Assembly (NCBI GenBank): GCA_964508605.1
Contig: CAZDUI010000006.1
Span: 44,903 to 108,902 of the forward strand
Direction: 5' to 3'
DNA length: 64,000 nucleotides
From: an uncultured Weeksellaceae bacterium
Lineage (GTDB): Bacteria > Bacteroidota > Bacteroidia > Flavobacteriales_D > CAZDUI01
Made by a program: the position numbers and the translations under genes. The notes beneath the pieces were generated by a model. The model saw only the letters and a program-made list of their open reading frames with translations, did no database searches and was not told the origin of the DNA. Position 1 is the first letter of the stretch; every line of letters begins with the position of its first letter. This document shows positions 1-64,000 of the stretch, piece after piece.

Positions 1-1229
1 TAGCCTTGGGAAGCATCATAGCCTTGGGAAGTACCATAGTTATATTGTCCACCAAAGGTGAGGTTAATATTAGGCCCGGTGTTCACATCCAGTTTACCGG
101 AGGCAGAAACCTGCTGTCTGCCGGCACCTTGACGCCATGCTACCTTTTCAAAGGCATTGCTTTGTAGAAAGTCTGTATTATAAAAGGCGCCAAAACCTGA
201 ACCTGATGGGCGGAGGGGTCCCAGTGCTTCGGCATTCAATAAAGAATCCCGAACTGATTGCTTAATACGATAATTACCAATCTTTTTATGAACAGGTCTT
301 GAGTCAAGTACATTTTCGTAGTTGGCACTTAAGAAAAAGCCTAAAATGGGACGAGTTTTCTTACCTGTAGAATCTTTCTTCATTAATAAAGGACCTGAGA
401 TACTACCTTCCACAAGGTTGTAGGCAAACTTATCCAGACCATACACTTTTCTATTATAACCTAAGCCACCGCCACCTGTAGAAATACCAGATGTAAGCAC
501 ATCTATACTACCGAAATAATGGCTTGAAGGCCCACGTGTTGTAACCGAAATGATACCACCTGTAGCATCACCATAGTTTGCTGGTAAACCGCCTGTTATT
601 ACCTGAACCTCCTGAATGGCTGCTTTTGGCAAGTTCGAAGAACCACGCACCTTGATACCGTCAATAAAATAATAGGTAGAAGAAGAACGCGAACCACGCA
701 CAGAAATTCCGCCTTGGCTACCGGCATCCTGATATACCCCACCAACAGTGGTTGCGATACTTGTAGCTGAACGACCAGGCATTTTTGCGATGTCATCTCG
801 GGTAACCGTACCGCCACTGGCTCCACCATCTTTATCTATCAGAGGAACCTGATAATCGATAACCTCTACAGTATTCAGTGTATTGGCATCCGATGGGTTC
901 AATGCCAGTTTGTTATCACCATCCAGGAAGGTGATGGTGGCATTCTTTACCACCACGTCGTTTAAAACAAGGTCGTTATAGCCGACAAATTTAACTTTTA
1001 CGCTATACTTACCCGGAGTAAGCGAACTAACGGTAAATATTCCGTCAAAGTCTGTGGTACCACTTGCCTTGACTGTTCCGTTTTGTTCGATCAAAACTCC
1101 GACAAAAGGCAGCGGTTCCCCGTTACTTTTATCGACAACCAAACCTTTAATACTACCGGTACCCTGAGAGTAAACCGTTGTAAATGCGGCTAATATAATA
1201 GCCAATGTGAGCTGTAGCTTACGAATCAT
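1..1229 (-). CDS. TonB-dependent outer-membrane receptor, N-terminal portion (3' end lies beyond the left edge)
   Basis: Absent from the ORF track because it is truncated. My hand translation from the ATG at 1229-1227 stays open to position 1: MIRKLQLTLAIILAAFTTVYSQGTGSIKGLVVDKSNGEPLPFVGV (signal peptide plus carboxypeptidase-regulatory-like fold), then plug-like GGISVRGSRS, IDGIKV and LPANYGDATGGIISVTTRG motifs. Confidence 0.8.
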   Translation of the reverse strand, partial: MIRKLQLTLAIILAAFTTVYSQGTGSIKGLVVDKSNGEPLPFVGVLIEQNGTVKASGTTDFDGIFTVSSLTPGKYSVKVKFVGYNDLVLNDVVVKNATITFLDGDNKLALNPSDANTLNTVEVIDYQVPLIDKDGGASGGTVTRDDIAKMPGRSATSIATTVGGVYQDAGSQGGISVRGSRSSSTYYFIDGIKVRGSSNLPKAAIQEVQVITGGLPANYGDATGGIISVTTRGPSSHYFGSIDVLTSGISTGGGGLGYNRKVYGLDKFAYNLVEGSISGPLLMKKDSTGKKTRPILGFFLSANYENVLDSRPVHKKIGNYRIKQSVRDSLLNAEALGPLRPSGSGFGAFYNTDFLQSNAFEKVAWRQGAGRQQVSASGKLDVNTGPNINLTFGGQYNYGTSQGYDASQG

Positions 1230-1365
1230 GTTATGAAAGCGTTAATAAAACCTTAATGCAACAACACGGTAAATATAGAAACTTTTAAAATGAACAAACA
1301 AACCTTAATTTATTTTAATGAGTGAACGGTGCTACATATTGACTCAAATGTAAAACTTAACCTGC

Positions 1366-1641
1366 TCACTTTCTGCCCTTCTTCCTTTTATCTGAGCCCT
1401 TTTTTAATTTCTTCATTTTTTTTCGTGTAGCCTTGTCCTGAATTTTATGATGGCGTTTAAACACCTGTTTCTCGGCTTTGGCAGCTTCTTTCTCCTTTTT
1501 CTTCTCATTTTTCTGCCTCATTTTTTCTTCTTTGGCCTGAGCACGACTTTGCTCACGTGTTGGTGCCTGAGCCATTAGAGACGATATGCCCACAAACAGG
1601 GTAATCAAAATCAGAAAGTACTTCCACTTCATATTAAACAA
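1366..1641 (-). CDS. small secreted lysine-rich protein, unknown function
   Basis: 91-aa ORF with a signal peptide (WKYFLILITLFVGISSLMAQA) followed by a K/E-rich low-complexity tail. No family recognised. Confidence 0.45.
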   Translation of the reverse strand: MFNMKWKYFLILITLFVGISSLMAQAPTREQSRAQAKEEKMRQKNEKKKEKEAAKAEKQVFKRHHKIQDKATRKKMKKLKKGSDKRKKGRK

Positions 1642-1662
1642 TTTTATACTAAATTAGCAGTT

Positions 1663-2097
1663 ATGTACGGAATGCGCGCATACACTAAGGTAATTTTTTC
1701 AGGAATTCTGTGCATTGCCCTTATGACAGGGTGCCGTAAAAATCAAAATCAAATACCCTATGTACTTGTTGACGTGTACATTAATATTAACAACCCGGGA
1801 TACTACACGCTTCAGGCAGTGGGTGGGTGGGTATATTATCCGGCGGGATCCAAAGGATTGATTATTTACAGAAAAACCGTGGACGAAATGGTAGTTTTCG
1901 ATAGGCACAGTCCATATTTACCCGATAATAATTGTATTACAGAGGTTGACGAGACAACAAACATTACCGTAATTGACCCTTGCTCGGGTTCAGAATTCCT
2001 GCTGGTTGATGGTAGCGTAACCAAAGGTCCCGCCGTGTTTCCGTTACAGCAATATCAAGCTTCTTTTGACGGAACCATGCTGCATATATATAATTAG
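1663..2097 (+). CDS. lipoprotein with degenerate Rieske-like domain
   Basis: Lipobox LMTGC. The core FDRHSPY...DPCSGSEF...DGSVTKGPAVFPLQQY resembles the Rieske CPH...CHGS...GPA..PL..Y layout, but the His ligands are replaced. Confidence 0.55.
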   Translation: MYGMRAYTKVIFSGILCIALMTGCRKNQNQIPYVLVDVYININNPGYYTLQAVGGWVYYPAGSKGLIIYRKTVDEMVVFDRHSPYLPDNNCITEVDETTNITVIDPCSGSEFLLVDGSVTKGPAVFPLQQYQASFDGTMLHIYN

Positions 2098-2116
2098 GTA
2101 AGAACGGCTGCTTTTC

Positions 2117-3817
2117 TTACCCTTTTATTCCCTTCAGTTCGGTCTTAACAAATACTACAAGACTTTTTACGTATTCTGAAGTAAAGTTAAATTCAATACC
2201 TGCCGCTTTGTAAACTTCGGGTATGGTTGCAGTATTCCCCAATGATAAAGCCTTTTCATATAGGTTAAGCGCATCCCTTCCATTCTCCTTGTAGTTTTTC
2301 CAAAGTGCAATGGCGCCTAACTGAGCCATACCGTATTCAATATAATAAAACGGTACTTCAAAAAGATGCAGCTGCCGGTGCCAGCCGGAAGGTTTCAAAT
2401 ATTCAAATCCCGTCCAATCTACTACCCCTGTGCCATATTTCTGGCTCAACTCTACCCACTTCCGGTTTCTTTCATCGATAGTCCACTGCACATTTGTATA
2501 TACATGGTGCTGAAATTCATCTATCTGAGCAATCCATGGCAGAATACTGAGCACTTTCTCCAGCTGGTCCTGCCTTGCCCTTTTCAGTGAGTCTTCATCA
2601 TTATAGAACAGATGCCACGTATCCATGCTAATTAATTCCATACTCATAGATGCAAGTTCAGCCACTTCACTGTGAAGGTTTTTAAATGCAGTAAGCTCAA
2701 GAGAATGATTTAGATACGATTGAATAGCGTGTCCTCCTTCGTGAAACATGGTTATTAAATCGTTCTCGCTACCTGCCGCATTCATAAATATGAAGGGAAT
2801 TCCCGTTTTATACAACGGGTAGTTGTATCCACCCGGCATTTTACCGGGCCTTGAACCTAAATCCAGGTGTCCCATGTCTTTCATGCGCTGCATCAATGCA
2901 CCATACTCCGGTTTGATGGAATGAAATGCACTGATGGTTTTATCAATCAATTCATCCGGAGTTTGAAAGGGTTTTAGTGGTTCTCTTCCATCCGGATCCA
3001 CCGCTGTATCCCAGGGCTTCAAAGAATCGTAACCCAGCTTAGAAAGACGATGTATATCCAGCTCTTTGTTAAAAGGAATGATATGTTCAGCAATAGACTG
3101 ATGAAAATCGAAACAATCTTTGGCTGTATAATCAAAGCGCTCCATGGCCTTGAATTTATAGTCTCTGAAATTTTGAAAACCCGCATTTACAGCCAGGGTA
3201 TGCCTTAAGGCAACCAACTTATGGTACAGCTCATTCAATTGCTCCGTATCCTTTTGTCTGGCATTATTCACCAGGTTCCATACCTTTTCACGTACAGAAC
3301 GGTCAGTTCCTTTTAATAACATTGAGGCCTGTTGCAGGGTAATTGTTTTCCCTTCCCATTCAATGGTCCAGTTTCCTGTGATGGCACCGTATTTTTGAGA
3401 CTCGGTTTGAATTTCCGCTTCCAGAGGAACATTTTCTTCGCGGAATAATTCTACAGAGGTACGCAGCGACCTGAAAAAGATGAAATAACCCGGTTCAGAA
3501 ATTTCAAATTTAGCAGATAACTCCAGAATTTTCTGATTGAGGGCGTTGCTTACCGGTGCGATTTTGGGCTGAATTTCATTCACAAAGTACGTATACCGGT
3601 CTCTCTTTTCGTCGCTTGCTGTATCTGTACTCATTTTAATATACCGCCAGCCTGCATCTTCCTCAATGGCAGCCTCAAGCTCCGAAATATTGCGCAGAAA
3701 TTCGGCAAAAGACATCCTGTTGTCAATTTGCCGATTCAGCAATTCCTGAAAAATGGGTTCAATATCCTGCCAGGCACTGAGAATGAATTCCTCAGGCAAA
3801 AACCTTTTTTGTGTCAT
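2117..3817 (-). CDS. pepF: M3 family oligoendopeptidase F
   Basis: 566-aa ORF with the HEGGH zinc-binding motif. Length and sequence are typical of PepF/M3B peptidases. Confidence 0.9.
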   Translation of the reverse strand: MTQKRFLPEEFILSAWQDIEPIFQELLNRQIDNRMSFAEFLRNISELEAAIEEDAGWRYIKMSTDTASDEKRDRYTYFVNEIQPKIAPVSNALNQKILELSAKFEISEPGYFIFFRSLRTSVELFREENVPLEAEIQTESQKYGAITGNWTIEWEGKTITLQQASMLLKGTDRSVREKVWNLVNNARQKDTEQLNELYHKLVALRHTLAVNAGFQNFRDYKFKAMERFDYTAKDCFDFHQSIAEHIIPFNKELDIHRLSKLGYDSLKPWDTAVDPDGREPLKPFQTPDELIDKTISAFHSIKPEYGALMQRMKDMGHLDLGSRPGKMPGGYNYPLYKTGIPFIFMNAAGSENDLITMFHEGGHAIQSYLNHSLELTAFKNLHSEVAELASMSMELISMDTWHLFYNDEDSLKRARQDQLEKVLSILPWIAQIDEFQHHVYTNVQWTIDERNRKWVELSQKYGTGVVDWTGFEYLKPSGWHRQLHLFEVPFYYIEYGMAQLGAIALWKNYKENGRDALNLYEKALSLGNTATIPEVYKAAGIEFNFTSEYVKSLVVFVKTELKGIKG

Positions 3818-3831
3818 AATAATTATTGATT

Positions 3832-4461
3832 TTACCCTGCTTTTCGGGGTGTAGTGGTTGGTTTTGCTCCTCCTGCCCTGGGTTTTGATGCAGGTTTAGA
3901 CCCGGTAGGTTTTGAAGCACCGCTTGGTTTAGAACCTGCTTTTGGTGATTTACCCTCAGTAGCCGGTTTCTTAACTTTTGCAGTTTTCTCAACAACCGGC
4001 GCTTCTTCCGGAGTTTCCTTTCCGGCTACAGCACCAGATGCTTTAGCTTCATCAGATGCCTGGGCAGCTTTTTCCATACGCTCTTTTAGCTCGCCACTGG
4101 AATGAAGCAAATTATACCATTGAAACAGTTTTTGAATGTCACTGTTGTACATCCGTTCTTTATCGTAATCAGGAAATCTTTCCTCAAGGTAAACCTTTAA
4201 TTGTTCAACCGGCTCTCTATGACTGGGTGCCTCCTTGCCTTCTTGTTTTTCATAAAAGGAAACAAGCACTTTACTAAGAGGTACATCTTCTCCGGTAGTG
4301 TATACCGTTATATCCTCCAGGCTGCTTATTTTATTAGACGAATGCGCCGGCATTCTTTTGCCGTCCATTAACGATTGAACAATGATGGCATTTTTGCCCT
4401 GTCCGAGCACTTTGTACAATCCGGGTTTTCCAGATATTGCTATGATTCCGGTAAGATCCAT
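3832..4461 (-). CDS. DUF5606-like protein with K/P/A-rich basic tail
   Basis: The N-terminus MDLTGIIAISGKPGLYKVLGQGKNAIIVQSLMDGKRMPA matches my memory of the Bacteroidota DUF5606 family. The C-terminal ~70 aa are low-complexity and histone-H1-like (AKVKKPATEGKSPKAGSKP). Confidence 0.7.
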   Translation of the reverse strand: MDLTGIIAISGKPGLYKVLGQGKNAIIVQSLMDGKRMPAHSSNKISSLEDITVYTTGEDVPLSKVLVSFYEKQEGKEAPSHREPVEQLKVYLEERFPDYDKERMYNSDIQKLFQWYNLLHSSGELKERMEKAAQASDEAKASGAVAGKETPEEAPVVEKTAKVKKPATEGKSPKAGSKPSGASKPTGSKPASKPRAGGAKPTTTPRKAG

Positions 4462-4659
4462 TCAAATTAGGTTTAGCGCAAAATTAGAAATATTATGTTA
4501 CCAAGAAACATTTTTATAGATATCTACCAGACAACGCAGGTGAAAAATTTGGTTATTATAAAAACAATCATTCATTGGGTTTATTTACAGTACTTCCAGT
4601 AATTTAATTACCGGGTAAAGACCGGTATTAAGAACTTTTTAAGGGTATTCCTAAAATAC

Positions 4660-7251
4660 CTATTGAACCACCAGCTGCATAACCTGAACTCCTTTTTTGG
4701 AAATTGCACGAAGGATATAGGTTCCAGAAGCGAAATGTGTTTCCAGTTCAAAGTCAGAACTGCGGTAATCGCTCCATACTTTTCTGCCTGAAAAATCTGA
4801 GAGTTCAAAAAGCGCCGGACTATCAATACCCGATATATGAAACAGCCCGTTGGCAGGATTTGGATATACCGAAATAGCTTTCTCAGTAACTTCATGAATA
4901 TCCTCACAAATGTACCACAATGTATCAGAAACTCCTGTGCATCCGTTTGCGTATTCTATTTCGGCTGTGTACATCCCAAAACACTGGTCAATCTCCCAAT
5001 AATTTGAAGTGCCTGAATACACCCATACCGGAATTCCGGAATCAACATCGTACAAAGTATAGTGCTGCGCAGTTTCCGGAAAAATTTCAAGCACTGCAGA
5101 ATAAATACCACTCAATGAATCAGGACTCACTGTTACCATACCGTACGGAGCAAAAAAATCGTGAACTACCACCGTGTCGGAGTAACCCCGGCAGCCAAAA
5201 CTGTTTTCGGCAATATACCAAATAGTATCCTGCTGGGTTAATTGAATAAATGCTGCAGTATCGGTTTCGTTCCAAATTACTGAGGGATAGGTCTGGTCTG
5301 GCACCATGTTAACAGAACCGGGCTGGCAGATTACAGTATCTCCGGAAACCAAAGGATAGAAATTACTCTGTACCAACGCCCTGAATATATCTATTTTACC
5401 ATACCCAAAAGTATCGTTGGGAATAATACCCGTATAAGAATCTTGCCGTGCAGTAGAAGTAATCAGCTGCTTGAATTCTTCGGGTGTTCCCAGCGGACAT
5501 TTTTGCAAATACAACGCCGCCGCACCTGCTACTACCGGCGATGCCATACTTGTTCCACCGTTGCGCACGTGCATGCCGCCGGGTGCAAGTACATGGGGTG
5601 CCGTAGTTTGATAATTTGCCAGCAATCCCATAGATCCGGCTGAAAAAGTCACATCGCCTGTTGCGGCAATATCGGGTTTTGTACGCATATCGCGGGTAGG
5701 ACCGTAACTGCTGTTTTTTGAAATCTTACCCTGCACACCGGGTAATACCTGCAAATTGTTATTGTAATCGGTATAACTTAGGTACCCGTTCATGTTTCCT
5801 ACGGTTATAACATTAGGTGAGCAGGCCCATGACGAAACAATGATCTTTCGGTCGTCCGGTGCGCGATAGTTGATAATCTGAGGGAAATCGACCGGTGCAG
5901 GCACAACGGTATCCATAAAATTAAGGCCCAGCCATGCTGCCGACCACAGGTCGAAGGTACCTGTACCTGTTGTCATCAGGGCAAAGCGGTAATCTGTGCT
6001 GCTGCTGTCGGGTTCCGGAATGTAAATTTGATACAGCCTTTGTGCTCCTCTCTCTTCACTGTAAAACTGAACAGTGGCCAGGGTATCTCCGGCGGTATTG
6101 AAAATGGTGTCGTATTGCATTATCTGGTCACAGTCAGCCGGTGCGTAAAAAGCAGTTTTGCCCCTTCGTTTAAAGGATGGATTTACCATATCGGCAGCGA
6201 TTGAAAACTGTACCTGGCGCAAATCGGCTGTATCGGCCCATATTTCCATGAACAACCCCGGACCCAGCGCCATAGACGAGTTATACTGAAACCATGTAAA
6301 GGCAGTATCTGCTGTTACTGTATAGTTCAGGTGGTAGCGTCCGGCACTGCCACTGTTACCTGCAGCACACACCATAATTCTGCCGTGTTTGGCAGCAAGC
6401 AAACTATCAATATATAAAGCTGCCGGATCTTTGCCGTCGTGAGAACCCAGATAATCGCCCAGACTGGCATTTATAACCACCGGACGCTGCAGAGAATCGG
6501 CCACACTAACAATATAATCCACGGCATCGGCTACACTTTGCAACCAATTGGTATTGTTAAAATCGCTGCTTACAATAATCAGGTCGGTGGCCGGTGCTAC
6601 GCCACGGTGGTACCCATTTTCTAAGGCGTTGCCTGCTGCTGTGCCGGTTACTGTACAACCGTGATCTAAATACTGCCCCGTAATCAAAGCAGTACCTGAA
6701 TTTATATCTGTACTGTCCCAAACCTGGCCATAGCCGTATTTTGGAGGTGTGCGGCCCGGGTCAAAAGCTTCAAACTGATTCCACATTCTTAATACACGTG
6801 TACTACCGTCTGCATTTTTAAAATCACCGTGATTAAAATCAATGCCACCATCAATAATACCCATCAAAACATTGCTGCCATCCAAGGGAATGTTCAGAGG
6901 TGCATAACCATAAAAAGCACTGTCCACATTATTGATTTGCCGGTTGGTATCGTTTAATACTACCGGTTTACTCAGTTGATAATCTATTCGATTTACACCG
7001 CTACAGGCAGCAAGCGCTTCCACTTGTTTTGCTGCAACGCGAATGCACAGGTATTTTCCGGCGCGGTACTGAATGGTGCCCCCAAAATCCAATATATGCT
7101 TCTCTGCCTCTGTGTTACAAAGCACATACAGTCCCAGAGTCTGGTCTGGCGAATTCTTTATTAATTGCCGTAAAGGAATATTTATGCCACACTGTGCCGC
7201 AACACCTGCATACGTTACAGCCATCAACAAAAACAGAATTGCGCGACTCAT
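4660..7251 (-). CDS. S8 subtilisin-family serine peptidase with T9SS C-terminal sorting domain
   Basis: Catalytic triad motifs IIDGGID (Asp), HGCTVTG (His) and GGTSMASP (Ser). The C-terminus VYPNPANGLFHISG...GTYILRAISKKG is a typical T9SS CTD. Start moved to MSRAILFLL (ATG at 7251), which gives a signal peptide. Confidence 0.9.
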   Translation of the reverse strand: MSRAILFLLMAVTYAGVAAQCGINIPLRQLIKNSPDQTLGLYVLCNTEAEKHILDFGGTIQYRAGKYLCIRVAAKQVEALAACSGVNRIDYQLSKPVVLNDTNRQINNVDSAFYGYAPLNIPLDGSNVLMGIIDGGIDFNHGDFKNADGSTRVLRMWNQFEAFDPGRTPPKYGYGQVWDSTDINSGTALITGQYLDHGCTVTGTAAGNALENGYHRGVAPATDLIIVSSDFNNTNWLQSVADAVDYIVSVADSLQRPVVINASLGDYLGSHDGKDPAALYIDSLLAAKHGRIMVCAAGNSGSAGRYHLNYTVTADTAFTWFQYNSSMALGPGLFMEIWADTADLRQVQFSIAADMVNPSFKRRGKTAFYAPADCDQIMQYDTIFNTAGDTLATVQFYSEERGAQRLYQIYIPEPDSSSTDYRFALMTTGTGTFDLWSAAWLGLNFMDTVVPAPVDFPQIINYRAPDDRKIIVSSWACSPNVITVGNMNGYLSYTDYNNNLQVLPGVQGKISKNSSYGPTRDMRTKPDIAATGDVTFSAGSMGLLANYQTTAPHVLAPGGMHVRNGGTSMASPVVAGAAALYLQKCPLGTPEEFKQLITSTARQDSYTGIIPNDTFGYGKIDIFRALVQSNFYPLVSGDTVICQPGSVNMVPDQTYPSVIWNETDTAAFIQLTQQDTIWYIAENSFGCRGYSDTVVVHDFFAPYGMVTVSPDSLSGIYSAVLEIFPETAQHYTLYDVDSGIPVWVYSGTSNYWEIDQCFGMYTAEIEYANGCTGVSDTLWYICEDIHEVTEKAISVYPNPANGLFHISGIDSPALFELSDFSGRKVWSDYRSSDFELETHFASGTYILRAISKKGVQVMQLVVQ

Positions 7252-7344
7252 ACCACAAATATACAAAAGGCTTTGGTTTTATAGGACTTCTTGAGATAGA
7301 GGTCACAATTTTAACACAAATCCTTACTCTCTCACCACCTCATT

Positions 7345-8127
7345 TTACTCTACCAACTTTCTTTTACGCCATGCGCTCGGTTTCCAACGGAAGGCCAAAG
7401 AATAAGTCATTTCGAAATACAACTCGGAAAAAAAAAGATTTTTAATTGAAACTGTGTTATTCGTTATCACATAATAATCTTTCACTACAGACATACCAAA
7501 TAAAAAGGATAATTCATGGAAAATAAGACTTTCCTTTTTAGGAAAATATATAAGTCTTATTCCTGTAAAAGCACGGTGCCAATCTCTCTTCAATACGCGT
7601 ATTGTCGGATTTGCTAAATATTTAATAGTTTCGGGAAAACCATAAACACGATACAGTCTTCTTTCGGCAGAATAACCCAGCGGAAGACCAATTGACCAAT
7701 TCCCATTTTTAAAAAGAGTCCGTGAACCATTTGTGCCCACGTACCATGAGACAGCCCTTAAAGTTTCTCCAAAAGGCAGTTCATATTCACTTATGTCAAC
7801 AGTATTTATAGATGTAAATGTAGATAATGGCCTGATAAAAGGTTCGCCGTAAGTTATTCCCAATTGCACTTCAGCCATCCATTTATTAAATCCCACGCCA
7901 GTATTTACGACGGATTGAGCAAAAAAAGGCCTCAACGGAGGAAAACTAACATAAAAAAACCTATTGGTATCGCCAGAATTAATATTAAAGCTCCGCCCGT
8001 TAACGGAATCACTAACAATGGTACTATGAAAAACCCATTTACATCTCAGGGGTTTCATTTCAATTGCATGACCCGTAAAAAGTATTTCAAAAAAAATAAT
8101 TGTAATTATAATTCTCCTTTTTGTCAT
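7345..8127 (-). CDS. hypothetical protein, possibly an outer-membrane beta-barrel
   Basis: 260-aa ORF in a very AT-rich segment (13/60 GC in the line starting at 7501). Hydrophobic N-terminus and alternating beta-like pattern. No family recognised. Confidence 0.5.
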   Translation of the reverse strand: MTKRRIIITIIFFEILFTGHAIEMKPLRCKWVFHSTIVSDSVNGRSFNINSGDTNRFFYVSFPPLRPFFAQSVVNTGVGFNKWMAEVQLGITYGEPFIRPLSTFTSINTVDISEYELPFGETLRAVSWYVGTNGSRTLFKNGNWSIGLPLGYSAERRLYRVYGFPETIKYLANPTIRVLKRDWHRAFTGIRLIYFPKKESLIFHELSFLFGMSVVKDYYVITNNTVSIKNLFFSELYFEMTYSLAFRWKPSAWRKRKLVE

Positions 8128-8167
8128 CGTAAAATCTGAAAATCAATCTATAATTTCATTTCTAGCA

Positions 8168-8635
8168 TTAAGGCACTCGGGTAAAAAATGAACCAAAACC
8201 ATTTACTGCACAATGGCTACAGTCGGGGTTAGCTACTGCAAGAAACGGAAACCCGTAAATGATGATGGTATCGTTGTCCATATTAAAATAATCTTTAATT
8301 ACCCACTTCAAATGTCGGTCAACAATAACGTGATACTGATAATGACTATTGTGAATTTCTATTTTATCAATCCTGAATTGCGCCCTTTCACTTAATTTTC
8401 CGTCAGAATAAAATTTTAATTTACCCGATTTTTCAAATTCCAATTCAATAACCTCATCGTTAATCTCACCCAATGGTGAAGAATAAATTTCTTCATTCAG
8501 ATACAAATCCATATAACTGGTTTTTCCAATTAAAAATTTCCACCGACCTACCAGTATATGCGCATCATCCCCGAATCGGTCTTTTTGGCAACCGTATAAA
8601 CAAAGACAACACAAAATAATCACAATATAACGCAT
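8168..8635 (-). CDS. small lipoprotein, unknown function
   Basis: 155-aa ORF with signal peptide and lipobox (CLCLYGC). It starts 1 nt after the upstream gene's stop. Confidence 0.55.
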   Translation of the reverse strand: MRYIVIILCCLCLYGCQKDRFGDDAHILVGRWKFLIGKTSYMDLYLNEEIYSSPLGEINDEVIELEFEKSGKLKFYSDGKLSERAQFRIDKIEIHNSHYQYHVIVDRHLKWVIKDYFNMDNDTIIIYGFPFLAVANPDCSHCAVNGFGSFFTRVP

Positions 8636-8636
8636 A

Positions 8637-11300
8637 TTACATTCTTATTATTTTAATTTCCGTAGACTCGTTTTTCGTTAGTACCTTAAATAAATAAACC
8701 CCTTTACTAAAGGAAGAAAAATCGAATTCATAATCAGTAGAAGTTGCAACACCATGCATAAGTATTCTCCCGTATATATCACTAAGAAACCACATATTCC
8801 CTAATAACTCCGGGTGAATAAGTAGTTTGGTGATGCCCATAGTGGGATTAGGATAGGCTGACACATTTGCGACTGGTTCAGGGGAAATGTAGATTTCTGA
8901 AATTTCGTTTTTAACAATGGTATTCGTTGCCGTTTCTTGTAAAGAAGAGTTCGCCTCTTGTATTTGATTTAGAGGCTGAATAAAAATTGGTTCATCCTTT
9001 TTTATTATTTTAAAAAGTGCAATTGGATGATATGTATAATCAAGGTCAGGGTATTCCAGTCTCAGTATGCCACCACTGGAAGTCTTATCAATTTCGTAAC
9101 CCAACCAATATCCTGTATAGGCATCATACCAATCTGTTCTAAATTTCTCCTTCGAAACCCCAATATTTATTTCGATACGATGGAAAGGTTTATCCTCAAC
9201 AACCTCAGTAATATGCAAATTATTATCTGAAGGAGGCACCAAAGAACAGGGTGTGCCAGGGATAGCCATAGAATACCAATTGTATGTATTATTGACCAAA
9301 ACACCTATTACGCGGGGATTACCAATTGTTTCTTTTAAAAAAGACACATAAGCCTTACCTTCACCTGTACCTTCTCTTGCAGAATAACCTGGCAGCCAAT
9401 TCTCCTGATTAAAATCAATTCCACCAATAAAATTAGCTAATTTTAAGAACCTGTCCGGTACTGGTGGAGTTACTTGAGTAGAATTCCAAACCAACCCTGT
9501 ACCCATTAAACCAGAAAAGGTACTCGTATAAAAATCAATAAGTGTTGTGGCTCCGTTATCGCATCCCGTCGCATTTCCAGGATATTCTATCCCCCCTCCA
9601 CCTATTTCACTATGAAACACTGGTTTATCACCTATTTCATCTGCATGACTCTTTAACTTTTCACCTCTACTTGTTTCATTGCTATAATGATTGTAACATG
9701 CCACATCTACATAACTTAGGTCAAAGGAATTGTCTGGAAACGCGTTACCGCCATCAACTATACCATCACCCGTACCATCTTTGCCTGTGTAATTAACTGC
9801 AAGCAATTGCTTCGTTCCAATACTCTTTAAGTATCCCAGCATTTCATAATTCCAATCCTTAACATACTGACGCAATGAAGCCGATGTTTCGTATGGTTTG
9901 TATTTCACAGGCGAACAATTAATATGATATGATTGTCCGATGTTGTTCATCTCACTAATAAGTTCAAATATCGCAATCTCAGTAGAATATCCATAACGGG
10001 CAATCATATAACGCAGCCGGTTTTTATAAAATGCCTTTGCTGCCGAGTTGCTAAGAAACTCTTCAGGATATGTTAAACCTAAATCTCTCTGATAACAATA
10101 CCCAGAATCTTTCGGGTTTGACGAACAATTGCCAGTAGTATAAACAGGTGAATTATGCGGACTCCAATCCCAATAAAAAAAATAATAAGTACTCAGTATT
10201 TCAAATGGATAATGAGCCATCATATTAAAATGAATTTTCAGATTCAAAGAATCTGCGCGTTCTAAAATCCGGTCAGTTTCCCAAGCACAATGCATCCTTT
10301 CTGAGTAATCATTTATTTTCTCAAATTCAATCTCCAAATTCCATGGAGCAATCATCATTCTAAAATAATTTATTCCTTTTGTTTTAAAGTGAGTCAATCT
10401 ATCCAAATATTCAACAAATTGTTGTGGATGAACTATTTTGCCAGTATACGGATCATCACCCAATAGTTTCTCTGGCCAGGGTAAATTAATTCCTATAGGA
10501 AAAAAAGTTTCATCATTAATTGTCAAATATCGCTTATTACTACCAACAGTTACATAAGGATCAGCCCCTGTATCCACCACTTTAAACATTACAAACGCAC
10601 TTTGGTATACAGTAGTGTGTCCAATAATATTTGCAAAAGCTCTTACACGCCATTCACCAACTTGAGGCGGCGCGTATCTAATACGAAAAGGACAGGAAGT
10701 GGTATCCTTTTGCCAATATTGCGATGCCGCAGAAGTATCCAATGGGTCATTAATGACTCTTATAAATTCATTATAATAAAAACCGTTTATTTGTTCATAC
10801 CATTGCCAGTTACCGGCAGCGTCGCGTTTTTCAAAAACTGCAAATACATCTACTTCAGAAGGGTTGAAAGGGTTCAACGTTGGGGTAATTCCGGTATGAT
10901 TCACAAAATTATTAATTTCCGCAATAATTCCGGCAGGCAAACTAAAACCCAATTCAAGTTTCTTATACCGGATGGCAACGCCAGGTGTAGTAGATGGCGC
11001 ATACCATTTTAAATGAATAGGATATTCCACAATATTCGCATGTACTTCACCACGCAAGTGTGTTTCAGGATAGATATGTACTTCCTGACCAGATCTAAAC
11101 CATGAATCGGTACCAGGTGCGGTAGTAGTTAAACCATACCCATGACCGATTGAGATTTTTGACTGATGCTCATAATCCCCTTCCAATTGTGCATCAGAAA
11201 GCCCTAGGCCGGGTATCTCGTAGGGCACCGGAGTCTGGCCAAATAATCGCATTATGCAAGTAACACCAAATAAACCAATAAACCAAAAAATCGTCTTCAT
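8637..11300 (-). CDS. putative glycoside hydrolase (DUF5060-like N-domain plus GH5-like TIM barrel) with T9SS C-terminal domain
   Basis: 887 aa with a signal peptide. LNPFNPSEVDVFAVFEKRDAAGNWQWYEQINGFYY resembles DUF5060. The central region has GH5-like acid/nucleophile contexts (FELISEMNN, VFHSEIGG). The C-terminus AYPNPTMGITKLLI...GVYLFKVLTKNE is a T9SS CTD. Confidence 0.65.
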   Translation of the reverse strand: MKTIFWFIGLFGVTCIMRLFGQTPVPYEIPGLGLSDAQLEGDYEHQSKISIGHGYGLTTTAPGTDSWFRSGQEVHIYPETHLRGEVHANIVEYPIHLKWYAPSTTPGVAIRYKKLELGFSLPAGIIAEINNFVNHTGITPTLNPFNPSEVDVFAVFEKRDAAGNWQWYEQINGFYYNEFIRVINDPLDTSAASQYWQKDTTSCPFRIRYAPPQVGEWRVRAFANIIGHTTVYQSAFVMFKVVDTGADPYVTVGSNKRYLTINDETFFPIGINLPWPEKLLGDDPYTGKIVHPQQFVEYLDRLTHFKTKGINYFRMMIAPWNLEIEFEKINDYSERMHCAWETDRILERADSLNLKIHFNMMAHYPFEILSTYYFFYWDWSPHNSPVYTTGNCSSNPKDSGYCYQRDLGLTYPEEFLSNSAAKAFYKNRLRYMIARYGYSTEIAIFELISEMNNIGQSYHINCSPVKYKPYETSASLRQYVKDWNYEMLGYLKSIGTKQLLAVNYTGKDGTGDGIVDGGNAFPDNSFDLSYVDVACYNHYSNETSRGEKLKSHADEIGDKPVFHSEIGGGGIEYPGNATGCDNGATTLIDFYTSTFSGLMGTGLVWNSTQVTPPVPDRFLKLANFIGGIDFNQENWLPGYSAREGTGEGKAYVSFLKETIGNPRVIGVLVNNTYNWYSMAIPGTPCSLVPPSDNNLHITEVVEDKPFHRIEINIGVSKEKFRTDWYDAYTGYWLGYEIDKTSSGGILRLEYPDLDYTYHPIALFKIIKKDEPIFIQPLNQIQEANSSLQETATNTIVKNEISEIYISPEPVANVSAYPNPTMGITKLLIHPELLGNMWFLSDIYGRILMHGVATSTDYEFDFSSFSKGVYLFKVLTKNESTEIKIIRM

Positions 11301-11301
11301 T

Positions 11302-12396
11302 TTATTTGTTTTTGATCACAGAATCCGCTTCCAATTTCTTTATTCGTTCCTCTAATTCCAAAATATATAGGGTTAGTTCCTCAATCTTCTCTTGTTGTTT
11401 CAAGAGCAATTCATTAACCGATGCATGCTTCTGAATTTCAATCTCTTTTGCTGACGGCATGTCAGGTAAGTGTTTGTGTAGGGTAATGTATTTTCGAAGA
11501 TCGCTCAGGGACATTAAGGGATAATCACTTTCAAAAACATAATCAGGAAATGGCTGCAGCGTTACTTTTAGTTCTCTTACATAAAGCATTCCTTGATCAT
11601 TCAGCTTCATAATATCCGTGGATCCGGCTTGCACCAGTACAGCATCGGGACTATAGGTGCGCACATGTAAAGCTGCCTGAGGGATAACCCTAATTCCAAG
11701 TCCGCGGTTGTTTACACGTAACCAGGGTTCATTGGCACCAGCAATACCTACTGTTAGACTGTCTTCTATAATAGAGTATCCGTCAACATGTAATGGTGCT
11801 AAAGGTGAATTTGTATTGATACCAACATGAGCATTACAAGGCGTTCCGGTAAATATAATTGCAGGTGTAGTATTGCCAGGTGCACCTCCACCCGGTTCAT
11901 AACTCCATTTGGGTGCATAACCCGACACATTCCCGTTCATATCTGTAAGAGGAAAACAACCCAAGCCATCACCTATCTGAGTTCCTAACATATCTCTTGT
12001 AACTTGCTGTAATATACCACTAGGATGAACCCCTATTGTTAGCAATTGAAGAGGATCAGCCAAAGAACTTACAGTAAATGAGCCATCAACCTTCAAGTTG
12101 TGGTCTATTCTTGCATCACCATTAATCACCACATTACCCTCAATGGTCATGTCTTTTTCAAACCGGGCACTGTCTTTCACAACAACAGTACTATCAATTG
12201 TAGCATGACCACTTAATCGCGAATTACCGACAACTTCCAGCTTACAATTAGGACTGTTGGTACCCAGTCCTACATTACCCGTTGATGGCACACTGTTGGG
12301 CGTTTGAGCATAGAGTAATCCGGAGGTAACGCTGAAAAACGTATTAACAACAAGCGGCTTATTAACCCAATTAAAATTGAAATTTCGGTATTTCAT
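11302..12396 (-). CDS. tail-fibre-like beta-helical surface protein with conserved C-terminal coiled-coil module
   Basis: 364 aa. Repeated GxGTNSPxxxLxV motifs (GNVGLGTNSPNCKLEVVG, HVGINTNSPLAPLHVDG). Bactofilin-like beta-helix segment. C-terminal PDYVFESDYPLMSLSDLRKYITLHKHLPDMPSAKEIE followed by the heptad-like QEKIEELTLYILELEERIKKLE. Confidence 0.7.
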   Translation of the reverse strand: MKYRNFNFNWVNKPLVVNTFFSVTSGLLYAQTPNSVPSTGNVGLGTNSPNCKLEVVGNSRLSGHATIDSTVVVKDSARFEKDMTIEGNVVINGDARIDHNLKVDGSFTVSSLADPLQLLTIGVHPSGILQQVTRDMLGTQIGDGLGCFPLTDMNGNVSGYAPKWSYEPGGGAPGNTTPAIIFTGTPCNAHVGINTNSPLAPLHVDGYSIIEDSLTVGIAGANEPWLRVNNRGLGIRVIPQAALHVRTYSPDAVLVQAGSTDIMKLNDQGMLYVRELKVTLQPFPDYVFESDYPLMSLSDLRKYITLHKHLPDMPSAKEIEIQKHASVNELLLKQQEKIEELTLYILELEERIKKLEADSVIKNK

Positions 12397-12400
12397 GTTA

Positions 12401-12435
12401 GAAGAATTAGAGCGACCTTGTCGCTCTAATTCTTC
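12401..12435 (-). terminator. perfect 15-bp stem-loop between rnhA and the tail-fibre-like gene
   Basis: GAAGAATTAGAGCGA ccttg TCGCTCTAATTCTTC. It lies 70 nt downstream of the rnhA stop and ends 4 nt before the ATG at 12396. There is no clear U-tract. Confidence 0.5.
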
Positions 12436-12504
12436 TCTTTACCAAATTTTTAGTGTTAAATTTCTCCTTTCAGTAAAAAACGGCGATTCTACACACACCA
12501 TCTA

Positions 12505-12975
12505 CTACATCAGCGTATTACCTGCTTCGCTAATGTATCCCACGTCTGGCGGAAGGTTGGATTGTTCAGAAGCCGCAACTGCCAGTTGGTCGCAACGTTC
12601 ATTTTCAGGGTGACCATTGTGACCGCGCACCCATACAAACCGCACGTGATGTTGCCTGTACACTTGTAAGAATCTGCGCCACAGATCGGCATTTGCCTTT
12701 TTTTGAAACTGCTTTTTCTCCCAGCCGAACACCCATTTTTGTTCCACGGCATCTACCACGTATTTGGAGTCGGAATAAACGGTAACGTACAATTTAGGGC
12801 GATTTAGTGCTTCCAACGCCACAATAACCGCCATCAATTCCATACGGTTGTTGGTAGTGTGTTTAAACCCTGCGCTGAGTTCCTTTTCCGCTTTTCCGTA
12901 ACGCAATATTGCCCCATATCCTCCGGGTCCCGGATTTCCCTTGGCTGCACCATCCGTATATATCAAAACTTCCAT
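12505..12975 (-). CDS. rnhA: ribonuclease HI
   Basis: 156 aa. IYTDGAAKGNPGPGGYGAIL, NNRMELMAV and WVRGHNGHPENERCDQLA motifs are typical of RNase H1. Confidence 0.92.
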   Translation of the reverse strand: MEVLIYTDGAAKGNPGPGGYGAILRYGKAEKELSAGFKHTTNNRMELMAVIVALEALNRPKLYVTVYSDSKYVVDAVEQKWVFGWEKKQFQKKANADLWRRFLQVYRQHHVRFVWVRGHNGHPENERCDQLAVAASEQSNLPPDVGYISEAGNTLM

Positions 12976-13547
12976 GTTCTGCCAATATACTCTTCAATTT
13001 CCTTAGAAAAATGCGCATGTTCCAGCATCTGAACCTTTCGGGCAATATCTATCGGCTCGTCAGAGGGCAGTACAGTTGTTTTGTGTTGTGCAATTACTTC
13101 GCCGCGGTCGTATTCTTCATTTACCACATGAATGGTTATACCGCTTTCAGTATCGCCCGATTGCTTCACGGCTGCATGCACATTCATTCCGTACATACCT
13201 TTTCCACCGTATTTGGGCAACAATGAGGGATGGATATTGATGATTCTATCAGGAAAAACATCCAGCATGTTTTGTGGGATTTTCAATAAAAATCCTGCAA
13301 GTATTACGTAATGAATATTATGCAACAACATGGTTATTTCACCTGATTTCAAGGCTGACAGCGTAAAGGTAAGCGTGGGAATATTGTATTCTCGAGCCAT
13401 TGCAAATGCCCCGCAATCCTGCTTGTTGGAGGCCATTAAAACGACCTTAATCCGGGAGCTTGTTTTGAAATGTTCCATGATTTTTATGGCATTACTGCCC
13501 GTTCCCGAAGCAAAAATTGCCAGTCTAACCTGCGATGATTCTGACAT
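12963..13547 (-). CDS. purN: phosphoribosylglycinamide formyltransferase
   Basis: 194 aa. RLAIFASGTGSNA and INIHPSLLPKYGG motifs. Its 3' end overlaps the rnhA start by 13 nt. Confidence 0.92.
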   Translation of the reverse strand: MSESSQVRLAIFASGTGSNAIKIMEHFKTSSRIKVVLMASNKQDCGAFAMAREYNIPTLTFTLSALKSGEITMLLHNIHYVILAGFLLKIPQNMLDVFPDRIINIHPSLLPKYGGKGMYGMNVHAAVKQSGDTESGITIHVVNEEYDRGEVIAQHKTTVLPSDEPIDIARKVQMLEHAHFSKEIEEYIGRTWKF

Positions 13548-13554
13548 CTATCTG

Positions 13555-14763
13555 TTAGTTGCTCTTTTTCTTTACGGCATACACCACAATTCCTTCGTTG
13601 TGATGACCGTTATAGGAAATCTTGAAAGGCAACTCTTTGTTTTCGCCAATCTCTGTCAGCGCTTTTTCAAGGTCTTGCTGTTTGCACCACGGTATTTGCT
13701 TAATAACCTTTGAATATGTACCAAACAACTGAATATCAAACGAGCCGCTTTCAACAATATAGTGGTATGGTATACCGGTATCGTCCTGTAGAATTTTATC
13801 GCAACTTAAAACCAACTGCCGCATGGTGTTGAATTGCGGGTTAAACAAAACGCAGCTTGCCGATTTCATATAGGTCATACGGTTTGGGAACGCGCTCATA
13901 TACTTTTCGAAACCGGGTACTTCTGTAAGCTTTTCATCTGAAACGTCCTGCTTAAGATAATACGCCTTTCTAAGTACCTTTCGGTCGGCTCCTGTAAATT
14001 CAATAACGTTAACGGCAACTGTCTTTTCGGGTGCCTCTTTACCGGCTTCCAGGCGAAGCTCAGTACCATCGGGTTGAATGGCTATTACATAAAAGTCGCA
14101 AATGTAATGGTTGGTTTTTGCCATCATGTACAGCATCATGTGCAGCATACCATTAAAATGTCTTCTGGAAAAATCGCTTCCCATATGTTCGGTAACAAAG
14201 TATCCTCTGCTGTTCAGGTACTTCATGCTTCCCCTTAAAACATTAAAATAATCTTTACGCGTATTGTAGTCCATTTTAGAAAAGTCGGGCCATGTACCCC
14301 GCGGCTCCAGACCCATCATTACATAGTACTGCGCATTGGGATAAAAGGCGTTACCAAATAAAAAATCGGGACCTGACAAGGGATAAAAACAGGTTGCATC
14401 GGTTCTCTCATCTATCATTCCTTTGCCTGAAAGCCAATCATGAATGGGCTTAAGCATAGTACTTTCGGTAGTTTCCCACGATGTTTTTGCATATTCAAGA
14501 TGCGATTGATAGTAATCTTCTTTTGCATAGGCCGCGAAACCCGTATCAGCACCTATCAGCTCCATACCGGCAATAAAACGGGCTGTGTTGGTAAGAAGGG
14601 TATCTATTTCAACCAGTTTATCTTTAACAACCGGTTTACCATTTTCATCGGTTTGAATACTGTCGTTTCCAGAAGGTTTGTCGTCGGAACCGGAACCTTC
14701 CTGATTGCAGGAGTACATGGAAGCCAGCATTACACCAGCACATAGAATAATAATCTTCTTCAT
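13555..14763 (-). CDS. lipoprotein, unknown function
   Basis: 402 aa with lipobox (LASMYSC). Its ATG overlaps the upstream stop as TGATG at 14761-14765. No family recognised. Confidence 0.6.
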   Translation of the reverse strand: MKKIIILCAGVMLASMYSCNQEGSGSDDKPSGNDSIQTDENGKPVVKDKLVEIDTLLTNTARFIAGMELIGADTGFAAYAKEDYYQSHLEYAKTSWETTESTMLKPIHDWLSGKGMIDERTDATCFYPLSGPDFLFGNAFYPNAQYYVMMGLEPRGTWPDFSKMDYNTRKDYFNVLRGSMKYLNSRGYFVTEHMGSDFSRRHFNGMLHMMLYMMAKTNHYICDFYVIAIQPDGTELRLEAGKEAPEKTVAVNVIEFTGADRKVLRKAYYLKQDVSDEKLTEVPGFEKYMSAFPNRMTYMKSASCVLFNPQFNTMRQLVLSCDKILQDDTGIPYHYIVESGSFDIQLFGTYSKVIKQIPWCKQQDLEKALTEIGENKELPFKISYNGHHNEGIVVYAVKKKSN

Positions 14764-15515
14764 CAGTCAATTGCAAATTTTAGTTTCATGGTAATTTGTG
14801 CTGTTTTTTGACGAGAACCTGTATTAAAGGTTCCGCCCCAGCTGTATTCTTCGTTCTCGTTGCGACCCAGAATTTGAAAAACGCCCATGTTGGCTTTCTT
14901 TAAATATCCAAGGTCGCTGCCCGAATTTTCGGCAATTTGCTCGGCCCTGTGGCGTGCATTTTCGGTAGCCGCGGCTATCATTTCTATTTTTAGTTCCTCC
15001 AAATTCGTGTAATAATACAACGGGCTGCCACTATATAGTTCAAGGCCGTCGTTAATAAGTTCCGTAACATCACGTGCTACCGTTTCAACCAAAGTAATCC
15101 GGTCCTCATCACCTGAATTTTTCGCTTCCACTTTAACCGACTGATACAGTTTGTATCCGTTAAAAACGCGGTGACTGTTTCCCTGGTCGTCGTACTCATA
15201 ATCGTATTGCGGTTGAATATCAATGGCTTCAAAAAGCATTTCTTCCTTTTTTATACCTTTATTCAGCAGATACTTTGTAATAATCTCGCGGTCGCTGTTC
15301 AATTGGGCATACGCTGTTTTCATTTCCATGTCCTGGCGGGAAAACCTACCGTTCCAAACAATCAAATCGCTGTCAAAATCTTTCTTTCCCAATCCGGTAA
15401 CTTCAATGGCATCGTCTACATGGTATTTCATTTTATAGGCATTTCCCAGAAACCTGGCCGCCAGCACCACTGCCAAAGCAATTAGAAAGGTACTGATGAT
15501 TTTTGATTTATCCAT
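14763..15515 (-). CDS. SIMPL (DUF541)-like periplasmic protein
   Basis: 250 aa with an N-terminal membrane anchor or signal. Overall layout and the C-terminal GVFQILGRNE...QKTAQITMKLKFAI resemble SIMPL-domain proteins. Confidence 0.65.
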   Translation of the reverse strand: MDKSKIISTFLIALAVVLAARFLGNAYKMKYHVDDAIEVTGLGKKDFDSDLIVWNGRFSRQDMEMKTAYAQLNSDREIITKYLLNKGIKKEEMLFEAIDIQPQYDYEYDDQGNSHRVFNGYKLYQSVKVEAKNSGDEDRITLVETVARDVTELINDGLELYSGSPLYYYTNLEELKIEMIAAATENARHRAEQIAENSGSDLGYLKKANMGVFQILGRNENEEYSWGGTFNTGSRQKTAQITMKLKFAID

Positions 15516-15574
15516 GATTGAGCAGATTAAGTGAATGAACTACAAAAGTAGGAAAAGTGCCCGTAAAGTTTACT

Positions 15575-16648
15575 TTATTTTTCAACTTTATAAAATTCTT
15601 CAAGATACGGTTTACCATCACTTCCGTAGAATACTTTTCTGCTAAGTAATCCGTTGCGGTAATATGAGCTTCGCTCGCGGTATACAACTTTATTGTTGTA
15701 ATCCAGGCGGGTCATTTCCTTCTCGCGATTCTTCCGGTTGTACTTAATTCTCCAGTTCAAATCGGGTTTCTCGCGATTGTTTTCGCTATAACCAATCTGG
15801 CCGCATTTACGTCCTTTGCGGTCGTATAGTGTAAGCAAAAAATGTGTGGTATTAAATTCATGATCTTTAATCTTTCTGAATGTTTCCTTTCCGTCTGGTG
15901 TTAGCTGAATCCAGACAGAAGTAAGACTATCGCCGCGGGCATCAAAAATAAATTCATCTATTAAATGTTGCTGATGCCAGTGAAACACCGTTTTCTGCCG
16001 AATTCCATTGTTAACGGTTGAGAAAACGGAATAATAATTATAAGAGCCGGTATCGGTTATATTCAGAATCGTAGACGTAAGCGCGCCATTTTCCCAGATT
16101 CGGATTTGCAGTGTATCCGGTCCTAAAGAGTCGTATGCATAGCGTACAATATTCCTGATTCCACTCGGTTCATCGGATTGAATATAGGCAGGTAAATTAC
16201 CCTTATAATATCTGTACCGAATGGCCTGCACCGTATCTTTAAGAAATTTTATGGCAAATACAGAATCAGTATTCCGGTCCGAACCATATGTATCCGTGCG
16301 AAAAGATTCCCGTTCATCGGGTAGTATATATCTGGTGCTGTAAAGTTCTCCGGTTCGATTTTTTACTATGGTAACCTGTTTTCTGCCATTCTGAAAGCGT
16401 TGAATAGAATCAGAAGTTGCAGAATAAACCTCACGTGTTAAAAACACGGGTTTGTCAGGTTTTCCTTTTGCGTACAGCACCCGGTACTTTGATATAGATT
16501 TTACCTTAAGCTGTGTGCATAGTTTTTTATGACTCTCAGCTTGCAGGCTATCGCATTCATAAACCAATTGACTATGTGCTACCCGTGAAGTGAAAACCAA
16601 CACAGATACAGCAAAAATTATTCTTAAATAAATGTTACTCAGCGTCAA
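15575..16648 (-). CDS. secreted repeat protein with YD-like hairpin repeats
   Basis: 357 aa with a signal peptide. Recurrent YxYDxxG-like units (RYAYDSLGPD, LYDRKGRKCGQIGY, RLDYNNKVVYRE, FYGSDGKPYLEEFY). Confidence 0.6.
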   Translation of the reverse strand: MTLSNIYLRIIFAVSVLVFTSRVAHSQLVYECDSLQAESHKKLCTQLKVKSISKYRVLYAKGKPDKPVFLTREVYSATSDSIQRFQNGRKQVTIVKNRTGELYSTRYILPDERESFRTDTYGSDRNTDSVFAIKFLKDTVQAIRYRYYKGNLPAYIQSDEPSGIRNIVRYAYDSLGPDTLQIRIWENGALTSTILNITDTGSYNYYSVFSTVNNGIRQKTVFHWHQQHLIDEFIFDARGDSLTSVWIQLTPDGKETFRKIKDHEFNTTHFLLTLYDRKGRKCGQIGYSENNREKPDLNWRIKYNRKNREKEMTRLDYNNKVVYRERSSYYRNGLLSRKVFYGSDGKPYLEEFYKVEK

Positions 16649-19128
16649 TCCACAATTTTCATTTCAACCCTTCTGTTTTTCTGGCGTCCTTCATCGGTAG
16701 CGTTGTCACCGATAGGTTTTGTTTGGCCCCAGAAATTCACATGGATTCTGTCGTCGGCAATTCCCCTTTGAGTAAGGAAGAACTTCACCGCTTCGGCACG
16801 TTTGCGCGACAGTATAAGGTTTGAAGCCGCAGCACCCACATTATCTGTATGCCCGTCAAGCTGTAGTTTCCATTCAGGTTTTTTCTCCAGCAAATCGGCC
16901 AGCTCGTTCAAGGATTCGTAAGAATCCTGTTTAATGATAGACTTACCCGTGGCGAACTCAAGATTATCAAAAGCACGCTTTACAATTTCTTCTTCTTCGG
17001 TTGTAAGCACTATCAATACAGGTTCTTCAACCTCTATAAGTTCCAGTTCCTGTTTTTCGGCAGCAATATACCTGTATACAAAGAAACCCGAATCCTCAAG
17101 ATTTGCAACAATTACGTGCTCTCCATCTACATTCCTGATAATTACATTAATGGATGTTTTCAATTCAGAATCATCAAAACCTTCCATCAGGAAGAGATAG
17201 GTTCGGTCGAGCGGAAGATTCTTGAAAACAAATTTTCCGTTTTCATCGGGTGCAACAGAGGCTATGATGTTGCCTAGTGGATCCACCAGGTGCAATTTCA
17301 CTCTTTCGGGGCAACCGAAATTTGTTTCCGGACCGGCTTCTTCCGGGCAATCATCTTCACTGTCCTGTATTCCGTCCTCATCGGTATCCGGACAGCCATC
17401 AAATTTAGCCAGTCCTTTTACCTTAGGGCACTTATCTTTTTTATCGATAATACTATCACCATCCGTATCCGGACATCCGTTGAATTCGGGCGGACCGGCA
17501 ACGGTTGGGCAATCATCTTTTTTATCGGGAATACCATCGCGGTCGGTATCGGGACAACCGTTAAATTCCACCAGTCCTGCTTCAGCAGGACACTCATCCT
17601 CAGTGTCCTGTATCAGGTCACCATCGGTATCGGGGCATCCCTTAAAGGTCCATACTCCGGGCAGCTCCTTGCATATATCAAATTCATCAGACACTTTATC
17701 CATGTCCTTGTCTTTGGGATGCCGATGGAAAATCGGAATTTTTAACGCAAAATAAAAATCGGCACCATAAAGATTTTTACCACCGGTAAGTAGCCTGATA
17801 TCAGAGGTTCCAAAGAAAACCGGCCCTGCTCTAAAGCCCATGCCCGCACGGAAAGTAGTGTAAGGACTATAAGATATCGGCACAGCGAATCCAAACCACC
17901 GGGTATCAAAACTTGGTGTTATGCTAAAGTTGGTGAAATGATGCACCCTGTTGGGGTCTTTTTTCCTGTTAATTGCAATAAATGCCATGGCATTCACATT
18001 AATGTATTTCCAGATATTATAATCGCCGTACAGTGTTACTGCTGCCGGCATGGTCATTCTGAAAAAATCTTTGTCGCTGGGTTGGCGGGTAAACTTACTG
18101 AATAGGGTATCGTTAATATCCTGCATCTCTATAGCTTTTATGTTTCTAAAATTCCACAGAGAAACATCTGCTTTAAAGTCACCGCTTTCGGCTCCCTTTT
18201 TATATCTTATCCAACCCAGGTCTGTAATGCTGAAGCCGGCGCGCGCCTTATACTTGTTTTTGTCTTTTCTCCAGATGTTATCGCGACCGTCCATTTCGTA
18301 CTTATAATCTTTCCAATCGGGTCTCCATTCGTACACTGCACCTATGTCCAACCCCAGACCCGGCCTTCCGTCAAATTTGTAGTTTTTAAAAGGGTCAGCG
18401 GGATGAAAAGGGTCGAAACCGGGAGAGTGTCCGTAGTAAATATCACTTTGTAAAATGGTAACGGTATCTTCGTTGTAAAACTCGTATTTTAAATCTTCTA
18501 CCTGCATATAAGCAGCAGCTAAGCCCTGTAAAAGCTTCACCGTGGTTCCCGCTTTAACAAAGTGCTCACCTTCATCGTACATTACCCTGCTGTAATTGAA
18601 CCCGTATTCTACCCAGCTCATGGTCTGAATACTGAGGTATTCATTCTGTAAACTCTCAAGCCACAGATCCTGCGTTCCAAAATCATCTATCGCAAGTTTT
18701 GCCAAAGGGTCATCAATACCATCAACATTCATGTAAGTTCTGTTGCGCCATAAAAATGCTATGCTTTCCTTTTCGTTTAATGCAACCATAACTGACGGTA
18801 ACATCACTTCAGCATTTATAAAAATACTTTTTGGCTTTCCGTTAAACCGTTTGCTTACATCATTTTCCCATAAATTCTCATCAGCTCCCCCGCCTATCAC
18901 TTTCCATACATTAGCTGCACTTAAACTAAGGAAATTATTGTAAACCATTGCGTTCATTCCAAGAAAATTAACGTCCAGTTTATAACGGTTATCCGTACTG
19001 TTGGCCGGCTGGGCATACAAACTGTGCAGACCGTTATAATCGCTTTGATGAATTCCCAGCAAACCCTGAGCCTTTACAAAAGAGGTAATCATCAGCAATA
19101 GAATACCCGCTGTTATTTTTAACTTCAT
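16645..19128 (-). CDS. OmpA-family protein with N-terminal beta-barrel-like domain and thrombospondin type-3 calcium-binding repeats
   Basis: Repeated GCPDTDGDxIxDxxDxCP units. C-terminal OmpA motif GHTDNVGAAASNLILSRKRAEAV. Start moved to MKLKITAGILLL (ATG at 19128). The 3' end overlaps the next gene by 4 nt. Confidence 0.85.
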   Translation of the reverse strand: MKLKITAGILLLMITSFVKAQGLLGIHQSDYNGLHSLYAQPANSTDNRYKLDVNFLGMNAMVYNNFLSLSAANVWKVIGGGADENLWENDVSKRFNGKPKSIFINAEVMLPSVMVALNEKESIAFLWRNRTYMNVDGIDDPLAKLAIDDFGTQDLWLESLQNEYLSIQTMSWVEYGFNYSRVMYDEGEHFVKAGTTVKLLQGLAAAYMQVEDLKYEFYNEDTVTILQSDIYYGHSPGFDPFHPADPFKNYKFDGRPGLGLDIGAVYEWRPDWKDYKYEMDGRDNIWRKDKNKYKARAGFSITDLGWIRYKKGAESGDFKADVSLWNFRNIKAIEMQDINDTLFSKFTRQPSDKDFFRMTMPAAVTLYGDYNIWKYINVNAMAFIAINRKKDPNRVHHFTNFSITPSFDTRWFGFAVPISYSPYTTFRAGMGFRAGPVFFGTSDIRLLTGGKNLYGADFYFALKIPIFHRHPKDKDMDKVSDEFDICKELPGVWTFKGCPDTDGDLIQDTEDECPAEAGLVEFNGCPDTDRDGIPDKKDDCPTVAGPPEFNGCPDTDGDSIIDKKDKCPKVKGLAKFDGCPDTDEDGIQDSEDDCPEEAGPETNFGCPERVKLHLVDPLGNIIASVAPDENGKFVFKNLPLDRTYLFLMEGFDDSELKTSINVIIRNVDGEHVIVANLEDSGFFVYRYIAAEKQELELIEVEEPVLIVLTTEEEEIVKRAFDNLEFATGKSIIKQDSYESLNELADLLEKKPEWKLQLDGHTDNVGAAASNLILSRKRAEAVKFFLTQRGIADDRIHVNFWGQTKPIGDNATDEGRQKNRRVEMKIVD

Positions 19129-19205
19129 AAGGTTAGAATTAATGCGAAACAACAATTCTGTGACGTTAAAAATCATCAGAACGTTGTCCCGTCAAAAAGT
19201 TTTAA

Positions 19206-20036
19206 TCAGGAAAACAATACACTTCCCGCAACTCCGGTGCTCTTGGGATTGAGTATCATTACCGGAATTTCCCATTCATTGGTAATCAACACTTGTTCTT
19301 CCTGATTGCTTCCCACCAGTCCCAGAATGGTTTCACCGGCATGGTTCATAATTGCAATAAGGTCGGCATCAATATCCTTACTGAAAGCTACAATGGCTGT
19401 GTCAAACGCACTGTTCTCGGCAACTTTTGTACTGAATTTAATATCACGCTCCCCAAGGAACTGCTTGGCGAAATGAAGATTTCTGTCCAACTGATTTTTA
19501 AGAAACTCGTCGGTTTCATGGGGTACAATCAAATGCACTTTACTTTTGAAAACCGATGCTATATTGGCTACAATATGTAACTTCTGTTTGGTATCCTTAT
19601 GAAGGTCAAGCGGCACAACTATATCGTCATATCCTGAATCTTTAATTCCTTTTGACTGAACCACGATAAAAGGCGTTTCACTGTTCAGAATTACCTTCAA
19701 TGCGTGACTTCCGGTAATTTTTTGCCAGCCTTTGGCACCATGAGTTCCCATGAATATCAATTCGGCACCCAATTCCATTGCCGTATCTCCAATATCATCA
19801 AAAATATTACCAATCCGCACCAGAGATTCTACTTTGATTGTAGGGTTCAGTGCCGATGCTTTATTTACTTCAGAAGCCAATCTTATCTTGGCATCTTCAA
19901 CATCTTTGGCCTTGCTTACAACGTGTAAAAGAATTACTCTTCCGCCGATAACCTCCGCAGTTTTCATGGCATGAGACAGCGCTATTTCGGCTTGTTTTGT
20001 AAAATCGGTAGGTACTAAAACTACATTCGAATCCAT
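19206..20036 (-). CDS. tandem universal stress protein (UspA family)
   Basis: 276 aa with two Usp-like halves (LVPTDFT...LLHV...GTHGAKG and VVPLDL...). Confidence 0.8.
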   Translation of the reverse strand: MDSNVVLVPTDFTKQAEIALSHAMKTAEVIGGRVILLHVVSKAKDVEDAKIRLASEVNKASALNPTIKVESLVRIGNIFDDIGDTAMELGAELIFMGTHGAKGWQKITGSHALKVILNSETPFIVVQSKGIKDSGYDDIVVPLDLHKDTKQKLHIVANIASVFKSKVHLIVPHETDEFLKNQLDRNLHFAKQFLGERDIKFSTKVAENSAFDTAIVAFSKDIDADLIAIMNHAGETILGLVGSNQEEQVLITNEWEIPVMILNPKSTGVAGSVLFS

Positions 20037-20145
20037 ATCAGGTCAATTTGTTTAGACGACAAAAGTATATAAATTATTTAAACGCACTTTACCGAATTAT
20101 TAAACATCGGTATTTCAGCAGAAAGAAAAAAAAGGAATAAGGTTT

Positions 20146-21018
20146 TTAACCGTTCAGAGCCTCCGCACCTGCAACAATTTCAAGAATTTCGTTTGTAATT
20201 GCAGCCTGACGTGCTTTGTTATAACTAAGGGTAAGGTCCTTTTTAAGCGATCCGGCATTATCAGTAGCCTTGTGCATTGCCGTCATTCGTGCGCCGTGTT
20301 CGGCAGCATTGCTATCTAAAATTGCTTTGTACAATTGAATACGCAATGATTTAGGTATCAGGTCAGCAATTAATTCTGCCTTGCCGGGTACAAAAATATA
20401 CTCGGTGGTAACACCTGTCGTTTCTGCAGGCTGCTTAATAGGCAGATACTGCTCGTTCATTAACTCTTGCGTGGCAGCATTTTTAAACCTGTTGTAAAAT
20501 AAAACTACTTTGTCGTAGCCTCCGCTTGTAAATTCCTGCATTACAAGGTTTGCAACCCTGCTGACATTATCAAAGTTCAGTCCTGCATAGACATCTCCAA
20601 CTTGTTGGGGTGACAAATTATCCTTTGCAACGATTCCGGTATTTTTGAATCCGTCGAAAGCCTTTTTACCCAAAGGAAGGACATTCCAGGAGACAGAATC
20701 AGAGGATGATATGGTTCTTTTGGCTTCCTTTATCACGTTGTTATTGAAAGCGCCGCACAAACCTCTGTTAGAAGTAATAACAACTGCCAGTGCTTTTTTG
20801 GTTTCGCGCTGAATTCCGTAAGGATTTTCGCTAACATCCAAACTACTGCTTAAGCTCTCCAGCATTTCGGTAAGCTTCACTGCATACGGACGCATACGAA
20901 TAATGGCATCCTGAGCACGGCGCAGCTTAGCAGCACTTACCATCTTCATAGCAGAAGTAATCTGCATTGTACTGGAGACAGAAGTAATCCGGGCGCGTAT
21001 TTCCTTCAGGTTAGCCAT
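20146..21018 (-). CDS. atpG: F0F1 ATP synthase subunit gamma
   Basis: The N-terminus MANLKEIRARITSVSSTMQITSAMKMVSAAKLRRAQ and the C-terminal ITNEILEIVAGAEAL are canonical. Confidence 0.95.
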   Translation of the reverse strand: MANLKEIRARITSVSSTMQITSAMKMVSAAKLRRAQDAIIRMRPYAVKLTEMLESLSSSLDVSENPYGIQRETKKALAVVITSNRGLCGAFNNNVIKEAKRTISSSDSVSWNVLPLGKKAFDGFKNTGIVAKDNLSPQQVGDVYAGLNFDNVSRVANLVMQEFTSGGYDKVVLFYNRFKNAATQELMNEQYLPIKQPAETTGVTTEYIFVPGKAELIADLIPKSLRIQLYKAILDSNAAEHGARMTAMHKATDNAGSLKKDLTLSYNKARQAAITNEILEIVAGAEALNG

Positions 21019-21022
21019 TTAA

Positions 21023-22597
21023 TCAATATTTAGAAGAAAGGTCTTTACAAACATTTTCAAGCACTCCTGTAATATCATCATTGATTTTACCGGCTTTTAA
21101 ATCGGCAAGCACACCGGCATGACGATTTCTAAGGAAACTAAGATATTCCTCCTCAAATGCCTTCACTTTATTTACCGGTACATTCATAATTAAACCACGG
21201 GTACCTATGTAGATAATGGCAATCTGTTCTTCAACGGGAAGAGGCGATCCTTCAAGCTGCTTCAATATTTCCACGTTACGGGCGCCTTTATCAATTACGG
21301 CTTTGGTAGCTGCGTCAAGGTCTGAACCGAATTTTGCAAAAGCCTCCAGTTCACGATACTGTGCCTGGTCTAATTTCAATGTACCGGCTACCTTTTTCAT
21401 GGACTTGATTTGTGCAGATCCACCTACGCGAGAAACTGAGATACCCACGTTGATGGCAGGACGAACACCTGACAGGAACAATGATGATTCCAGGAATATC
21501 TGTCCGTCGGTAATAGAAATTACGTTGGTTGGGATATATGCCGATACGTCACCTGCCTGTGTTTCAATAATTGGCAGTGCGGTAAGAGAACCACCGCCAC
21601 GCACTTTTGTCTTCAGCGACTCGGGCAAGTCGTTCATTTGCGCAGCAATTTCATCAGACTTAATAACCTTTGCAGCGCGCTCTAAAAGACGACTGTGCAA
21701 ATAGAAAACGTCTCCGGGGTAAGCTTCACGACCGGGCGGACGACGAAGCAGAAGAGAAACTTCGCGATAAGCAACGGCCTGTTTTGAAAGGTCATCATAT
21801 ACAATCAAAGCCGGACGACCGGTGTCGCGAAAATATTCACCTACGGCAGCTCCGGTAAAAGGAGCATAGAACTGCATTGGCGCAGGATCGGACGCATTGG
21901 ATGCCACAATAATGGTATATGCCATTGCACCTGCATCTTCAAGCTTCTTAACAATACCTGCAACTGTAGAGCCTTTCTGACCTATGGCAACATAAATACA
22001 GAAAACAGGTTCTCCGCGGTCGTAGAATTCCTTTTGATTGATGATAGTATCAATGGCAACTGTAGTTTTACCCGTTTGACGGTCGCCGATGATTAACTCT
22101 CGCTGCCCCCTTCCAATGGGAATCATTGCGTCGATAGCCTTTATACCTGTTTGCAACGGCTCGTTTACCGGCTGACGAAAAATTACACCCGGAGCTTTGC
22201 GTTCCAAAGGCATTTCAAACAGTTCTCCCTGAATACTGCCTTTACCATCTATAGGATTTCCAAGAGTATCTACCACACGACCTACAATACCTTCGCCTAC
22301 TTTTACAGAGGCGATTCTTCGCGTTCTGCGCACCGTTGCTCCTTCCCTGATATCAAGTGCAGGTCCCAGCAATACCACACCCACGTTGTCTTCTTCAAGG
22401 TTCAGTACAATTCCCTGCAAACCGGTTGAAAACTCAACAAGTTCTCCCGACTGTACATTATTCAGCCCGTAAACACGGGCAATACCATCGCCCACTTGCA
22501 ATACAGACCCCACTTCTTCCAGTTCAGATGCGGTATTAAATCCTGTAAGCTGTTGTCGTAAAATTGCAGATACTTCTGCTGGTTTAACCTCTGCCAT
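21023..22597 (-). CDS. atpA: F0F1 ATP synthase subunit alpha
   Basis: 524 aa with Walker A GDRQTGKT. Canonical alpha-subunit sequence throughout. Confidence 0.97.
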
Positions 22598-22607
22598 AGT
22601 TCTCTAT

Positions 22608-23159
22608 TTAAAATTCGGGTATATAAAGGTTCTTAGAAAATTCTTGTTTCAGTTCACTAATCTTTCGGGCTACGGAAGCGTCAATTTGCCTGTCGCCCAC
22701 ACGAACAACCAAACCTCCAATCAAAGCCGGGTCTATCTTTTCAACCAATGCCACTTCGGTTCTTGCAGGGTTAACCAGAGCAATTACTCTTGCCTTCAGG
22801 TCTGCCCCCAGTGGAACCGCTGATGTAATCATTACGGTGGTAATATTTTTATGGACCTTGTACTGCTCAATAAAACTAAAGGCAACTTGTCCTAAAATTC
22901 CTTCGCGTTTGCGACGCATCAATATTTCAATGAAGAGCAGGGTGGCCTTGTTTAAAGACGGAAATAAAGCCTTTATAATATTTTCCTTCTTATCGGCCTT
23001 TATTACCGGGCTTTTTAACACAGTTGCCAATTCTTTAGATTCACCAATACTATTGGCCAGTAGTTCCATGTCGGCCTTCAATGGCTCTAACAGGTTCTGT
23101 TCAATGGCCAGCCCCAGCAGGGACTTGGCATAGCGATATGAAACTCTGCTGTAGTTCAT
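22608..23159 (-). CDS. atpH: F0F1 ATP synthase subunit delta (OSCP)
   Basis: 183 aa. Position between atpF and atpA, and OSCP-like sequence (YAKSLLGLA...IGGLVVRVGDRQIDASV). Confidence 0.9.
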   Translation of the reverse strand: MNYSRVSYRYAKSLLGLAIEQNLLEPLKADMELLANSIGESKELATVLKSPVIKADKKENIIKALFPSLNKATLLFIEILMRRKREGILGQVAFSFIEQYKVHKNITTVMITSAVPLGADLKARVIALVNPARTEVALVEKIDPALIGGLVVRVGDRQIDASVARKISELKQEFSKNLYIPEF

Positions 23160-23161
23160 TC

Positions 23162-23656
23162 TTAATTCAAATTCATATCATTTACCAATGAATTGGCAAG
23201 TGCTTGTTGCCTGTCGGTGCTTCGCAAATCCTCACGAATGATTTTCTCGGCAATTTCGATAGACAACTGAGCCACTTGATTTTTAAGGTCGGTAATAGCC
23301 GCCATCTTTTCATTACGAATGGCTTCACGTGCAGAGGCTAATAGTCTTTCGGCTTCCTCATTTGCTTTAGTTTTGGCTTCATGAACCATTTTGTCACGTG
23401 TTTCCCGTGCTTCCTTCAGCATTTCATCACGTTCAATACGAGCCTTTTGCAGCAATGCTTCGTTTTCGCTCTGCAGTCGCGACATTTCCAGTTTCGCTGT
23501 TTCAGCCGCCTTTAAGGCTTCGTTAATAGACTGTTCGCGTTTTTGAACCGCGCCCAGAATAGGTTTCCAGGCGAATTTTTTTAGCAGAAATAACAGTATT
23601 ACAAAAACTACCGTATTCCAGAATAACAATCCAATTGAAGGTGTAATTAAATCCAT
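23162..23656 (-). CDS. atpF: F0F1 ATP synthase subunit b
   Basis: 164 aa. One N-terminal TM helix followed by a long charged helix. Operon position fits. Confidence 0.9.
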   Translation of the reverse strand: MDLITPSIGLLFWNTVVFVILLFLLKKFAWKPILGAVQKREQSINEALKAAETAKLEMSRLQSENEALLQKARIERDEMLKEARETRDKMVHEAKTKANEEAERLLASAREAIRNEKMAAITDLKNQVAQLSIEIAEKIIREDLRSTDRQQALANSLVNDMNLN

Positions 23657-23689
23657 GTTCTATAAATATTAATTCTGTTCAAATTTGTT

Positions 23690-23728
23690 AAAAGCCGGAA
23701 TTCAGGCAATCCCTGTTTTCCGGCTTTT
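23690..23728 (-). terminator. long stem-loop immediately after atpE (intra-operon attenuator or stabiliser)
   Basis: AAAAGCCGGAAttCAGG caatc CCTGttTTCCGGCTTTT gives 15 pairs with a 2-nt internal mismatch, flanked by A4/T4. It starts 3 nt after the atpE stop. Confidence 0.55.
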
Positions 23729-23731
23729 GAA

Positions 23732-23944
<213 letters not shown>

Positions 23945-23976
23945 TTATATTTAGAGGGTTTAACAAATACAACATA

Positions 23977-25164
23977 TTAATGATGATGCTCGTGTTCGTG
24001 ATGGTGCTCGTGTTCTGCAACAGCCTGTCCGATAAACAGGGCCGATAGCATCGTAAATACATAGGCCTGTAACGCTGCTACCAGCAATTCAAGTACAGAG
24101 ATAAACAAAGCAAAAGGGACAGATACTGCTGAAGCTGCCTCACTCTTAAAAATAAAGATTAAAGAGATAAGACTAAGTACAACAATATGCCCTGCAGTAA
24201 TGTTGGCGAACAAACGCACCATCAGTGCAAAAGGCTTTGTTAGTGTACCCACCAGTTCAATAGGCGCCAATAAAACTTTTACAGGAACGGGTACACCGGG
24301 CATCCAGAAAATGTGCTTCCAGTAGTCCTTATTAGCGCTTACATTTGTAATAATAAGCGTTATTACAGCCAGCGAAAGGGTAACGGCAATATTACCTGTT
24401 ACGTTGGCACCGCCGGGAATAACAGGCACCAGGCCCAACAGATTGTTCACCCAGATAAAGAAAAATACTGTGAGCAAATAAGGCATAAACCTATGATACT
24501 TTTTCTCACCAATATTTTGCCTGGCAATATCGTCGCGTACAAAAAGAACCAGTGGTTCAAGAAATCCTGCAAGACCTTTCGGGGCACCTGGGTTTCTGTT
24601 ATAGCTTTTAGCCAGCGCTGTGAACAGGAAGAATACCAAAAAAGAAGCTACTATCAGGGCAACAACATTTTTGGTAACGGAAAAATCCAAAGGCTGCTCA
24701 TTCAGAATTTTTGCAGAAGCAACGGTTTCATGTATATGATGATTGTGAGCCATTTCATGAATATTGGTCTCTCCTTTATGTGTAAACTCACCCTTACCTA
24801 CTTCAAAACTTATGGAGCCGTGCTCGTCGGTTTTATAGATCTTTCCGTTTACTAATGCATAATAGTTTCCTCCTTTTTCAACCACCTCATGTCCGTGATG
24901 AAAATCGCTGCTAAGAAATACCTGCACACCACCATCAAACAATATTACCGGAAGCGGAATACTGACAGCATCTTCACCTTCACCCCAAAGATGCCAGTCG
25001 TGGCTATCTTTGATGTGCTCCATAATAACAGGAACAGGATTGAATTTTTCTTCCTTTTCCCCATGTTCACCGCCAGCAGAGGCCCGAGCCATTCCCATAG
25101 AGAACATGGCCATGCAAAGCCATGAAAACATTGAATACAAGTAAGATATTTGAACCTTTTTCAT
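23977..25164 (-). CDS. atpB: F0F1 ATP synthase subunit a, with His-rich N-terminal extension and His/Glu tail
   Basis: Conserved LFANITAGH (essential Arg context MVRLFAN) and multiple TM helices. Start set at MKKVQISYLY (ATG at 25164). The C-terminus ends AEHEHHHEHEHHH. Confidence 0.9.
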   Translation of the reverse strand: MKKVQISYLYSMFSWLCMAMFSMGMARASAGGEHGEKEEKFNPVPVIMEHIKDSHDWHLWGEGEDAVSIPLPVILFDGGVQVFLSSDFHHGHEVVEKGGNYYALVNGKIYKTDEHGSISFEVGKGEFTHKGETNIHEMAHNHHIHETVASAKILNEQPLDFSVTKNVVALIVASFLVFFLFTALAKSYNRNPGAPKGLAGFLEPLVLFVRDDIARQNIGEKKYHRFMPYLLTVFFFIWVNNLLGLVPVIPGGANVTGNIAVTLSLAVITLIITNVSANKDYWKHIFWMPGVPVPVKVLLAPIELVGTLTKPFALMVRLFANITAGHIVVLSLISLIFIFKSEAASAVSVPFALFISVLELLVAALQAYVFTMLSALFIGQAVAEHEHHHEHEHHH

Positions 25165-25233
25165 ATTGAAAAATTGACCGCCTCTCAAAATTCGCGGGCA
25201 AAGGTATATCTTTTTGTTTATCGCGAATTCTTT

Positions 25234-25617
25234 TTATTTGGAATTCGACCGTAATATGAGCAAAATCATGATTACGTCGGCAACGAAATATCCCGCAAAA
25301 ACGATCAGAAAATGGGAAATATCGGCAATATTTAATTGTTCGTCGCTAAATTTAAGGGCAACAAGATAAAAAAGCGCCAACAACATTTTAAATGTGCTTG
25401 CCACCAAAAAAGCCATGCCCGTTTTGTTTGGGTCTGATTTTTTCACATATAAATATCCCCATAAGGCTCCTGCATTCAATGAAAGAAACACCAGATGATA
25501 AATAACTACCGAATGGTCGGCGGGCAAATCTTTAATCATCTGTTGTGCCATCAGGTGTGCAGCGGCAAATACAACTGCAAATAAAAGGAGGAGTAGATAT
25601 AACCGCATGTTTTTCAA
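25234..25617 (-). CDS. small 4-TM membrane protein of the atp operon, unknown function
   Basis: 127 aa and hydrophobic. Located between the AtpZ-like gene and atpB. Confidence 0.6.
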   Translation of the reverse strand: MKNMRLYLLLLLFAVVFAAAHLMAQQMIKDLPADHSVVIYHLVFLSLNAGALWGYLYVKKSDPNKTGMAFLVASTFKMLLALFYLVALKFSDEQLNIADISHFLIVFAGYFVADVIMILLILRSNSK

Positions 25618-25623
25618 TATACT

Positions 25624-25911
25624 TTATTTTACACCCGACTGTGAATTTTCGTTTTTCTTCAACTTCTCCTGTTTCTCAAAGGCTTCGTCTTCATTACTCA
25701 TTTTAATAACTTCTCTGATAACAAGATAAATTGAAATTCCTACACCTGACAAAGATAGTACGGTTGTCCACAGCGGAAACTTTCCATGTCTGAAAGTAGC
25801 GTCCAATTCTGTTCCACCCCAGGTAAACAAAGCAATAATTACCCCCATTTGAATGGCAACTGTACTAAACCTAAGATATCTTGTTTGAGAAGATCGGTGC
25901 CTAATATTCAA
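25624..25911 (-). CDS. AtpZ/AtpI-family small membrane protein
   Basis: YLRFSTVAIQMGVIIALFTWGGTELD resembles the AtpZ (ATPase_gene1) signature. The apparent TTG start overlaps the bactofilin TGA as TTGA, so the exact start is uncertain. Confidence 0.65.
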   Translation of the reverse strand: MNIRHRSSQTRYLRFSTVAIQMGVIIALFTWGGTELDATFRHGKFPLWTTVLSLSGVGISIYLVIREVIKMSNEDEAFEKQEKLKKNENSQSGVK

Positions 25912-26345
25912 GCCACTACAGATTGAGTCAGCTTTTCAGTTTCAGTTTTACGTATGCCTGCTGAAGTAGATTTATTACCTCCCATAGCACATGAGCCTGA
26001 GAAATTGGCTCCCGGTTCGATGGAAAGCTTGTTTGCAATAATGTCACCGGTTAGTTTTGCTGTTGACTTCAAAGACAACTGTTCCTGCACAGTAATTTTC
26101 CCGTTAAACGTTCCTTCAATGTCGGCATTCTGACAATATATATCTCCTTCAATGATTCCTTGAGAACCAATAACAAGTCTTCCGGAGGAGGTAACATTCC
26201 CAATTACTTTTCCATCGATACGAATGTTGCTTTCGCACTTGATATCCCCTTGAATTACAGTGCCATCTACGATACGATTCAATCTCTCGGGTGAATTGTT
26301 TTCCACTGTTTTCACCGGAGACGTATTACTATTTCCTTTGAACAT
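25908..26345 (-). CDS. bactofilin-family polymer-forming protein
   Basis: 145 aa. Beta-helical repeat pattern IQGDIKCESNIRIDGKVIGNVTSSGRLVIGSQGIIEGDIYCQNADIEGTFNGKI. Confidence 0.85.
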   Translation of the reverse strand: MFKGNSNTSPVKTVENNSPERLNRIVDGTVIQGDIKCESNIRIDGKVIGNVTSSGRLVIGSQGIIEGDIYCQNADIEGTFNGKITVQEQLSLKSTAKLTGDIIANKLSIEPGANFSGSCAMGGNKSTSAGIRKTETEKLTQSVVA

Positions 26346-26361
26346 AAGTATTCAATTTTTT

Positions 26362-26369
26362 CAAAAGTA
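26362..26369 (-). promoter_or_regulatory. candidate Bacteroidota sigma-A -7 box (TACTTTTG) for the bactofilin-atp operon
   Basis: The minus strand reads TACTTTTG, a perfect TAnnTTTG, 16 nt upstream of the ATG at 26345. A TTG lies 20 nt further upstream. Confidence 0.4.
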
Positions 26370-26401
26370 CATTCTATAATTGAAAATACCAAGTGCCGCT
26401 T

Positions 26402-29038
26402 TCAATAATTCGATTTAAAAAAATCGCTGTACGCATCCGTTTTCTTCTCGAGAAACAGCGTATTGTAATTTTTATGAGTAATTACAAAGAAATCAAGATT
26501 CTGATTGTAGCTTTTTACATGCGTTGTATTGCTCTTAAACGCATTATAATATTGTAAGGCCTCTGTACTGTTTGCGAAGCTTTTAACCAGCACCATTTGC
26601 TGCTCAGGATTCAAAAAGGTTGTAGATGTTTTATATTGCTTAGAATTAAAAGATGTTCTGTTAAAGTCGCTTAGCGCACGGGTTACCTGGTTAATTTTTC
26701 CTAAATCTGAAGGATATATCAAAACAAAAAAGTGTTCCATATCGGCATTAAAAACATATGGACTACTGCCGGCAAGTGCATCTCCGCCGGTTTTTACCTT
26801 CTTCATGTTGTCCAATAATTTCTTAGCCATTTTTCCTTCATCCGTCTCGGGAAAACGGGTTATGCATTCCTGTAAAACCACAGTGATGGAATCATTATTT
26901 TTATCGGGTAACATGCCCATTGCATAGGCTTTAAGCAACAAATACTCAGGAGAGAATCTGTTCTCAGGTTTCACAGCCAACCTCATATTACACAACCCAA
27001 TAACTTCATTATATTGTTCTAACTGGTATAATGCATAGGTGTTGTTATATTCAAATTCCTGAATTCTTGTTGCTTCTTCTTTTTTCTTTAAGTAATCTGG
27101 ATCTTGAATAATTTTAGCATAATCGCTGTCAGGAAAATTGTTTATTATAAAATCCTTATACTCTTCTGTTGCTGCGTTATTCTTTTCCTTTAACAGCGTA
27201 TATAACTGAAAAGCAGCAGCCAGTGCTTTTTTGTCGGGCTGAAACCGACTGTACGATTCGCTAAAGTACTTTTCGGCTGTTTTCAAATCTTTAAAGCGTT
27301 CCCGGTAAATTACACCCAAATTATACAAACTCGTCGCAATTTTATTCAATGCTTCATCTTGTTGTTTATCAGTAAGCGGCAAGTTTTTTACATAGTATTC
27401 CCTGCTGTACGGGTCGTTCTCGGCAGGAACCGAAACAGTACTATCCTGAGCACTTTCATCTACTGCAAACTGAGACTTGTCTTTTCTTCTCCAGTTGTCT
27501 TCATTTACCCTGTCTCCCCACATTCTTCTAAATTCGGCAACACCAAAAGCAATCGCTTCATTATTATAAAAATACCAACCACCTTTTCCTCCACGTCCTG
27601 CTGCAACCACCGGAGCCGAAGATTGTGCATTGCGTTTAAGCCGCTCCTTCTCTTTAAAGTCTTCAATTAGTTTGTCAATTTTATCCAGATAACACGATTC
27701 GCCGCAGCGAGCCAGTTTCAGTAAGGAATCATTTGTGTTATATGTATTAAAATTCTCTACCAGGTCTGTTAATCCTTCGGACCTGTCCTTCACCAGAGAC
27801 AAAGATTCAAAATCCTCTTTTGCTACCGTTAAACAGCTGTCGTAAAATAATTTTGCCTGAGGGAATTTTTCACTGTCATAATGGATATTGCCAAGTCTGT
27901 AATACGTTCTTGTTTTCTGGCGGTCGTTGTTTACCGACGCCTTTGCCGACCTTAAAAAGTTTTGAATGGCCTCCGGTTGATTCCCGTCTTTCATGTCAAG
28001 CTCACCCAAAGCATAATAAATCTGATCGCGGAATTCAATGTTTTTATCGTCCTTTAATAATTTTCTCAATTCTGCCCTCAGGCTACGGGTATCATCGCCT
28101 GCATACAACAACGCCTTAAAAATTCTCGCATGAAAGGCCAGCTTGTAGTCGGCCGACAGTTTCATGGCGCGGTCAAAATTTAATGATGCCTGGGTATTAT
28201 TATTGAGTTTTTGATACACCTGTGCCAGAACAAAGTGTAATCTAGCTTTTTCCTTCCGGTTTTCAGCAATCTTAATGGCCTCCTCCAATCGCTCAGCAGC
28301 CTGGGTATATTCCTTTTTATGCAAATGGATATCGGCAAACAAGATAATTACATCGTCCTGCAAATCTTCAGGGAAGAGCGGTGTGATGGTTTTAACCGAT
28401 TTTTTCTTCTTTTTTCGTTCCTTAATTATCTTTTTATTTTCTTCAATAATGCTTTTGCGGTTGTCTTTATGCTCCTTAATAATTTCTTCCAGTTTCTGAA
28501 GCAACGCAAACGCGTTACCAAAGTCTGCCTTGTGTATATAGGTTTGAGCAATCCAGATATCAGCATGATAGATTGATGGCTCTTCCGGATAATTCAGCTT
28601 TACATACTTTAACTTCTCTAATGCCTCTTTGTAGTCGTGTTTTAGCACATAAGCCTTCCCCATTACCAGCCAGTTTTCGTCAATCCAACGACACCATTCT
28701 TCTCTCTTATCTTTAGTGCCTTTGTGCGGGTTAGGCATACTGTGTTTGGTTATAACCAAAGAGGTTTTTTTTATGGCCGATTCCATTTGACTGTTCAGGG
28801 CATCTGCATCTGCCTGCCCGGGATACAGGGTAACCGGAAGAACGTCAAAGTAATTTTCCTGATAAGAGGCCCTGTACTCTATTAAGGAAGTGCGGATAAT
28901 TTCTCCGGCATTGAAATAGCCATTGTATCTGGCAGTCATGTTGTGATAACCGCGATTTATCCATCGATTCTTTTCGGTAGAACATGAAGAGACTGTTACC
29001 AGACCCAGTAATATAATATAAAAAATCCTCAATTTCAA
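26402..29038 (-). CDS. porW: TPR lipoprotein resembling T9SS component PorW/SprE
   Basis: 878 aa with lipobox VTVSSCS. The N-terminal NRWINRGYHNMTARYNGYFNAGE resembles the SprE/PorW N-terminal signature as I remember it. Multiple TPR-like repeats and size match SprE. The ORF begins at TTG directly after an in-frame TGA. Confidence 0.65.
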   Translation of the reverse strand: MKLRIFYIILLGLVTVSSCSTEKNRWINRGYHNMTARYNGYFNAGEIIRTSLIEYRASYQENYFDVLPVTLYPGQADADALNSQMESAIKKTSLVITKHSMPNPHKGTKDKREEWCRWIDENWLVMGKAYVLKHDYKEALEKLKYVKLNYPEEPSIYHADIWIAQTYIHKADFGNAFALLQKLEEIIKEHKDNRKSIIEENKKIIKERKKKKKSVKTITPLFPEDLQDDVIILFADIHLHKKEYTQAAERLEEAIKIAENRKEKARLHFVLAQVYQKLNNNTQASLNFDRAMKLSADYKLAFHARIFKALLYAGDDTRSLRAELRKLLKDDKNIEFRDQIYYALGELDMKDGNQPEAIQNFLRSAKASVNNDRQKTRTYYRLGNIHYDSEKFPQAKLFYDSCLTVAKEDFESLSLVKDRSEGLTDLVENFNTYNTNDSLLKLARCGESCYLDKIDKLIEDFKEKERLKRNAQSSAPVVAAGRGGKGGWYFYNNEAIAFGVAEFRRMWGDRVNEDNWRRKDKSQFAVDESAQDSTVSVPAENDPYSREYYVKNLPLTDKQQDEALNKIATSLYNLGVIYRERFKDLKTAEKYFSESYSRFQPDKKALAAAFQLYTLLKEKNNAATEEYKDFIINNFPDSDYAKIIQDPDYLKKKEEATRIQEFEYNNTYALYQLEQYNEVIGLCNMRLAVKPENRFSPEYLLLKAYAMGMLPDKNNDSITVVLQECITRFPETDEGKMAKKLLDNMKKVKTGGDALAGSSPYVFNADMEHFFVLIYPSDLGKINQVTRALSDFNRTSFNSKQYKTSTTFLNPEQQMVLVKSFANSTEALQYYNAFKSNTTHVKSYNQNLDFFVITHKNYNTLFLEKKTDAYSDFFKSNY

Positions 29039-29419
29039 ATCAATACATTTAGCCTGTATATTGTATGTATTTCTGGTTCAGCCCATGCCAAAAACCAAAA
29101 AGCCGTGACAATAACAGCGAAAGGGCAAATTTATTTTAAATTCTTTAGCAGGAGATAAAAAATGGCCTGAATGGCAGGTCTACCCATTTAAGAATAGAAA
29201 GAAATAAAGATGAATAACACATAAATAGTTGGCTGAAACCATTTTTGTTTCTCAATATAAGTTTTGATAATCAGATTTTAATTTGAAAATGCAACTTGTA
29301 TAAAGAAATAAAGACTTCGTCTGCCGGCTGGGTATTCCTTTTGTCAACGGTCAAAAAGGAATCAAAAACCGCTTTTTTAAAGCGAACCTGCTCGTGTATT
29401 TGAAAATTAAACTTACCTT

Positions 29420-29605
29420 CAAGGGGATAAATAAAATTAACAGATAGCAATTTTTGAGATTTTTTCCAACAGATTCGACTCGTTTTTTGACAAATATAGC
29501 GGGCCATATTTGGATAAAAATGAGAGAAGGTGCGGAAAAAAACAAAAAGTGCATCTGAATGTGCTTTTACTGATAATTAGAAACTGATTTTATATATCCC
29601 CGCTG
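29420..29605 (+). repeat. rod-like palindromic intergenic element, copy A (candidate structured sRNA or MITE-like repeat)
   Basis: Closing stem 29423-29439/29585-29601. Middle helix 29458-29467/29534-29543. Apical hairpin 29483-29520. 77/100 ungapped identity between 29421-29520 and 63341-63440. The G-U pairs are only valid on the plus strand. Confidence 0.6.
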
Positions 29606-29968
29606 GTCTCATGTAAACTCAATTACGCCAATAGCGACAGATAATGCTCGTCTGTCGATGGCTGGATTTCAAACAGCACATTCGACGGGCGTTCGGGTTG
29701 CATTATTTTCTAAATACAACTCCCACGATTCGCTAGGTTAATCCTTTATTCTAATTACAATTAAATTAAAACCGGTTCATTATCAATTTACCATAGCCAT
29801 AAAATTTCTCCTTTCAATTATGGCAAATATATTTGTGCTCGTTCCAGCCTGAACGAAAGGAAGAACCATATATCAACTGAGGAGTTTGGCTGTGCAAGTA
29901 CACCATCAGGTTATCCGGATTCTTTATTAAGACGAAGGAAATAATACACGATACATGAAACTGTCAGC

Positions 29969-30661
29969 TTAGAACAACCATCCATATCTAACAAACAGAT
30001 ACTGAATGACAAATCCTGCCAGCGCACCTAAAAACACCTGATCCACTGAATGAACTTTTCTTATTACCCGTGCTGCTCCAACTACACCTATGGCGGCCAT
30101 AACCAAAGCAATCACTTCATGATGTCGGTAAAAAACAACATCTGTCAGCGCGTACAACATTCCGGCAACACCTGCTACCGACATAGCGTGCATACTGATT
30201 TTATATCGCAGTGTAATTAGCAAACCCAGGGCCATGCAGGTAAGAGCCCCTGAAAAGGCGCTAAATACTACGGGATGGATGTACGCCTTGCCCTTGGCGA
30301 GCATATAATAAGCCATAGCATAAAAAAGAAAGGTAGTTAGAAACGGCGATAATCTCTCCTTTGGATTCTGCAAATCCATTGACCTTATAAACCTGAAACT
30401 GTACAAAACCAGCGTACTTAAAACGGGTGCGGCAACTAAAACCATTAACAATAGATAAATACCCTGAAGTACCCGGGGGTCGGTTAAATCTCTAATCTCT
30501 GTATCAGCCGAGAACATCAGCCGAAATCCAAACAAAGGCATAAAAACCGGATGAAAAACAATGGAAACAACTTTAGCAACCGATTCTAACACAACATTTT
30601 CCTTACCGGAGTTTATACCCGGTTGATTTGTTGATATTACAGGCTCATTTTGATTTTCCAT
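29969..30661 (-). CDS. PAP2-superfamily membrane phosphatase-like protein
   Basis: The track ORF is trimmed to MENQNEPVIS (ATG at 30661), because the upstream 93 codons overlap the divergent gene and look non-coding. Multiple TM helices, with SMHAMSVAG and RKVHSVDQV resembling PAP2 motifs C2/C3. Confidence 0.6.
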   Translation of the reverse strand: MENQNEPVISTNQPGINSGKENVVLESVAKVVSIVFHPVFMPLFGFRLMFSADTEIRDLTDPRVLQGIYLLLMVLVAAPVLSTLVLYSFRFIRSMDLQNPKERLSPFLTTFLFYAMAYYMLAKGKAYIHPVVFSAFSGALTCMALGLLITLRYKISMHAMSVAGVAGMLYALTDVVFYRHHEVIALVMAAIGVVGAARVIRKVHSVDQVFLGALAGFVIQYLFVRYGWLF

Positions 30662-30729
30662 ACCGGCCGTGAAGGTACGTACTTTTACAAAACATCTTGT
30701 ATCGCCTGTTGTTTTTATATCTTCGCGGC

Positions 30730-31758
30730 ATGCATCTGGTAACAGGCTCAACAGGATTACTGGGAACTCACCTACTGGCCGAATTGCTGCGCAATGGCCA
30801 CCATCCGGTGAAAGCCTTATATCGCAGCGAAGCGAAAAAACAATACAGTATTGATTTGATATCCTTTTGCTATCCCGGACTAGAAAACGAGATGCAAAGT
30901 ATTGAATGGATAAACTGCGACATTCTTGACATTGATGCACTTTACGATGCCATGCAGGGTTGCAGGGTAGTATGGCACACTGCCGGATTTGTATCTTTCA
31001 GCAACCGGGACAGTAAAACCCTGATGGAGGTGAATGTACAGGGAACTAAAAATGTTGTAAACTGTGCCCTGGAACTAAATGTTTCCCGCTTCATCCACGT
31101 TAGCTCTACAGCCGCGATATCCAGAAAAAAAGGTGCAACTGAAATTGACGAAAACAATGCGTGGAATCGTGAAATCAGTGGATCGTGGTATGCCCGTACA
31201 AAATTTATGGCTGAACGAGAAGTATGGCGGGCGTCTGAAGAAGGAATGGAAATAATTATTGTAAACCCTTCAGTGATAATAGGCCCCGGAGACTGGCATC
31301 AAAGCAGTCTGGAAATTTTCAAAAGAGTGAACCGGGGGCTCAGTTTTTATCCTGCCGGTGCAGATGCCTTTACCGATGTTCGCGACATTTGCAGGGCTAT
31401 GTGCCTGTTGCATCAAAAAAATATAACCGGGCAGCGCTTTCTTATAGCCGGAAATAATATTCCTTTCAAGGTATTATTAGATAAAATTGCTATTTCTCTG
31501 AATAAAAAACCTCCCACATTTGCAGTAAAACGTTGGATGATTTCCATAGCCTGGCGATTTGATGCTGCCTTAAGCTTTATTACAGGTCGTTCTCAGAAAT
31601 TAAATAAACATACTGCCCGCGCAGCAATGCGCATTTCGAAATATGATGGTACTGCCATTCAAAAGGCCACCGGTTTGGAATACACTGCAACTGATGATGC
31701 CATATCGTTTGCAAACCTTTGGTTTATGCATCGGTACCCTGTGAATTCAGGAAGATGA
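30730..31758 (+). CDS. NAD-dependent epimerase/dehydratase family protein
   Basis: Start set at MHLVTGSTGLLGTHL (Rossmann GxxGxxG at the N-terminus). YARTK catalytic YxxxK. Confidence 0.85.
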   Translation: MHLVTGSTGLLGTHLLAELLRNGHHPVKALYRSEAKKQYSIDLISFCYPGLENEMQSIEWINCDILDIDALYDAMQGCRVVWHTAGFVSFSNRDSKTLMEVNVQGTKNVVNCALELNVSRFIHVSSTAAISRKKGATEIDENNAWNREISGSWYARTKFMAEREVWRASEEGMEIIIVNPSVIIGPGDWHQSSLEIFKRVNRGLSFYPAGADAFTDVRDICRAMCLLHQKNITGQRFLIAGNNIPFKVLLDKIAISLNKKPPTFAVKRWMISIAWRFDAALSFITGRSQKLNKHTARAAMRISKYDGTAIQKATGLEYTATDDAISFANLWFMHRYPVNSGR

Positions 31759-31793
31759 CCTTGCTGCGCACTACATTCACAACCCCTTATTCT

Positions 31794-32498
31794 TTATTTC
31801 AAATCGTTCATTAGCATGCCTTTTACCTCAGCAAGACTATAGGCCACCCTTACGTCTGCATACGCCAAAGCAATTTCCTGCGAAAGATGGATGGCCGGCA
31901 TACCTGCATTAATGGCTCCCTGTATATCTGCCGAGTGATCGTCGCCAACCATGATACTGTTACCGGCATGAGCTCCCGTTTTGGAAAATGCATAAGAAAA
32001 AATTGCCGGGTCGGGTTTTCGGGCGCCGGCATCTTCGCTGGTTATTACCTGATTAAAAAACTCAGACAAACCACTATGTTTTAGCTTAGTATGTTGCGTC
32101 TGCCGGAACCCGTTTGTAATGATGTGCAGCTGAAAATACTGTCCCAATTCTGACAGTGTTTCCACAGCTCCCGGCAGGCAATGAGGTTGCACAGGACAAA
32201 GCACCAGGTATTCATCTCCAAGTTGTTCCACCAAAGAACGGGGTGGCTTTTTCATTCCACATGATTTCAGCGCTTCATGAAAACGGACGTACCGCAAATC
32301 TTCCCTGTTGATATGTCCCTTGCGGAACTTTTCCCATAGCTGCTCATTTATATGCTCATAGGATTTTAAAAAAACACCGAACCCACCTTCCAGTCCCGGA
32401 ATATGTTTCTCAAAAAGGACCTGCAGTGTGTATCGGGAATTCCGGTCAAAATCCCACAATGTACGGTCAAGGTCAAAAAAAATATGCTCTAATGCCAT
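31794..32498 (-). CDS. HAD-superfamily hydrolase (YjjG-like nucleotidase subfamily)
   Basis: Start set at MALEHIFFDLDRTLWDF (DxD motif I). Motif IV is GDDHSADIQGA. Confidence 0.8.
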   Translation of the reverse strand: MALEHIFFDLDRTLWDFDRNSRYTLQVLFEKHIPGLEGGFGVFLKSYEHINEQLWEKFRKGHINREDLRYVRFHEALKSCGMKKPPRSLVEQLGDEYLVLCPVQPHCLPGAVETLSELGQYFQLHIITNGFRQTQHTKLKHSGLSEFFNQVITSEDAGARKPDPAIFSYAFSKTGAHAGNSIMVGDDHSADIQGAINAGMPAIHLSQEIALAYADVRVAYSLAEVKGMLMNDLK

Positions 32499-32952
32499 CC
32501 AGCATGTATTTATAAAAAGTAACAAGAATAAACGACCAAGCAGCTGAAGAGACAATCAACATAGGTATCAGGGTACGCTCATGTTTAAAAAACTTGGCAC
32601 ACAGCAATCCCTCAATAGGTATAGAAACAAAAGGCAAGGCAATAAAAACAACCCCGTAATAACCCAGTTTGTGCTTCCATTTGATGATTTTTCTGTTTTT
32701 GCGGCTGAAGATTTTACGGGGAATTTTGCCGTTTTCCAAAGCTTCTCTTCGCTTTCTTACCATTCGTTTCCGTGATGTTTCCAATATGGTTTTGAACAGA
32801 AAAAAGAAAAAAAGCACACCCAGTGTTCCGCCCGCAAACTGAATCAGAAGAACTGTCCAGAAATCTATTCCTGCACCCAAACCCACCGGGGGCGAGAACA
32901 GGAATTTAATTGTTGCCATAAAAAACATTAGAATGGCGGCACCAGTCTGCAT
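32473..32952 (-). CDS. small multi-pass membrane protein, unknown function
   Basis: Track ORF trimmed to MQTGAAILMFF (ATG at 32952, 4 nt after the upp stop). Hydrophobic segments flank a basic loop (RKRMVRKRREALENGKIPRK). Confidence 0.5.
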   Translation of the reverse strand: MQTGAAILMFFMATIKFLFSPPVGLGAGIDFWTVLLIQFAGGTLGVLFFFFLFKTILETSRKRMVRKRREALENGKIPRKIFSRKNRKIIKWKHKLGYYGVVFIALPFVSIPIEGLLCAKFFKHERTLIPMLIVSSAAWSFILVTFYKYMLDGIRAYFF

Positions 32953-32956
32953 AGCC

Positions 32957-33607
32957 TTACAATTTCTCTCCGAACGCCAGATCGCCGGCGTCTCCCAGGC
33001 CGGGAACAATATATGCCTGAGCCGTAAGCTCATCGTCAATAGCACCCACCCACAATGTAATTCCGGCAGGTAGATGACTGCGTACATAATCTATTCCCTG
33101 GCGGCTGGCTATCGCCGCAACAATATGGGTGTGTGCCGGTTTACCTTTGGTAACCATGGCCTTGTACGCCAAAACCATACTGGCTCCTGTTGCCAGCATG
33201 GGGTCGCAAAGAATTACCGTTTTATCTTCCAGCGACGGACTACTGAAATACTCAATTAAAACTTCAAAACTATCGTCGTTGCGTGTATGTTTCCGGTATG
33301 CCGAAACAAAACCATTATCGGCGCGGTCAAAAACTTCAAGAACACCATTGTGAATGGGCAACCCGGCACGCAAAATACTTACTACCACCGGCTGACTCTT
33401 AAAAAATCTGCAGGAGGCAACACCCAATGGCGTAGTAATTTCCCTGTTTTCGTACTCCAGCTTTCTGCTAATTTCAACTGCCGCCAACATTCCAAATCGT
33501 TCAAGATTTTTCCTGAAACGCATCCTGTCATTTTGAACCGTAATATCTCTTAATTCGGCAATCACTGTATGAATTACTGAATCGGTTTCTGTTAAAATTT
33601 TTATCAT
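32957..33607 (-). CDS. upp: uracil phosphoribosyltransferase
   Basis: 216 aa. PRPP-binding VILCDPMLATGAS and the C-terminal YIVPGLGDAGD. Confidence 0.93.
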   Translation of the reverse strand: MIKILTETDSVIHTVIAELRDITVQNDRMRFRKNLERFGMLAAVEISRKLEYENREITTPLGVASCRFFKSQPVVVSILRAGLPIHNGVLEVFDRADNGFVSAYRKHTRNDDSFEVLIEYFSSPSLEDKTVILCDPMLATGASMVLAYKAMVTKGKPAHTHIVAAIASRQGIDYVRSHLPAGITLWVGAIDDELTAQAYIVPGLGDAGDLAFGEKL

Positions 33608-33609
33608 AA

Positions 33610-34356
33610 CTACATGTTTAAGCCACCGTTAACGGATAATATTTGACCTGTTGTAAAATTATTATCGTGATGTATTAAAAATTCAATTGCTCTTACCAGT
33701 GCCATCGGATTACCCAATGAACCTGTGGGGGTATCCTTCTTCAATTGTTCCTGAACTGCAGGCGGTATTACCTGAATCATTCCGGTATTCATATAACCCG
33801 GAGACAATACGTTTACCGTAATTCCATAAGGTCCAAGGTCAGACGCCATGGCACGGCACAATCCGAACAGTCCACTTTTGGAAGCAGCGTATGCCGCTGA
33901 ACCTATTACCCCTGTTTGTGCAACTACCGATGACACAAAGACAATTCTACCCCACTTCTGGTTACGCATTTCAGGAATAAAGGCACGGGAAATCTGCATT
34001 GGAGCCGTAAGATTCATTTGAAGTACGCGCTGCCATTCTGCATCTTCTATCTTCCAGCACATACCTGCCGACGACACTCCGGCATTGTGAATTACAATAT
34101 CAATTTTCCCTAATGATTGCAGTACTTCACGGGTAAGAACGTCTATGGACTCATCGTCAAGAAGGTCGGCGTGAAACGCGTGTGCCCTGTCAGGGAATTC
34201 TTTTAGCAACGCCCGGAGTGCATCTCCGTTGTTATGATACTGCATGGCTACCTGGTGCCCGGCTTCCAACAAAAATCTGCAAATGTGCAAACCAATGCCT
34301 CCCGATGCGCCTGATACAAAAACGGTTCTGGTTTCATTGGCCATATTTCGGGTCAT
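33610..34356 (-). CDS. SDR-family oxidoreductase (FabG-like)
   Basis: VSGASGGIG cofactor motif and YAASKSG catalytic YxxxK. Start chosen at the ATG forming an ATGA overlap with the upstream stop (34353-34356). Confidence 0.85.
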   Translation of the reverse strand: MTRNMANETRTVFVSGASGGIGLHICRFLLEAGHQVAMQYHNNGDALRALLKEFPDRAHAFHADLLDDESIDVLTREVLQSLGKIDIVIHNAGVSSAGMCWKIEDAEWQRVLQMNLTAPMQISRAFIPEMRNQKWGRIVFVSSVVAQTGVIGSAAYAASKSGLFGLCRAMASDLGPYGITVNVLSPGYMNTGMIQVIPPAVQEQLKKDTPTGSLGNPMALVRAIEFLIHHDNNFTTGQILSVNGGLNM

Positions 34357-35285
34357 TTGTTCCATTTTCTTCTTACCAGTGCATTCACCGGCCATGCAGT
34401 TTTATTCCGTGTCAAAATTAGATAGTTCTTGTCTTGGGCACCAAATTTTCTGTTAAATGCTGCCAAACCTTCATTCCGCGAACCTCCAAAGTCCAAAGTT
34501 ACATCGGTTTCGCTGAATTCCCTAATCACAGCATCAAAGATAGCATATACCGCACCTGCCTTCTTACCTGTTGTTGTGGCTGCACCCTTTAAAAACAGAA
34601 TGGTATGATGTGTAATAACAAAGAATGCCGCAGCTGCAAGTTCTCCGTTTATGCATGCTTCAATCCGGCGTGCCTTACCCTGCCCTTCTATATGCTTCAT
34701 TAATTGTAACAACCCTGCGTATTGTGATGATTTCAGGTTTGAAAATTCATTTCCCTTTTCGTTCCTGAACAAATCCACAATTACCTCTGCACTTAAAGGC
34801 ACACCAATTACCCCCTGCTCCTTCTCAAATTTTTTCAACATTCGCACAGCATTGGTACTGTACTTTTCTGCCAACCGGGAATACTTTTCGTTTAACTTCA
34901 AATGCTGATATACCGAACTTTTTCCTTCAAAACCGTCCCAAGGAATCCTGGTACCCTGATACCCAATGTTCACCAGTCTGAATTGAGCTGCAAGAAAAGA
35001 AAATATCTCATTTTCATAACGGGATCCTTCAGGTTGTTGTAATGCAAGTTCACGGCTGAATACGGGCTGAACCAAATACTTGACACCGGCCTTTCTTACT
35101 ATATTCAATGGCATTACCGCTTTATAATCCTGATAAATCAAACCAGACCACTTGCCTTTGGTTAATGGCTGCATATACCATGAATAAGCGAAAACAGAAG
35201 GATTTACTGAGTTCGAAACTACAGAATCCCATTTTTCAAAGTCAATTTCAGATGCAGGTAAAATTTTAATGGCCGTGCTGCTCAC
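34353..35285 (-). CDS. FemAB-like / GNAT-fold acyltransferase family protein
   Basis: 310 aa. The N-terminal EKWDSVVSNSVNPSVFAYSWYM and the C-terminal GAVYAIFDAVIREF...LDFGGS resemble FemAB/BioF2-like acetyltransferase-fold proteins. Assignment is from memory only. Confidence 0.5.
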   Translation of the reverse strand: MSSTAIKILPASEIDFEKWDSVVSNSVNPSVFAYSWYMQPLTKGKWSGLIYQDYKAVMPLNIVRKAGVKYLVQPVFSRELALQQPEGSRYENEIFSFLAAQFRLVNIGYQGTRIPWDGFEGKSSVYQHLKLNEKYSRLAEKYSTNAVRMLKKFEKEQGVIGVPLSAEVIVDLFRNEKGNEFSNLKSSQYAGLLQLMKHIEGQGKARRIEACINGELAAAAFFVITHHTILFLKGAATTTGKKAGAVYAIFDAVIREFSETDVTLDFGGSRNEGLAAFNRKFGAQDKNYLILTRNKTAWPVNALVRRKWNK

Positions 35286-35389
35286 GGCTCAAAAATACAA
35301 CCTGCAACCGATAAACCACCAAATTAAAGCGGAATTGATACCTGAATTCATTAAATTCAGCGTAATTTTGCCAAAACAATTCAGAAAAC

Positions 35390-36160
35390 ATGGAAGCAAT
35401 TACTGAACAAGGTAATGTAAAATATGTGGTATGCGATGGCATTGCAGAAATTACCTTTTTTCACCCCATGAGCAACTCATTGCCCGGTAAATTATTACTA
35501 ACACTTGCCGAGACCATCACAGAAATGGGCAAGGACTCCAAAGTGAAAGTGATAATATTAAAATCGGAAGGAGAAAAAGCATTTTGCGCCGGCGCATCGT
35601 TTGATGAGTTGATTCAAATTAATGAAGCCGAAGCCGGTACCCGATTCTTTTCGGGTTTTGCACATGTAATTAATGCCATTCGCAATGCTCCTAAATTCGT
35701 TCTGGCAAGGGTTCAGGGTAAAGCGGTTGGTGGCGGAGTAGGTTTGGCCTGTGCCGCCGATTATACTTTCGCATTGGACACTGCTTCGGTAAAACTTTCA
35801 GAACTTGCTGTCGGCATTGGACCCTTTGTAGTAGGGCCTGCGGTAGAAAGAAAAGTAGGAACCTCAGCGTTTATGCAGCTTAGCATCAATGCTACCGAAT
35901 GGTATAGTGCGCAATGGGCACTCCAACAAGGTATGTATGCTGCCGTTTTCAGCAATGCTGCCGACATGGATTCTGCTATCAACAAGCTAAGTGTTCAACT
36001 TTCAAAATCGAACCCCGAAGCCATGGCCGAATTGAAAAAAGTGTTTTGGCAAAAAACCGAAAATTGGGATACTCTCCTTACCGATCGTGCTGCAATTAGC
36101 GGTACGCTGGTGGTGAGCAATTTTACAAGAAACGCGATTCACGCATTTAAAAATAAATAA
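35390..36160 (+). CDS. enoyl-CoA hydratase/isomerase (crotonase) family protein
   Basis: 256 aa. Oxyanion-hole context KAFCAGASFDEL and GKAVGGGVGLACAAD. Confidence 0.85.
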   Translation: MEAITEQGNVKYVVCDGIAEITFFHPMSNSLPGKLLLTLAETITEMGKDSKVKVIILKSEGEKAFCAGASFDELIQINEAEAGTRFFSGFAHVINAIRNAPKFVLARVQGKAVGGGVGLACAADYTFALDTASVKLSELAVGIGPFVVGPAVERKVGTSAFMQLSINATEWYSAQWALQQGMYAAVFSNAADMDSAINKLSVQLSKSNPEAMAELKKVFWQKTENWDTLLTDRAAISGTLVVSNFTRNAIHAFKNK

Positions 36161-36205
36161 AATTAAAAATTTACCGGAGTTTGCACCGGAACCTTGAACC
36201 AAAGC

Positions 36206-37378
36206 ATGGCCAGAATAGCCATAAATACTCGCTTTTTATTACCCGACAAACTGGAAGGATTTGGGTGGTTTACACACGAAGTGGTGCAACGCATGGTTGT
36301 AAATCATCCGGAACATGAGTTTTTTTTCTTTTTTGACAGAAATTACGACAAGAAATTTATTTACGCTTCCAATGTTACACCGGTTGTGATATCACCTCCG
36401 GCACGCGACCCCATTCTGTTTTACATCTGGTTTGAAATTGGCGTAAAAAAAGCATTGAAAAAATATAATATTGATTTATTTTTCAGCCCCGACGGATATT
36501 TATCGCTCTCATCTAAGGTTCCGCAAATTCCGGTAATTCACGACCTGAATTTTGAACATTACCCCAAAGACTTACCACCCCGCGCACGAAAATATCTCAG
36601 AAAATATTTTCCCAAATTTGCAAAACACGCACGGCATATAGTAACAGTTTCAGAATATTCAAAAAGTGATATTCAAAAAACCTACGGTATTGATGCAGCA
36701 AAAATTACCGTGGCATATAACGGAGTGAACCCCTTGTACCAGCCCATTGAGGCCGGACAAAAAACAGTAATACAAAATTCAATAACCGGTGGAATTCCTT
36801 ATTTTCTCTATGTTGGTTCCTTACATCCCCGAAAAAACATAATACGGCTTTTGCAAGCCTGGGATATTTATCGCGATCATGGCGGAAAAAACGCTATGGT
36901 AATTGCAGGCAGCGCATATTGGTGGAATAAAGAAATGAACACGGAATTTGCGGCACTGCGACATGGAAAGGAAGTTATTTTTACAGGACACCTTCCCGTT
37001 GAAAAACTTACCTGTATAACCGCCGCTGCAGATGTACTTACTTACGTTAGCTATTTTGAAGGTTTTGGAATCCCCGTAGCCGAAGCTATGCGCTGCGGCG
37101 TGCCCGTCCTTGCCGCCAATACTACTTCGTTACCCGAAGTGGCCGGAGATGCCGCACTATACTGCGACCCGTTTTCGGTGGCCGATATTGCACAGAAAAT
37201 GGCAACCATCACATCTAACCCTGAATTAAAAGAAAAACTCAGCAAAGAAGGTATTATCCGCGCCAACCGGTTTCATTGGGAAGATACCGGTCAAAAGGTA
37301 TGGCAGGTTCTTGAAAATGAATTGAATCAAAAAATAGTTGAATTACAACCTGACCGTTCAAGCAGAAGAAGGCAGTAA
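36206..37378 (+). CDS. glycosyltransferase family 4 (GT-B, group 1)
   Basis: Start set at the ATG at 36206 (MARIAINTRFLL). EGFGIPVAEAM with the Ex7E motif. Confidence 0.85.
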   Translation: MARIAINTRFLLPDKLEGFGWFTHEVVQRMVVNHPEHEFFFFFDRNYDKKFIYASNVTPVVISPPARDPILFYIWFEIGVKKALKKYNIDLFFSPDGYLSLSSKVPQIPVIHDLNFEHYPKDLPPRARKYLRKYFPKFAKHARHIVTVSEYSKSDIQKTYGIDAAKITVAYNGVNPLYQPIEAGQKTVIQNSITGGIPYFLYVGSLHPRKNIIRLLQAWDIYRDHGGKNAMVIAGSAYWWNKEMNTEFAALRHGKEVIFTGHLPVEKLTCITAAADVLTYVSYFEGFGIPVAEAMRCGVPVLAANTTSLPEVAGDAALYCDPFSVADIAQKMATITSNPELKEKLSKEGIIRANRFHWEDTGQKVWQVLENELNQKIVELQPDRSSRRRQ

Positions 37379-37668
37379 TTGGAGATGAGTGTACTCTATT
37401 TCTATCCTGAACTTGGTTTTAAGATATTTCTTTCTGCATTATTTGCTTATTTAAACCAAAAAACGCTATCAATAGAACTTATCTCATGCTCAACAACTCC
37501 TTTTTCTGTCAAAAATGTTAAATGTGCGCTACAACAGCATTCCGGTTCGTTCACCATTAATGAACTATTTGGCTAATTTCCTTATAATTTCAACTTCCCC
37601 CGGTAGGATTCCAATTCAATTGCAGTTTTTCGTAGCATCACGGTGACACTTACAGCCTATTTTTGCAT

Positions 37669-39879
37669 ATGAAAATTTGGAATTTTGCTTTAGCAGTGTG
37701 CCTGTATTTAGTACATTTCAATTCTTTGCAGGCACAGGACACGGTAGTGGTACGTTCGCACAATCAAACACACTGGAATTGGTACGGCAACTGGGATAAC
37801 TGGACGGTTTTTCCCGGTGACACTTTTACCAGCCGTAAGATTTTGTTGAAATACACGTTGGGATGTCCCGGTTCGGGTTGCAGCGAATGGGATTATACTA
37901 CTCAGATAAAAGTGCTTCATCCTAACGGAGAAACCGACTCAAGCCTTACACAGTCTCCCTGGTTTGTATCAGCGGGCAGTTCTCCTGATTCCATTCCGGT
38001 ACTTATAACCTCTCCGTGGGTTACATTTTATAACAGCACCACTCAGCTCACCGACTCATCTTTGGCCACCGCCGACACTGTTTTTGTATTTGCTGATTCT
38101 GCTGCACCCACACTTATTACCGATACCGTTCTGGTATTTACCGGCGGTTTCTGGAATTATTATTTTGATGCTACAGGTACCACCACCGATTCGGTTTGGG
38201 TGGGTTACGACAGCCTCTGGAACAACGGACAGCACACTTATTATCAATATTTTCCTAAAATTGTAACCATAGAGCTGGCGCGATTTATAACCCCTTATGC
38301 CGGGTCGGTACCCAATTCATGGACCCGTACAGTGTACTACGATGTTACCGATTACGCGCCGGTTTTACGCGATTCAACATTAATACGCGCGCATTATGGC
38401 GGCTGGCAGAACGGCTTCACCATAACACTCGACTTTATGTTTATTGAAGGTACCCCGCCCCGAAATTCACTAGATGTGATACCGATATACGATGGAAACT
38501 ATAATTACGGTGGTGCACCGGGTATTGAAACATCTCTTACTTCAAAAACCGTGAATCTTCCGGTGGGAACAGACGCATTTGCCCTACATTTTACTCCTAC
38601 CGGACACGGGTTTGACAATAATGAAGACTGCGCAGAGTTTTGCCCGAAAACCTACACGGTAAAGGTGAACGGTTCGGTAGTACAGAATGGACTTATATGG
38701 AACGACGAATGCGGACTTAACCCCCAGTATCCTCAGTCCGGAACCTGGTTATACGACCGTGCCAACTGGTGTCCCGGGGATAAGGGGCGGAGGTTTGAGC
38801 ATGAACTTACAGGAACTGCAGCCATGAACCAACCTGTATCCATTGATGTAGATATTCAGCCATATACCTGGAACGGAAGCGGAGGACAGCCCGTGTATAT
38901 TATTCACGGCTCGGTAATTCCATATTCAACGCCTAATTTCACAACCGACGCTGAAATAAGAGACATCCTGGCACCCAGTAAGTTTTATGAGTATCGCAGG
39001 TTCAATCCCATTTGCGACAACGCACATATTCTGGTACGCAATTCAGGCTCGGCAACCATTACCGAAATGGTATTTTCGTATCAGGTAGAAGGTGGTACGC
39101 CGGCACAATACATCTGGACAGGTTCGCTGCCTTTTCTTGCAGAAACCGAAGTACAATTGCCTTTTCCTGATGCTACTTTCTGGCAGGGATCCGGAAATAC
39201 ATTTATGGCCGAAATTCTCTCAGTAAACGGAAGTGCCGACCAGAATGCAGACAACAATAAATTACAATCGGAGTACGACCTGACACCATCATATGCGGCA
39301 CCGGCCATTATTATATTAATGAAAACCAATTTGTTTCCCGGTGAAAATGCCTGGGAAATTCTGGATTCAGACGGAAATGTTGTATATTCGCGCAACAACT
39401 TTCCAACCAACGACTTTGCCCGCGACACGGTTCCGTTAGCCAACGGTTGCTATACTTTTCACCTAACCGACAGCGATAAAGACGGAATGGCATTCTGGGC
39501 AAACAGCGACGGGTCGGGCTATGCACGTATTATGCGCCATGACGGTATGATTTATAAAAACTTCAGCGGCGACTTCGGTACTGAAATTACACACCATTTT
39601 ACCGTTGGATATGCTAATCAGGTAGTAGAATCAGAACACGTACCGCACATTGAAATGTATCCAAATCCGGCCAGTCATACCGTTACCCTTGATCTTTCGG
39701 CACTGACGGGAACTTCGCAGGTCACTGTTTTTGGTTCCGACGGCAAACAAATACTCAACGGTTCGTATAGTGGTAATCTTATTACCCTGGATGTAAGTGA
39801 ATTTGCAAACGGACTGTACTTTTTAAAGGTGAGCAACAACAACCGGTACGTTACCAAACAGCTGATACTATCCCACTAA
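37669..39879 (+). CDS. PNGase F-like (peptide-N-glycosidase F related) protein with extra domains and T9SS C-terminal domain
   Basis: Motifs line up with my memory of Elizabethkingia PNGase F: GCSEWDY (vs TCDEWDR), ARFITPY (vs GRFITPY), YDVTDY (vs IDVTDF), DCAEFC (vs GCAEWC), DRANWCPG (vs DRAGWCPG). The C-terminus MYPNPASHTVTLDL...GLYFLKVSNNN is a T9SS CTD. Confidence 0.7.
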   Translation: MKIWNFALAVCLYLVHFNSLQAQDTVVVRSHNQTHWNWYGNWDNWTVFPGDTFTSRKILLKYTLGCPGSGCSEWDYTTQIKVLHPNGETDSSLTQSPWFVSAGSSPDSIPVLITSPWVTFYNSTTQLTDSSLATADTVFVFADSAAPTLITDTVLVFTGGFWNYYFDATGTTTDSVWVGYDSLWNNGQHTYYQYFPKIVTIELARFITPYAGSVPNSWTRTVYYDVTDYAPVLRDSTLIRAHYGGWQNGFTITLDFMFIEGTPPRNSLDVIPIYDGNYNYGGAPGIETSLTSKTVNLPVGTDAFALHFTPTGHGFDNNEDCAEFCPKTYTVKVNGSVVQNGLIWNDECGLNPQYPQSGTWLYDRANWCPGDKGRRFEHELTGTAAMNQPVSIDVDIQPYTWNGSGGQPVYIIHGSVIPYSTPNFTTDAEIRDILAPSKFYEYRRFNPICDNAHILVRNSGSATITEMVFSYQVEGGTPAQYIWTGSLPFLAETEVQLPFPDATFWQGSGNTFMAEILSVNGSADQNADNNKLQSEYDLTPSYAAPAIIILMKTNLFPGENAWEILDSDGNVVYSRNNFPTNDFARDTVPLANGCYTFHLTDSDKDGMAFWANSDGSGYARIMRHDGMIYKNFSGDFGTEITHHFTVGYANQVVESEHVPHIEMYPNPASHTVTLDLSALTGTSQVTVFGSDGKQILNGSYSGNLITLDVSEFANGLYFLKVSNNNRYVTKQLILSH

Positions 39880-40131
39880 AGGGTATGTCTAAAAACCGAA
39901 AGGATGCCATTAGCACCCTTTCAGCCGGAAGTGTAGAAGTTAAGTTGCTCAAAAAGCAATTACTTAACCGCGCAATAACTTTCTCTGCAATTTCTATGCT
40001 GCAAATTGCCATCTCGTTTATCACCCGCCTGCATCACATTGTGATTACATATAAAAAAGCCATTGTCGCAGGGTATTAAATCAAACAAGGTAACACAAGT
40101 ACAGACTAACAGCTCCGCAGATATAAAAACA

Positions 40132-40839
40132 TCAAAAAAGAACAAATTTTACGGGCAATGTCAGCCGTACTGATACAGGTTCGCCCATATTAATTCCGGG
40201 TTTCCAACGGGGCATAGCTTTTACAACGCGCAGCGCTTCGGCTTCCAGATTTGCATCTGTGTTTCCCTTTACATCGGCCACCTTCACATCGGTAACATCA
40301 CCGGTATAGGTAACAATAAAACTAACGTAAATGGTTCCCTGCTTCATTTTTTCGCGCGAAACGTCAGGATATTTCAGATTTTTCCTTAAAAACCCGAAAT
40401 AGTCAAATTCCGGCTGTTTCTGAATTTCTACAGAATTGTAGGTAATGTCTTTAGGAATGTTCACCACAACCGGCCCGTCTTCATATTTATCGCCCGGTTT
40501 ACCAATAACGCTAAAATCAATAGAATCCGAAATAATTTCGAATTTTTCTTCGTCTATCGGTTCCTTTTTTTCAATAATCTCGGCATCGGGTAAAATTACG
40601 GGTGATGTGCGTTGTGTGGTTTGGGTCTCAGGTTCCGGTTTCGGCTGCTCGGGTATTATGGGCGCCGCGTCGAAAGTGGGAATTTCTTCAGAAGATTTAT
40701 AAGCAATATTCGACTTTACTTCAGGCGTAACCCATTCAAACGCTGCCAGGCTAAGTGCTGATGCTATTAATAATCCTGCCTGTAATACTACCAACCTGCG
40801 GCGTTCTAAATCTGCCTTTTTTGATTTTTTGATTTCCAT
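40132..40839 (-). CDS. TonB-family energy transducer
   Basis: 235 aa. N-terminal TM anchor, Pro/Glu-rich linker (PEQPKPEPETQ), and a C-terminal TonB domain (GTIYVSFIVTYTGDVTDVKV...PVSVRLTLPVKF). Confidence 0.8.
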   Translation of the reverse strand: MEIKKSKKADLERRRLVVLQAGLLIASALSLAAFEWVTPEVKSNIAYKSSEEIPTFDAAPIIPEQPKPEPETQTTQRTSPVILPDAEIIEKKEPIDEEKFEIISDSIDFSVIGKPGDKYEDGPVVVNIPKDITYNSVEIQKQPEFDYFGFLRKNLKYPDVSREKMKQGTIYVSFIVTYTGDVTDVKVADVKGNTDANLEAEALRVVKAMPRWKPGINMGEPVSVRLTLPVKFVLF

Positions 40840-40955
40840 GATTTCCGGATTTTAAGATTGTGTTCCTGTACGGACTTAGAACCCGTTCGTTCATTTTTTA
40901 GTATGCGCATTCCCTGTAAGGTGGCACCCATTGATTTAAGGGTTATATTGCCTGA

Positions 40956-41648
40956 TTAAGCCGTAATGGTTAGCTTATACCCTTTGCCATGAACATTTAT
41001 TATTTCAATTCGGTCATCACTTTTAAAGTACTTCCGCAATCTGCTAAGATAAACATCCATGCTGCGACCGTTAAAGTACGAGTCGTCTCCCCATATAACC
41101 TTCAGGGCATACGATTTATCCAATGTTCCTTTTGAAGTAACCAACATAAAAAGCAATTCATTTTCTCTACGGGTAAGTTTTTGTTCGCCTTCAGGCCCTG
41201 TAAGTGTCATTCGGTCGGAATTGAACAGATATTTTCCCATTTGAAATTCAGGGCCCTCTTTCACTTCTGTTTTACCGGTTCTTCGCACAATAGCCTGAAT
41301 ACGTGCAACCAGTTCATCCATATTAAATGGTTTGGTCATGTAATCATCGGCGCCCACCTGAAATCCCCGCAAGGTATCTTCTTTCATGCTTTTTGCCGTA
41401 AGAAACAGTATGGGAATATCAGGATCGGCTGCGCGAACATCGGCAGCCAGAGAAAAACCGTCTTTTTGCGGCATCATTACGTCCAGTATCAGAAAATCGT
41501 AACTGCGTTGTCTGAAAGCGTCTAAACCCTCTTTCCCATTGGTTTTCCAGTCGCAATCGAATCCCCGGGCACGCAAATACTCACCCAGCAATAAACCCAA
41601 ATTTGCATCATCTTCAACCAGTAAAATATACAGCTTTCTATCTGTCAT
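40956..41648 (-). CDS. OmpR/PhoB-type response regulator
   Basis: 230 aa. Receiver domain with the DFLILDVMMP phospho-acceptor context. Winged-helix C-terminus (LTRRENELLFML...HGKGYKL). Confidence 0.9.
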   Translation of the reverse strand: MTDRKLYILLVEDDANLGLLLGEYLRARGFDCDWKTNGKEGLDAFRQRSYDFLILDVMMPQKDGFSLAADVRAADPDIPILFLTAKSMKEDTLRGFQVGADDYMTKPFNMDELVARIQAIVRRTGKTEVKEGPEFQMGKYLFNSDRMTLTGPEGEQKLTRRENELLFMLVTSKGTLDKSYALKVIWGDDSYFNGRSMDVYLSRLRKYFKSDDRIEIINVHGKGYKLTITA

Positions 41649-41660
41649 CTTTTCATTGTT

Positions 41661-43286
41661 TTAATCTTTCAAAACCGGAAACTCAAGAATAAATTCACTA
41701 CCTGTACCCGGAGCACTATTCAGATGAACTTTACCGCCGTGTTTCAATATAACTGCACGCGTGTAACTTAAGCCCAGTCCAAAGCCTTTTACATTGTGTA
41801 AATTCCCGGTAGGTACTCTGTACATGCTTTCAAAAATCTTACGCTGGTGCTCAATGGGAATTCCTATGCCGTTATCCTTTACCATAACACATATCCATTC
41901 CTGATTTTCTATGAGTTTATTGTAGGTTTTAATTTCTATTACCGGTGCAGTATCCACATACTTCAGGGCATTATCCAGCAAATTCTGAATGGCATTGCTA
42001 AGATGCAGTATGTCGGCATTCATTTTATCGCTGGCGGCGTCTGTTCCAAGAATTATTTGTCCACCTGCATGGCTTGCCTGCAGTAAAAAAGGTCCCACGG
42101 CTTTATTTACAAGTTCGTTTAATGAAACAGGTTGAAGTTTCAAATTCAATTGACCCCTGTCCAAAATGGCCGCTTGTAAAACCTTTTCAACCAGAGTGCC
42201 AAGTTTTTTATTCTCATCTTCAATCATTGTCAAATATCTACGCCGGGAATCATCGGTGGTACTTACCGTGGTATCGTTCATCATTTGACAAGCAAGAGAG
42301 ATGGTTGAAATGGGGGTCTTCAGCTCGTGAGTCATATTGCCAATGAAGTCATTCTTTATTTGAGACACCTTTTTTTGACGGATGATGATGGAAATGGTAA
42401 ATCCAAAGGCCACTGCCACCGTAATGAGTAAAAATGCCGACAGTGCCAGAATACCCCACATTTTACCCAACAAATAGGCATTTTCGCCTGTAATTGACAA
42501 CACAAGTACACCCTGACTTTCCGGATTATTTTGAGGATCGCGTGAAAATAAAGGAATCATGTACGAATTTTCATGACTGGCTGTCTTTACCAGTTCCGCA
42601 TCGCCGCTAATTACATGTTCTAAATTATCGAGCACGGCAATTCTATACTTTGCCGTTACCCCATTGGCCCGCAAACGCGCTTGCACCAAACTGTCCAAGG
42701 ATAGTCCAGCGATTCTTTCATCCAGTTTGCGGTAAATCTGTTCACTGAATATTTTATTCAGCAGATCGTTTACAAGACGAATACGATTCACCATAACCTG
42801 AGCTGCGGGCTGTTCATGCTTCAAGGTGCCGGTATGAAAGCCGTCAGGTGTTATTGATATTATTTTGCCGGACATACTGTCTCTCTCTTCCCGTATAACG
42901 CGCGCCTCAGTAAATAAGCCACCAGCAGTATCGGCCGAAGAACCTTCAACTATTCTAATTAACACCTGCTTTCCGTCGCGCATTATAACCGAATCGCGAA
43001 TACTAAACTGTTCGGTAGTACGTCCCGGTCTCCTGATTCCCAGCAGTGTATCAGAAGTCATCATACGATTTACAATCTGGTCGCTTAATATTGCCGCTGT
43101 TACTTCTTCCTCCTCAAGAATTTGAGCTATTTCACGCAACGACTTATTCACAGAAACCTCCAGTTCATTCTTTTGCAGGTGAATAGCGTTTCTTACCCAA
43201 TACAATTGTATTCCCGTAAGGCCAATCATGGCTAACGTGATAGAAAATACAACCCACTTTATTTTTTTAACCCCAAACACATTCAA
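41661..43286 (-). CDS. sensor histidine kinase
   Basis: 541 aa. Two TM segments, H-box HELKTPIS, and N/G1/G2 boxes (NLLDNALKY, DNGIGI, GFGLGLS). Apparent TTG start, so the exact start is uncertain. Confidence 0.9.
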   Translation of the reverse strand: MNVFGVKKIKWVVFSITLAMIGLTGIQLYWVRNAIHLQKNELEVSVNKSLREIAQILEEEEVTAAILSDQIVNRMMTSDTLLGIRRPGRTTEQFSIRDSVIMRDGKQVLIRIVEGSSADTAGGLFTEARVIREERDSMSGKIISITPDGFHTGTLKHEQPAAQVMVNRIRLVNDLLNKIFSEQIYRKLDERIAGLSLDSLVQARLRANGVTAKYRIAVLDNLEHVISGDAELVKTASHENSYMIPLFSRDPQNNPESQGVLVLSITGENAYLLGKMWGILALSAFLLITVAVAFGFTISIIIRQKKVSQIKNDFIGNMTHELKTPISTISLACQMMNDTTVSTTDDSRRRYLTMIEDENKKLGTLVEKVLQAAILDRGQLNLKLQPVSLNELVNKAVGPFLLQASHAGGQIILGTDAASDKMNADILHLSNAIQNLLDNALKYVDTAPVIEIKTYNKLIENQEWICVMVKDNGIGIPIEHQRKIFESMYRVPTGNLHNVKGFGLGLSYTRAVILKHGGKVHLNSAPGTGSEFILEFPVLKD

Positions 43287-43400
43287 AATTAAGCAAGCTA
43301 CTGCAATATTGATGGAATTTAACTTAATTTAACCGCAACCCCGCTGCTGAATGCCGCGATAACGGGTTTTGATTACTTTTGAATTTTAACACACCCCTGC

Positions 43401-44840
43401 ATGAACATATTACACTATATCAACGGACGACTTTGTCCTTCTGAATCAAAATCTTGGTTACCAAATATAGATCCTTCAACCGGCAAGGAATACAGCAAAA
43501 TACCCGACGGGAATGCCGCCGATGTACAAATAGCATATGAGGCCGCATATAACTCATTCCCGATTTGGAGTAAGATGAAAACCGAAGAGCGGTCGGCTTT
43601 TTTGCTGCGAATAGCAGATAGAATAGATGCCCGTTTGGAAGAACTTGCATCGGCCGAGAGCAGGGATAACGGCAAACCAGTAAAGCTTGCCCAAACAGTA
43701 GATATACCCCGTGCCAGCAGCAATATGCGATTTTTTGCCACGGCCATATTGCATTACGCGTCCGAAAGCCATAATATGGATGGAAATGCAATAAACTATA
43801 CCTTGCGCAGCCCCATTGGCGTAGTGGGTTGTATTTCTCCCTGGAATCTTCCATTGTACCTTTTTACCTGGAAAATTGCCCCTGCACTGGCCGCCGGCAA
43901 CACGGTGGTAGCCAAGCCGTCTGAAGTAACCCCTTTTACCGCCTATTTACTGAGTGAAATTTGCATGGAATGCGGCTTACCAGCCGGTGTGTTAAATATT
44001 GTCCATGGTACCGGACCGCAGGTAGGACAAGCTATTGTTGAGCACCCGGGAATCAAAGCCATTTCATTCACCGGCGGAACTTCAACCGGCGCTGCTATTG
44101 CCAGAACAGCAGCGCCCATGTTCAAAAAGTTATCACTGGAACTTGGAGGTAAAAATCCAAACCTGATTTTTGCCGATTGTGACTTTGAAAACATGCTGAA
44201 AACCACACTTTTTTCCTCATTCGCAAACCAGGGACAAATTTGTTTGTGCGGTTCACGAATCTTGATAGAACGAAGTATTTATGAAAAGTTTCGTGACGCT
44301 TTTGTAACCAAAGTAAAACAAATGCGTGTAGGAGCTCCCCACCGCGACGATGTACAAATGGGTGCTGTAGTAAGCGAGAGTCACATGCACAAAATTTTGT
44401 CATATATTCAATTAGCACAACAAGAAGGAGGCAGGGTTCTGACCGGTGGAAATAGGGTGATACCGGAAGCTCCTTACCAAAACGGCTTCTATCTTGAACC
44501 TACCGTTATTGAAGGGCTTGATATGAATTGCCGCACCAATCAGGAAGAAATTTTCGGGCCGGTGGTTACCTTAACGCCGTTTGATACAGAACAGGAAGCA
44601 TTGGCTTTGGCCAACAGCACACCGTACGGTTTGTCAGCCACTGTCTGGACGTCAGATGTTACGCGGGCACACAGAATTGCCGCAACTTTAGACAGCGGAA
44701 TTGTTTGGATAAACTGCTGGCTGGTACGCGACCTTCGTACACCTTTTGGCGGCATGAAGCAATCGGGAGTAGGAAGGGAAGGTGGTTTTGAGGCGCTGCG
44801 ATTCTTTACAGAAGCCAAAAACGTCTGTCTCAAAATTTAA
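43401..44840 (+). CDS. aldehyde dehydrogenase, hydroxy/aminomuconic semialdehyde dehydrogenase-like subfamily
   Basis: 479 aa. ELGGKNP, catalytic Cys context NQGQICLCGSR, and the DIPRASSNMRFFA motif typical of that ALDH subgroup. Confidence 0.88.
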   Translation: MNILHYINGRLCPSESKSWLPNIDPSTGKEYSKIPDGNAADVQIAYEAAYNSFPIWSKMKTEERSAFLLRIADRIDARLEELASAESRDNGKPVKLAQTVDIPRASSNMRFFATAILHYASESHNMDGNAINYTLRSPIGVVGCISPWNLPLYLFTWKIAPALAAGNTVVAKPSEVTPFTAYLLSEICMECGLPAGVLNIVHGTGPQVGQAIVEHPGIKAISFTGGTSTGAAIARTAAPMFKKLSLELGGKNPNLIFADCDFENMLKTTLFSSFANQGQICLCGSRILIERSIYEKFRDAFVTKVKQMRVGAPHRDDVQMGAVVSESHMHKILSYIQLAQQEGGRVLTGGNRVIPEAPYQNGFYLEPTVIEGLDMNCRTNQEEIFGPVVTLTPFDTEQEALALANSTPYGLSATVWTSDVTRAHRIAATLDSGIVWINCWLVRDLRTPFGGMKQSGVGREGGFEALRFFTEAKNVCLKI

Positions 44841-44891
44841 TAGCATAAACAATTGCAAAATAATGTGATTTAACATCACACCATTACAACA

Positions 44892-44999
44892 TTAGTCACG
44901 AGAGGTTTCGGCTTTATAGCCATTGGTAAAAAACCATCCCAACCTTTTGTTTATCCAGCTACCCATTAGGTTGATAATATGAATTGCTACGTTCAACAT
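44892..44999 (-). CDS. candidate 35-aa small protein (below the ORF-track cutoff)
   Basis: Hand translation gives MLNVAIHIINLMGSWINKRLGWFFTNGYKAETSRD. Upstream on the minus strand is TTTG-N18-ACATTTTG, a near-consensus Bacteroidota promoter. No homology evidence. Confidence 0.2.
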   Translation of the reverse strand: MLNVAIHIINLMGSWINKRLGWFFTNGYKAETSRD

Positions 45000-45138
45000 A
45001 TTTTCTGAAACGCAGAAGTTACCAAAATGTTATGTTAAGTTTAACACAAAAGCATGTTGGAAACTACAAAGGTGTTAGTAACCTATTTTTTAACCTTAAA
45101 AATCTTGCTAATAAAAGAATGTCAGACAGGTAAAAACC

Positions 45139-45411
45139 TCAGTCAGCAACTGCGTACTCCGATTTTAAAAATTCTCTCCAGTCAGATAAACTGGCTTTAA
45201 CCCGCAACTCATTAAACCTTTTATGATAATCTTCTTCGGTTTGTGCCTGATTGAGATACGAAATCCTGTAAGCGTCATACCTTATAATGGCCAGCGACTC
45301 TTCATCGCTAAGTAATTTTCCCGAGAAGTCTTTATCCTTTAAATCAGTAATACTTTCTGGGATTAAAGTCTTTTTTACTCCGGTAATTTTATTATGCAGT
45401 TCAGAGGCCAT
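45139..45411 (-). CDS. hypothetical 90-aa protein
   Basis: ORF only. Acidic and helical-looking, with no signal peptide. No family recognised. Confidence 0.4.
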   Translation of the reverse strand: MASELHNKITGVKKTLIPESITDLKDKDFSGKLLSDEESLAIIRYDAYRISYLNQAQTEEDYHKRFNELRVKASLSDWREFLKSEYAVAD

Positions 45412-45545
45412 ATTTACAAAGATACGCCCTTGACAGAGGCAGGATGAAAATTAAACGTGAATTGTTTTCCACAAAATGGTGTTAACGTGTGAGGAAATAT
45501 GGTGACAAAAAGCCCTCTTAAATGAGGTTTATTTTTATTGTTTAA

Positions 45546-46265
45546 TCAGTTGCCCGATACCATTAACCGATGTGCGTCCTGCAATAATTTATTTACCTCA
45601 AGGCTATCGGTTCCGTCGTAATACCCCCTGATTTGGCCTTTTTGGTCAATTAAGACAAAATTGTTGGTGTGGATAAAATCGCTGTCGCCATCTCCTTTTT
45701 CACCCACCTCAGCCGGTTTCAGTGTAAAGTAAGACTTGCGGGCCAGATTGTAAATATGCTCCTTTGACCCTGTTAAAAAATGCCACTTACCCCGCACTGC
45801 ATCATGTTTTTCGGCATACTTCAATAATACCGGTACACTGTCTTCTTCGGGCCAAACGGTGTGAGACAGAATGACGAAATCCTCCCAGTCTTTTGTTGCC
45901 GACTGTACCTTTTGCAGATTTTTACTCATCGTAATGCAAATTCCGGGACAGGTTGTAAAAAAGAAATCGGCTACATACACTTTATTTTTTACATGGGCAG
46001 AGGTTATGGTATCACCAAATTGATTGATCAGGCTAAAGTTACCAATAATATGCCCGCTGCGAATATCACGAACCGTTTCATCCACCAGTTCACTTTTCAG
46101 GTCTCCGGGATTTAGCACGGGTAGTTTGTTTTTTATAGATGCCTCCTGTTTGCGTTGCGCCTGCATTATGATATAGGTTGCCGCAAAAACGGCCGCTAAA
46201 AAAATTACACCAAACAGTATAATGGTAATTACAAATCCTTTGCCCTTGCTCTTCTGCTGTGCCAT
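45546..46265 (-). CDS. SCO/SenC-family copper chaperone (thioredoxin fold)
   Basis: 239 aa. N-terminal TM anchor, CxxxC motif FFFTTCPGIC, and a downstream His (DFIHTNNFVLID). Confidence 0.85.
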   Translation of the reverse strand: MAQQKSKGKGFVITIILFGVIFLAAVFAATYIIMQAQRKQEASIKNKLPVLNPGDLKSELVDETVRDIRSGHIIGNFSLINQFGDTITSAHVKNKVYVADFFFTTCPGICITMSKNLQKVQSATKDWEDFVILSHTVWPEEDSVPVLLKYAEKHDAVRGKWHFLTGSKEHIYNLARKSYFTLKPAEVGEKGDGDSDFIHTNNFVLIDQKGQIRGYYDGTDSLEVNKLLQDAHRLMVSGN

Positions 46266-46272
46266 TCAATCA

Positions 46273-46794
46273 TCAATCAAAAACCTGCACAAAATTGAAA
46301 TCAATTCCATCTATCTCACCAATAATTTCATAACATGCTCCAATTTTATTCTCGGGATGCAGAATATTTTTGCGGTGACCCCGGTTGCTTACACCGTCAT
46401 CTATTAGCAAGTCAATAACTGCCATTGTAATATCTTCGTTGCCTGAAACAAGATTTTCCCGGACATTGTTTTTGGAGTGCTGGAATTTCTGATATTTTTT
46501 CATCCATTCACCGTGTTTCCGTGCCTGTTCGTATAATTCCTGACTGAATTCTATGGCAGGTAATGGTTTAAGTTTTTTTAATTCTGCAATTAATTCTTTG
46601 GCTGCGGCACGCTCCGATGCGTCCGATTCCCAAAATTCAAGATATTTATCAATTTCCGGCAGGGCAGCCATGGGATTCTGCCTAAATCTATTGATTTCAT
46701 CCAGCATTTTTATTTCCCGTTCTGTTGGCTTCTGAGCATGAACAGTGGGTATTAAACCTACAAATAATAACAGGATCATTAAATTTTTACACAT
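46273..46794 (-). CDS. secreted CAP/SCP (PR-1-like) domain protein
   Basis: 173 aa with a signal peptide. INRFRQNP and GHRKNILHPENKIGA motifs. The 5' end overlaps the upstream gene by up to 16 nt (alternative start at 46779). Confidence 0.7.
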   Translation of the reverse strand: MCKNLMILLLFVGLIPTVHAQKPTEREIKMLDEINRFRQNPMAALPEIDKYLEFWESDASERAAAKELIAELKKLKPLPAIEFSQELYEQARKHGEWMKKYQKFQHSKNNVRENLVSGNEDITMAVIDLLIDDGVSNRGHRKNILHPENKIGACYEIIGEIDGIDFNFVQVFD

Positions 46795-47792
46795 GGCGAT
46801 TGACAGTCTATTTTAGTTTTATCCAGCGTTATTCCTACACCCAAAGGTACGGTTAATTTGTCGCGCAGATGCCCAATTTTCGTGCCTGAAACAACAGGTA
46901 CTTTAGCTTTTGCTATGAATTCATTCAAGGTTTGCTCTAACGTAAGGCTTCGCTCGGGTTTCTCGGGAACACATTTGGTAAATCCACCCAAAATAATGGC
47001 TCTTACGCGTTCAAAATTTTTCCACTGCAGCACATGCTGAAAAGCCCTGTCAATGGAATACGGCTCTTCTTCCACTTCTTCAAGAAACAATATCATATCA
47101 TTATCTTCAGGTTCAAAGGTAGTTCCCAGTGTATGGGTAAACACTCTGAGGTTTCCACCCCAAAGAACTCCTGTTACAGGTTCAAAACCTGAACTTGCAG
47201 TACCACCATGCGGTATTTCAGTATTACCCTTTTCAATAATGTTTCTAAGCGCCGTAACTGAATATTCATTCCATGTGCTGTAACCCACCGGTCCGTGAAA
47301 GGTAATCAATCCGGTTTTCAAGGTAATATACTGCAGCAATACGGTAATATCTGAAAACCCGACCACTGCTTTAGGGTTATTTTTTATTAATTCAACGTCC
47401 AGCAAATGCAGCATACGGGCACAACCACTGCCGCCGCGCACGGCAACAATGCCATGAATATCGGTTCGCCGGAAAGCTTCATGCAAATCGTCGGCACGCT
47501 GCTGGTCAGTACCTGCAAACTGACCCTGCCTTGCATTCACATTCGGCATAGGTACTGCCCTGTAACCCGCCTTCTGAATTTCTTTCGCTGCATTTTCCAC
47601 CTCATCGGCAGTGAATGTGGCTCCGGCCGGCGATACCAAAGCAATATTGCAGTCTGGAAAAAGTGCCTTTGGTATTATTTGCTCATGTTTCAGCCCCCCA
47701 GAAGACCGTACATATTTATGCTTCCAGTCAATTTGGAGTACTGCGGCGGCAAGTCCGGCAGAGGCCGACTTTACGAAATCCCGACGCTTCAT
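46779..47792 (-). CDS. LD-carboxypeptidase (S66 family) with twin-arginine signal
   Basis: 337 aa. N-terminal MKRRDFVKSASAGLAAAVL (Tat-like), nucleophile context VVGFSDITVL, and the C-terminal GHL motif (GTKIGHLRDKLTVPLG). Confidence 0.82.
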   Translation of the reverse strand: MKRRDFVKSASAGLAAAVLQIDWKHKYVRSSGGLKHEQIIPKALFPDCNIALVSPAGATFTADEVENAAKEIQKAGYRAVPMPNVNARQGQFAGTDQQRADDLHEAFRRTDIHGIVAVRGGSGCARMLHLLDVELIKNNPKAVVGFSDITVLLQYITLKTGLITFHGPVGYSTWNEYSVTALRNIIEKGNTEIPHGGTASSGFEPVTGVLWGGNLRVFTHTLGTTFEPEDNDMILFLEEVEEEPYSIDRAFQHVLQWKNFERVRAIILGGFTKCVPEKPERSLTLEQTLNEFIAKAKVPVVSGTKIGHLRDKLTVPLGVGITLDKTKIDCQSPCVKI

Positions 47793-47828
47793 TTCACCGC
47801 TTTTTTTTCATCACACATTCAAGTTTCG

Positions 47829-48734
47829 CTAATGCTTCATTCGTTTTACCAATCTTGGCATTCTTTTAAGGGAAGGATTGATATTTACCTTGTGCATATA
47901 GTCGTCAGTAAGGTAATAATCGCCCGTAACATTTAACGGGTTCTGGCTTAACAATACACACATATGATTGTAAATATCGGGTAAATAAACACTGAATTTT
48001 TCGGGAACTTCGAAAAAATGTTCTATACATACCGCAAAAAACTCATGGGTATTTTCACCGGCATACGAACGCAAATATCCGGGAATTCCACTGCGCAATT
48101 TATTGTATTCATTTTCGCCAATTGTAAGCCATTCCTGCAGGTACATTTTAAATCTTTCATCGTTTTCTTCACCTGCTATCAGCTGAATTTTCATGGCGTG
48201 CGCCGCCTCATGCAGGCCCAAATTGTAACCGTCACCGTCTTGAGAATACCCCTGAAACAAATCTTCAGCAGAAAACATCAGAAAACCATCCGGTGTAGCA
48301 CCCCCTTTCAATTCAAGGTTCAATGCCTGCACATAAAACGAACGGGGATACACCATAACCGTATGAAATGCATCAAAATCATAAGTATCCAAACCAAACG
48401 TTATTTGCGTTAATGCAGCCATACACATTACCTTAATTTCAGGCGTTATCTCCAAATCCTCCTTTGCTTCGAATCGTTTGGTTTTTAGTAAAATACGAAT
48501 CCGATTAATGAACAGAGCTTTACCCCTTCTAGAAAGCCTTTGGTAATAAACCATATTCTTTTCAAGTACCTCATGTATTCGCATATATTCATTGCGACTA
48601 ATGGGAGAAAATTCATAACTGCTTCTTCTTTTCCCTTTTCTGCCTCTATAAAAATATGCAACTACAATTATAGCTACAACTATAATCATCGTCTCCAGAA
48701 CATACTCAGATTGTATTTTAGTGGGAAACCTCAT
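47829..48734 (-). CDS. MtfA-like zinc metallopeptidase (M90 family) with N-terminal TM anchor
   Basis: 301 aa. HEAAHAM zinc motif plus the downstream EFFAVCIEHFFE. Confidence 0.72.
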   Translation of the reverse strand: MRFPTKIQSEYVLETMIIVVAIIVVAYFYRGRKGKRRSSYEFSPISRNEYMRIHEVLEKNMVYYQRLSRRGKALFINRIRILLKTKRFEAKEDLEITPEIKVMCMAALTQITFGLDTYDFDAFHTVMVYPRSFYVQALNLELKGGATPDGFLMFSAEDLFQGYSQDGDGYNLGLHEAAHAMKIQLIAGEENDERFKMYLQEWLTIGENEYNKLRSGIPGYLRSYAGENTHEFFAVCIEHFFEVPEKFSVYLPDIYNHMCVLLSQNPLNVTGDYYLTDDYMHKVNINPSLKRMPRLVKRMKH

Positions 48735-48962
48735 ATCAAATTAAAACATACGAATATAGCTATACTGTTTGAATGCATCTTTAAATTCTAATTACCGGCA
48801 CTGATTTATTTACTGAGAATATGTTATTGCCTACAGGAAAATTATTCATGAATTACTTAATGTCAAGAAATTACAACTATTGACGAATCAGGATGAATAA
48901 CTTTTACCCAGCACGCACCTATATGTATTCAGTGATGTTACTTTAGATTTCAAATTTCCGTT

Positions 48963-50915
48963 TTGAATTTATTACAAAACCAAACCAGTTTGTATTTGCA
49001 GCAACATGCGGGTAACCCAGTGCATTGGATGCCCTGGGGTGAAGATGCTTTTGAGCGGGCTGTAGCCGAAAACAAATTGGTACTAATTAGCATTGGTTAT
49101 TCCAGTTGTCACTGGTGTCATGTAATGGAGCATCAAAGCTTTGAAAATGAAGCTGTGGCTGAAATAATGAATCGTCATTTGGTTTGTATTAAAGTAGACC
49201 GGGAAGAACGCCCCGACATTGACCAGATATACATGACTGCGGTTCAGCTAATGACAGGCCAGGGCGGATGGCCGTTGAACTGTTTTGCACTACCCGACGG
49301 AAGGCCTGTATACGGAGGCACCTATTTTCCGCCGGACCGTTGGGTAGATATTATAATGCAGTTGGCCGACTTTTGGCTGCGAAGTCCGGAAAAACTGCTT
49401 CAGTACGCCGGCGAACTGGAAGAAGGGTTTGTTAAGATTGCTGAAATTACGGCAGAGCAAAACACCGGATGGACAATGGAGGAGCAAAGGGTAATGCTTG
49501 AAAAGTGGAAAAAACAACTAGACACAGTGCACGGCGGAGCCGACAGGGCTCCCAAATTTCCCATGCCGGCAAACCTTCGATTCTTAATGAATTGCTCAGA
49601 GCAATCTGCGCAGCAGCATGTGGTACTCACCTTAACCAAAATGGCACAGGGCGGCATTTGTGACCATCTGGCCGGAGGCTTTTTCAGATATTCAACCGAT
49701 CATTTTTGGAAAGTTCCCCATTTTGAAAAAATGCTTTATGACAATGCCCAATTGATGCAAGTATATGCTGAAGCCGGTAAAAAATTCGCAAACACTAATT
49801 TCTACAATATAGCAGACAAAATATTCGATTTTTTACAGGAACATTTTTATAATGATTCCGGCTTGTACTCTTCCAGCCAGGATGCCGACAGTGAAGGTGT
49901 TGAGGGAAAATATTATACATGGCAGGTTTCAGAAATTGAAAAATGCCTTACTGACGAAGAGATATTGGCAGCGAAGCGATATTTTATTATAAACGAACAC
50001 GCGTTATGGGAAGGAAACTATATTCTGTTGCGCAGTATTGAATCTCCGCATCCGGAATATGAAATAATTAGAAAGAAATTATGTGACTACAGAACCAGCC
50101 GAATAGCGCCGGTAATTGACCAAAAACAAATAACCAGCTGGAATGCTCTGCTTGCTGAAGGAATGGTGTCCCTTTATCTTTCCGGCCGGAATCACAAACA
50201 CGCTGAAGCTGCCAGACGGTTGTGCAAAATGTTATTAAAAGGATTTGATCCGGAATCAGGGATTAAGCGTATTCATCAGAATGGCATTGACCATACGTCC
50301 GGTTTTCTTGACGACTATGCATTTACAATAGCAGCCTGTCTGGCTTGTTACCGCATTCAGTTTGAAGAGGAATATCTGCTGACGGCTAAACAAATATCAA
50401 AATGGGTTATGAATGAATTCAGCCACCCGGATGATGTATTCTTTTTTTATACCCGGTTAGAGCAACAAACTCCCCTTACCCGCATGACAGAGACAGAAGA
50501 CAACGTAATACCTTCTTCAAACGCGGTTATGGCCCGTAACCTGCTAATACTATCGGTTGCTTTTCAGTTACCTGACATGGAGGAGCGATGTAAAAAAATG
50601 ATACTTAGAATGAAGAAAAACGCAATGCAATATGGCAGTGCTTATGGATACTGGGCACTGAATGCAGCCATGATGCTTGACGGTATTAAAGAAGTAGCCG
50701 TATCGGGTAAAAACGCTGTGACATCAGCACAAAACCTGCAAGACAAAATTCACGACCCATTTACCCTTATTTTTGCAACTGAGGGTACATCAAATCTGCC
50801 GGTACTACAAAAAGAAGCATCCGGCCCTCCAGGGGAAATTGCGTTCTGGGTTTGCAAAAATCAAACCTGTCTGCCGCCTGTAAATACCATTGAAAAAACA
50901 TTGGAAATACTGTAA
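48963..50915 (+). CDS. thioredoxin-domain protein of the YyaL/DUF255 family
   Basis: 650 aa. [23 protein letters not shown] and [14 protein letters not shown] are typical of the family, followed by an alpha/alpha-toroid-like C-terminal part. No in-frame ATG precedes the conserved N-terminus, so the start appears to be TTG. Confidence 0.85.
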
Positions 50916-50916
50916 C

Positions 50917-51813
50917 ATGAAACATGCTTTTATTTCCTTTTTGGTCCTTTTTTATTGCACTGTTCATGCTCAAATACTGGACAATACCCACTGTAAAGTA
51001 TTTTCGGATGACCCCTTTTTTGATACCGGATTTATTGCAAGAAATAAAATTAAAATCATTCGTGGAAAGGTATCAACCAAAGCTAAAAACGACCAGATGC
51101 ACGATGCCAATACCGAATATGTTTACGAGTTTGACGAACGCGGCAAATTAATAAAACGGCTTGAGACATTCACCTTAAGCTCAGGAGTTAAGGATACCGC
51201 CATAATGATTTATCACTACGATGACCGCGGTAATCTTATTATTAAAAGAAAAACAGATGGCTATGGATTTTTCTCGTACAACTATACTTACGATACCCTG
51301 AACCGAATTACAAGCGAAATGTATTGCAGGGAAGAAAATGCCGGCAGCAGCAAATATCATTTTGAATTAGGCCGTCAGTTTATTATTGCCAAAGAAACTT
51401 ATGAATGGGAAATGACCGGTTCAGGACTCAAACAAAAATTCTATAATAACTATGGTAAATTATATCAGGAGCGCTTTTATTATACCAATGCACTGGGATA
51501 CCTTATCAGCGAAGAAACCCGTCTGCTGGTAACCAGTAAAAAAGCAATTACCGAATATGCCTACGACAACAAGGGTCGTCCTATTTTAAAAGCCGACCAC
51601 AGCAGTGTGTTACGGCAAACTAACATTGAATACCATTACGAATACGATGAATTCGGCAATGTTTTAAAAGAAGAAACCGTACGAAACGAAAAACCGGTAA
51701 CCCGCCGGGAAGCTGTATATTATCCTGAATCTATGTTACTAAAAGCATTGGTAATGTTCGATATTGAAACAGAGTTCATGCATATTGTTCGCTACACCTA
51801 TCAGCATTATTAG
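50917..51813 (+). CDS. secreted repeat protein with YD-like hairpin repeats
   Basis: Start set at MKHAFISFLVLFYCTVHAQ (ATG at 50917, 1 nt after the yyaL-like stop). Repeats include YVYEFDERGKLIK, YHYDDRGNLIIK, YTYDTLNRITSE, YAYDNKGRPILK and YEYDEFGNVLKE. Confidence 0.6.
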   Translation: MKHAFISFLVLFYCTVHAQILDNTHCKVFSDDPFFDTGFIARNKIKIIRGKVSTKAKNDQMHDANTEYVYEFDERGKLIKRLETFTLSSGVKDTAIMIYHYDDRGNLIIKRKTDGYGFFSYNYTYDTLNRITSEMYCREENAGSSKYHFELGRQFIIAKETYEWEMTGSGLKQKFYNNYGKLYQERFYYTNALGYLISEETRLLVTSKKAITEYAYDNKGRPILKADHSSVLRQTNIEYHYEYDEFGNVLKEETVRNEKPVTRREAVYYPESMLLKALVMFDIETEFMHIVRYTYQHY

Positions 51814-51862
51814 ATTTCAAATTCTGTGTTCTGATTGTTGCCTGTAATACCATTTAAGGCAA

Positions 51863-51895
51863 AAAATCAAAGCCCGCACTATGGGCTTTGATTTT
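51863..51895. terminator. bidirectional rho-independent terminator between convergent genes
   Basis: AAAATCAAAGCCC gcactat GGGCTTTGATTTT is a perfect 13-bp stem including A/T runs on both sides. It lies between the stops at 51813 (+) and 51926 (-). Confidence 0.75.
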
Positions 51896-51925
51896 ACTTT
51901 AAGTATTGCAGGGAAGGTGCAGGAA

Positions 51926-53710
51926 TTACCGGCGAACAAACTGTGACACCTTACCGTTATCGTCATTTCTAAGTAAATAAATCCCTGATGACAGATGTGC
52001 GATATTCAGATTACTTGATGATTTAACAGACATTAAAACCCTTCCATTCAAGTCTGTAACCGTATAATTTCCGGTAAATTCAACTTGAATTACATCAGAT
52101 GACGGATTAGGATATACCGCAAACCCTTTGGAGCTATCATTTTGTTCTGCACCCATAATTCCTGATACTGCAAAAACAGACACTGTTCCACTTACCTCAT
52201 TAGAGCTTAGTAGCAAAGGATTGCCTGTAGGACTTGTGGCAGCCGGGATGAACAATAAATCTTCAGGCCCCAGATCTCCGGCAGCCGCTGTAGTTTCTGG
52301 TTGTGTAAAAAATCGGTGATTGTGGTAGGTAACAAACACGGGATTGATTGGATCGCTGATATTATATACTACAAATCCCCCCATCCTCTCCAGCCCGATT
52401 ACTGCATATGTGTTTCCAGAGGCATCCTGCATAATTTCAACACATTCCGGCTCGGGGCCTTTGTTATCGCTGCGTGAGTCCGCAGAGTTATTGTCGTCGT
52501 TATTGGAATTAAAATACGATGTCCATGGCGTCTGAGAAGTAATGGTTTCAAAATCGTCTCCACTGTCGTACACTAAACTCATTGCAGTATTCCAAATGGA
52601 GAATGAACGTGTTCCAAAAACATAGATTTCGTCGTAGTCTCCGTCGTTTCCGGCATCGCCCATAGAAGTAGTAAAATTGAGACGCCCCAGTTCATTGTCG
52701 GTTTGCAGGGTAGCTGCATTTGGAAATGCTACGGCATCCAGGGTAACATTTTTAATTCTCTCTTCTTCGCCAAACGCCGAGTAATCTCTTGAATCGCCTT
52801 CATTGGCTGAAATGATATAACCATTGCCACCAATTGAAATATACACCATTCCATCAGGTTGATACATTCCATAAACACCGGCTGGTGTAACGGCTATATC
52901 CACTCCGTCCTTATCGCTTGCATCTATAGCATTGCCTGCAACACTGAAATCTTTATACCCAAGACCTTTCAGCTCTGTTAAGGTACCGGTTGTCAAATCT
53001 ATCTTTGCCATAGCATTGTTTTCCTGTAATACCACAAACACAGTTTGTGAATCGTCACTTACAGCAATATATTCGGGTTCAAGGTCCTGTTGTATTGAAG
53101 CTGCGCCGCCATTACCAAAAATCCTAATCAGGGGATCAATATTTCCGGCATTGATACTTAAAAAATCAACTGTAGTTACTACCGCAGCACTTACCCCGGC
53201 TGAAATATCAATAATACTCACAGTACCTTCGGGGTCTGAAACATAATCATCGCTGGGTTCACCTTCATTTGCTGTAAGTACTTTATTTCCGTCAGGGGTA
53301 AAAGTAACCATATCAGGCATGGCGCCAACGGTTACCTGACCCAGATACGCAAGCGTTGTGGCGTCAAAAAAGACAACAGAACCATTCGCCTGAGGATTCG
53401 CATTTTCAACAGCAACGGCAATTATTTGATTTTTCACAGCTACGCTGTTCAGTCCGGCGCCATAGGACGCCATACTAATACTTTGCTCCAATGAAATGGC
53501 TGACGGGTTTGAAAAATCAATAACATCTAAACTATTGGAACCTCCGTTCGTTGAAAATATACGTTGACTTACAGGGTCATAAGCAATAATTTCGGTTGCA
53601 CTCACCTCAAAGCCACCATCCCGGTATGTACTTAAATGCGTAAATGAAATTTGAGCAGAGCATGCTCCGGCGGTTAAAGAAAATATAGACAATAGTAACT
53701 TTTTTTTCAT
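51926..53710 (-). CDS. choice-of-anchor-I-like beta-propeller protein with T9SS C-terminal domain
   Basis: 594 aa with a signal peptide. The N-terminal SATEIIAYDPVSQRIFSTNGGSNSLDVIDFSNPS resembles the choice-of-anchor I family as I remember it. The C-terminal VYPNPSSDVIQVEF...GIYLLRNDDNG is a T9SS CTD. Confidence 0.65.
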   Translation of the reverse strand: MKKKLLLSIFSLTAGACSAQISFTHLSTYRDGGFEVSATEIIAYDPVSQRIFSTNGGSNSLDVIDFSNPSAISLEQSISMASYGAGLNSVAVKNQIIAVAVENANPQANGSVVFFDATTLAYLGQVTVGAMPDMVTFTPDGNKVLTANEGEPSDDYVSDPEGTVSIIDISAGVSAAVVTTVDFLSINAGNIDPLIRIFGNGGAASIQQDLEPEYIAVSDDSQTVFVVLQENNAMAKIDLTTGTLTELKGLGYKDFSVAGNAIDASDKDGVDIAVTPAGVYGMYQPDGMVYISIGGNGYIISANEGDSRDYSAFGEEERIKNVTLDAVAFPNAATLQTDNELGRLNFTTSMGDAGNDGDYDEIYVFGTRSFSIWNTAMSLVYDSGDDFETITSQTPWTSYFNSNNDDNNSADSRSDNKGPEPECVEIMQDASGNTYAVIGLERMGGFVVYNISDPINPVFVTYHNHRFFTQPETTAAAGDLGPEDLLFIPAATSPTGNPLLLSSNEVSGTVSVFAVSGIMGAEQNDSSKGFAVYPNPSSDVIQVEFTGNYTVTDLNGRVLMSVKSSSNLNIAHLSSGIYLLRNDDNGKVSQFVRR

Positions 53711-53729
53711 GATATTATGTGGTTATTAA

Positions 53730-55454
53730 TTACTTAGAAATAAATGAATGTGTGCTGTATTCATTGTTGGAGCTTACCCTGAGGAAATAAATACCCGATT
53801 GATGAGTAACCAGTGGGATTTGTGTAGTTCCGGCATTTACATGTTCATTAAAACTGAAAACAAGTCTTCCTGAGGCATCAAAACACTCCATTTGAATCTG
53901 GTTTTGGTTTTTAGAATGCACCCACAAGTTGGCACCCGCTTCAGTATTTGCCACCACTACAGAAAAATCACTTAAATCTTTTCTGTTTACAGCTACCGTT
54001 TTAACAGGAATATAATCTCCATTCATATTTGTGTGACCCAATCTGTAGAAAGAGATACCCTGCAACGGATTAGGGTCTATGCGCGTGTAATGATGCAGGG
54101 AAGAACCATTGATATCGGCCGACAGACTAAGGATGGATGTCCAGTTATTACCATCAGCACTTCTATCTACGGTATAATAGTCGATGTCGGATTCACTTGC
54201 CGTAACCCAGTCTAGTTTTACGACGCTCTCATCGGACACTGCGGTAAAATCAATCAGTTCAACGGGTAGTACGAATGTACCACAAGAAGTACACGGGTTT
54301 GAAAATATACGGTATACAACTATTTCATCTGCCCTGTCGGCCCTGCCTGAAACCCTGATGGTGCCGGGACCTGCCAAAGTATAGCTATCGTTTAAAGTAG
54401 CGTTAGAGCCGCCTGTTTTCACAACTTTTGGTCCGCCGGGGAAATCCACTTTCAAATTATCACACGTTGCGCAGCTGCCGTCGGCACCCGAAGCGCTGCA
54501 ACCTAAAGAAGACCAAATCCGCATGGTTGCATATACAGTATAGCTGCAACCCGCCGGAACGACAATATCTGTACTTACCGACTGATACCCTGCTGAACAG
54601 TTACCTGCAACCGCCGGACTACAGTTTGGCCCGCCCAGTGTGGTAAGGTTGCATCCTGAAATACAGCCGCAGCCGGCGCCTGTAACACCCAAAGATCCGG
54701 TAACGGGTGTCCAGGGAGCATCAGTTACAGTAAAAGCACAGGCGGTTTCATTCCACGATTGTCCTGCAGCATTTGTCCAGTTTGCATTGTTACCAATGGC
54801 AGTGCGCAAGGCAGCTTTGGTAGAGCTAACAGTTCCGGCGCAGTTGTAATGCCATTGGTCCTGACTGGAGCTCACTTGTATGGCACTGGTTCCTAGAACA
54901 AGTCCTGTAGGCAACGCGGTGTTGTTCTTGCTGGAACAATCACCCCCCGAAGCAAATGTTCCGTTATGACGCAAAGCGTAAATAAAAACCGGTGCTGCGC
55001 GGGTTCCTTGTAATACAATTACATTGTCGCCACCACTGTTCAAACCAAAATTAGTTCCCCAGGGAGAGCCCAAAGATGTTTGAGTAACTGCCCCGGAAGA
55101 AACCAGAATGGGACCTCCTGCGGCATCCAAATCGATATAAATTACACTTCCTGCCAATACCTGCGAAACCACTGTAATTTCTACCGCAAATTCTTCATCG
55201 TCGCAATACCAGACACTCGTATTTCTCCAGTTATTATCTGTAACCATAAACTTTGTATTGCACTCCAGATCAACCAATGTAAGAAGCTTTACCGCATCAT
55301 TTCCAGCCTGTGTACCCGCGCTGGTTTTAAAACCAATAACCACTACATCGCCAGCAGTGAGTACTGTTTGCGAATACAGCGGACTTTTTACCAAAATACC
55401 GGACAGTAAAAGCAAGAGATACAAAACAATAACAGAAATACCTGTTTTTAACAT
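53730..55454 (-). CDS. Cys-rich secreted protein with T9SS-type C-terminal domain, unknown function
   Basis: 574 aa with a signal peptide. Central Cys-rich region (GAGCGCISGCNL...CSASGADGSCATCDNL). LPVELIDFTA...KLDWVTASE Ig-like module. C-terminal GIYFLRVSSNNE sorting-domain-like end. Confidence 0.6.
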   Translation of the reverse strand: MLKTGISVIVLYLLLLLSGILVKSPLYSQTVLTAGDVVVIGFKTSAGTQAGNDAVKLLTLVDLECNTKFMVTDNNWRNTSVWYCDDEEFAVEITVVSQVLAGSVIYIDLDAAGGPILVSSGAVTQTSLGSPWGTNFGLNSGGDNVIVLQGTRAAPVFIYALRHNGTFASGGDCSSKNNTALPTGLVLGTSAIQVSSSQDQWHYNCAGTVSSTKAALRTAIGNNANWTNAAGQSWNETACAFTVTDAPWTPVTGSLGVTGAGCGCISGCNLTTLGGPNCSPAVAGNCSAGYQSVSTDIVVPAGCSYTVYATMRIWSSLGCSASGADGSCATCDNLKVDFPGGPKVVKTGGSNATLNDSYTLAGPGTIRVSGRADRADEIVVYRIFSNPCTSCGTFVLPVELIDFTAVSDESVVKLDWVTASESDIDYYTVDRSADGNNWTSILSLSADINGSSLHHYTRIDPNPLQGISFYRLGHTNMNGDYIPVKTVAVNRKDLSDFSVVVANTEAGANLWVHSKNQNQIQMECFDASGRLVFSFNEHVNAGTTQIPLVTHQSGIYFLRVSSNNEYSTHSFISK

Positions 55455-55585
55455 GAGCCGAAGGTAGTGGTGTACCGCCTCCGTATTTCATTAAATTACA
55501 ACAAATAACAGAATGATAAAATGTGATTTACCTGGAAATTACAATTAATTAACCTTCCTTATCATGACGATTCAAAATGCCGTGG

Positions 55586-56623
55586 TTAATCCCTTTGAAT
55601 ACTCAATTGCCGAAGGATATAAATCCATACCAGAAGCAACACAAATGCACCTACCTGATGCAATACGCCCAGCCATAACGGTACACCGGTAATAAGTGTC
55701 AATACTCCCAAAAGAAACTGAAGGGACAGGACCAATATCAACACATTTCCGGTTTTTATAAGATCTTTGGGCGCCTTCATTTTACGCAACCTGTAAACAA
55801 TGTAAATGCCTGCAAAAAATACCAGCCAGGCCATATTGCGGTGCACAAACTGAACGCCTGCCAATCCTTCAAGTAACTCCATTCCACCCTTATCGGAACC
55901 GGTAACCGCAGGATGAATCCAGTAATCACCCATCAATGGCCAGGTATTTAAAACAAAGCCTGCATCAAGTCCGGCTACAAAAGCTCCATATACAATTTGA
56001 ATTAACAAGACAAATAATGCTGCCTTTGTGAATAGTTGTAACCCGGGTGCGCTGAATTTGGTTTCTGCATTTTTTAATAAAGAAGTTGCCACCCAGAAAA
56101 TATATGCGCAGGTAACAAACGCCATGAGCAGGTGGGCTGCCAACCGATAGTGGCTTACATCCGGATTATCTACCAGTCCGCTGCTTACCATCCACCACCC
56201 TACAAAACCCTGTAATCCACCCATTGACAGAATCAGCAGGCATCGCAACAGCAATTTACCCCGAATCAACCCTTTATAAACAAACCAGATAAATGGAATA
56301 AAAAATACCAGCCCCAAAATACGTCCTATCAACCGGTGCAAATATTCCCAGAAAAATATTCCCTTAAATTCCTGAAGGGTCATGTTGTAATTTACCTTTT
56401 GAAACTCGGGTGTTTGTTGATATTTTGCAAAGGTCTCTTCCCATTGCGCTTCGCTAAGCGGCGGAACAGCCCCCATTACCGGATCCCATTCCACAATACT
56501 TAGTCCACTGTGCGTTAGCCGGGTAATTCCACCTACCACTACCATTACAAAAATAAGGAGGCAACCGGTAAGCAACCAGCGAAATACCGGGCGCAAACGG
56601 GAATCATGCAGGGTAATTGGCAT
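55586..56623 (-). CDS. ctaA: heme A synthase (COX15/CtaA family)
   Basis: 345 aa and multi-pass. Conserved His contexts (THSGLSIVEW, EYLHRLIG, LAAHLL, FVHRNMAW). Confidence 0.85.
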   Translation of the reverse strand: MPITLHDSRLRPVFRWLLTGCLLIFVMVVVGGITRLTHSGLSIVEWDPVMGAVPPLSEAQWEETFAKYQQTPEFQKVNYNMTLQEFKGIFFWEYLHRLIGRILGLVFFIPFIWFVYKGLIRGKLLLRCLLILSMGGLQGFVGWWMVSSGLVDNPDVSHYRLAAHLLMAFVTCAYIFWVATSLLKNAETKFSAPGLQLFTKAALFVLLIQIVYGAFVAGLDAGFVLNTWPLMGDYWIHPAVTGSDKGGMELLEGLAGVQFVHRNMAWLVFFAGIYIVYRLRKMKAPKDLIKTGNVLILVLSLQFLLGVLTLITGVPLWLGVLHQVGAFVLLLVWIYILRQLSIQRD

Positions 56624-56669
56624 TCATATAAGGTTTAAGCAAAGAATGAACAACACAAACCGAAAAAAG

Positions 56670-57548
56670 TTAAGCCGAAACTGTTTCCAGTTCGCGATTC
56701 ACTTTCTTGAACAATCCCTGCAATACTGTCCCGGGACCACACTCGGTAACTGAGGTAACCCCGTCGGTTATCATATTTTGCATAATTTGTGTCCAGCGCA
56801 CCGGAGCGGTAAGCTGGGCAATCAGGTTATTGCGTATTTCTGCAGGATTTGTAACCGGCATTGCATTCACATTTTGATATACCGGACAACGGGGTGTATT
56901 GAAGGTTAATGCATTTATAGCCCTTTCAAGTTCTACCCGAGCCGGTTCCATTAGCGGACTGTGAAATGCACCACCTACCTGAAGCAGCAGTGCACGCTTT
57001 GCGCCAGCCTCTTTTAATTTTTCGCAGGCTGTATTTACTGCATTTATCTCTCCGGAAATTACCAACTGTCCGGGAGAATTGTAATTTGCCGGCACTACTA
57101 CTCCTTCTACCTCAGCACATATCCTTTCCACCTCAGCATCTTCCATTCCCAAAATGGCCGCCATAGTACTTGGCACCGCCTCACAAGCCTTTTGCATGGC
57201 ATTGGCACGCTGCTGAACCAATTTTAAACCGTCTTCAAACGATAAGGCCCCTGCCGAAACCAAAGCAGAAAATTCGCCGAGTGAATGACCAGCCACCATA
57301 TCCGGTACAAACGAATCGCCCAAAGTAACTGCCTTAATTACAGAATGAATAAAAATTGCAGGCTGGGTAACATTGGTTTGTTTCAGTGCGTCGTCGGTAC
57401 CTGTAAACATAACATCGGTAATTCGAAATCCCAAAATGTGATTTGCATTTTCAAACATCTCCCGTGCTCCTGAATACTCCTGATATAAATCGTGACCCAT
57501 ACCCGAAAACTGTGCTCCCTGACCCGGAAAAACATATGCTTTTTTCAT
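56670..57548 (-). CDS. fabD: malonyl CoA-acyl carrier protein transacylase
   Basis: 292 aa. FPGQGAQ, active-site GHSLGEFSA, and GAFHSPLM. Confidence 0.93.
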   Translation of the reverse strand: MKKAYVFPGQGAQFSGMGHDLYQEYSGAREMFENANHILGFRITDVMFTGTDDALKQTNVTQPAIFIHSVIKAVTLGDSFVPDMVAGHSLGEFSALVSAGALSFEDGLKLVQQRANAMQKACEAVPSTMAAILGMEDAEVERICAEVEGVVVPANYNSPGQLVISGEINAVNTACEKLKEAGAKRALLLQVGGAFHSPLMEPARVELERAINALTFNTPRCPVYQNVNAMPVTNPAEIRNNLIAQLTAPVRWTQIMQNMITDGVTSVTECGPGTVLQGLFKKVNRELETVSA

Positions 57549-57631
57549 CTATATAATTTTGGACGAAGGTATGAAAATACATGAAAAACGAACTAATCAA
57601 ACCTTTAGATTTCCTTTGGGTGATGGTTTAT

Positions 57632-58534
57632 TTATTTCTGAAACAGCTTATTCAGCGCATCATCCATTCGCTCATACCGGAAAGTAAATCCTGCTGCTTT
57701 TATTTTACTGTTGTCTGCACGATTTCCTTTAAGAACCAACTCTGAAAGTTTACCAAACATGAGTTTAAGAATAAAAGCGGGCACGTTAGGTAGCCATGCC
57801 TTTCTATTTAACGCCTTGGCAAAATACTTTGTAAATTCACGATTGGTTACATGCTGAGAGGCAACAGCATTATATACTCCTTTCACCTTTGGGTTCTCCA
57901 ATGCAAAAATCATCATTTCAGCAATATCGTCAATGTGAATCCAGGGCATCCATTGTTTGCCTGTACCCAGGGGGGCACCCAGTCCCATGCGAAACACGGG
58001 AATCATTTTATGAAGCGCACCTCCGCCAGCAGCCAGTACCACGCCAATTCGCAGTTTTACCACCCGGGCATTGCCCGTCCATTCATCGGCAGCCTGTTCC
58101 CATAAACGAACCACATTAGCAGTAAAATCTTCTCCATTACCATCATCTTCAGTAAATATTTTCGCGGAAGGATTAATACCATAGAAATTAATACCTGATG
58201 CTGAAATAAACGTTTCAGGAAAAATACCTTTCCGCTTGCATTGTTCCAGCAAAAAAGCAGATGTAAAAGTACGCGACCGGATAATATATTCCTTTCTGTC
58301 ACGTGTCCATCTTTCGTCGGCAATGCCTGCACCGGCAAGGTGAATTACGGTTTTCAGTCCTTCCAATGCAGCGTCATCAAATACTCCTGTTTCCGGGTCC
58401 CATTCAAAAGCTTTGTAGGTTCCGGCTTTTCCTGACCTGGACAACACAGCAAAATCTTTACCTAGCGCAGAGAGTTTTCTGCAGAGAGTTTTACCCAACA
58501 GTCCGGTACCACCTGTAATCAGAATTTCGGCCAT
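57632..58534 (-). CDS. TIGR01777/YfcH-like NAD-dependent epimerase family protein (with DUF1731-like C-terminus)
   Basis: Start set at MAEILITGGTGLLG (ATG at 58534). Size and C-terminal region are typical of the family. Confidence 0.82.
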   Translation of the reverse strand: MAEILITGGTGLLGKTLCRKLSALGKDFAVLSRSGKAGTYKAFEWDPETGVFDDAALEGLKTVIHLAGAGIADERWTRDRKEYIIRSRTFTSAFLLEQCKRKGIFPETFISASGINFYGINPSAKIFTEDDGNGEDFTANVVRLWEQAADEWTGNARVVKLRIGVVLAAGGGALHKMIPVFRMGLGAPLGTGKQWMPWIHIDDIAEMMIFALENPKVKGVYNAVASQHVTNREFTKYFAKALNRKAWLPNVPAFILKLMFGKLSELVLKGNRADNSKIKAAGFTFRYERMDDALNKLFQK

Positions 58535-58567
58535 ACACTTCAAACGCATAGGGCAGGTAAAGGTTTA

Positions 58568-60049
58568 CTATGTTTTCAAAAAGCGTTTAACATCCTCCAG
58601 GCTCTCAATTTTATCGTCGCTTACGGTAAAAAACAAATCTACGGTACTGCCTCTCTTCAGGGATTCAAAAGGAATTTTGTTGTATTCTTCAGCCGAAATT
58701 CTCGCCAGTTTACCTCCGTAAAGCGTAGTAATAATCATACTTCCGGGCATGTTGCGCAGTAATAAACTATCACTAAAGAAAACATCAGGGTTCAGACGCA
58801 CCAGGCTATTATTACCCGGCATTATCATATAAAACACATTGGTACGCAGATCTTCGGTTTTATGTAATGGCGTACTAAATTGTAGTTGCGTATGTACCAT
58901 TACCGGCTGCATCTGATCTTGCTTAATAAACTTATCCCAGTTAAAAATGCCAAACCCACCCAACTCAAAAGTGCGGTACACCACCTCCTTTTCGGCTATC
59001 ATCCGTTCCAGCTCCTTCACTTCCGCCATAACAGTTTCATATTCATTCTGCCAGTATGCGGCATCCTTTGCAAACAATTGCTGCACGGTCATTACAGCCT
59101 CCATATTCCCTTTAAACTTGCGCCCGTCGTAGTATTCAAGTACAAACCGGTATTTGTTCTTTCCCAGCGCGTACACTTGTGCAGAACGTGTATCGCCTGA
59201 GGGCGGCATCTTTGACGGATTGTCCATTTTCCATACGATTGCATCGGCTGGATATTTTCTGCCTTTAAATGCAATTTCCGCATATATACTTACACTTAAA
59301 GGAGTTACATTGTAATCTCGCAACTTATCTTTGATTTTGGGCGACTTTTCCATGATGGCAATAGCATGATAATTATTGTTTGCCAGCATATCCAACAGGC
59401 TGTGGTAATTCAGTACTGCATAGCCATCAGTAAATGGTATGGCGTGCGCCGGTATTTTTTCATTCATTTTACGCACCATCTCCACCCGTTCTGTATTTAT
59501 TTCAGGATCTCCCTCACCCTGATACGCCCAGTTCTTATCCTCTTCATTCAAATAAAAAAACCTGTAGGTACTGTCGCTTTGCATAGAACCCATGCGAACC
59601 GTAACATTCATTCCCGGTTTCACATTCAGGGTATTTCCCTTGGTATCGTGCGCACGAATTTCAAACATACCCGCGGTTTCAAAAGTCTCATCTTTTCCTT
59701 CCACTTTCATGGTCATTGGTATACCCGATACAAAAATATCGGCAGCGGTATGAAATTCCCTGTATGAAAGCACGGCTTCACCGTTGAAGGGTTTACCCTG
59801 GGCATCAGTGAGTGCGCCGGCAGGAATGGAAATAGTAGTTCCTTTTCCGTTTGCCGGACGAAGTACCTGTGATTTACCGGCATTAAAAGCAATTTTTTCA
59901 ATCGGAATATCTACTCCCTGAATGGGAGGCGCGATGAATGGTTTTACCTGCTTCGCATTTGTGTCGGCAAAAGAAGAGTCCATTTTTCCTCCGGTTTTAC
60001 AGGCCTGCATTATCAATGCACATCCCGCAACTGCAAATACTGCTTTCAT
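58568..60049 (-). CDS. lipoprotein, unknown function
   Basis: 493 aa with signal peptide and lipobox (ALIMQAC). No family recognised. Confidence 0.6.
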   Translation of the reverse strand: MKAVFAVAGCALIMQACKTGGKMDSSFADTNAKQVKPFIAPPIQGVDIPIEKIAFNAGKSQVLRPANGKGTTISIPAGALTDAQGKPFNGEAVLSYREFHTAADIFVSGIPMTMKVEGKDETFETAGMFEIRAHDTKGNTLNVKPGMNVTVRMGSMQSDSTYRFFYLNEEDKNWAYQGEGDPEINTERVEMVRKMNEKIPAHAIPFTDGYAVLNYHSLLDMLANNNYHAIAIMEKSPKIKDKLRDYNVTPLSVSIYAEIAFKGRKYPADAIVWKMDNPSKMPPSGDTRSAQVYALGKNKYRFVLEYYDGRKFKGNMEAVMTVQQLFAKDAAYWQNEYETVMAEVKELERMIAEKEVVYRTFELGGFGIFNWDKFIKQDQMQPVMVHTQLQFSTPLHKTEDLRTNVFYMIMPGNNSLVRLNPDVFFSDSLLLRNMPGSMIITTLYGGKLARISAEEYNKIPFESLKRGSTVDLFFTVSDDKIESLEDVKRFLKT

Positions 60050-60060
60050 GGTTGTTGGCT

Positions 60061-60732
60061 TTACTGGTTATTATGTTGTAAGTAGTGGTGAAGCGCTAAA
60101 TAAGAGTAACTGAATTGTTCGCCCTGAAATCGTTTTCCGTATGGAAATGCTTTTACCCTCTGCCATTGTTCTATCCTGTTGCGGGTATTCATAAAACCCA
60201 GATTATAGGCAGCAGCAGCAAATTGTACCCAATTCTCTGCAGACCCGGAGGCATTATCGGGGAAACGATGCGCCAGAACTTTCAGGAAAGCGCAAACATA
60301 ACGATACTGCCAGGCAAAGCTTTGTAGTCGTACCAGCCTTTCCCGGCGCACCGTTTCCCCGTGCTGAGTGATATAAGGAGTTAATAATACTGTGTCCGTA
60401 TTCAGTACCTCAATGTCTTCAGCAAATGAAGGTTTCATTTGCGCTGTGCCAATAGAAAAATCGGCATATCGGGTTCCAAATTGAACGTACAACAGCTCCA
60501 AAGCTTCCGTTTCTATCAAATTACTGATGCTGTTGTATCGTAAAAACTCAGGAAACACAACCGAAAGCGCCACTTCTGAATCGCATTGGCACGATACCGG
60601 AAGATTTTGAATTTCATTTCGTGCCGAAACAGTCATCATTACAGCCTTGCGGTAATCATCGCCAAAATACTTTGCCTCTGTGGAAGGACGAAAAGCGTAT
60701 ACTGTTGATAATATCATCAATAACAACTGCAT
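60061..60732 (-). CDS. hypothetical protein, possibly lysozyme-like (SLT-type lytic transglycosylase fold)
   Basis: 223 aa. VVFPEF (candidate catalytic Glu), FSIGTAQMKP and AAAYNLG loosely match the SLT E-S / GLMQ / AYNxG motif order. Confidence 0.45.
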   Translation of the reverse strand: MQLLLMILSTVYAFRPSTEAKYFGDDYRKAVMMTVSARNEIQNLPVSCQCDSEVALSVVFPEFLRYNSISNLIETEALELLYVQFGTRYADFSIGTAQMKPSFAEDIEVLNTDTVLLTPYITQHGETVRRERLVRLQSFAWQYRYVCAFLKVLAHRFPDNASGSAENWVQFAAAAYNLGFMNTRNRIEQWQRVKAFPYGKRFQGEQFSYSYLALHHYLQHNNQ

Positions 60733-60901
60733 GTAAATGGATTAAAAGTTTAGAGCAACCAAATACTCTAAGCCAGGGTGGTTACAAATTTTATCTTTTT
60801 ATATGAAAGAAGTACATCTAGAACAACACGAAGACCTACGTAAATCTGGCAAATGATAAAAGTATATTTTTCAACATCCATTAGAATTCCCCAAATCGAA
60901 A

Positions 60902-60933
60902 TTTGCCTTATAACAACAAAAGTTATAGATTTG
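60902..60933 (+). promoter_or_regulatory. candidate Bacteroidota sigma-A promoter of hmgA-hppD (TTTG-N20-TAGATTTG)
   Basis: TTTG at 60902-60905 and a perfect TAnnTTTG (TAGATTTG) at 60926-60933, 17 nt upstream of the hmgA ATG. Confidence 0.5.
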
Positions 60934-60950
60934 ACGCAAATTTTCAGCAC

Positions 60951-62108
60951 ATGCCTTTTTATCACAAACTGGGAAACTTTCCTAAAAAACGCCATACTCA
61001 ATACCGCAAGCCCAACGGGGAATTATATCAGGAACAGTTATTTGGAACAGTGGGGTTCGACGGAATGTCAAGCCTATTGTATCATTTGCACCCCCCCACT
61101 ATGGTTAAGGATATTCTTGAAAGCAAAGACCTTACTCCTGAAATTGCGGTTGACAAGAACATGAAAAGTGTAAACCTGAATGGTTTTAAGATAACACCCA
61201 GACAAGATTATCTGGAATCCAGAACACCCGTACTGGTAAACAGCGATGCCCACATTGTTCTGGCAGCGCCAACAGGTAAAACCACCGAATATTTCTATAA
61301 AAATGCCGATGCCGATGAGGTGGTTTTTATACACGAAGGCAGTGGTACACTGGAGACCTTGCTGGGAGACATCACCTTCTCTTATGGCGATTATCTGGTC
61401 ATTCCGCGGGGCATCATTCATAGGTTCCGTTTTGATGGCGAAGTAAACAGACTTTTTATAGTTGAATCCTATCATCCGGTGTACACCCCAAAAAGGTACA
61501 GAAACTGGTTTGGACAATTGCTGGAACATTCTCCGTTCTGCGAGCGCGACATACGTCCCCCGAATCATTTACAGACGTATGATGCCTTGGGAGATTTTCT
61601 GGTGAAAGTAAAAAAGGAAAGCATGTTACATCAATATGTATATGCTTCGCACCCATTTGACGTAATAGGCTGGGACGGTTACAATTATCCGTATGCTTTT
61701 TCCATTCATGATTTTGAGCCTATTACCGGCAGGGTTCATCTTCCTCCGCCCATTCATCAGACGTTTGAAACTGCAGCCTTTGTAATTTGCTCGTTCTGTC
61801 CGCGGCTGTACGATTATCACCCTATGGCCATTCCTGCACCTTATAACCACAGCAATATAGACAGCGATGAAGTGTTGTATTATGTTGACGGTGACTTTAT
61901 GAGTAGAAATCACGTGGAAAAGGGAATGATAAGCCTACATCCAGCAGGAATTCCTCACGGTCCTCATCCCGGTGCCTACGAGCGAAGCATTGGTCAGAAA
62001 GAAACTTTGGAACTCGCTGTAATGGTAGATACTTTTAAACCATTAAAAATTACAAAACAAGCATTGGAAATTGAGAATCAGGACTATTATAAATCCTGGT
62101 TGAAATAG
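60951..62108 (+). CDS. hmgA: homogentisate 1,2-dioxygenase
   Basis: Start set at MPFYHKLGNFPKKRHTQYR (ATG at 60951). Cupin core and SLHPAGIPHGPHPG are typical of the bacterial short HmgA type. Confidence 0.88.
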   Translation: MPFYHKLGNFPKKRHTQYRKPNGELYQEQLFGTVGFDGMSSLLYHLHPPTMVKDILESKDLTPEIAVDKNMKSVNLNGFKITPRQDYLESRTPVLVNSDAHIVLAAPTGKTTEYFYKNADADEVVFIHEGSGTLETLLGDITFSYGDYLVIPRGIIHRFRFDGEVNRLFIVESYHPVYTPKRYRNWFGQLLEHSPFCERDIRPPNHLQTYDALGDFLVKVKKESMLHQYVYASHPFDVIGWDGYNYPYAFSIHDFEPITGRVHLPPPIHQTFETAAFVICSFCPRLYDYHPMAIPAPYNHSNIDSDEVLYYVDGDFMSRNHVEKGMISLHPAGIPHGPHPGAYERSIGQKETLELAVMVDTFKPLKITKQALEIENQDYYKSWLK

Positions 62109-62135
62109 AAATAAGAATCATCAAAATATACAGTT

Positions 62136-63296
62136 ATGGCCAAAGAAGTAAAAAACGTTGAGTACGGGCTGGAAAAGATTTTTGAAGATGCCCGAGATTT
62201 TCTGCCGTTAATGGGAACCGATTATGTAGAATTCTATGTTGGTAACGCCAAGCAAAGTGCACATTACTATAAAACAGCCTTTGGATTTCAAAGTTTGGCC
62301 TATGCCGGACTGGAAACAGGAATAAAAGACCGTGCTTCTTACGTTTTAAAGCAGGATAAAATAAGACTGGTGCTTACCACTGCACTCAACAGTAATTCTC
62401 CCATTGGCGAACATGTACAAAAGCATGGCGATGGAGTGAAGATTATTGCATTGTGGGTTGATGATGCCCGAAAATCGTGGGAAGAAACCACAAAAAGAGG
62501 TGCAAAATCTTTTATGGAACCCACGGTTGAAAAAGACGAACACGGAGAAGTATTGCGTGCCGGAATTCACACCTACGGCGAGACCATACACATGTTTGTT
62601 GAACGTAAAAATTACAACGGTACTTTTTTGCCCGGTTACCGGGAGTGGAAATCGGATTACAACCCCTCACCCGTGGGATTAAAGTTTGTAGACCACATGG
62701 TGGGAAATGTAGGCTGGGGCGAAATGAACACCTGGGTAAAGTGGTATGAAGATGTTATGGGATTTGTGAATTTTTTGTCGTTTGACGACAAAACCATACA
62801 TACGGAATACTCTGCATTGATGAGTAAAGTAATGAGCAATGGCAACGGGAGAATTAAATTTCCTATTAACGAGCCGGCCGAAGGCAAGAAAAAATCGCAG
62901 ATTGAAGAATACCTTGATTTTTATGAAGGCTCTGGCTGTCAGCATATTGCCGTTGCTACCGACAACATCATTGAAACCGTAAAACAGCTCAGAGCCCGCG
63001 GAGTAGAATTTCTTTCGGCGCCGCCCCATGCCTATTACGAAGAAATACCCAACCGCCTGGGTGTACACATGAGCATGATGAAAGAAGATATGGGTGAACT
63101 GGAGCGATTAGGAATACTTATTGACGCCGACGAAGAAGGATATTTGTTGCAAATTTTTACCAAGCCTGTAGAAGACCGACCTACGTTGTTCTATGAAATT
63201 ATCCAAAGAATGGGCGCCCGTGGTTTCGGTGCAGGAAATTTTAAAGCATTGTTTGAATCTATAGAAAGAGAGCAGGAAAAAAGAGGCACCTTATAA
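62136..63296 (+). CDS. hppD: 4-hydroxyphenylpyruvate dioxygenase
   Basis: 386 aa. Two VOC modules, GSGCQHIAVATDNI, and the C-terminal GFGAGNFKALFESIEREQEKRG. Confidence 0.93.
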   Translation: MAKEVKNVEYGLEKIFEDARDFLPLMGTDYVEFYVGNAKQSAHYYKTAFGFQSLAYAGLETGIKDRASYVLKQDKIRLVLTTALNSNSPIGEHVQKHGDGVKIIALWVDDARKSWEETTKRGAKSFMEPTVEKDEHGEVLRAGIHTYGETIHMFVERKNYNGTFLPGYREWKSDYNPSPVGLKFVDHMVGNVGWGEMNTWVKWYEDVMGFVNFLSFDDKTIHTEYSALMSKVMSNGNGRIKFPINEPAEGKKKSQIEEYLDFYEGSGCQHIAVATDNIIETVKQLRARGVEFLSAPPHAYYEEIPNRLGVHMSMMKEDMGELERLGILIDADEEGYLLQIFTKPVEDRPTLFYEIIQRMGARGFGAGNFKALFESIEREQEKRGTL

Positions 63297-63340
63297 AATT
63301 GTTTACGATTTTAATCCTTCAATAGAAATAACACTTTATA

Positions 63341-63631
63341 AAGGGGACTTTTAAAAATAGCAAATAGCAATTTTTAAATTTGTTTCCAGCAGATTCAATT
63401 CGTTTTTTGACTGATATTTCGGAATATATCAGGATAAAAAAACCTAGAAAATACATTAGAAAATCTATTGCGGGTTCAACCTGCTTTAAAATAAATAGTT
63501 TCACATTATTTTATTGCACTTTAAACCTTCATCATGAAGTCCTAACACATAATCCGTTTACTGCGTAAAGTAAAAAAATTGCATCTGAATACGTTGTAAA
63601 AGAAAATTAATGTTTATTTTTTCAATTCCTT
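63341..63631 (+). repeat. rod-like palindromic intergenic element, copy B (diverged, with ~110-nt extra segment in the 3' arm)
   Basis: The core 63341-63440 aligns ungapped with 29421-29520 (77/100). Apical hairpin CTGATAT ttcggaat ATATCAG at 63411-63432. TGCATCTGAAT recurs at 63580-63590. Candidate closing stem 63341-63360/63614-63631. Confidence 0.55.
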
Positions 63632-63784
63632 ACAGGTTTTAAATTCAGCAAACATGCTTCAACATTGTATAAGACTAATGCAGGCTGAAAGGTTAAAATT
63701 GAGTATTTTGGCATCTGTTAATGTTTGGTGCAGGCTTACAGCGAATCAATCCGGAATACCGCACTACGCTTATATTTGACTGTT

Positions 63785-63919
63785 ATGGAATTGAAAAACA
63801 TAATTTTGAAAACAAAACTAAAACACATCATCCCCATCCTGCTCGCAGCAGCAATGGCGGCCTGCACGGGTAACCGAAAAGCAGACGAAAAACCTGCTCC
63901 CTTATTCCCGCAACCCTAA
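63785..63919 (+). CDS. 44-aa lipoprotein-signal ORF, possibly the 5' end of a larger gene interrupted by an in-frame TAA
   Basis: MELKNIILKTKLKHIIPILLAAAMAACTG is a signal peptide with lipobox. TAA lies at 63917-63919, and the same frame then stays open to the window edge (SVEVNTKGGYSLNTVTGDTLKPIILES). Confidence 0.35.
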   Translation: MELKNIILKTKLKHIIPILLAAAMAACTGNRKADEKPAPLFPQP

Positions 63920-64000
63920 AGCGTGGAAGTAAACACAAAAGGCGGCTATTCATTAAATACAGTAACGGGTGACACCCTAAAACCCATTATTTTAGAAAGC

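Follow-up and report, generated by a model that had tools for sequence, protein, structure and literature searches.

The 64-kb stretch of an uncultured Flavobacteriales genome that is analysed here, and that I will call the window, holds between positions 29039 and 29968 a gap that is indeed, as the first-pass annotation of this DNA had stated, its largest when open reading frames of at least 150 aa are considered. The gap is bordered by two minus-strand genes, one for a TPR protein consistent with porW/sprE (26402-29038) and the other for a PAP2-family protein (29969-30940), and the closest named relatives of this PorW, and of the HPPD encoded further along the window, are found in Crocinitomicaceae or Flavobacteriales MAGs. 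Within the gap lies a 186-nt segment (29420-29605, copy A in what follows) that does form the long imperfect hairpin described for it, and for which two readings had been offered, namely a rod-shaped sRNA resembling 6S and read from the plus strand or, as the alternative, a MITE-like repeat.

Copy A is far better folded than shuffled sequence, and this is the case for both of its strands. The plus strand reaches a minimum free energy of -52.6 kcal/mol, compared with -30.4 +/- 3.6 in 200 dinucleotide-preserving shuffles (z -6.2; none of the 200 was as good), and the minus strand reaches -48.9 kcal/mol (z -6.8). The best fold includes the closing stem (29423-29439 / 29585-29601), the middle helix (as 29459-29467 / 29534-29542, GAUUUUUUCC/GGAAAAAAAC) and the apical hairpin (29483-29520) that had been drawn on paper, while the side hairpin drawn at 29547-29566 is absent from it, since 29441-29456 pairs with 29544-29558 instead. 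Because the minus strand folds almost as well as the plus strand, the signal is that of an inverted repeat at the DNA level and not that of a strand-specific RNA structure, and the argument that G-U pairs favour a plus-strand RNA amounts to no more than about 3.7 kcal/mol. Read directly, the sequence after the hairpin contains no T-run on either strand, and the three absences already reported for copy A, of a target-site duplication, of an adjoining transposase and of a U-tract, all hold.

An open reading frame of 67 aa on the minus strand (29351-29554) crosses copy A and is found in public records (NCBI, Logan) as protein P0121. Peptides from copy A and from the second copy, copy B, were searched against 5.8 billion proteins for further copies annotated as small ORFs, and nothing homologous to P0121 was found beyond the window's own ORF, which is almost certainly a spurious gene call. 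Elsewhere in the window, the spacer that separates two minus-strand genes contains an inverted repeat (12400-12436) whose 17-bp arms match perfectly around a 3-nt loop, probably an ordinary terminator.

Copy A belongs to a family of which three copies were seen, two in the window and a third, copy C, in a sister strain, and these occupy three unrelated intergenic sites. The copies align from end to end save for internal deletions (nhmmer E 1e-52 to 1e-59), and what they have in common at their termini is a set of GGGG-ended inverted repeats, about 18-21 bp long (consensus GGGGAYWWMTAAAAWYAG; type GGGGAYWWMTAAAA). The repeats of copy A are given in Table 1; copy B has GGGGACTTTTAAAAATAG on the left and a degenerate right end, and copy C has 18-nt repeats reading GGGCACTTCTAAAAACAG and GGGGACTTCTAAAAACAG. 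Further inward, all three share a first block running from CAGATTC to TCGTTTTTTGAC and on through a stem-loop to GGATAAAAA, and a second block reading AAAAAGTGCATYTGAATA. Pairing in the stem-loop covers 97% of the alignment cells, and at two pairs both partners differ between copy A and copies B and C, a covariation that is weak and not significant, as it comes from three sequences only and 52 of 500 shuffles were equally good. The copies are rich in A and T (33% GC in copy A and 27% in copy B, compared with 42% for the window) and their coding capacity is limited to short ORFs, which stay open on both strands.

Table 1. Features of the window that belong to the repeat family or to its insertion sites, with what each rests on
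Feature	Position	Strand	Basis
Older insertion (X), 489 nt without copy A, host of copy A	29172-29846	.	Missing from L057; present without copy A in L008 489-984
Copy A, polymorphic segment, 186 nt	29420-29605	+	BLAST of window against L008 breaks at 29417/29606; junctions read; folds
Left terminal inverted repeat of copy A, GGGGATAAATAAAATTAACAG	29423-29443	+	Pairs with 29584-29601 in the fold; aligns with left ends of copies B and C
Internal stem-loop module in copies A, B and C (TTTTT / CAAATAT, loop, ATATTTG / AAAAA)	29481-29522	+	Alignment of three copies
Second conserved internal block, AAAAAGTGCATCTGAAT, 30 nt	29531-29560	+	Common to copy B (63562-63590) and copy C
Right terminal inverted repeat of copy A, GGGGATATATAAAATCAG on the minus strand	29584-29601	-	Fold and comparison of ends
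Empty target site CTATG for copy C	58568-58572	.	Window 58571/58568 corresponds to L021 6250/6439; 188 extra bases in L021; junctions read
Copy B, about 289 nt, longest version, degenerate right end	63343-63631	+	Alignment to copy A; nhmmer E 1e-59

The most complete version is copy B, which has about 110 additional internal bases that copy A lacks, while copy C is missing 29 nt from its left part and about 75 nt from its middle, and has about 60 nt in common with copy B that are missing from copy A. The rod shape is limited to copy A: copy B is not rod-like and folds only modestly above chance (z -2.7), and copy C, whose two strands both fold strongly (z -6.9 and -8.8), does not show the rod either. 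Since the copies differ by internal deletions, the rod is peculiar to copy A, and on this alignment the rod-like fold is an accident of that copy's internal deletion.

Copy B had been placed near 63341-63631 by the first-pass annotation, and it is a real, though diverged, second copy, with 77% identity between 63341-63440 and 29421-29520 (E 8e-17) in addition to the 30-nt block of Table 1. It starts 47 nt past the stop codon of the HPPD gene and the same copy, unchanged, recurs in four Logan assemblies (L067-L070) of one strain that is 98% identical to the window. Taken together with the 44 nt that precede it, copy B (63297-63631, 335 nt) shows zero differences from L067, whereas its flanks differ by about 2%. 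Selection on the element was considered and rejected as the reason, since the differences from L067 fall in tight clusters that leave further stretches, of 1041 and 548 nt, equally free of them, so that the difference-free stretch reads as recombination mosaicism. In the strains that are 88% identical, synteny with the window breaks 16 nt after the HPPD stop codon (window 63312 onward; L021 11178-21161; L024 3405-5782), and the site of copy B is therefore not comparable there. What follows HPPD is copy B and then a sensor-like gene in the window, an AAA_14/DUF4143 ATPase followed by TPR-CHAT and TPR-SpoIIE proteins in L021-L023, and an ISL3-family insertion sequence in L024; judged from this gene content, the region past HPPD looks like a hot spot for variable DNA.

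Copy C is 187 nt long and was found in two independent JGI samples (L021 and L022), where 188 bases are added to a site that is empty in the window; in L021 the filled site is located at 6247-6443, between a 493-aa gene and an epimerase/DUF1731 gene, and the element landed precisely on the TAG stop of the former, within the 33-nt spacer that separates these two co-directional genes. A CTATA borders the element at each end, in place of the single CTATG of the empty site in the window, and this duplication regenerates the TAG stop of the upstream 493-aa gene. Around the same site (window 56800-60600) the identity between the window and L021 is a mosaic, at 100% from 56821 to about 58320 and at 80-94% onward, and the switch falls about 250 nt or less from where copy C inserted, which suggests a putative recombination tract that ends near the heterologous insertion.

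At the locus of copy A itself, hereafter site A, the comparison of strains reveals two insertions, one within the other. Site A is filled in the window, in L019 and in L058, and it is empty in L008 (JGI 3300048592), a contig that matches the window at 92-93% identity over PAP2, the spacer, porW and bactofilin and is without window positions 29418-29605, a block whose ends lie no more than 3 nt from where the hairpin closes. At the junction L008 has AAACTTACCTT-ACT-GTCTCATG, and the window has AAACTTACCTT, then the element from CAAGGGGAT to ATCCCCGCTG, then GTCTCATG; no target duplication is visible when the two are compared. A duplication or excision footprint was also considered, given that L008 has CTTAC-CTTAC at the empty site, which resembles one; the flanks in the window do not fit the model. 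From these sequences, the difference at site A fits an insertion in the lineage of the window or a loss in the lineage of L008 alike.

A larger block of 675 nt (29172-29846), with copy A nested inside it, is missing from L057 (JGI 3300048836, a 55-kb contig). This older insertion X is bordered by a 7-bp direct repeat, GCCTGAA, at 29165-29171 and 29847-29853, and no further copies of it were found in the data searched. Its ends read TGG...CCA, its versions in L008 and in the window are only 85% identical, and its target is a terminator-like hairpin after the PAP2 gene. The order of events would thus be that a native PAP2-porW spacer of about 350 nt first gained the 489-nt insertion X and that copy A landed inside this insertion next; the comparison of L008 and L057 with the window accordingly divides the 930-nt gap into the native spacer of about 350 nt and two nested insertions. 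Copy A is missing at the orthologous site in both of these strains, which are 93-95% identical to the window, and upstream of porW in L009-L011, whose PorW proteins (61% and 59% identity) are the nearest outside the species, and where a different gene precedes porW and the spacer is only 137-186 nt, the element is absent.

Now considering that terminal inverted repeats are seen in three copies, that filled and empty alleles exist at two loci (sites A and C) and that one clear target-site duplication, CTATA at copy C, is present among the three copies, the MITE-like reading that had been offered as the alternative gains the most, and 29420-29605 is very probably one copy of a low-copy, AT-rich, non-coding and MITE-like non-autonomous DNA transposon. 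MITEs are defined as elements of 50-1000 bp that carry no transposase gene, and MITEs with such properties are known in Bacteroidota (PMC4596501); the copies seen here measure 186, 289 and 187 nt, and the strong folding of both strands in copies A and C matches the expectation for an inverted repeat at the DNA level. No target-site duplication could be recognised at copies A and B when their junctions and flanks were read. However, flanking duplications are often missing from known bacterial MITEs, for which RNA folds are also predicted (PMC4133298), and as the same is described for the TIMEs, the missing duplications in copies A and B and the small number of copies seen do not oppose the assignment. 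The best reading of the family is that of a new and apparently lineage-restricted member of this well-known bacterial class in uncultured Flavobacteriales.

For its movement I infer a transposase that recognises the GGGG-ended repeats. Such an enzyme, encoded elsewhere in the genome, would bind both ends of the element, which would insert into AT-rich intergenic DNA, and the staggered cut, once repaired, would leave a duplication of 4-5 bp. Copy A is an internally deleted derivative whose leftover left and right halves happen to pair over their full length, giving the rod. No transposase domain was seen in the scanned ORFs of the window, and no transposase with ends of the family's type was seen in the window or in the fetched loci. 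Pattern scans with the conserved block (CAGATTCNNNTCGTTTTTTGAC) across genome and metagenome contigs, collections from which the source genome seems to be absent, returned only chance matches confined to the pattern itself, a two-pattern scan of viral contigs returned only chance matches, no plasmid matched the element, and no copy was present in L071/L072, which says little at 74% nucleotide identity over 21 kb.

Two insertion sequences of the sister strains were considered as parents. The ISL3-family element beside HPPD in L024 (3565-4934, with a split transposase) has ends that both start with TGGGGA(C/G)TAA and that begin TGGGGACTAAGCAAAAAG, and one of these ends, GGGGACTAAGCAAAAAG, has GGGGACT and an A-run in common with the MITE end GGGGACTTCTAAAAACAG, with no further similarity. 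It also made a 9-bp duplication, TAATTTTTA, where about 8 bp are expected for ISL3 and where copy C has 4-5 bp. A MITE derived from ISL3 was rejected on these grounds, and because only GGGGACT and the A-run match and the lengths of the duplications differ, the L024 element is unlikely to be the mobiliser. An rve-type (IS3-like) element at L021 1-936 interrupts a choice-of-anchor I / Por_Secre_tail gene in the L021/L022 strain, the counterpart of this position in the window being about 53257, inside ORF 51926-53710, where the gene is intact; the ends of this element do not match the family and it was set aside as a parent.

Among described families, the MITEs of Porphyromonas gingivalis (BrickBuilt, MITE239/464; PMC4596501) are alike in being small, AT-rich, intergenic and non-coding with terminal inverted repeats, in having several diverged copies whose presence varies from strain to strain, and in belonging to the phylum Bacteroidota. 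They are unlike the present family in that the latter has neither internal tandem repeats nor similarity to anything retrievable, and in that the P. gingivalis elements have ends matching those of the IS5 family, while no insertion sequence with corresponding ends turned up for the family here. The TIMEs, which are MITEs derived from Tn3, are of similar size (262 bp, compared with about 190-290 nt here), and most of their copies are without flanking duplications, occur in low number and are predicted to form stable hairpins (PMC4133298), as is the case here, where a 5-bp duplication is present at copy C only; on the other hand, TIME inverted repeats are 38 bp long (PMC4133298), while those described here are 18-21 bp, TIMEs are found in Gammaproteobacteria, and no Tn3-family transposase was seen here. 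The GGGG ends together with the 5-bp duplication nevertheless recall the Tn3 family and the TIMEs. Tn3-family ends begin with GGGG, and the inner TAAG of the Tn3 consensus is lacking from the repeats of the present family. The Correia elements of Neisseria and the ERIC/IRU elements of enterobacteria are also imperfect palindromes over their whole length (100-190 nt), intergenic, often co-transcribed and polymorphic between strains, but their ends are different, and Correia elements have 26-bp repeats, a TA duplication and hundreds of copies, compared with CTATA at one copy and three known copies here.

The alternatives to a MITE can be weighed against the same observations, and the one that survives best is a hairpin-dependent single-strand DNA element, either a palindrome-associated derivative of IS200/IS605 or a REP/BIME moved by a RAYT-type tyrosine transposase, although it is quite improbable. 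Such elements insert without a target-site duplication, which agrees with copies A and B, the entire copy A is a hairpin and TTAC is found in its left flank; however, IS200/IS605-derived and REP/BIME sequences are expected to have a fixed motif and neither inverted repeats nor a duplication, while copy C combines its 4-5 bp duplication with 18-nt terminal inverted repeats in the manner typical of DDE transposition. In addition, the copies span 186-289 nt and not 20-40 nt, no flanking tetra- or pentanucleotide common to the three was found, and no Y1 transposase gene was seen in the scanned ORFs of the window.

It is less probable again that copy A is a local and non-mobile palindrome, gained or lost by replication slippage or recombination, with the other copies as old paralogous segments. 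The same element with the same ends at three unrelated loci speaks against this, as does copy C, a clean gain whose duplicated target gives a stop codon back, and there are no flanking direct repeats to explain a deletion of copy A by slippage, even though long palindromes are unstable and readily lost, copy A is without a duplication and three copies only are known.

The gene for a trans-acting, rod-shaped sRNA on the plus strand, 6S-like or other, which the first-pass annotation had put forward, is now very improbable indeed. At the gathering score Rfam has no match in the whole window, and between 29000 and 30000 even a threshold of E<=10 returns only noise, eukaryotic snoRNA and miRNA models for example, and no 6S family. 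The strong fold of copy A (z -6.2), the slightly greater stability of its plus strand and the presence of the internal stem-loop in three of three copies with its two pairs changed on both sides would be in favour of an RNA, but that covariation is not significant, copies B and C do not keep the rod, and the preference between strands is not conserved either, as the more stable strand of copy C is the one opposite to that of copy A (-67.6 vs -61.5 kcal/mol). Furthermore, a consensus scan around copy A found no plus-strand promoter or terminator, and the element is missing at the orthologous locus in the close relatives, at 93-95% identity, as well as in more distant ones. Integron attC sites, retron ncRNAs, type I toxin-antitoxin systems and CRISPR were dropped for want of a core motif, a reverse transcriptase, a hydrophobic peptide and a repeat array, respectively.

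Equally improbable is that the host has co-opted the MITE, with the internal stem-loop acting in cis on the transcripts of neighbouring genes through stability, processing or attenuation, as in Correia and ERIC elements. The stem-loop has been retained in all three copies despite deletions elsewhere, and copy C, lying inside an apparent operon of co-directional genes with a 33-nt spacer, would be co-transcribed; however, neither strand has a T-run after the hairpin, and an element that is carried by some and lacked by others among near-identical strains cannot be essential. The broader notion that the 42-nt stem-loop is a functional module of any kind, be it a site for a 5-bp-duplicating transposase acting at the GGGG-ended repeats or a portable RNA hairpin that would alter the expression of neighbouring genes, is unlikely, though less so than any of the four alternatives above.

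The MITE reading comes as a small biological surprise, given that MITEs are well known in bacteria, Bacteroidota included. Its value lies in what it clarifies: the long region upstream of porW is explained by two nested insertions and not by a regulatory region, a false sRNA candidate and the spurious 67-aa gene P0121 are removed from the annotation of this lineage, and the element becomes a marker of very recent genome change among co-occurring strains of an uncultured Flavobacteriales population. If the internal stem-loop were functional after all, the family would be more than selfish DNA, and copy C, which sits in an apparent operon and exactly at a stop codon, would be the example.

Follow-up and report, generated by a model that had tools for sequence, protein, structure and literature searches.

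Look-alike hairpins in an uncultured Flavobacteriales genome: probably a mobile inverted-repeat element and not a conserved structured RNA gene

Are two look-alike hairpins that lie far apart in the same genome copies of a conserved, structured RNA gene, or are they copies of a repeat that moves as DNA? The question is raised by two loci, copy A and copy B, in a 64,000-nucleotide stretch of DNA (the window) from an uncultured bacterium. A first-pass annotation aligned positions 29421-29520 with 63341-63440 without gaps, counted 77 identities in 100, and pointed to an apical stem that is CAAATAT/ATATTTG in copy A and CTGATAT/ATATCAG in copy B. Both observations are reproduced here: the similarity is significant (blastn E 8e-17), and the stems, each closed by an 8-nt loop, differ by two adjacent and complementary double changes. 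The annotation took this as selection on the structure of an RNA transcribed from the plus strand. Our analysis suggests that the look-alike hairpins are probably not a conserved structured RNA gene; A and B are an ordinary kind of genomic repeat, a mobile inverted-repeat element. Together with a third member, copy C, they are most readily read as a small family of MITE-like, non-coding, quasi-palindromic mobile DNA repeats, a reading to which we give a probability of roughly three in four.

Anatomy of the three copies

Within the 64-kb window only copies A and B were found. The sequence AGATTCRAYTCGTTTTTTGA occurs exactly twice (29471-29490 and 63391-63410), while shuffled sequences are expected to hold 0.05 occurrences at up to three mismatches, and a second, weaker match joins the 3′ parts of the two copies (AAAAAGTGCATCTGAAT at 29544 and AAAAATTGCATCTGAAT at 63574). 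A close relative provides the third family member, copy C, as an insertion of 188 bp (L039:6251-6438). The elements are thus 188 bp (A), 188 bp (C), and approximately 299 bp (B) long and are located in intergenic or 3′-UTR DNA (Table 1).

Each element has terminal inverted repeats of about 17 to 22 bp that start with GGGGA(C/T), a conserved 5′ block (CAGATTC..TC.TTTTTTGAC), a 7-bp apical hairpin, and a conserved 3′ block (AAAAAGTGCATYTGAAT). The ends of copy C, (TATA)GGGGACTTCTAAAAACAG, constitute a 22-bp inverted repeat with one mismatch; given as TATAGGGGACTTCTAAAAACAG ... CTGTTTTTAGAAGTGCCCTATA, the second end is the reverse complement of the first with one mismatch in 22. The terminal helix of copy A has each of its 16 counted pairs, with one looped-out base in each arm, and that of copy B has 12 of the 16. 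The closing stem of copy B, in which GGGG faces TTCC, has the composition reported earlier, i.e., two G-T and two G-C pairs. The 5′ block had been called almost invariant, but it varies elsewhere: copy C has TCA for TCG, and L167, a strain with 99.8% identity to the window across the region of copy A, has a T>A change at 29480.

Table 1. Positions of the elements and their parts in the window, with the site in the window that corresponds to copy C
Feature	Position	Strand	Remarks
Copy A, whole element, quasi-palindromic rod	29418-29605	+	188 bp; replaced by 6 nt in L163
Copy A, left terminal inverted repeat GGGGATAAATAAAATTA	29423-29439	+	pairs with 29585-29601; helix 1, columns 6-22 with 281-297
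Copy A, right terminal inverted repeat ...TGATTTTATATATCCCC	29585-29601	+	partner of 29423-29439
Copy A, conserved 5′ block CAGATTCGACTCGTTTTTTGAC	29470-29491	+	common to A, B, and C
Copy A, apical hairpin CAAATAT-agcgggcc-ATATTTG	29491-29512	+	direct reading; helix 6; arms 29491-29497 and 29506-29512, 8-nt loop
Copy A, conserved 3′ block AAAAAGTGCATCTGAAT	29544-29560	+	common to A, B, and C
Empty target site for copy C	58568-58571		L039 has the 188-bp element; overlap of 4 bp, CTAT (ATAG in gene orientation)
Copy B, whole element, about 299 bp	63338-63636	+	nhmmer A/B/C profile matches 63339-63636; right end degenerate, boundary approximate
Copy B, conserved 5′ block CAGATTCAATTCGTTTTTTGAC	63390-63411	+	common to A, B, and C
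Copy B, apical hairpin CTGATAT-ttcggaat-ATATCAG	63411-63432	+	double compensatory change relative to A, columns 75/94 and 76/93; arms 63411-63417 and 63426-63432, 8-nt loop
Copy B-specific internal segment, 75 nt	63441-63515	+	gapped in A and C; contains GCGGG-ttcaa-CCTGC (63470-63484)
Internal module of B and C, missing in A	63516-63570	+	columns about 186-236
Copy B, conserved 3′ block AAAAATTGCATCTGAAT	63574-63590	+	common to A, B, and C

The subfamilies differ by the presence or absence of internal modules. In the three-copy alignment, a 29-nt segment on the 5′ side is common to A and B and missing in C, a segment of about 50 nt on the 3′ side (63516-63570 in B) is common to B and C and missing in A, and 75 nt (63441-63515) are unique to B. 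The earlier estimate of about 110 extra nucleotides in the 3′ arm of copy B is therefore right as to length, as 299 versus 188 nt gives 111, but roughly 50 of these nucleotides also occur in copy C, so that 63516-63570 is a module of the family and not an insert specific to B. The additional hairpin that had been noted in this arm of copy B, GCGGG-ttcaa-CCTGC, is present; the terminator scan did not call it. The patchwork of modules has the look of deletion derivatives of a longer ancestor and is, as judged from the alignment, typical of deletion-derived MITE families.

Presence and absence among close strains

The units are discrete, have inverted repeats as their boundaries, and are gained or lost whole between close strains with flanks that are 87 to 98% identical. 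The three loci are unlinked, and precise empty alleles were found at two of them (A and C). At the copy A locus, strain L163, which is 92-93% identical to the window on both sides, has CTTACT (6 nt) in place of window positions 29418-29605, whereas L167, the strain mentioned above, carries copy A. At the copy C locus, the alignment with L039 is collinear on both sides of the element: positions 937-6250 of L039 align with 53257-58571 of the window (97.6%) and positions 6439-11177 with 58568-63312 (87%). In gene orientation, ATAG occurs once at the empty site in the window and twice at the filled site in L039. These data argue for insertion of discrete units, although the empty sites could in principle represent precise deletions and not ancestral states.

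Several features of these two loci deserve mention in their own right. The empty allele of L163 (reverse complement, 3855-3875) reads AA-CTTAC-C-CTTAC-TG, a 5-nt direct repeat with a one-base gap, which could be an excision footprint consisting of a duplicated target and a residual base; the filled allele in the window has no CTTAC on the right. Another strain, L166, is without 675 bp (29172-29846) that include copy A. This stretch is flanked by the 7-bp direct repeat GCCTGAA (29165-29171 and 29847-29853), one copy of which is retained in L166, and its absence is probably a microhomology deletion in that strain. The 487 bp that surround copy A within the 675 bp are only 84% identical to L163; this spacer was considered as a second mobile element and rejected, being single-copy and having no inverted ends. 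At the copy C locus, the site of the element (58568-58571) is exactly where the identity between the window and L039 changes from 97.6% to 87%, which suggests, on the alignment, a recombination breakpoint at or beside it.

Copy B begins 42 nt past the stop codon of hppD, in sense orientation. Four Logan assemblies with flanks that are 98% identical have the element in identical form, and the sequence of copy B is unchanged in L184 and L186. Copy B is absent downstream of hppD in L039-L042 and in L182/L183; relatives without it have an HppD that is 98% (L039/L040) or 90% identical to that of the window. The homology of L039-L042 to the window ends 16 nt past the hppD stop codon, after which other genes follow. 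What follows hppD is hypervariable among close strains (L039:1-695, L039:11515-15740, and L042:3570-4409), with AAA_14/DUF4143 and CHAT-TPR genes in one strain, an ISL3 transposase in another, and copy B plus a sensor-like gene in the window. An rve-type transposase is found in L039 where the synteny with the window stops. The open reading frame downstream of copy B (63725-63919) has a lipoprotein-like signal and a sensor-like N-terminus and ends at a TAA codon. The T of this codon (63917) is an A in L184, in which the called gene continues until the contig ends. In the window strain, the frame appears to be cut short by a nonsense mutation or by an error in the sequence.

The comparison with L184 bears on the possibility that the elements are genes for structured small RNAs or RNA modules acting in cis, the copies being paralogs selected for the rod-like fold of the plus strand. 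Copy B is without substitutions between the window and L184, while 8 differences occur in roughly 150 nt of the adjoining spacer, which favors this possibility. However, the differences are patchy on a larger scale: 10 occur in a 50-nt patch of hppD (63056-63106), none in the following 547 nt (63107-63653), and 10 in 63654-63940. The substitution-free tract takes in 190 nt of hppD coding sequence in addition to all of copy B. This pattern looks like a mosaic recombination tract; it does not resemble the effect of purifying selection acting on copy B. Moreover, the comparison of L167 with the window gives 2 substitutions in 1301 nt of the region that holds copy A, and the only one within copy A, the T>A change in the conserved block, breaks a predicted T-A pair. 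Exact-unit presence and absence in nearly identical strains argues against the RNA gene reading as well.

Paired arms and the question of strand

The structural argument was evaluated by projecting the minimum-free-energy structure of copy A onto the alignment of A, B, and C. With this structure, 85% of the cells are paired compared with 42-55% when the partners are slid by one to three columns. In 6 of the 63 pairs both partners have changed; columns 11/292, 12/291, 14/289, and 20/283 belong to the terminal stem, and columns 75/94 and 76/93 to the apical stem. The observed values were reached in only 2 of 500 shuffles. These numbers come from three sequences and a structure derived from one of them, and B and C have the same apical state, so the apical double change may represent a single event. 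Collectively, the six double changes and the shuffles indicate that the complementarity of the arms is maintained beyond chance. The first-pass annotation was in this respect correct that pairing is kept despite sequence change; the step from there to a structured plus-strand RNA is where it loses support.

In this context, the fold of copy A is far beyond that of shuffled sequences (z about -5.5 for either strand, with -54.4 kcal/mol for the plus and -50.0 for the minus strand), and the asymmetric conserved blocks adjoin internal loops; together with the double changes, both features count in favor of an RNA gene. Nevertheless, copy A is a long imperfect inverted repeat, for which a good fold on either strand is automatic. 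Copy A folds slightly better as the plus strand, while copy C folds clearly better on the opposite strand (-69.4 versus -62.9 kcal/mol; z -6.4 for one strand and -8.9 for the other), A and C forming rods on both strands, and the longer copy B folds only marginally better than its shuffles (z about -2). A strand-specific RNA signal is accordingly not what the folds give.

Wobble pairs provide a second measure of strand, since G-T juxtapositions can pair on the plus strand only and A-C juxtapositions would be G-U pairs on the minus strand only. On the structure of copy A, the ratio of G-T to A-C is 4:5 in copy B and 3:1 in copy C, i.e., there is no strand preference. It had been argued that the closing stem of copy B pairs on the plus strand only; this is true for the two G-T pairs discussed above, but copy B also has five A-C juxtapositions. 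Likewise, an A-C mismatch in the apical stem of copy C on the plus-equivalent strand is a G-U pair on the other strand. The orientation relative to neighboring genes is mixed, with A antisense and B and C sense. Thus, no evidence points to one transcribed strand.

The whole window gave no match in Rfam 15 (including 6S, 6S-Flavo, and Bacteroidetes motifs) at the gathering threshold, and relaxing the search to E values up to 10 around A and B returned chance-level hits only (22 bits or less). A scan for sigma-70-like promoters and intrinsic-terminator-like sites found none inside A or B. A Bacteroidetes-type -7 box (TAnnTTTG) was considered as a promoter and dismissed, as copy A has it on the minus strand only and copy B lacks a conserved counterpart. 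Considering discrete insertions, inverted-repeat ends, unbiased wobble pairs, a copy that folds better on the opposite strand, mixed orientation, and the absence of promoter, terminator, and Rfam signals, the inference of a plus-strand RNA does not stand, and we regard the elements as quite improbable RNA genes or modules.

Could the elements instead encode a small protein? Minus-strand open reading frames of 61-67 amino acids span A (29351-29554) and B (63319-63504) and have the motif VKKR[VI]ES.G in common, there is a plus-strand frame open in all three copies, and an automatic gene caller placed a 67-amino-acid gene across copy A in L167 (L167:4385-4588). However, the minus-strand frame is interrupted by a TGA stop codon in copy C, no frame with a start codon is open in all three copies, and the substitutions in the hairpin are radical at the protein level while complementary at the nucleotide level. 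When all open frames of the three copies were joined into one composite query, no homolog was found among 5.8 billion proteins (E up to 10). The gene call in L167 is almost certainly spurious, and the small-protein reading is effectively refuted.

The sites of the three copies raise the possibility that a repeat spreading as DNA has been co-opted, such that its rod, in a 3′ UTR or an intercistronic spacer, alters the stability, processing, or termination of the mRNA, with some selection on the hairpin. All three copies are positioned for co-transcription. Copy B follows hppD. Copy C lies within a pair of genes on the same strand (L039), and its boundary coincides with the stop codon of the upstream gene, which it overlaps. 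Copy A, which is antisense to both flanking genes, lies between the stop codon of a PAP2-like gene and a terminator-like hairpin, TCGCTTTAAAAAAGCGG followed by TTTTTG (window 29385-29369, minus strand), just past copy A in the direction in which this gene is transcribed; the hairpin beyond it places copy A, antisense, inside the probable 3′ UTR of the PAP2-like gene. Correia and ERIC elements are reported to have such RNA-level effects in the transcripts that carry them, and the complementarity of the apical stem is kept despite its distance from the ends. Against such a role, copy A is opposite to B and C relative to the carrying transcript, and presence or absence in close strains argues against any copy being essential. 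The elements could well be transcribed and may in that case have an added role at the RNA level; nonetheless, we consider co-option unlikely as the account of the family.

A probable family of mobile repeats and its relation to known systems

The term MITE (miniature inverted-repeat transposable element) refers to elements of 50-800 bp with terminal inverted repeats of at least 10-15 bp (10.1101/2024.01.18.576219). All three copies fall within the size range (approximately 50-800 bp, no coding capacity), and the inverted repeats have 21 of 22 bp in C, 16 of 16 counted pairs in A, and 12 of 16 in B, the end of which is degenerate. The copies are dispersed with filled and empty sites, at a low copy number of three independent loci. 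Target site duplications are often missing from prokaryotic MITEs and are thus dispensable (10.1101/2024.01.18.576219). The duplication that may flank a MITE is 2-10 bp long; in the present family, the ATAG overlap of copy C is inseparable from its own terminal inverted repeat, copy A has no duplication, and the right end of copy B is degenerate. A search for these ends with up to four mismatches in the window and in L039-L042 gave element copies only, with no transposase or autonomous element with matching ends, and no ends like those of the elements were found beside the rve gene (L039) or the ISL3 gene (L042). The first-pass annotation had itself named a possibility that would tell against an RNA, namely, that the two copies are recent duplicates of a mobile repeat with arms that are simply inverted repeats. 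The mobile repeat is largely what presence and absence at collinear sites point to; recent duplicates, however, they are not, because A and B are only 77% identical (blastn). From the alignments, A, B, and C are instead seen as diverged subfamily members of one mobile repeat.

How would a mobile DNA repeat acquire compensatory changes? A transposase supplied in trans would recognize both identical ends and move the element, and the arms would stay complementary since both ends need the same binding site. Covariation in the terminal stem follows from this requirement for the same recognition sequence at both ends. The apical double change is far from the ends and is not explained by shared transposase binding, which calls for a constraint on the hairpin or templated correction. 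In this scenario, the long DNA hairpin would, alternatively or in addition, correct itself through template switching, or it would be required for mobility. Hairpin-templated correction is a known mutational route in quasi-palindromes. Maintenance of the arms, and not selection on a plus-strand RNA, would then yield the "compensatory" differences between subfamilies, and the paired ends of a MITE or hairpin-templated repair would give such changes as readily as RNA selection. An element inside the mRNA of a neighboring gene would inevitably form an RNA rod, with possible side-effects on the mRNA that are not the reason for its sequence.

It can also be envisaged that the hairpin core (5′ block, apical stem, and 3′ block) is itself under selection, either as a 3′-UTR RNA module that is carried by transposition and acts on mRNA fate or as the guide or recognition RNA or DNA of a new mobilization system in Flavobacteriales. 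Either role would explain why complementarity was repaired by double substitution far from the ends. We consider this rather improbable.

Within the sequence searched, the family of mobile repeats appears to be confined to one uncultured Flavobacteriales lineage and to have a low copy number. The neighboring HppD and TPR proteins assign the window to this lineage, which resembles Crocinitomicaceae, with Crocinitomicaceae, Cryomorphaceae, Fluviicola, and Wandonia as the named matches. The lineage is sparsely sampled, as a single relative of the TPR protein at 97% identity is followed by one at 61%, and more distant relatives (TPR 61%, HppD 90%) have no copy. A scan of 596 Gb of genomes with CAGATTCNNNTCGTTTTTTGA returned 38 matches, none of which is homologous beyond the pattern. 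In metagenome contigs, a strict pattern had no match and a loose pattern at least 120, and those listed were all chance matches according to nhmmer; patterns for the 5′ and 3′ blocks hit eight loci in viral contigs (IMG/VR), none of them homologous. A covariance model of the core (R1) and an nhmmer profile, run on 255 kb including the DNA of relatives, recovered the known copies only.

These findings have consequences for annotation. Rods of this kind mimic structured small RNAs and are even called as genes for 60-70 amino acids, and false predictions of RNAs and proteins in this lineage are avoided once the rods are recognized as mobile repeats. In a DNA palindrome, compensatory changes in the hairpin are by themselves no demonstration of selection at the RNA level. 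Should many more copies and a parent transposase be found, the family could provide a marker for strain typing and a small example of how bacterial MITEs maintain the complementarity of their arms.

Among known systems, 6S and 6S-Flavo RNA resemble the elements in being rods of about 190 nt with internal loops. In contrast to 6S RNA, the A/B/C copies are mobile and polymorphic, have a rod that is symmetric on both strands and no evident promoter or terminator, and are not matched by the covariance models.

Another comparison is with derivatives of single-strand transposons, i.e., palindrome-associated IS200/IS605 (Y1/HUH) elements or RAYT-mobilized, REP-like sequences that are recognized as a DNA hairpin and move without target duplication. 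REP/BIME sequences, which are RAYT-associated, are described as 20-40-bp palindromes with a GTAG or CGTC tag at the 5′ side (PMC3733652). Copy A has no target duplication, TTAC motifs are found near two of the insertion sites, and maintenance of the hairpin through compensatory changes is expected if a DNA hairpin is the feature recognized. However, at 188-299 bp the elements are far above the size of REPs, and their ends begin with GGGGA and carry neither tag. In addition, the elements carry inverted repeats of 17-22 bp right up to their ends, which IS200/IS605 derivatives are without. Such derivatives have subterminal hairpins and insert on the 3′ side of a fixed tetra- or pentanucleotide; here the flanking tetranucleotides differ among the three copies (left flanks ...CCTTCA, ...TTTATA, and ...AAAGTA). 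Descent from a single-strand transposon is on balance very unlikely.

Correia elements in Neisseria and ERIC/IRU elements in enterobacteria are imperfect intergenic palindromes of 100-300 bp that are co-transcribed with genes and have length variants with internal inserts. The present elements are alike in being imperfect palindromes, in their intergenic location, and in having such length variants, while they differ in belonging to another phylum and in having far fewer copies. The hallmarks of Correia elements are a TA duplication, an IHF site, and processing by RNase III. The end of copy C, TATAGGGGACTTCTAAAAACAG, seems loosely to resemble the Correia terminal inverted repeat, TATAG.GGATTAACAAAAA.CAG.

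Finally, the elements were compared by their features with bacterial MITEs in general, among them MITEs of Bacteroidota such as those of Porphyromonas gingivalis (PMC4596501) and Cardinium (PMC9769881) and clusters in Flavobacteriales (10.1101/2024.01.18.576219). The A/B/C family differs from bacterial MITEs in that no parent insertion sequence was found and in having three loci only. It shares with them small size, AT-richness, the lack of coding sequence, terminal inverted repeats, intergenic location, insertion polymorphism among strains, length variants due to insertions and deletions, and a long hairpin.
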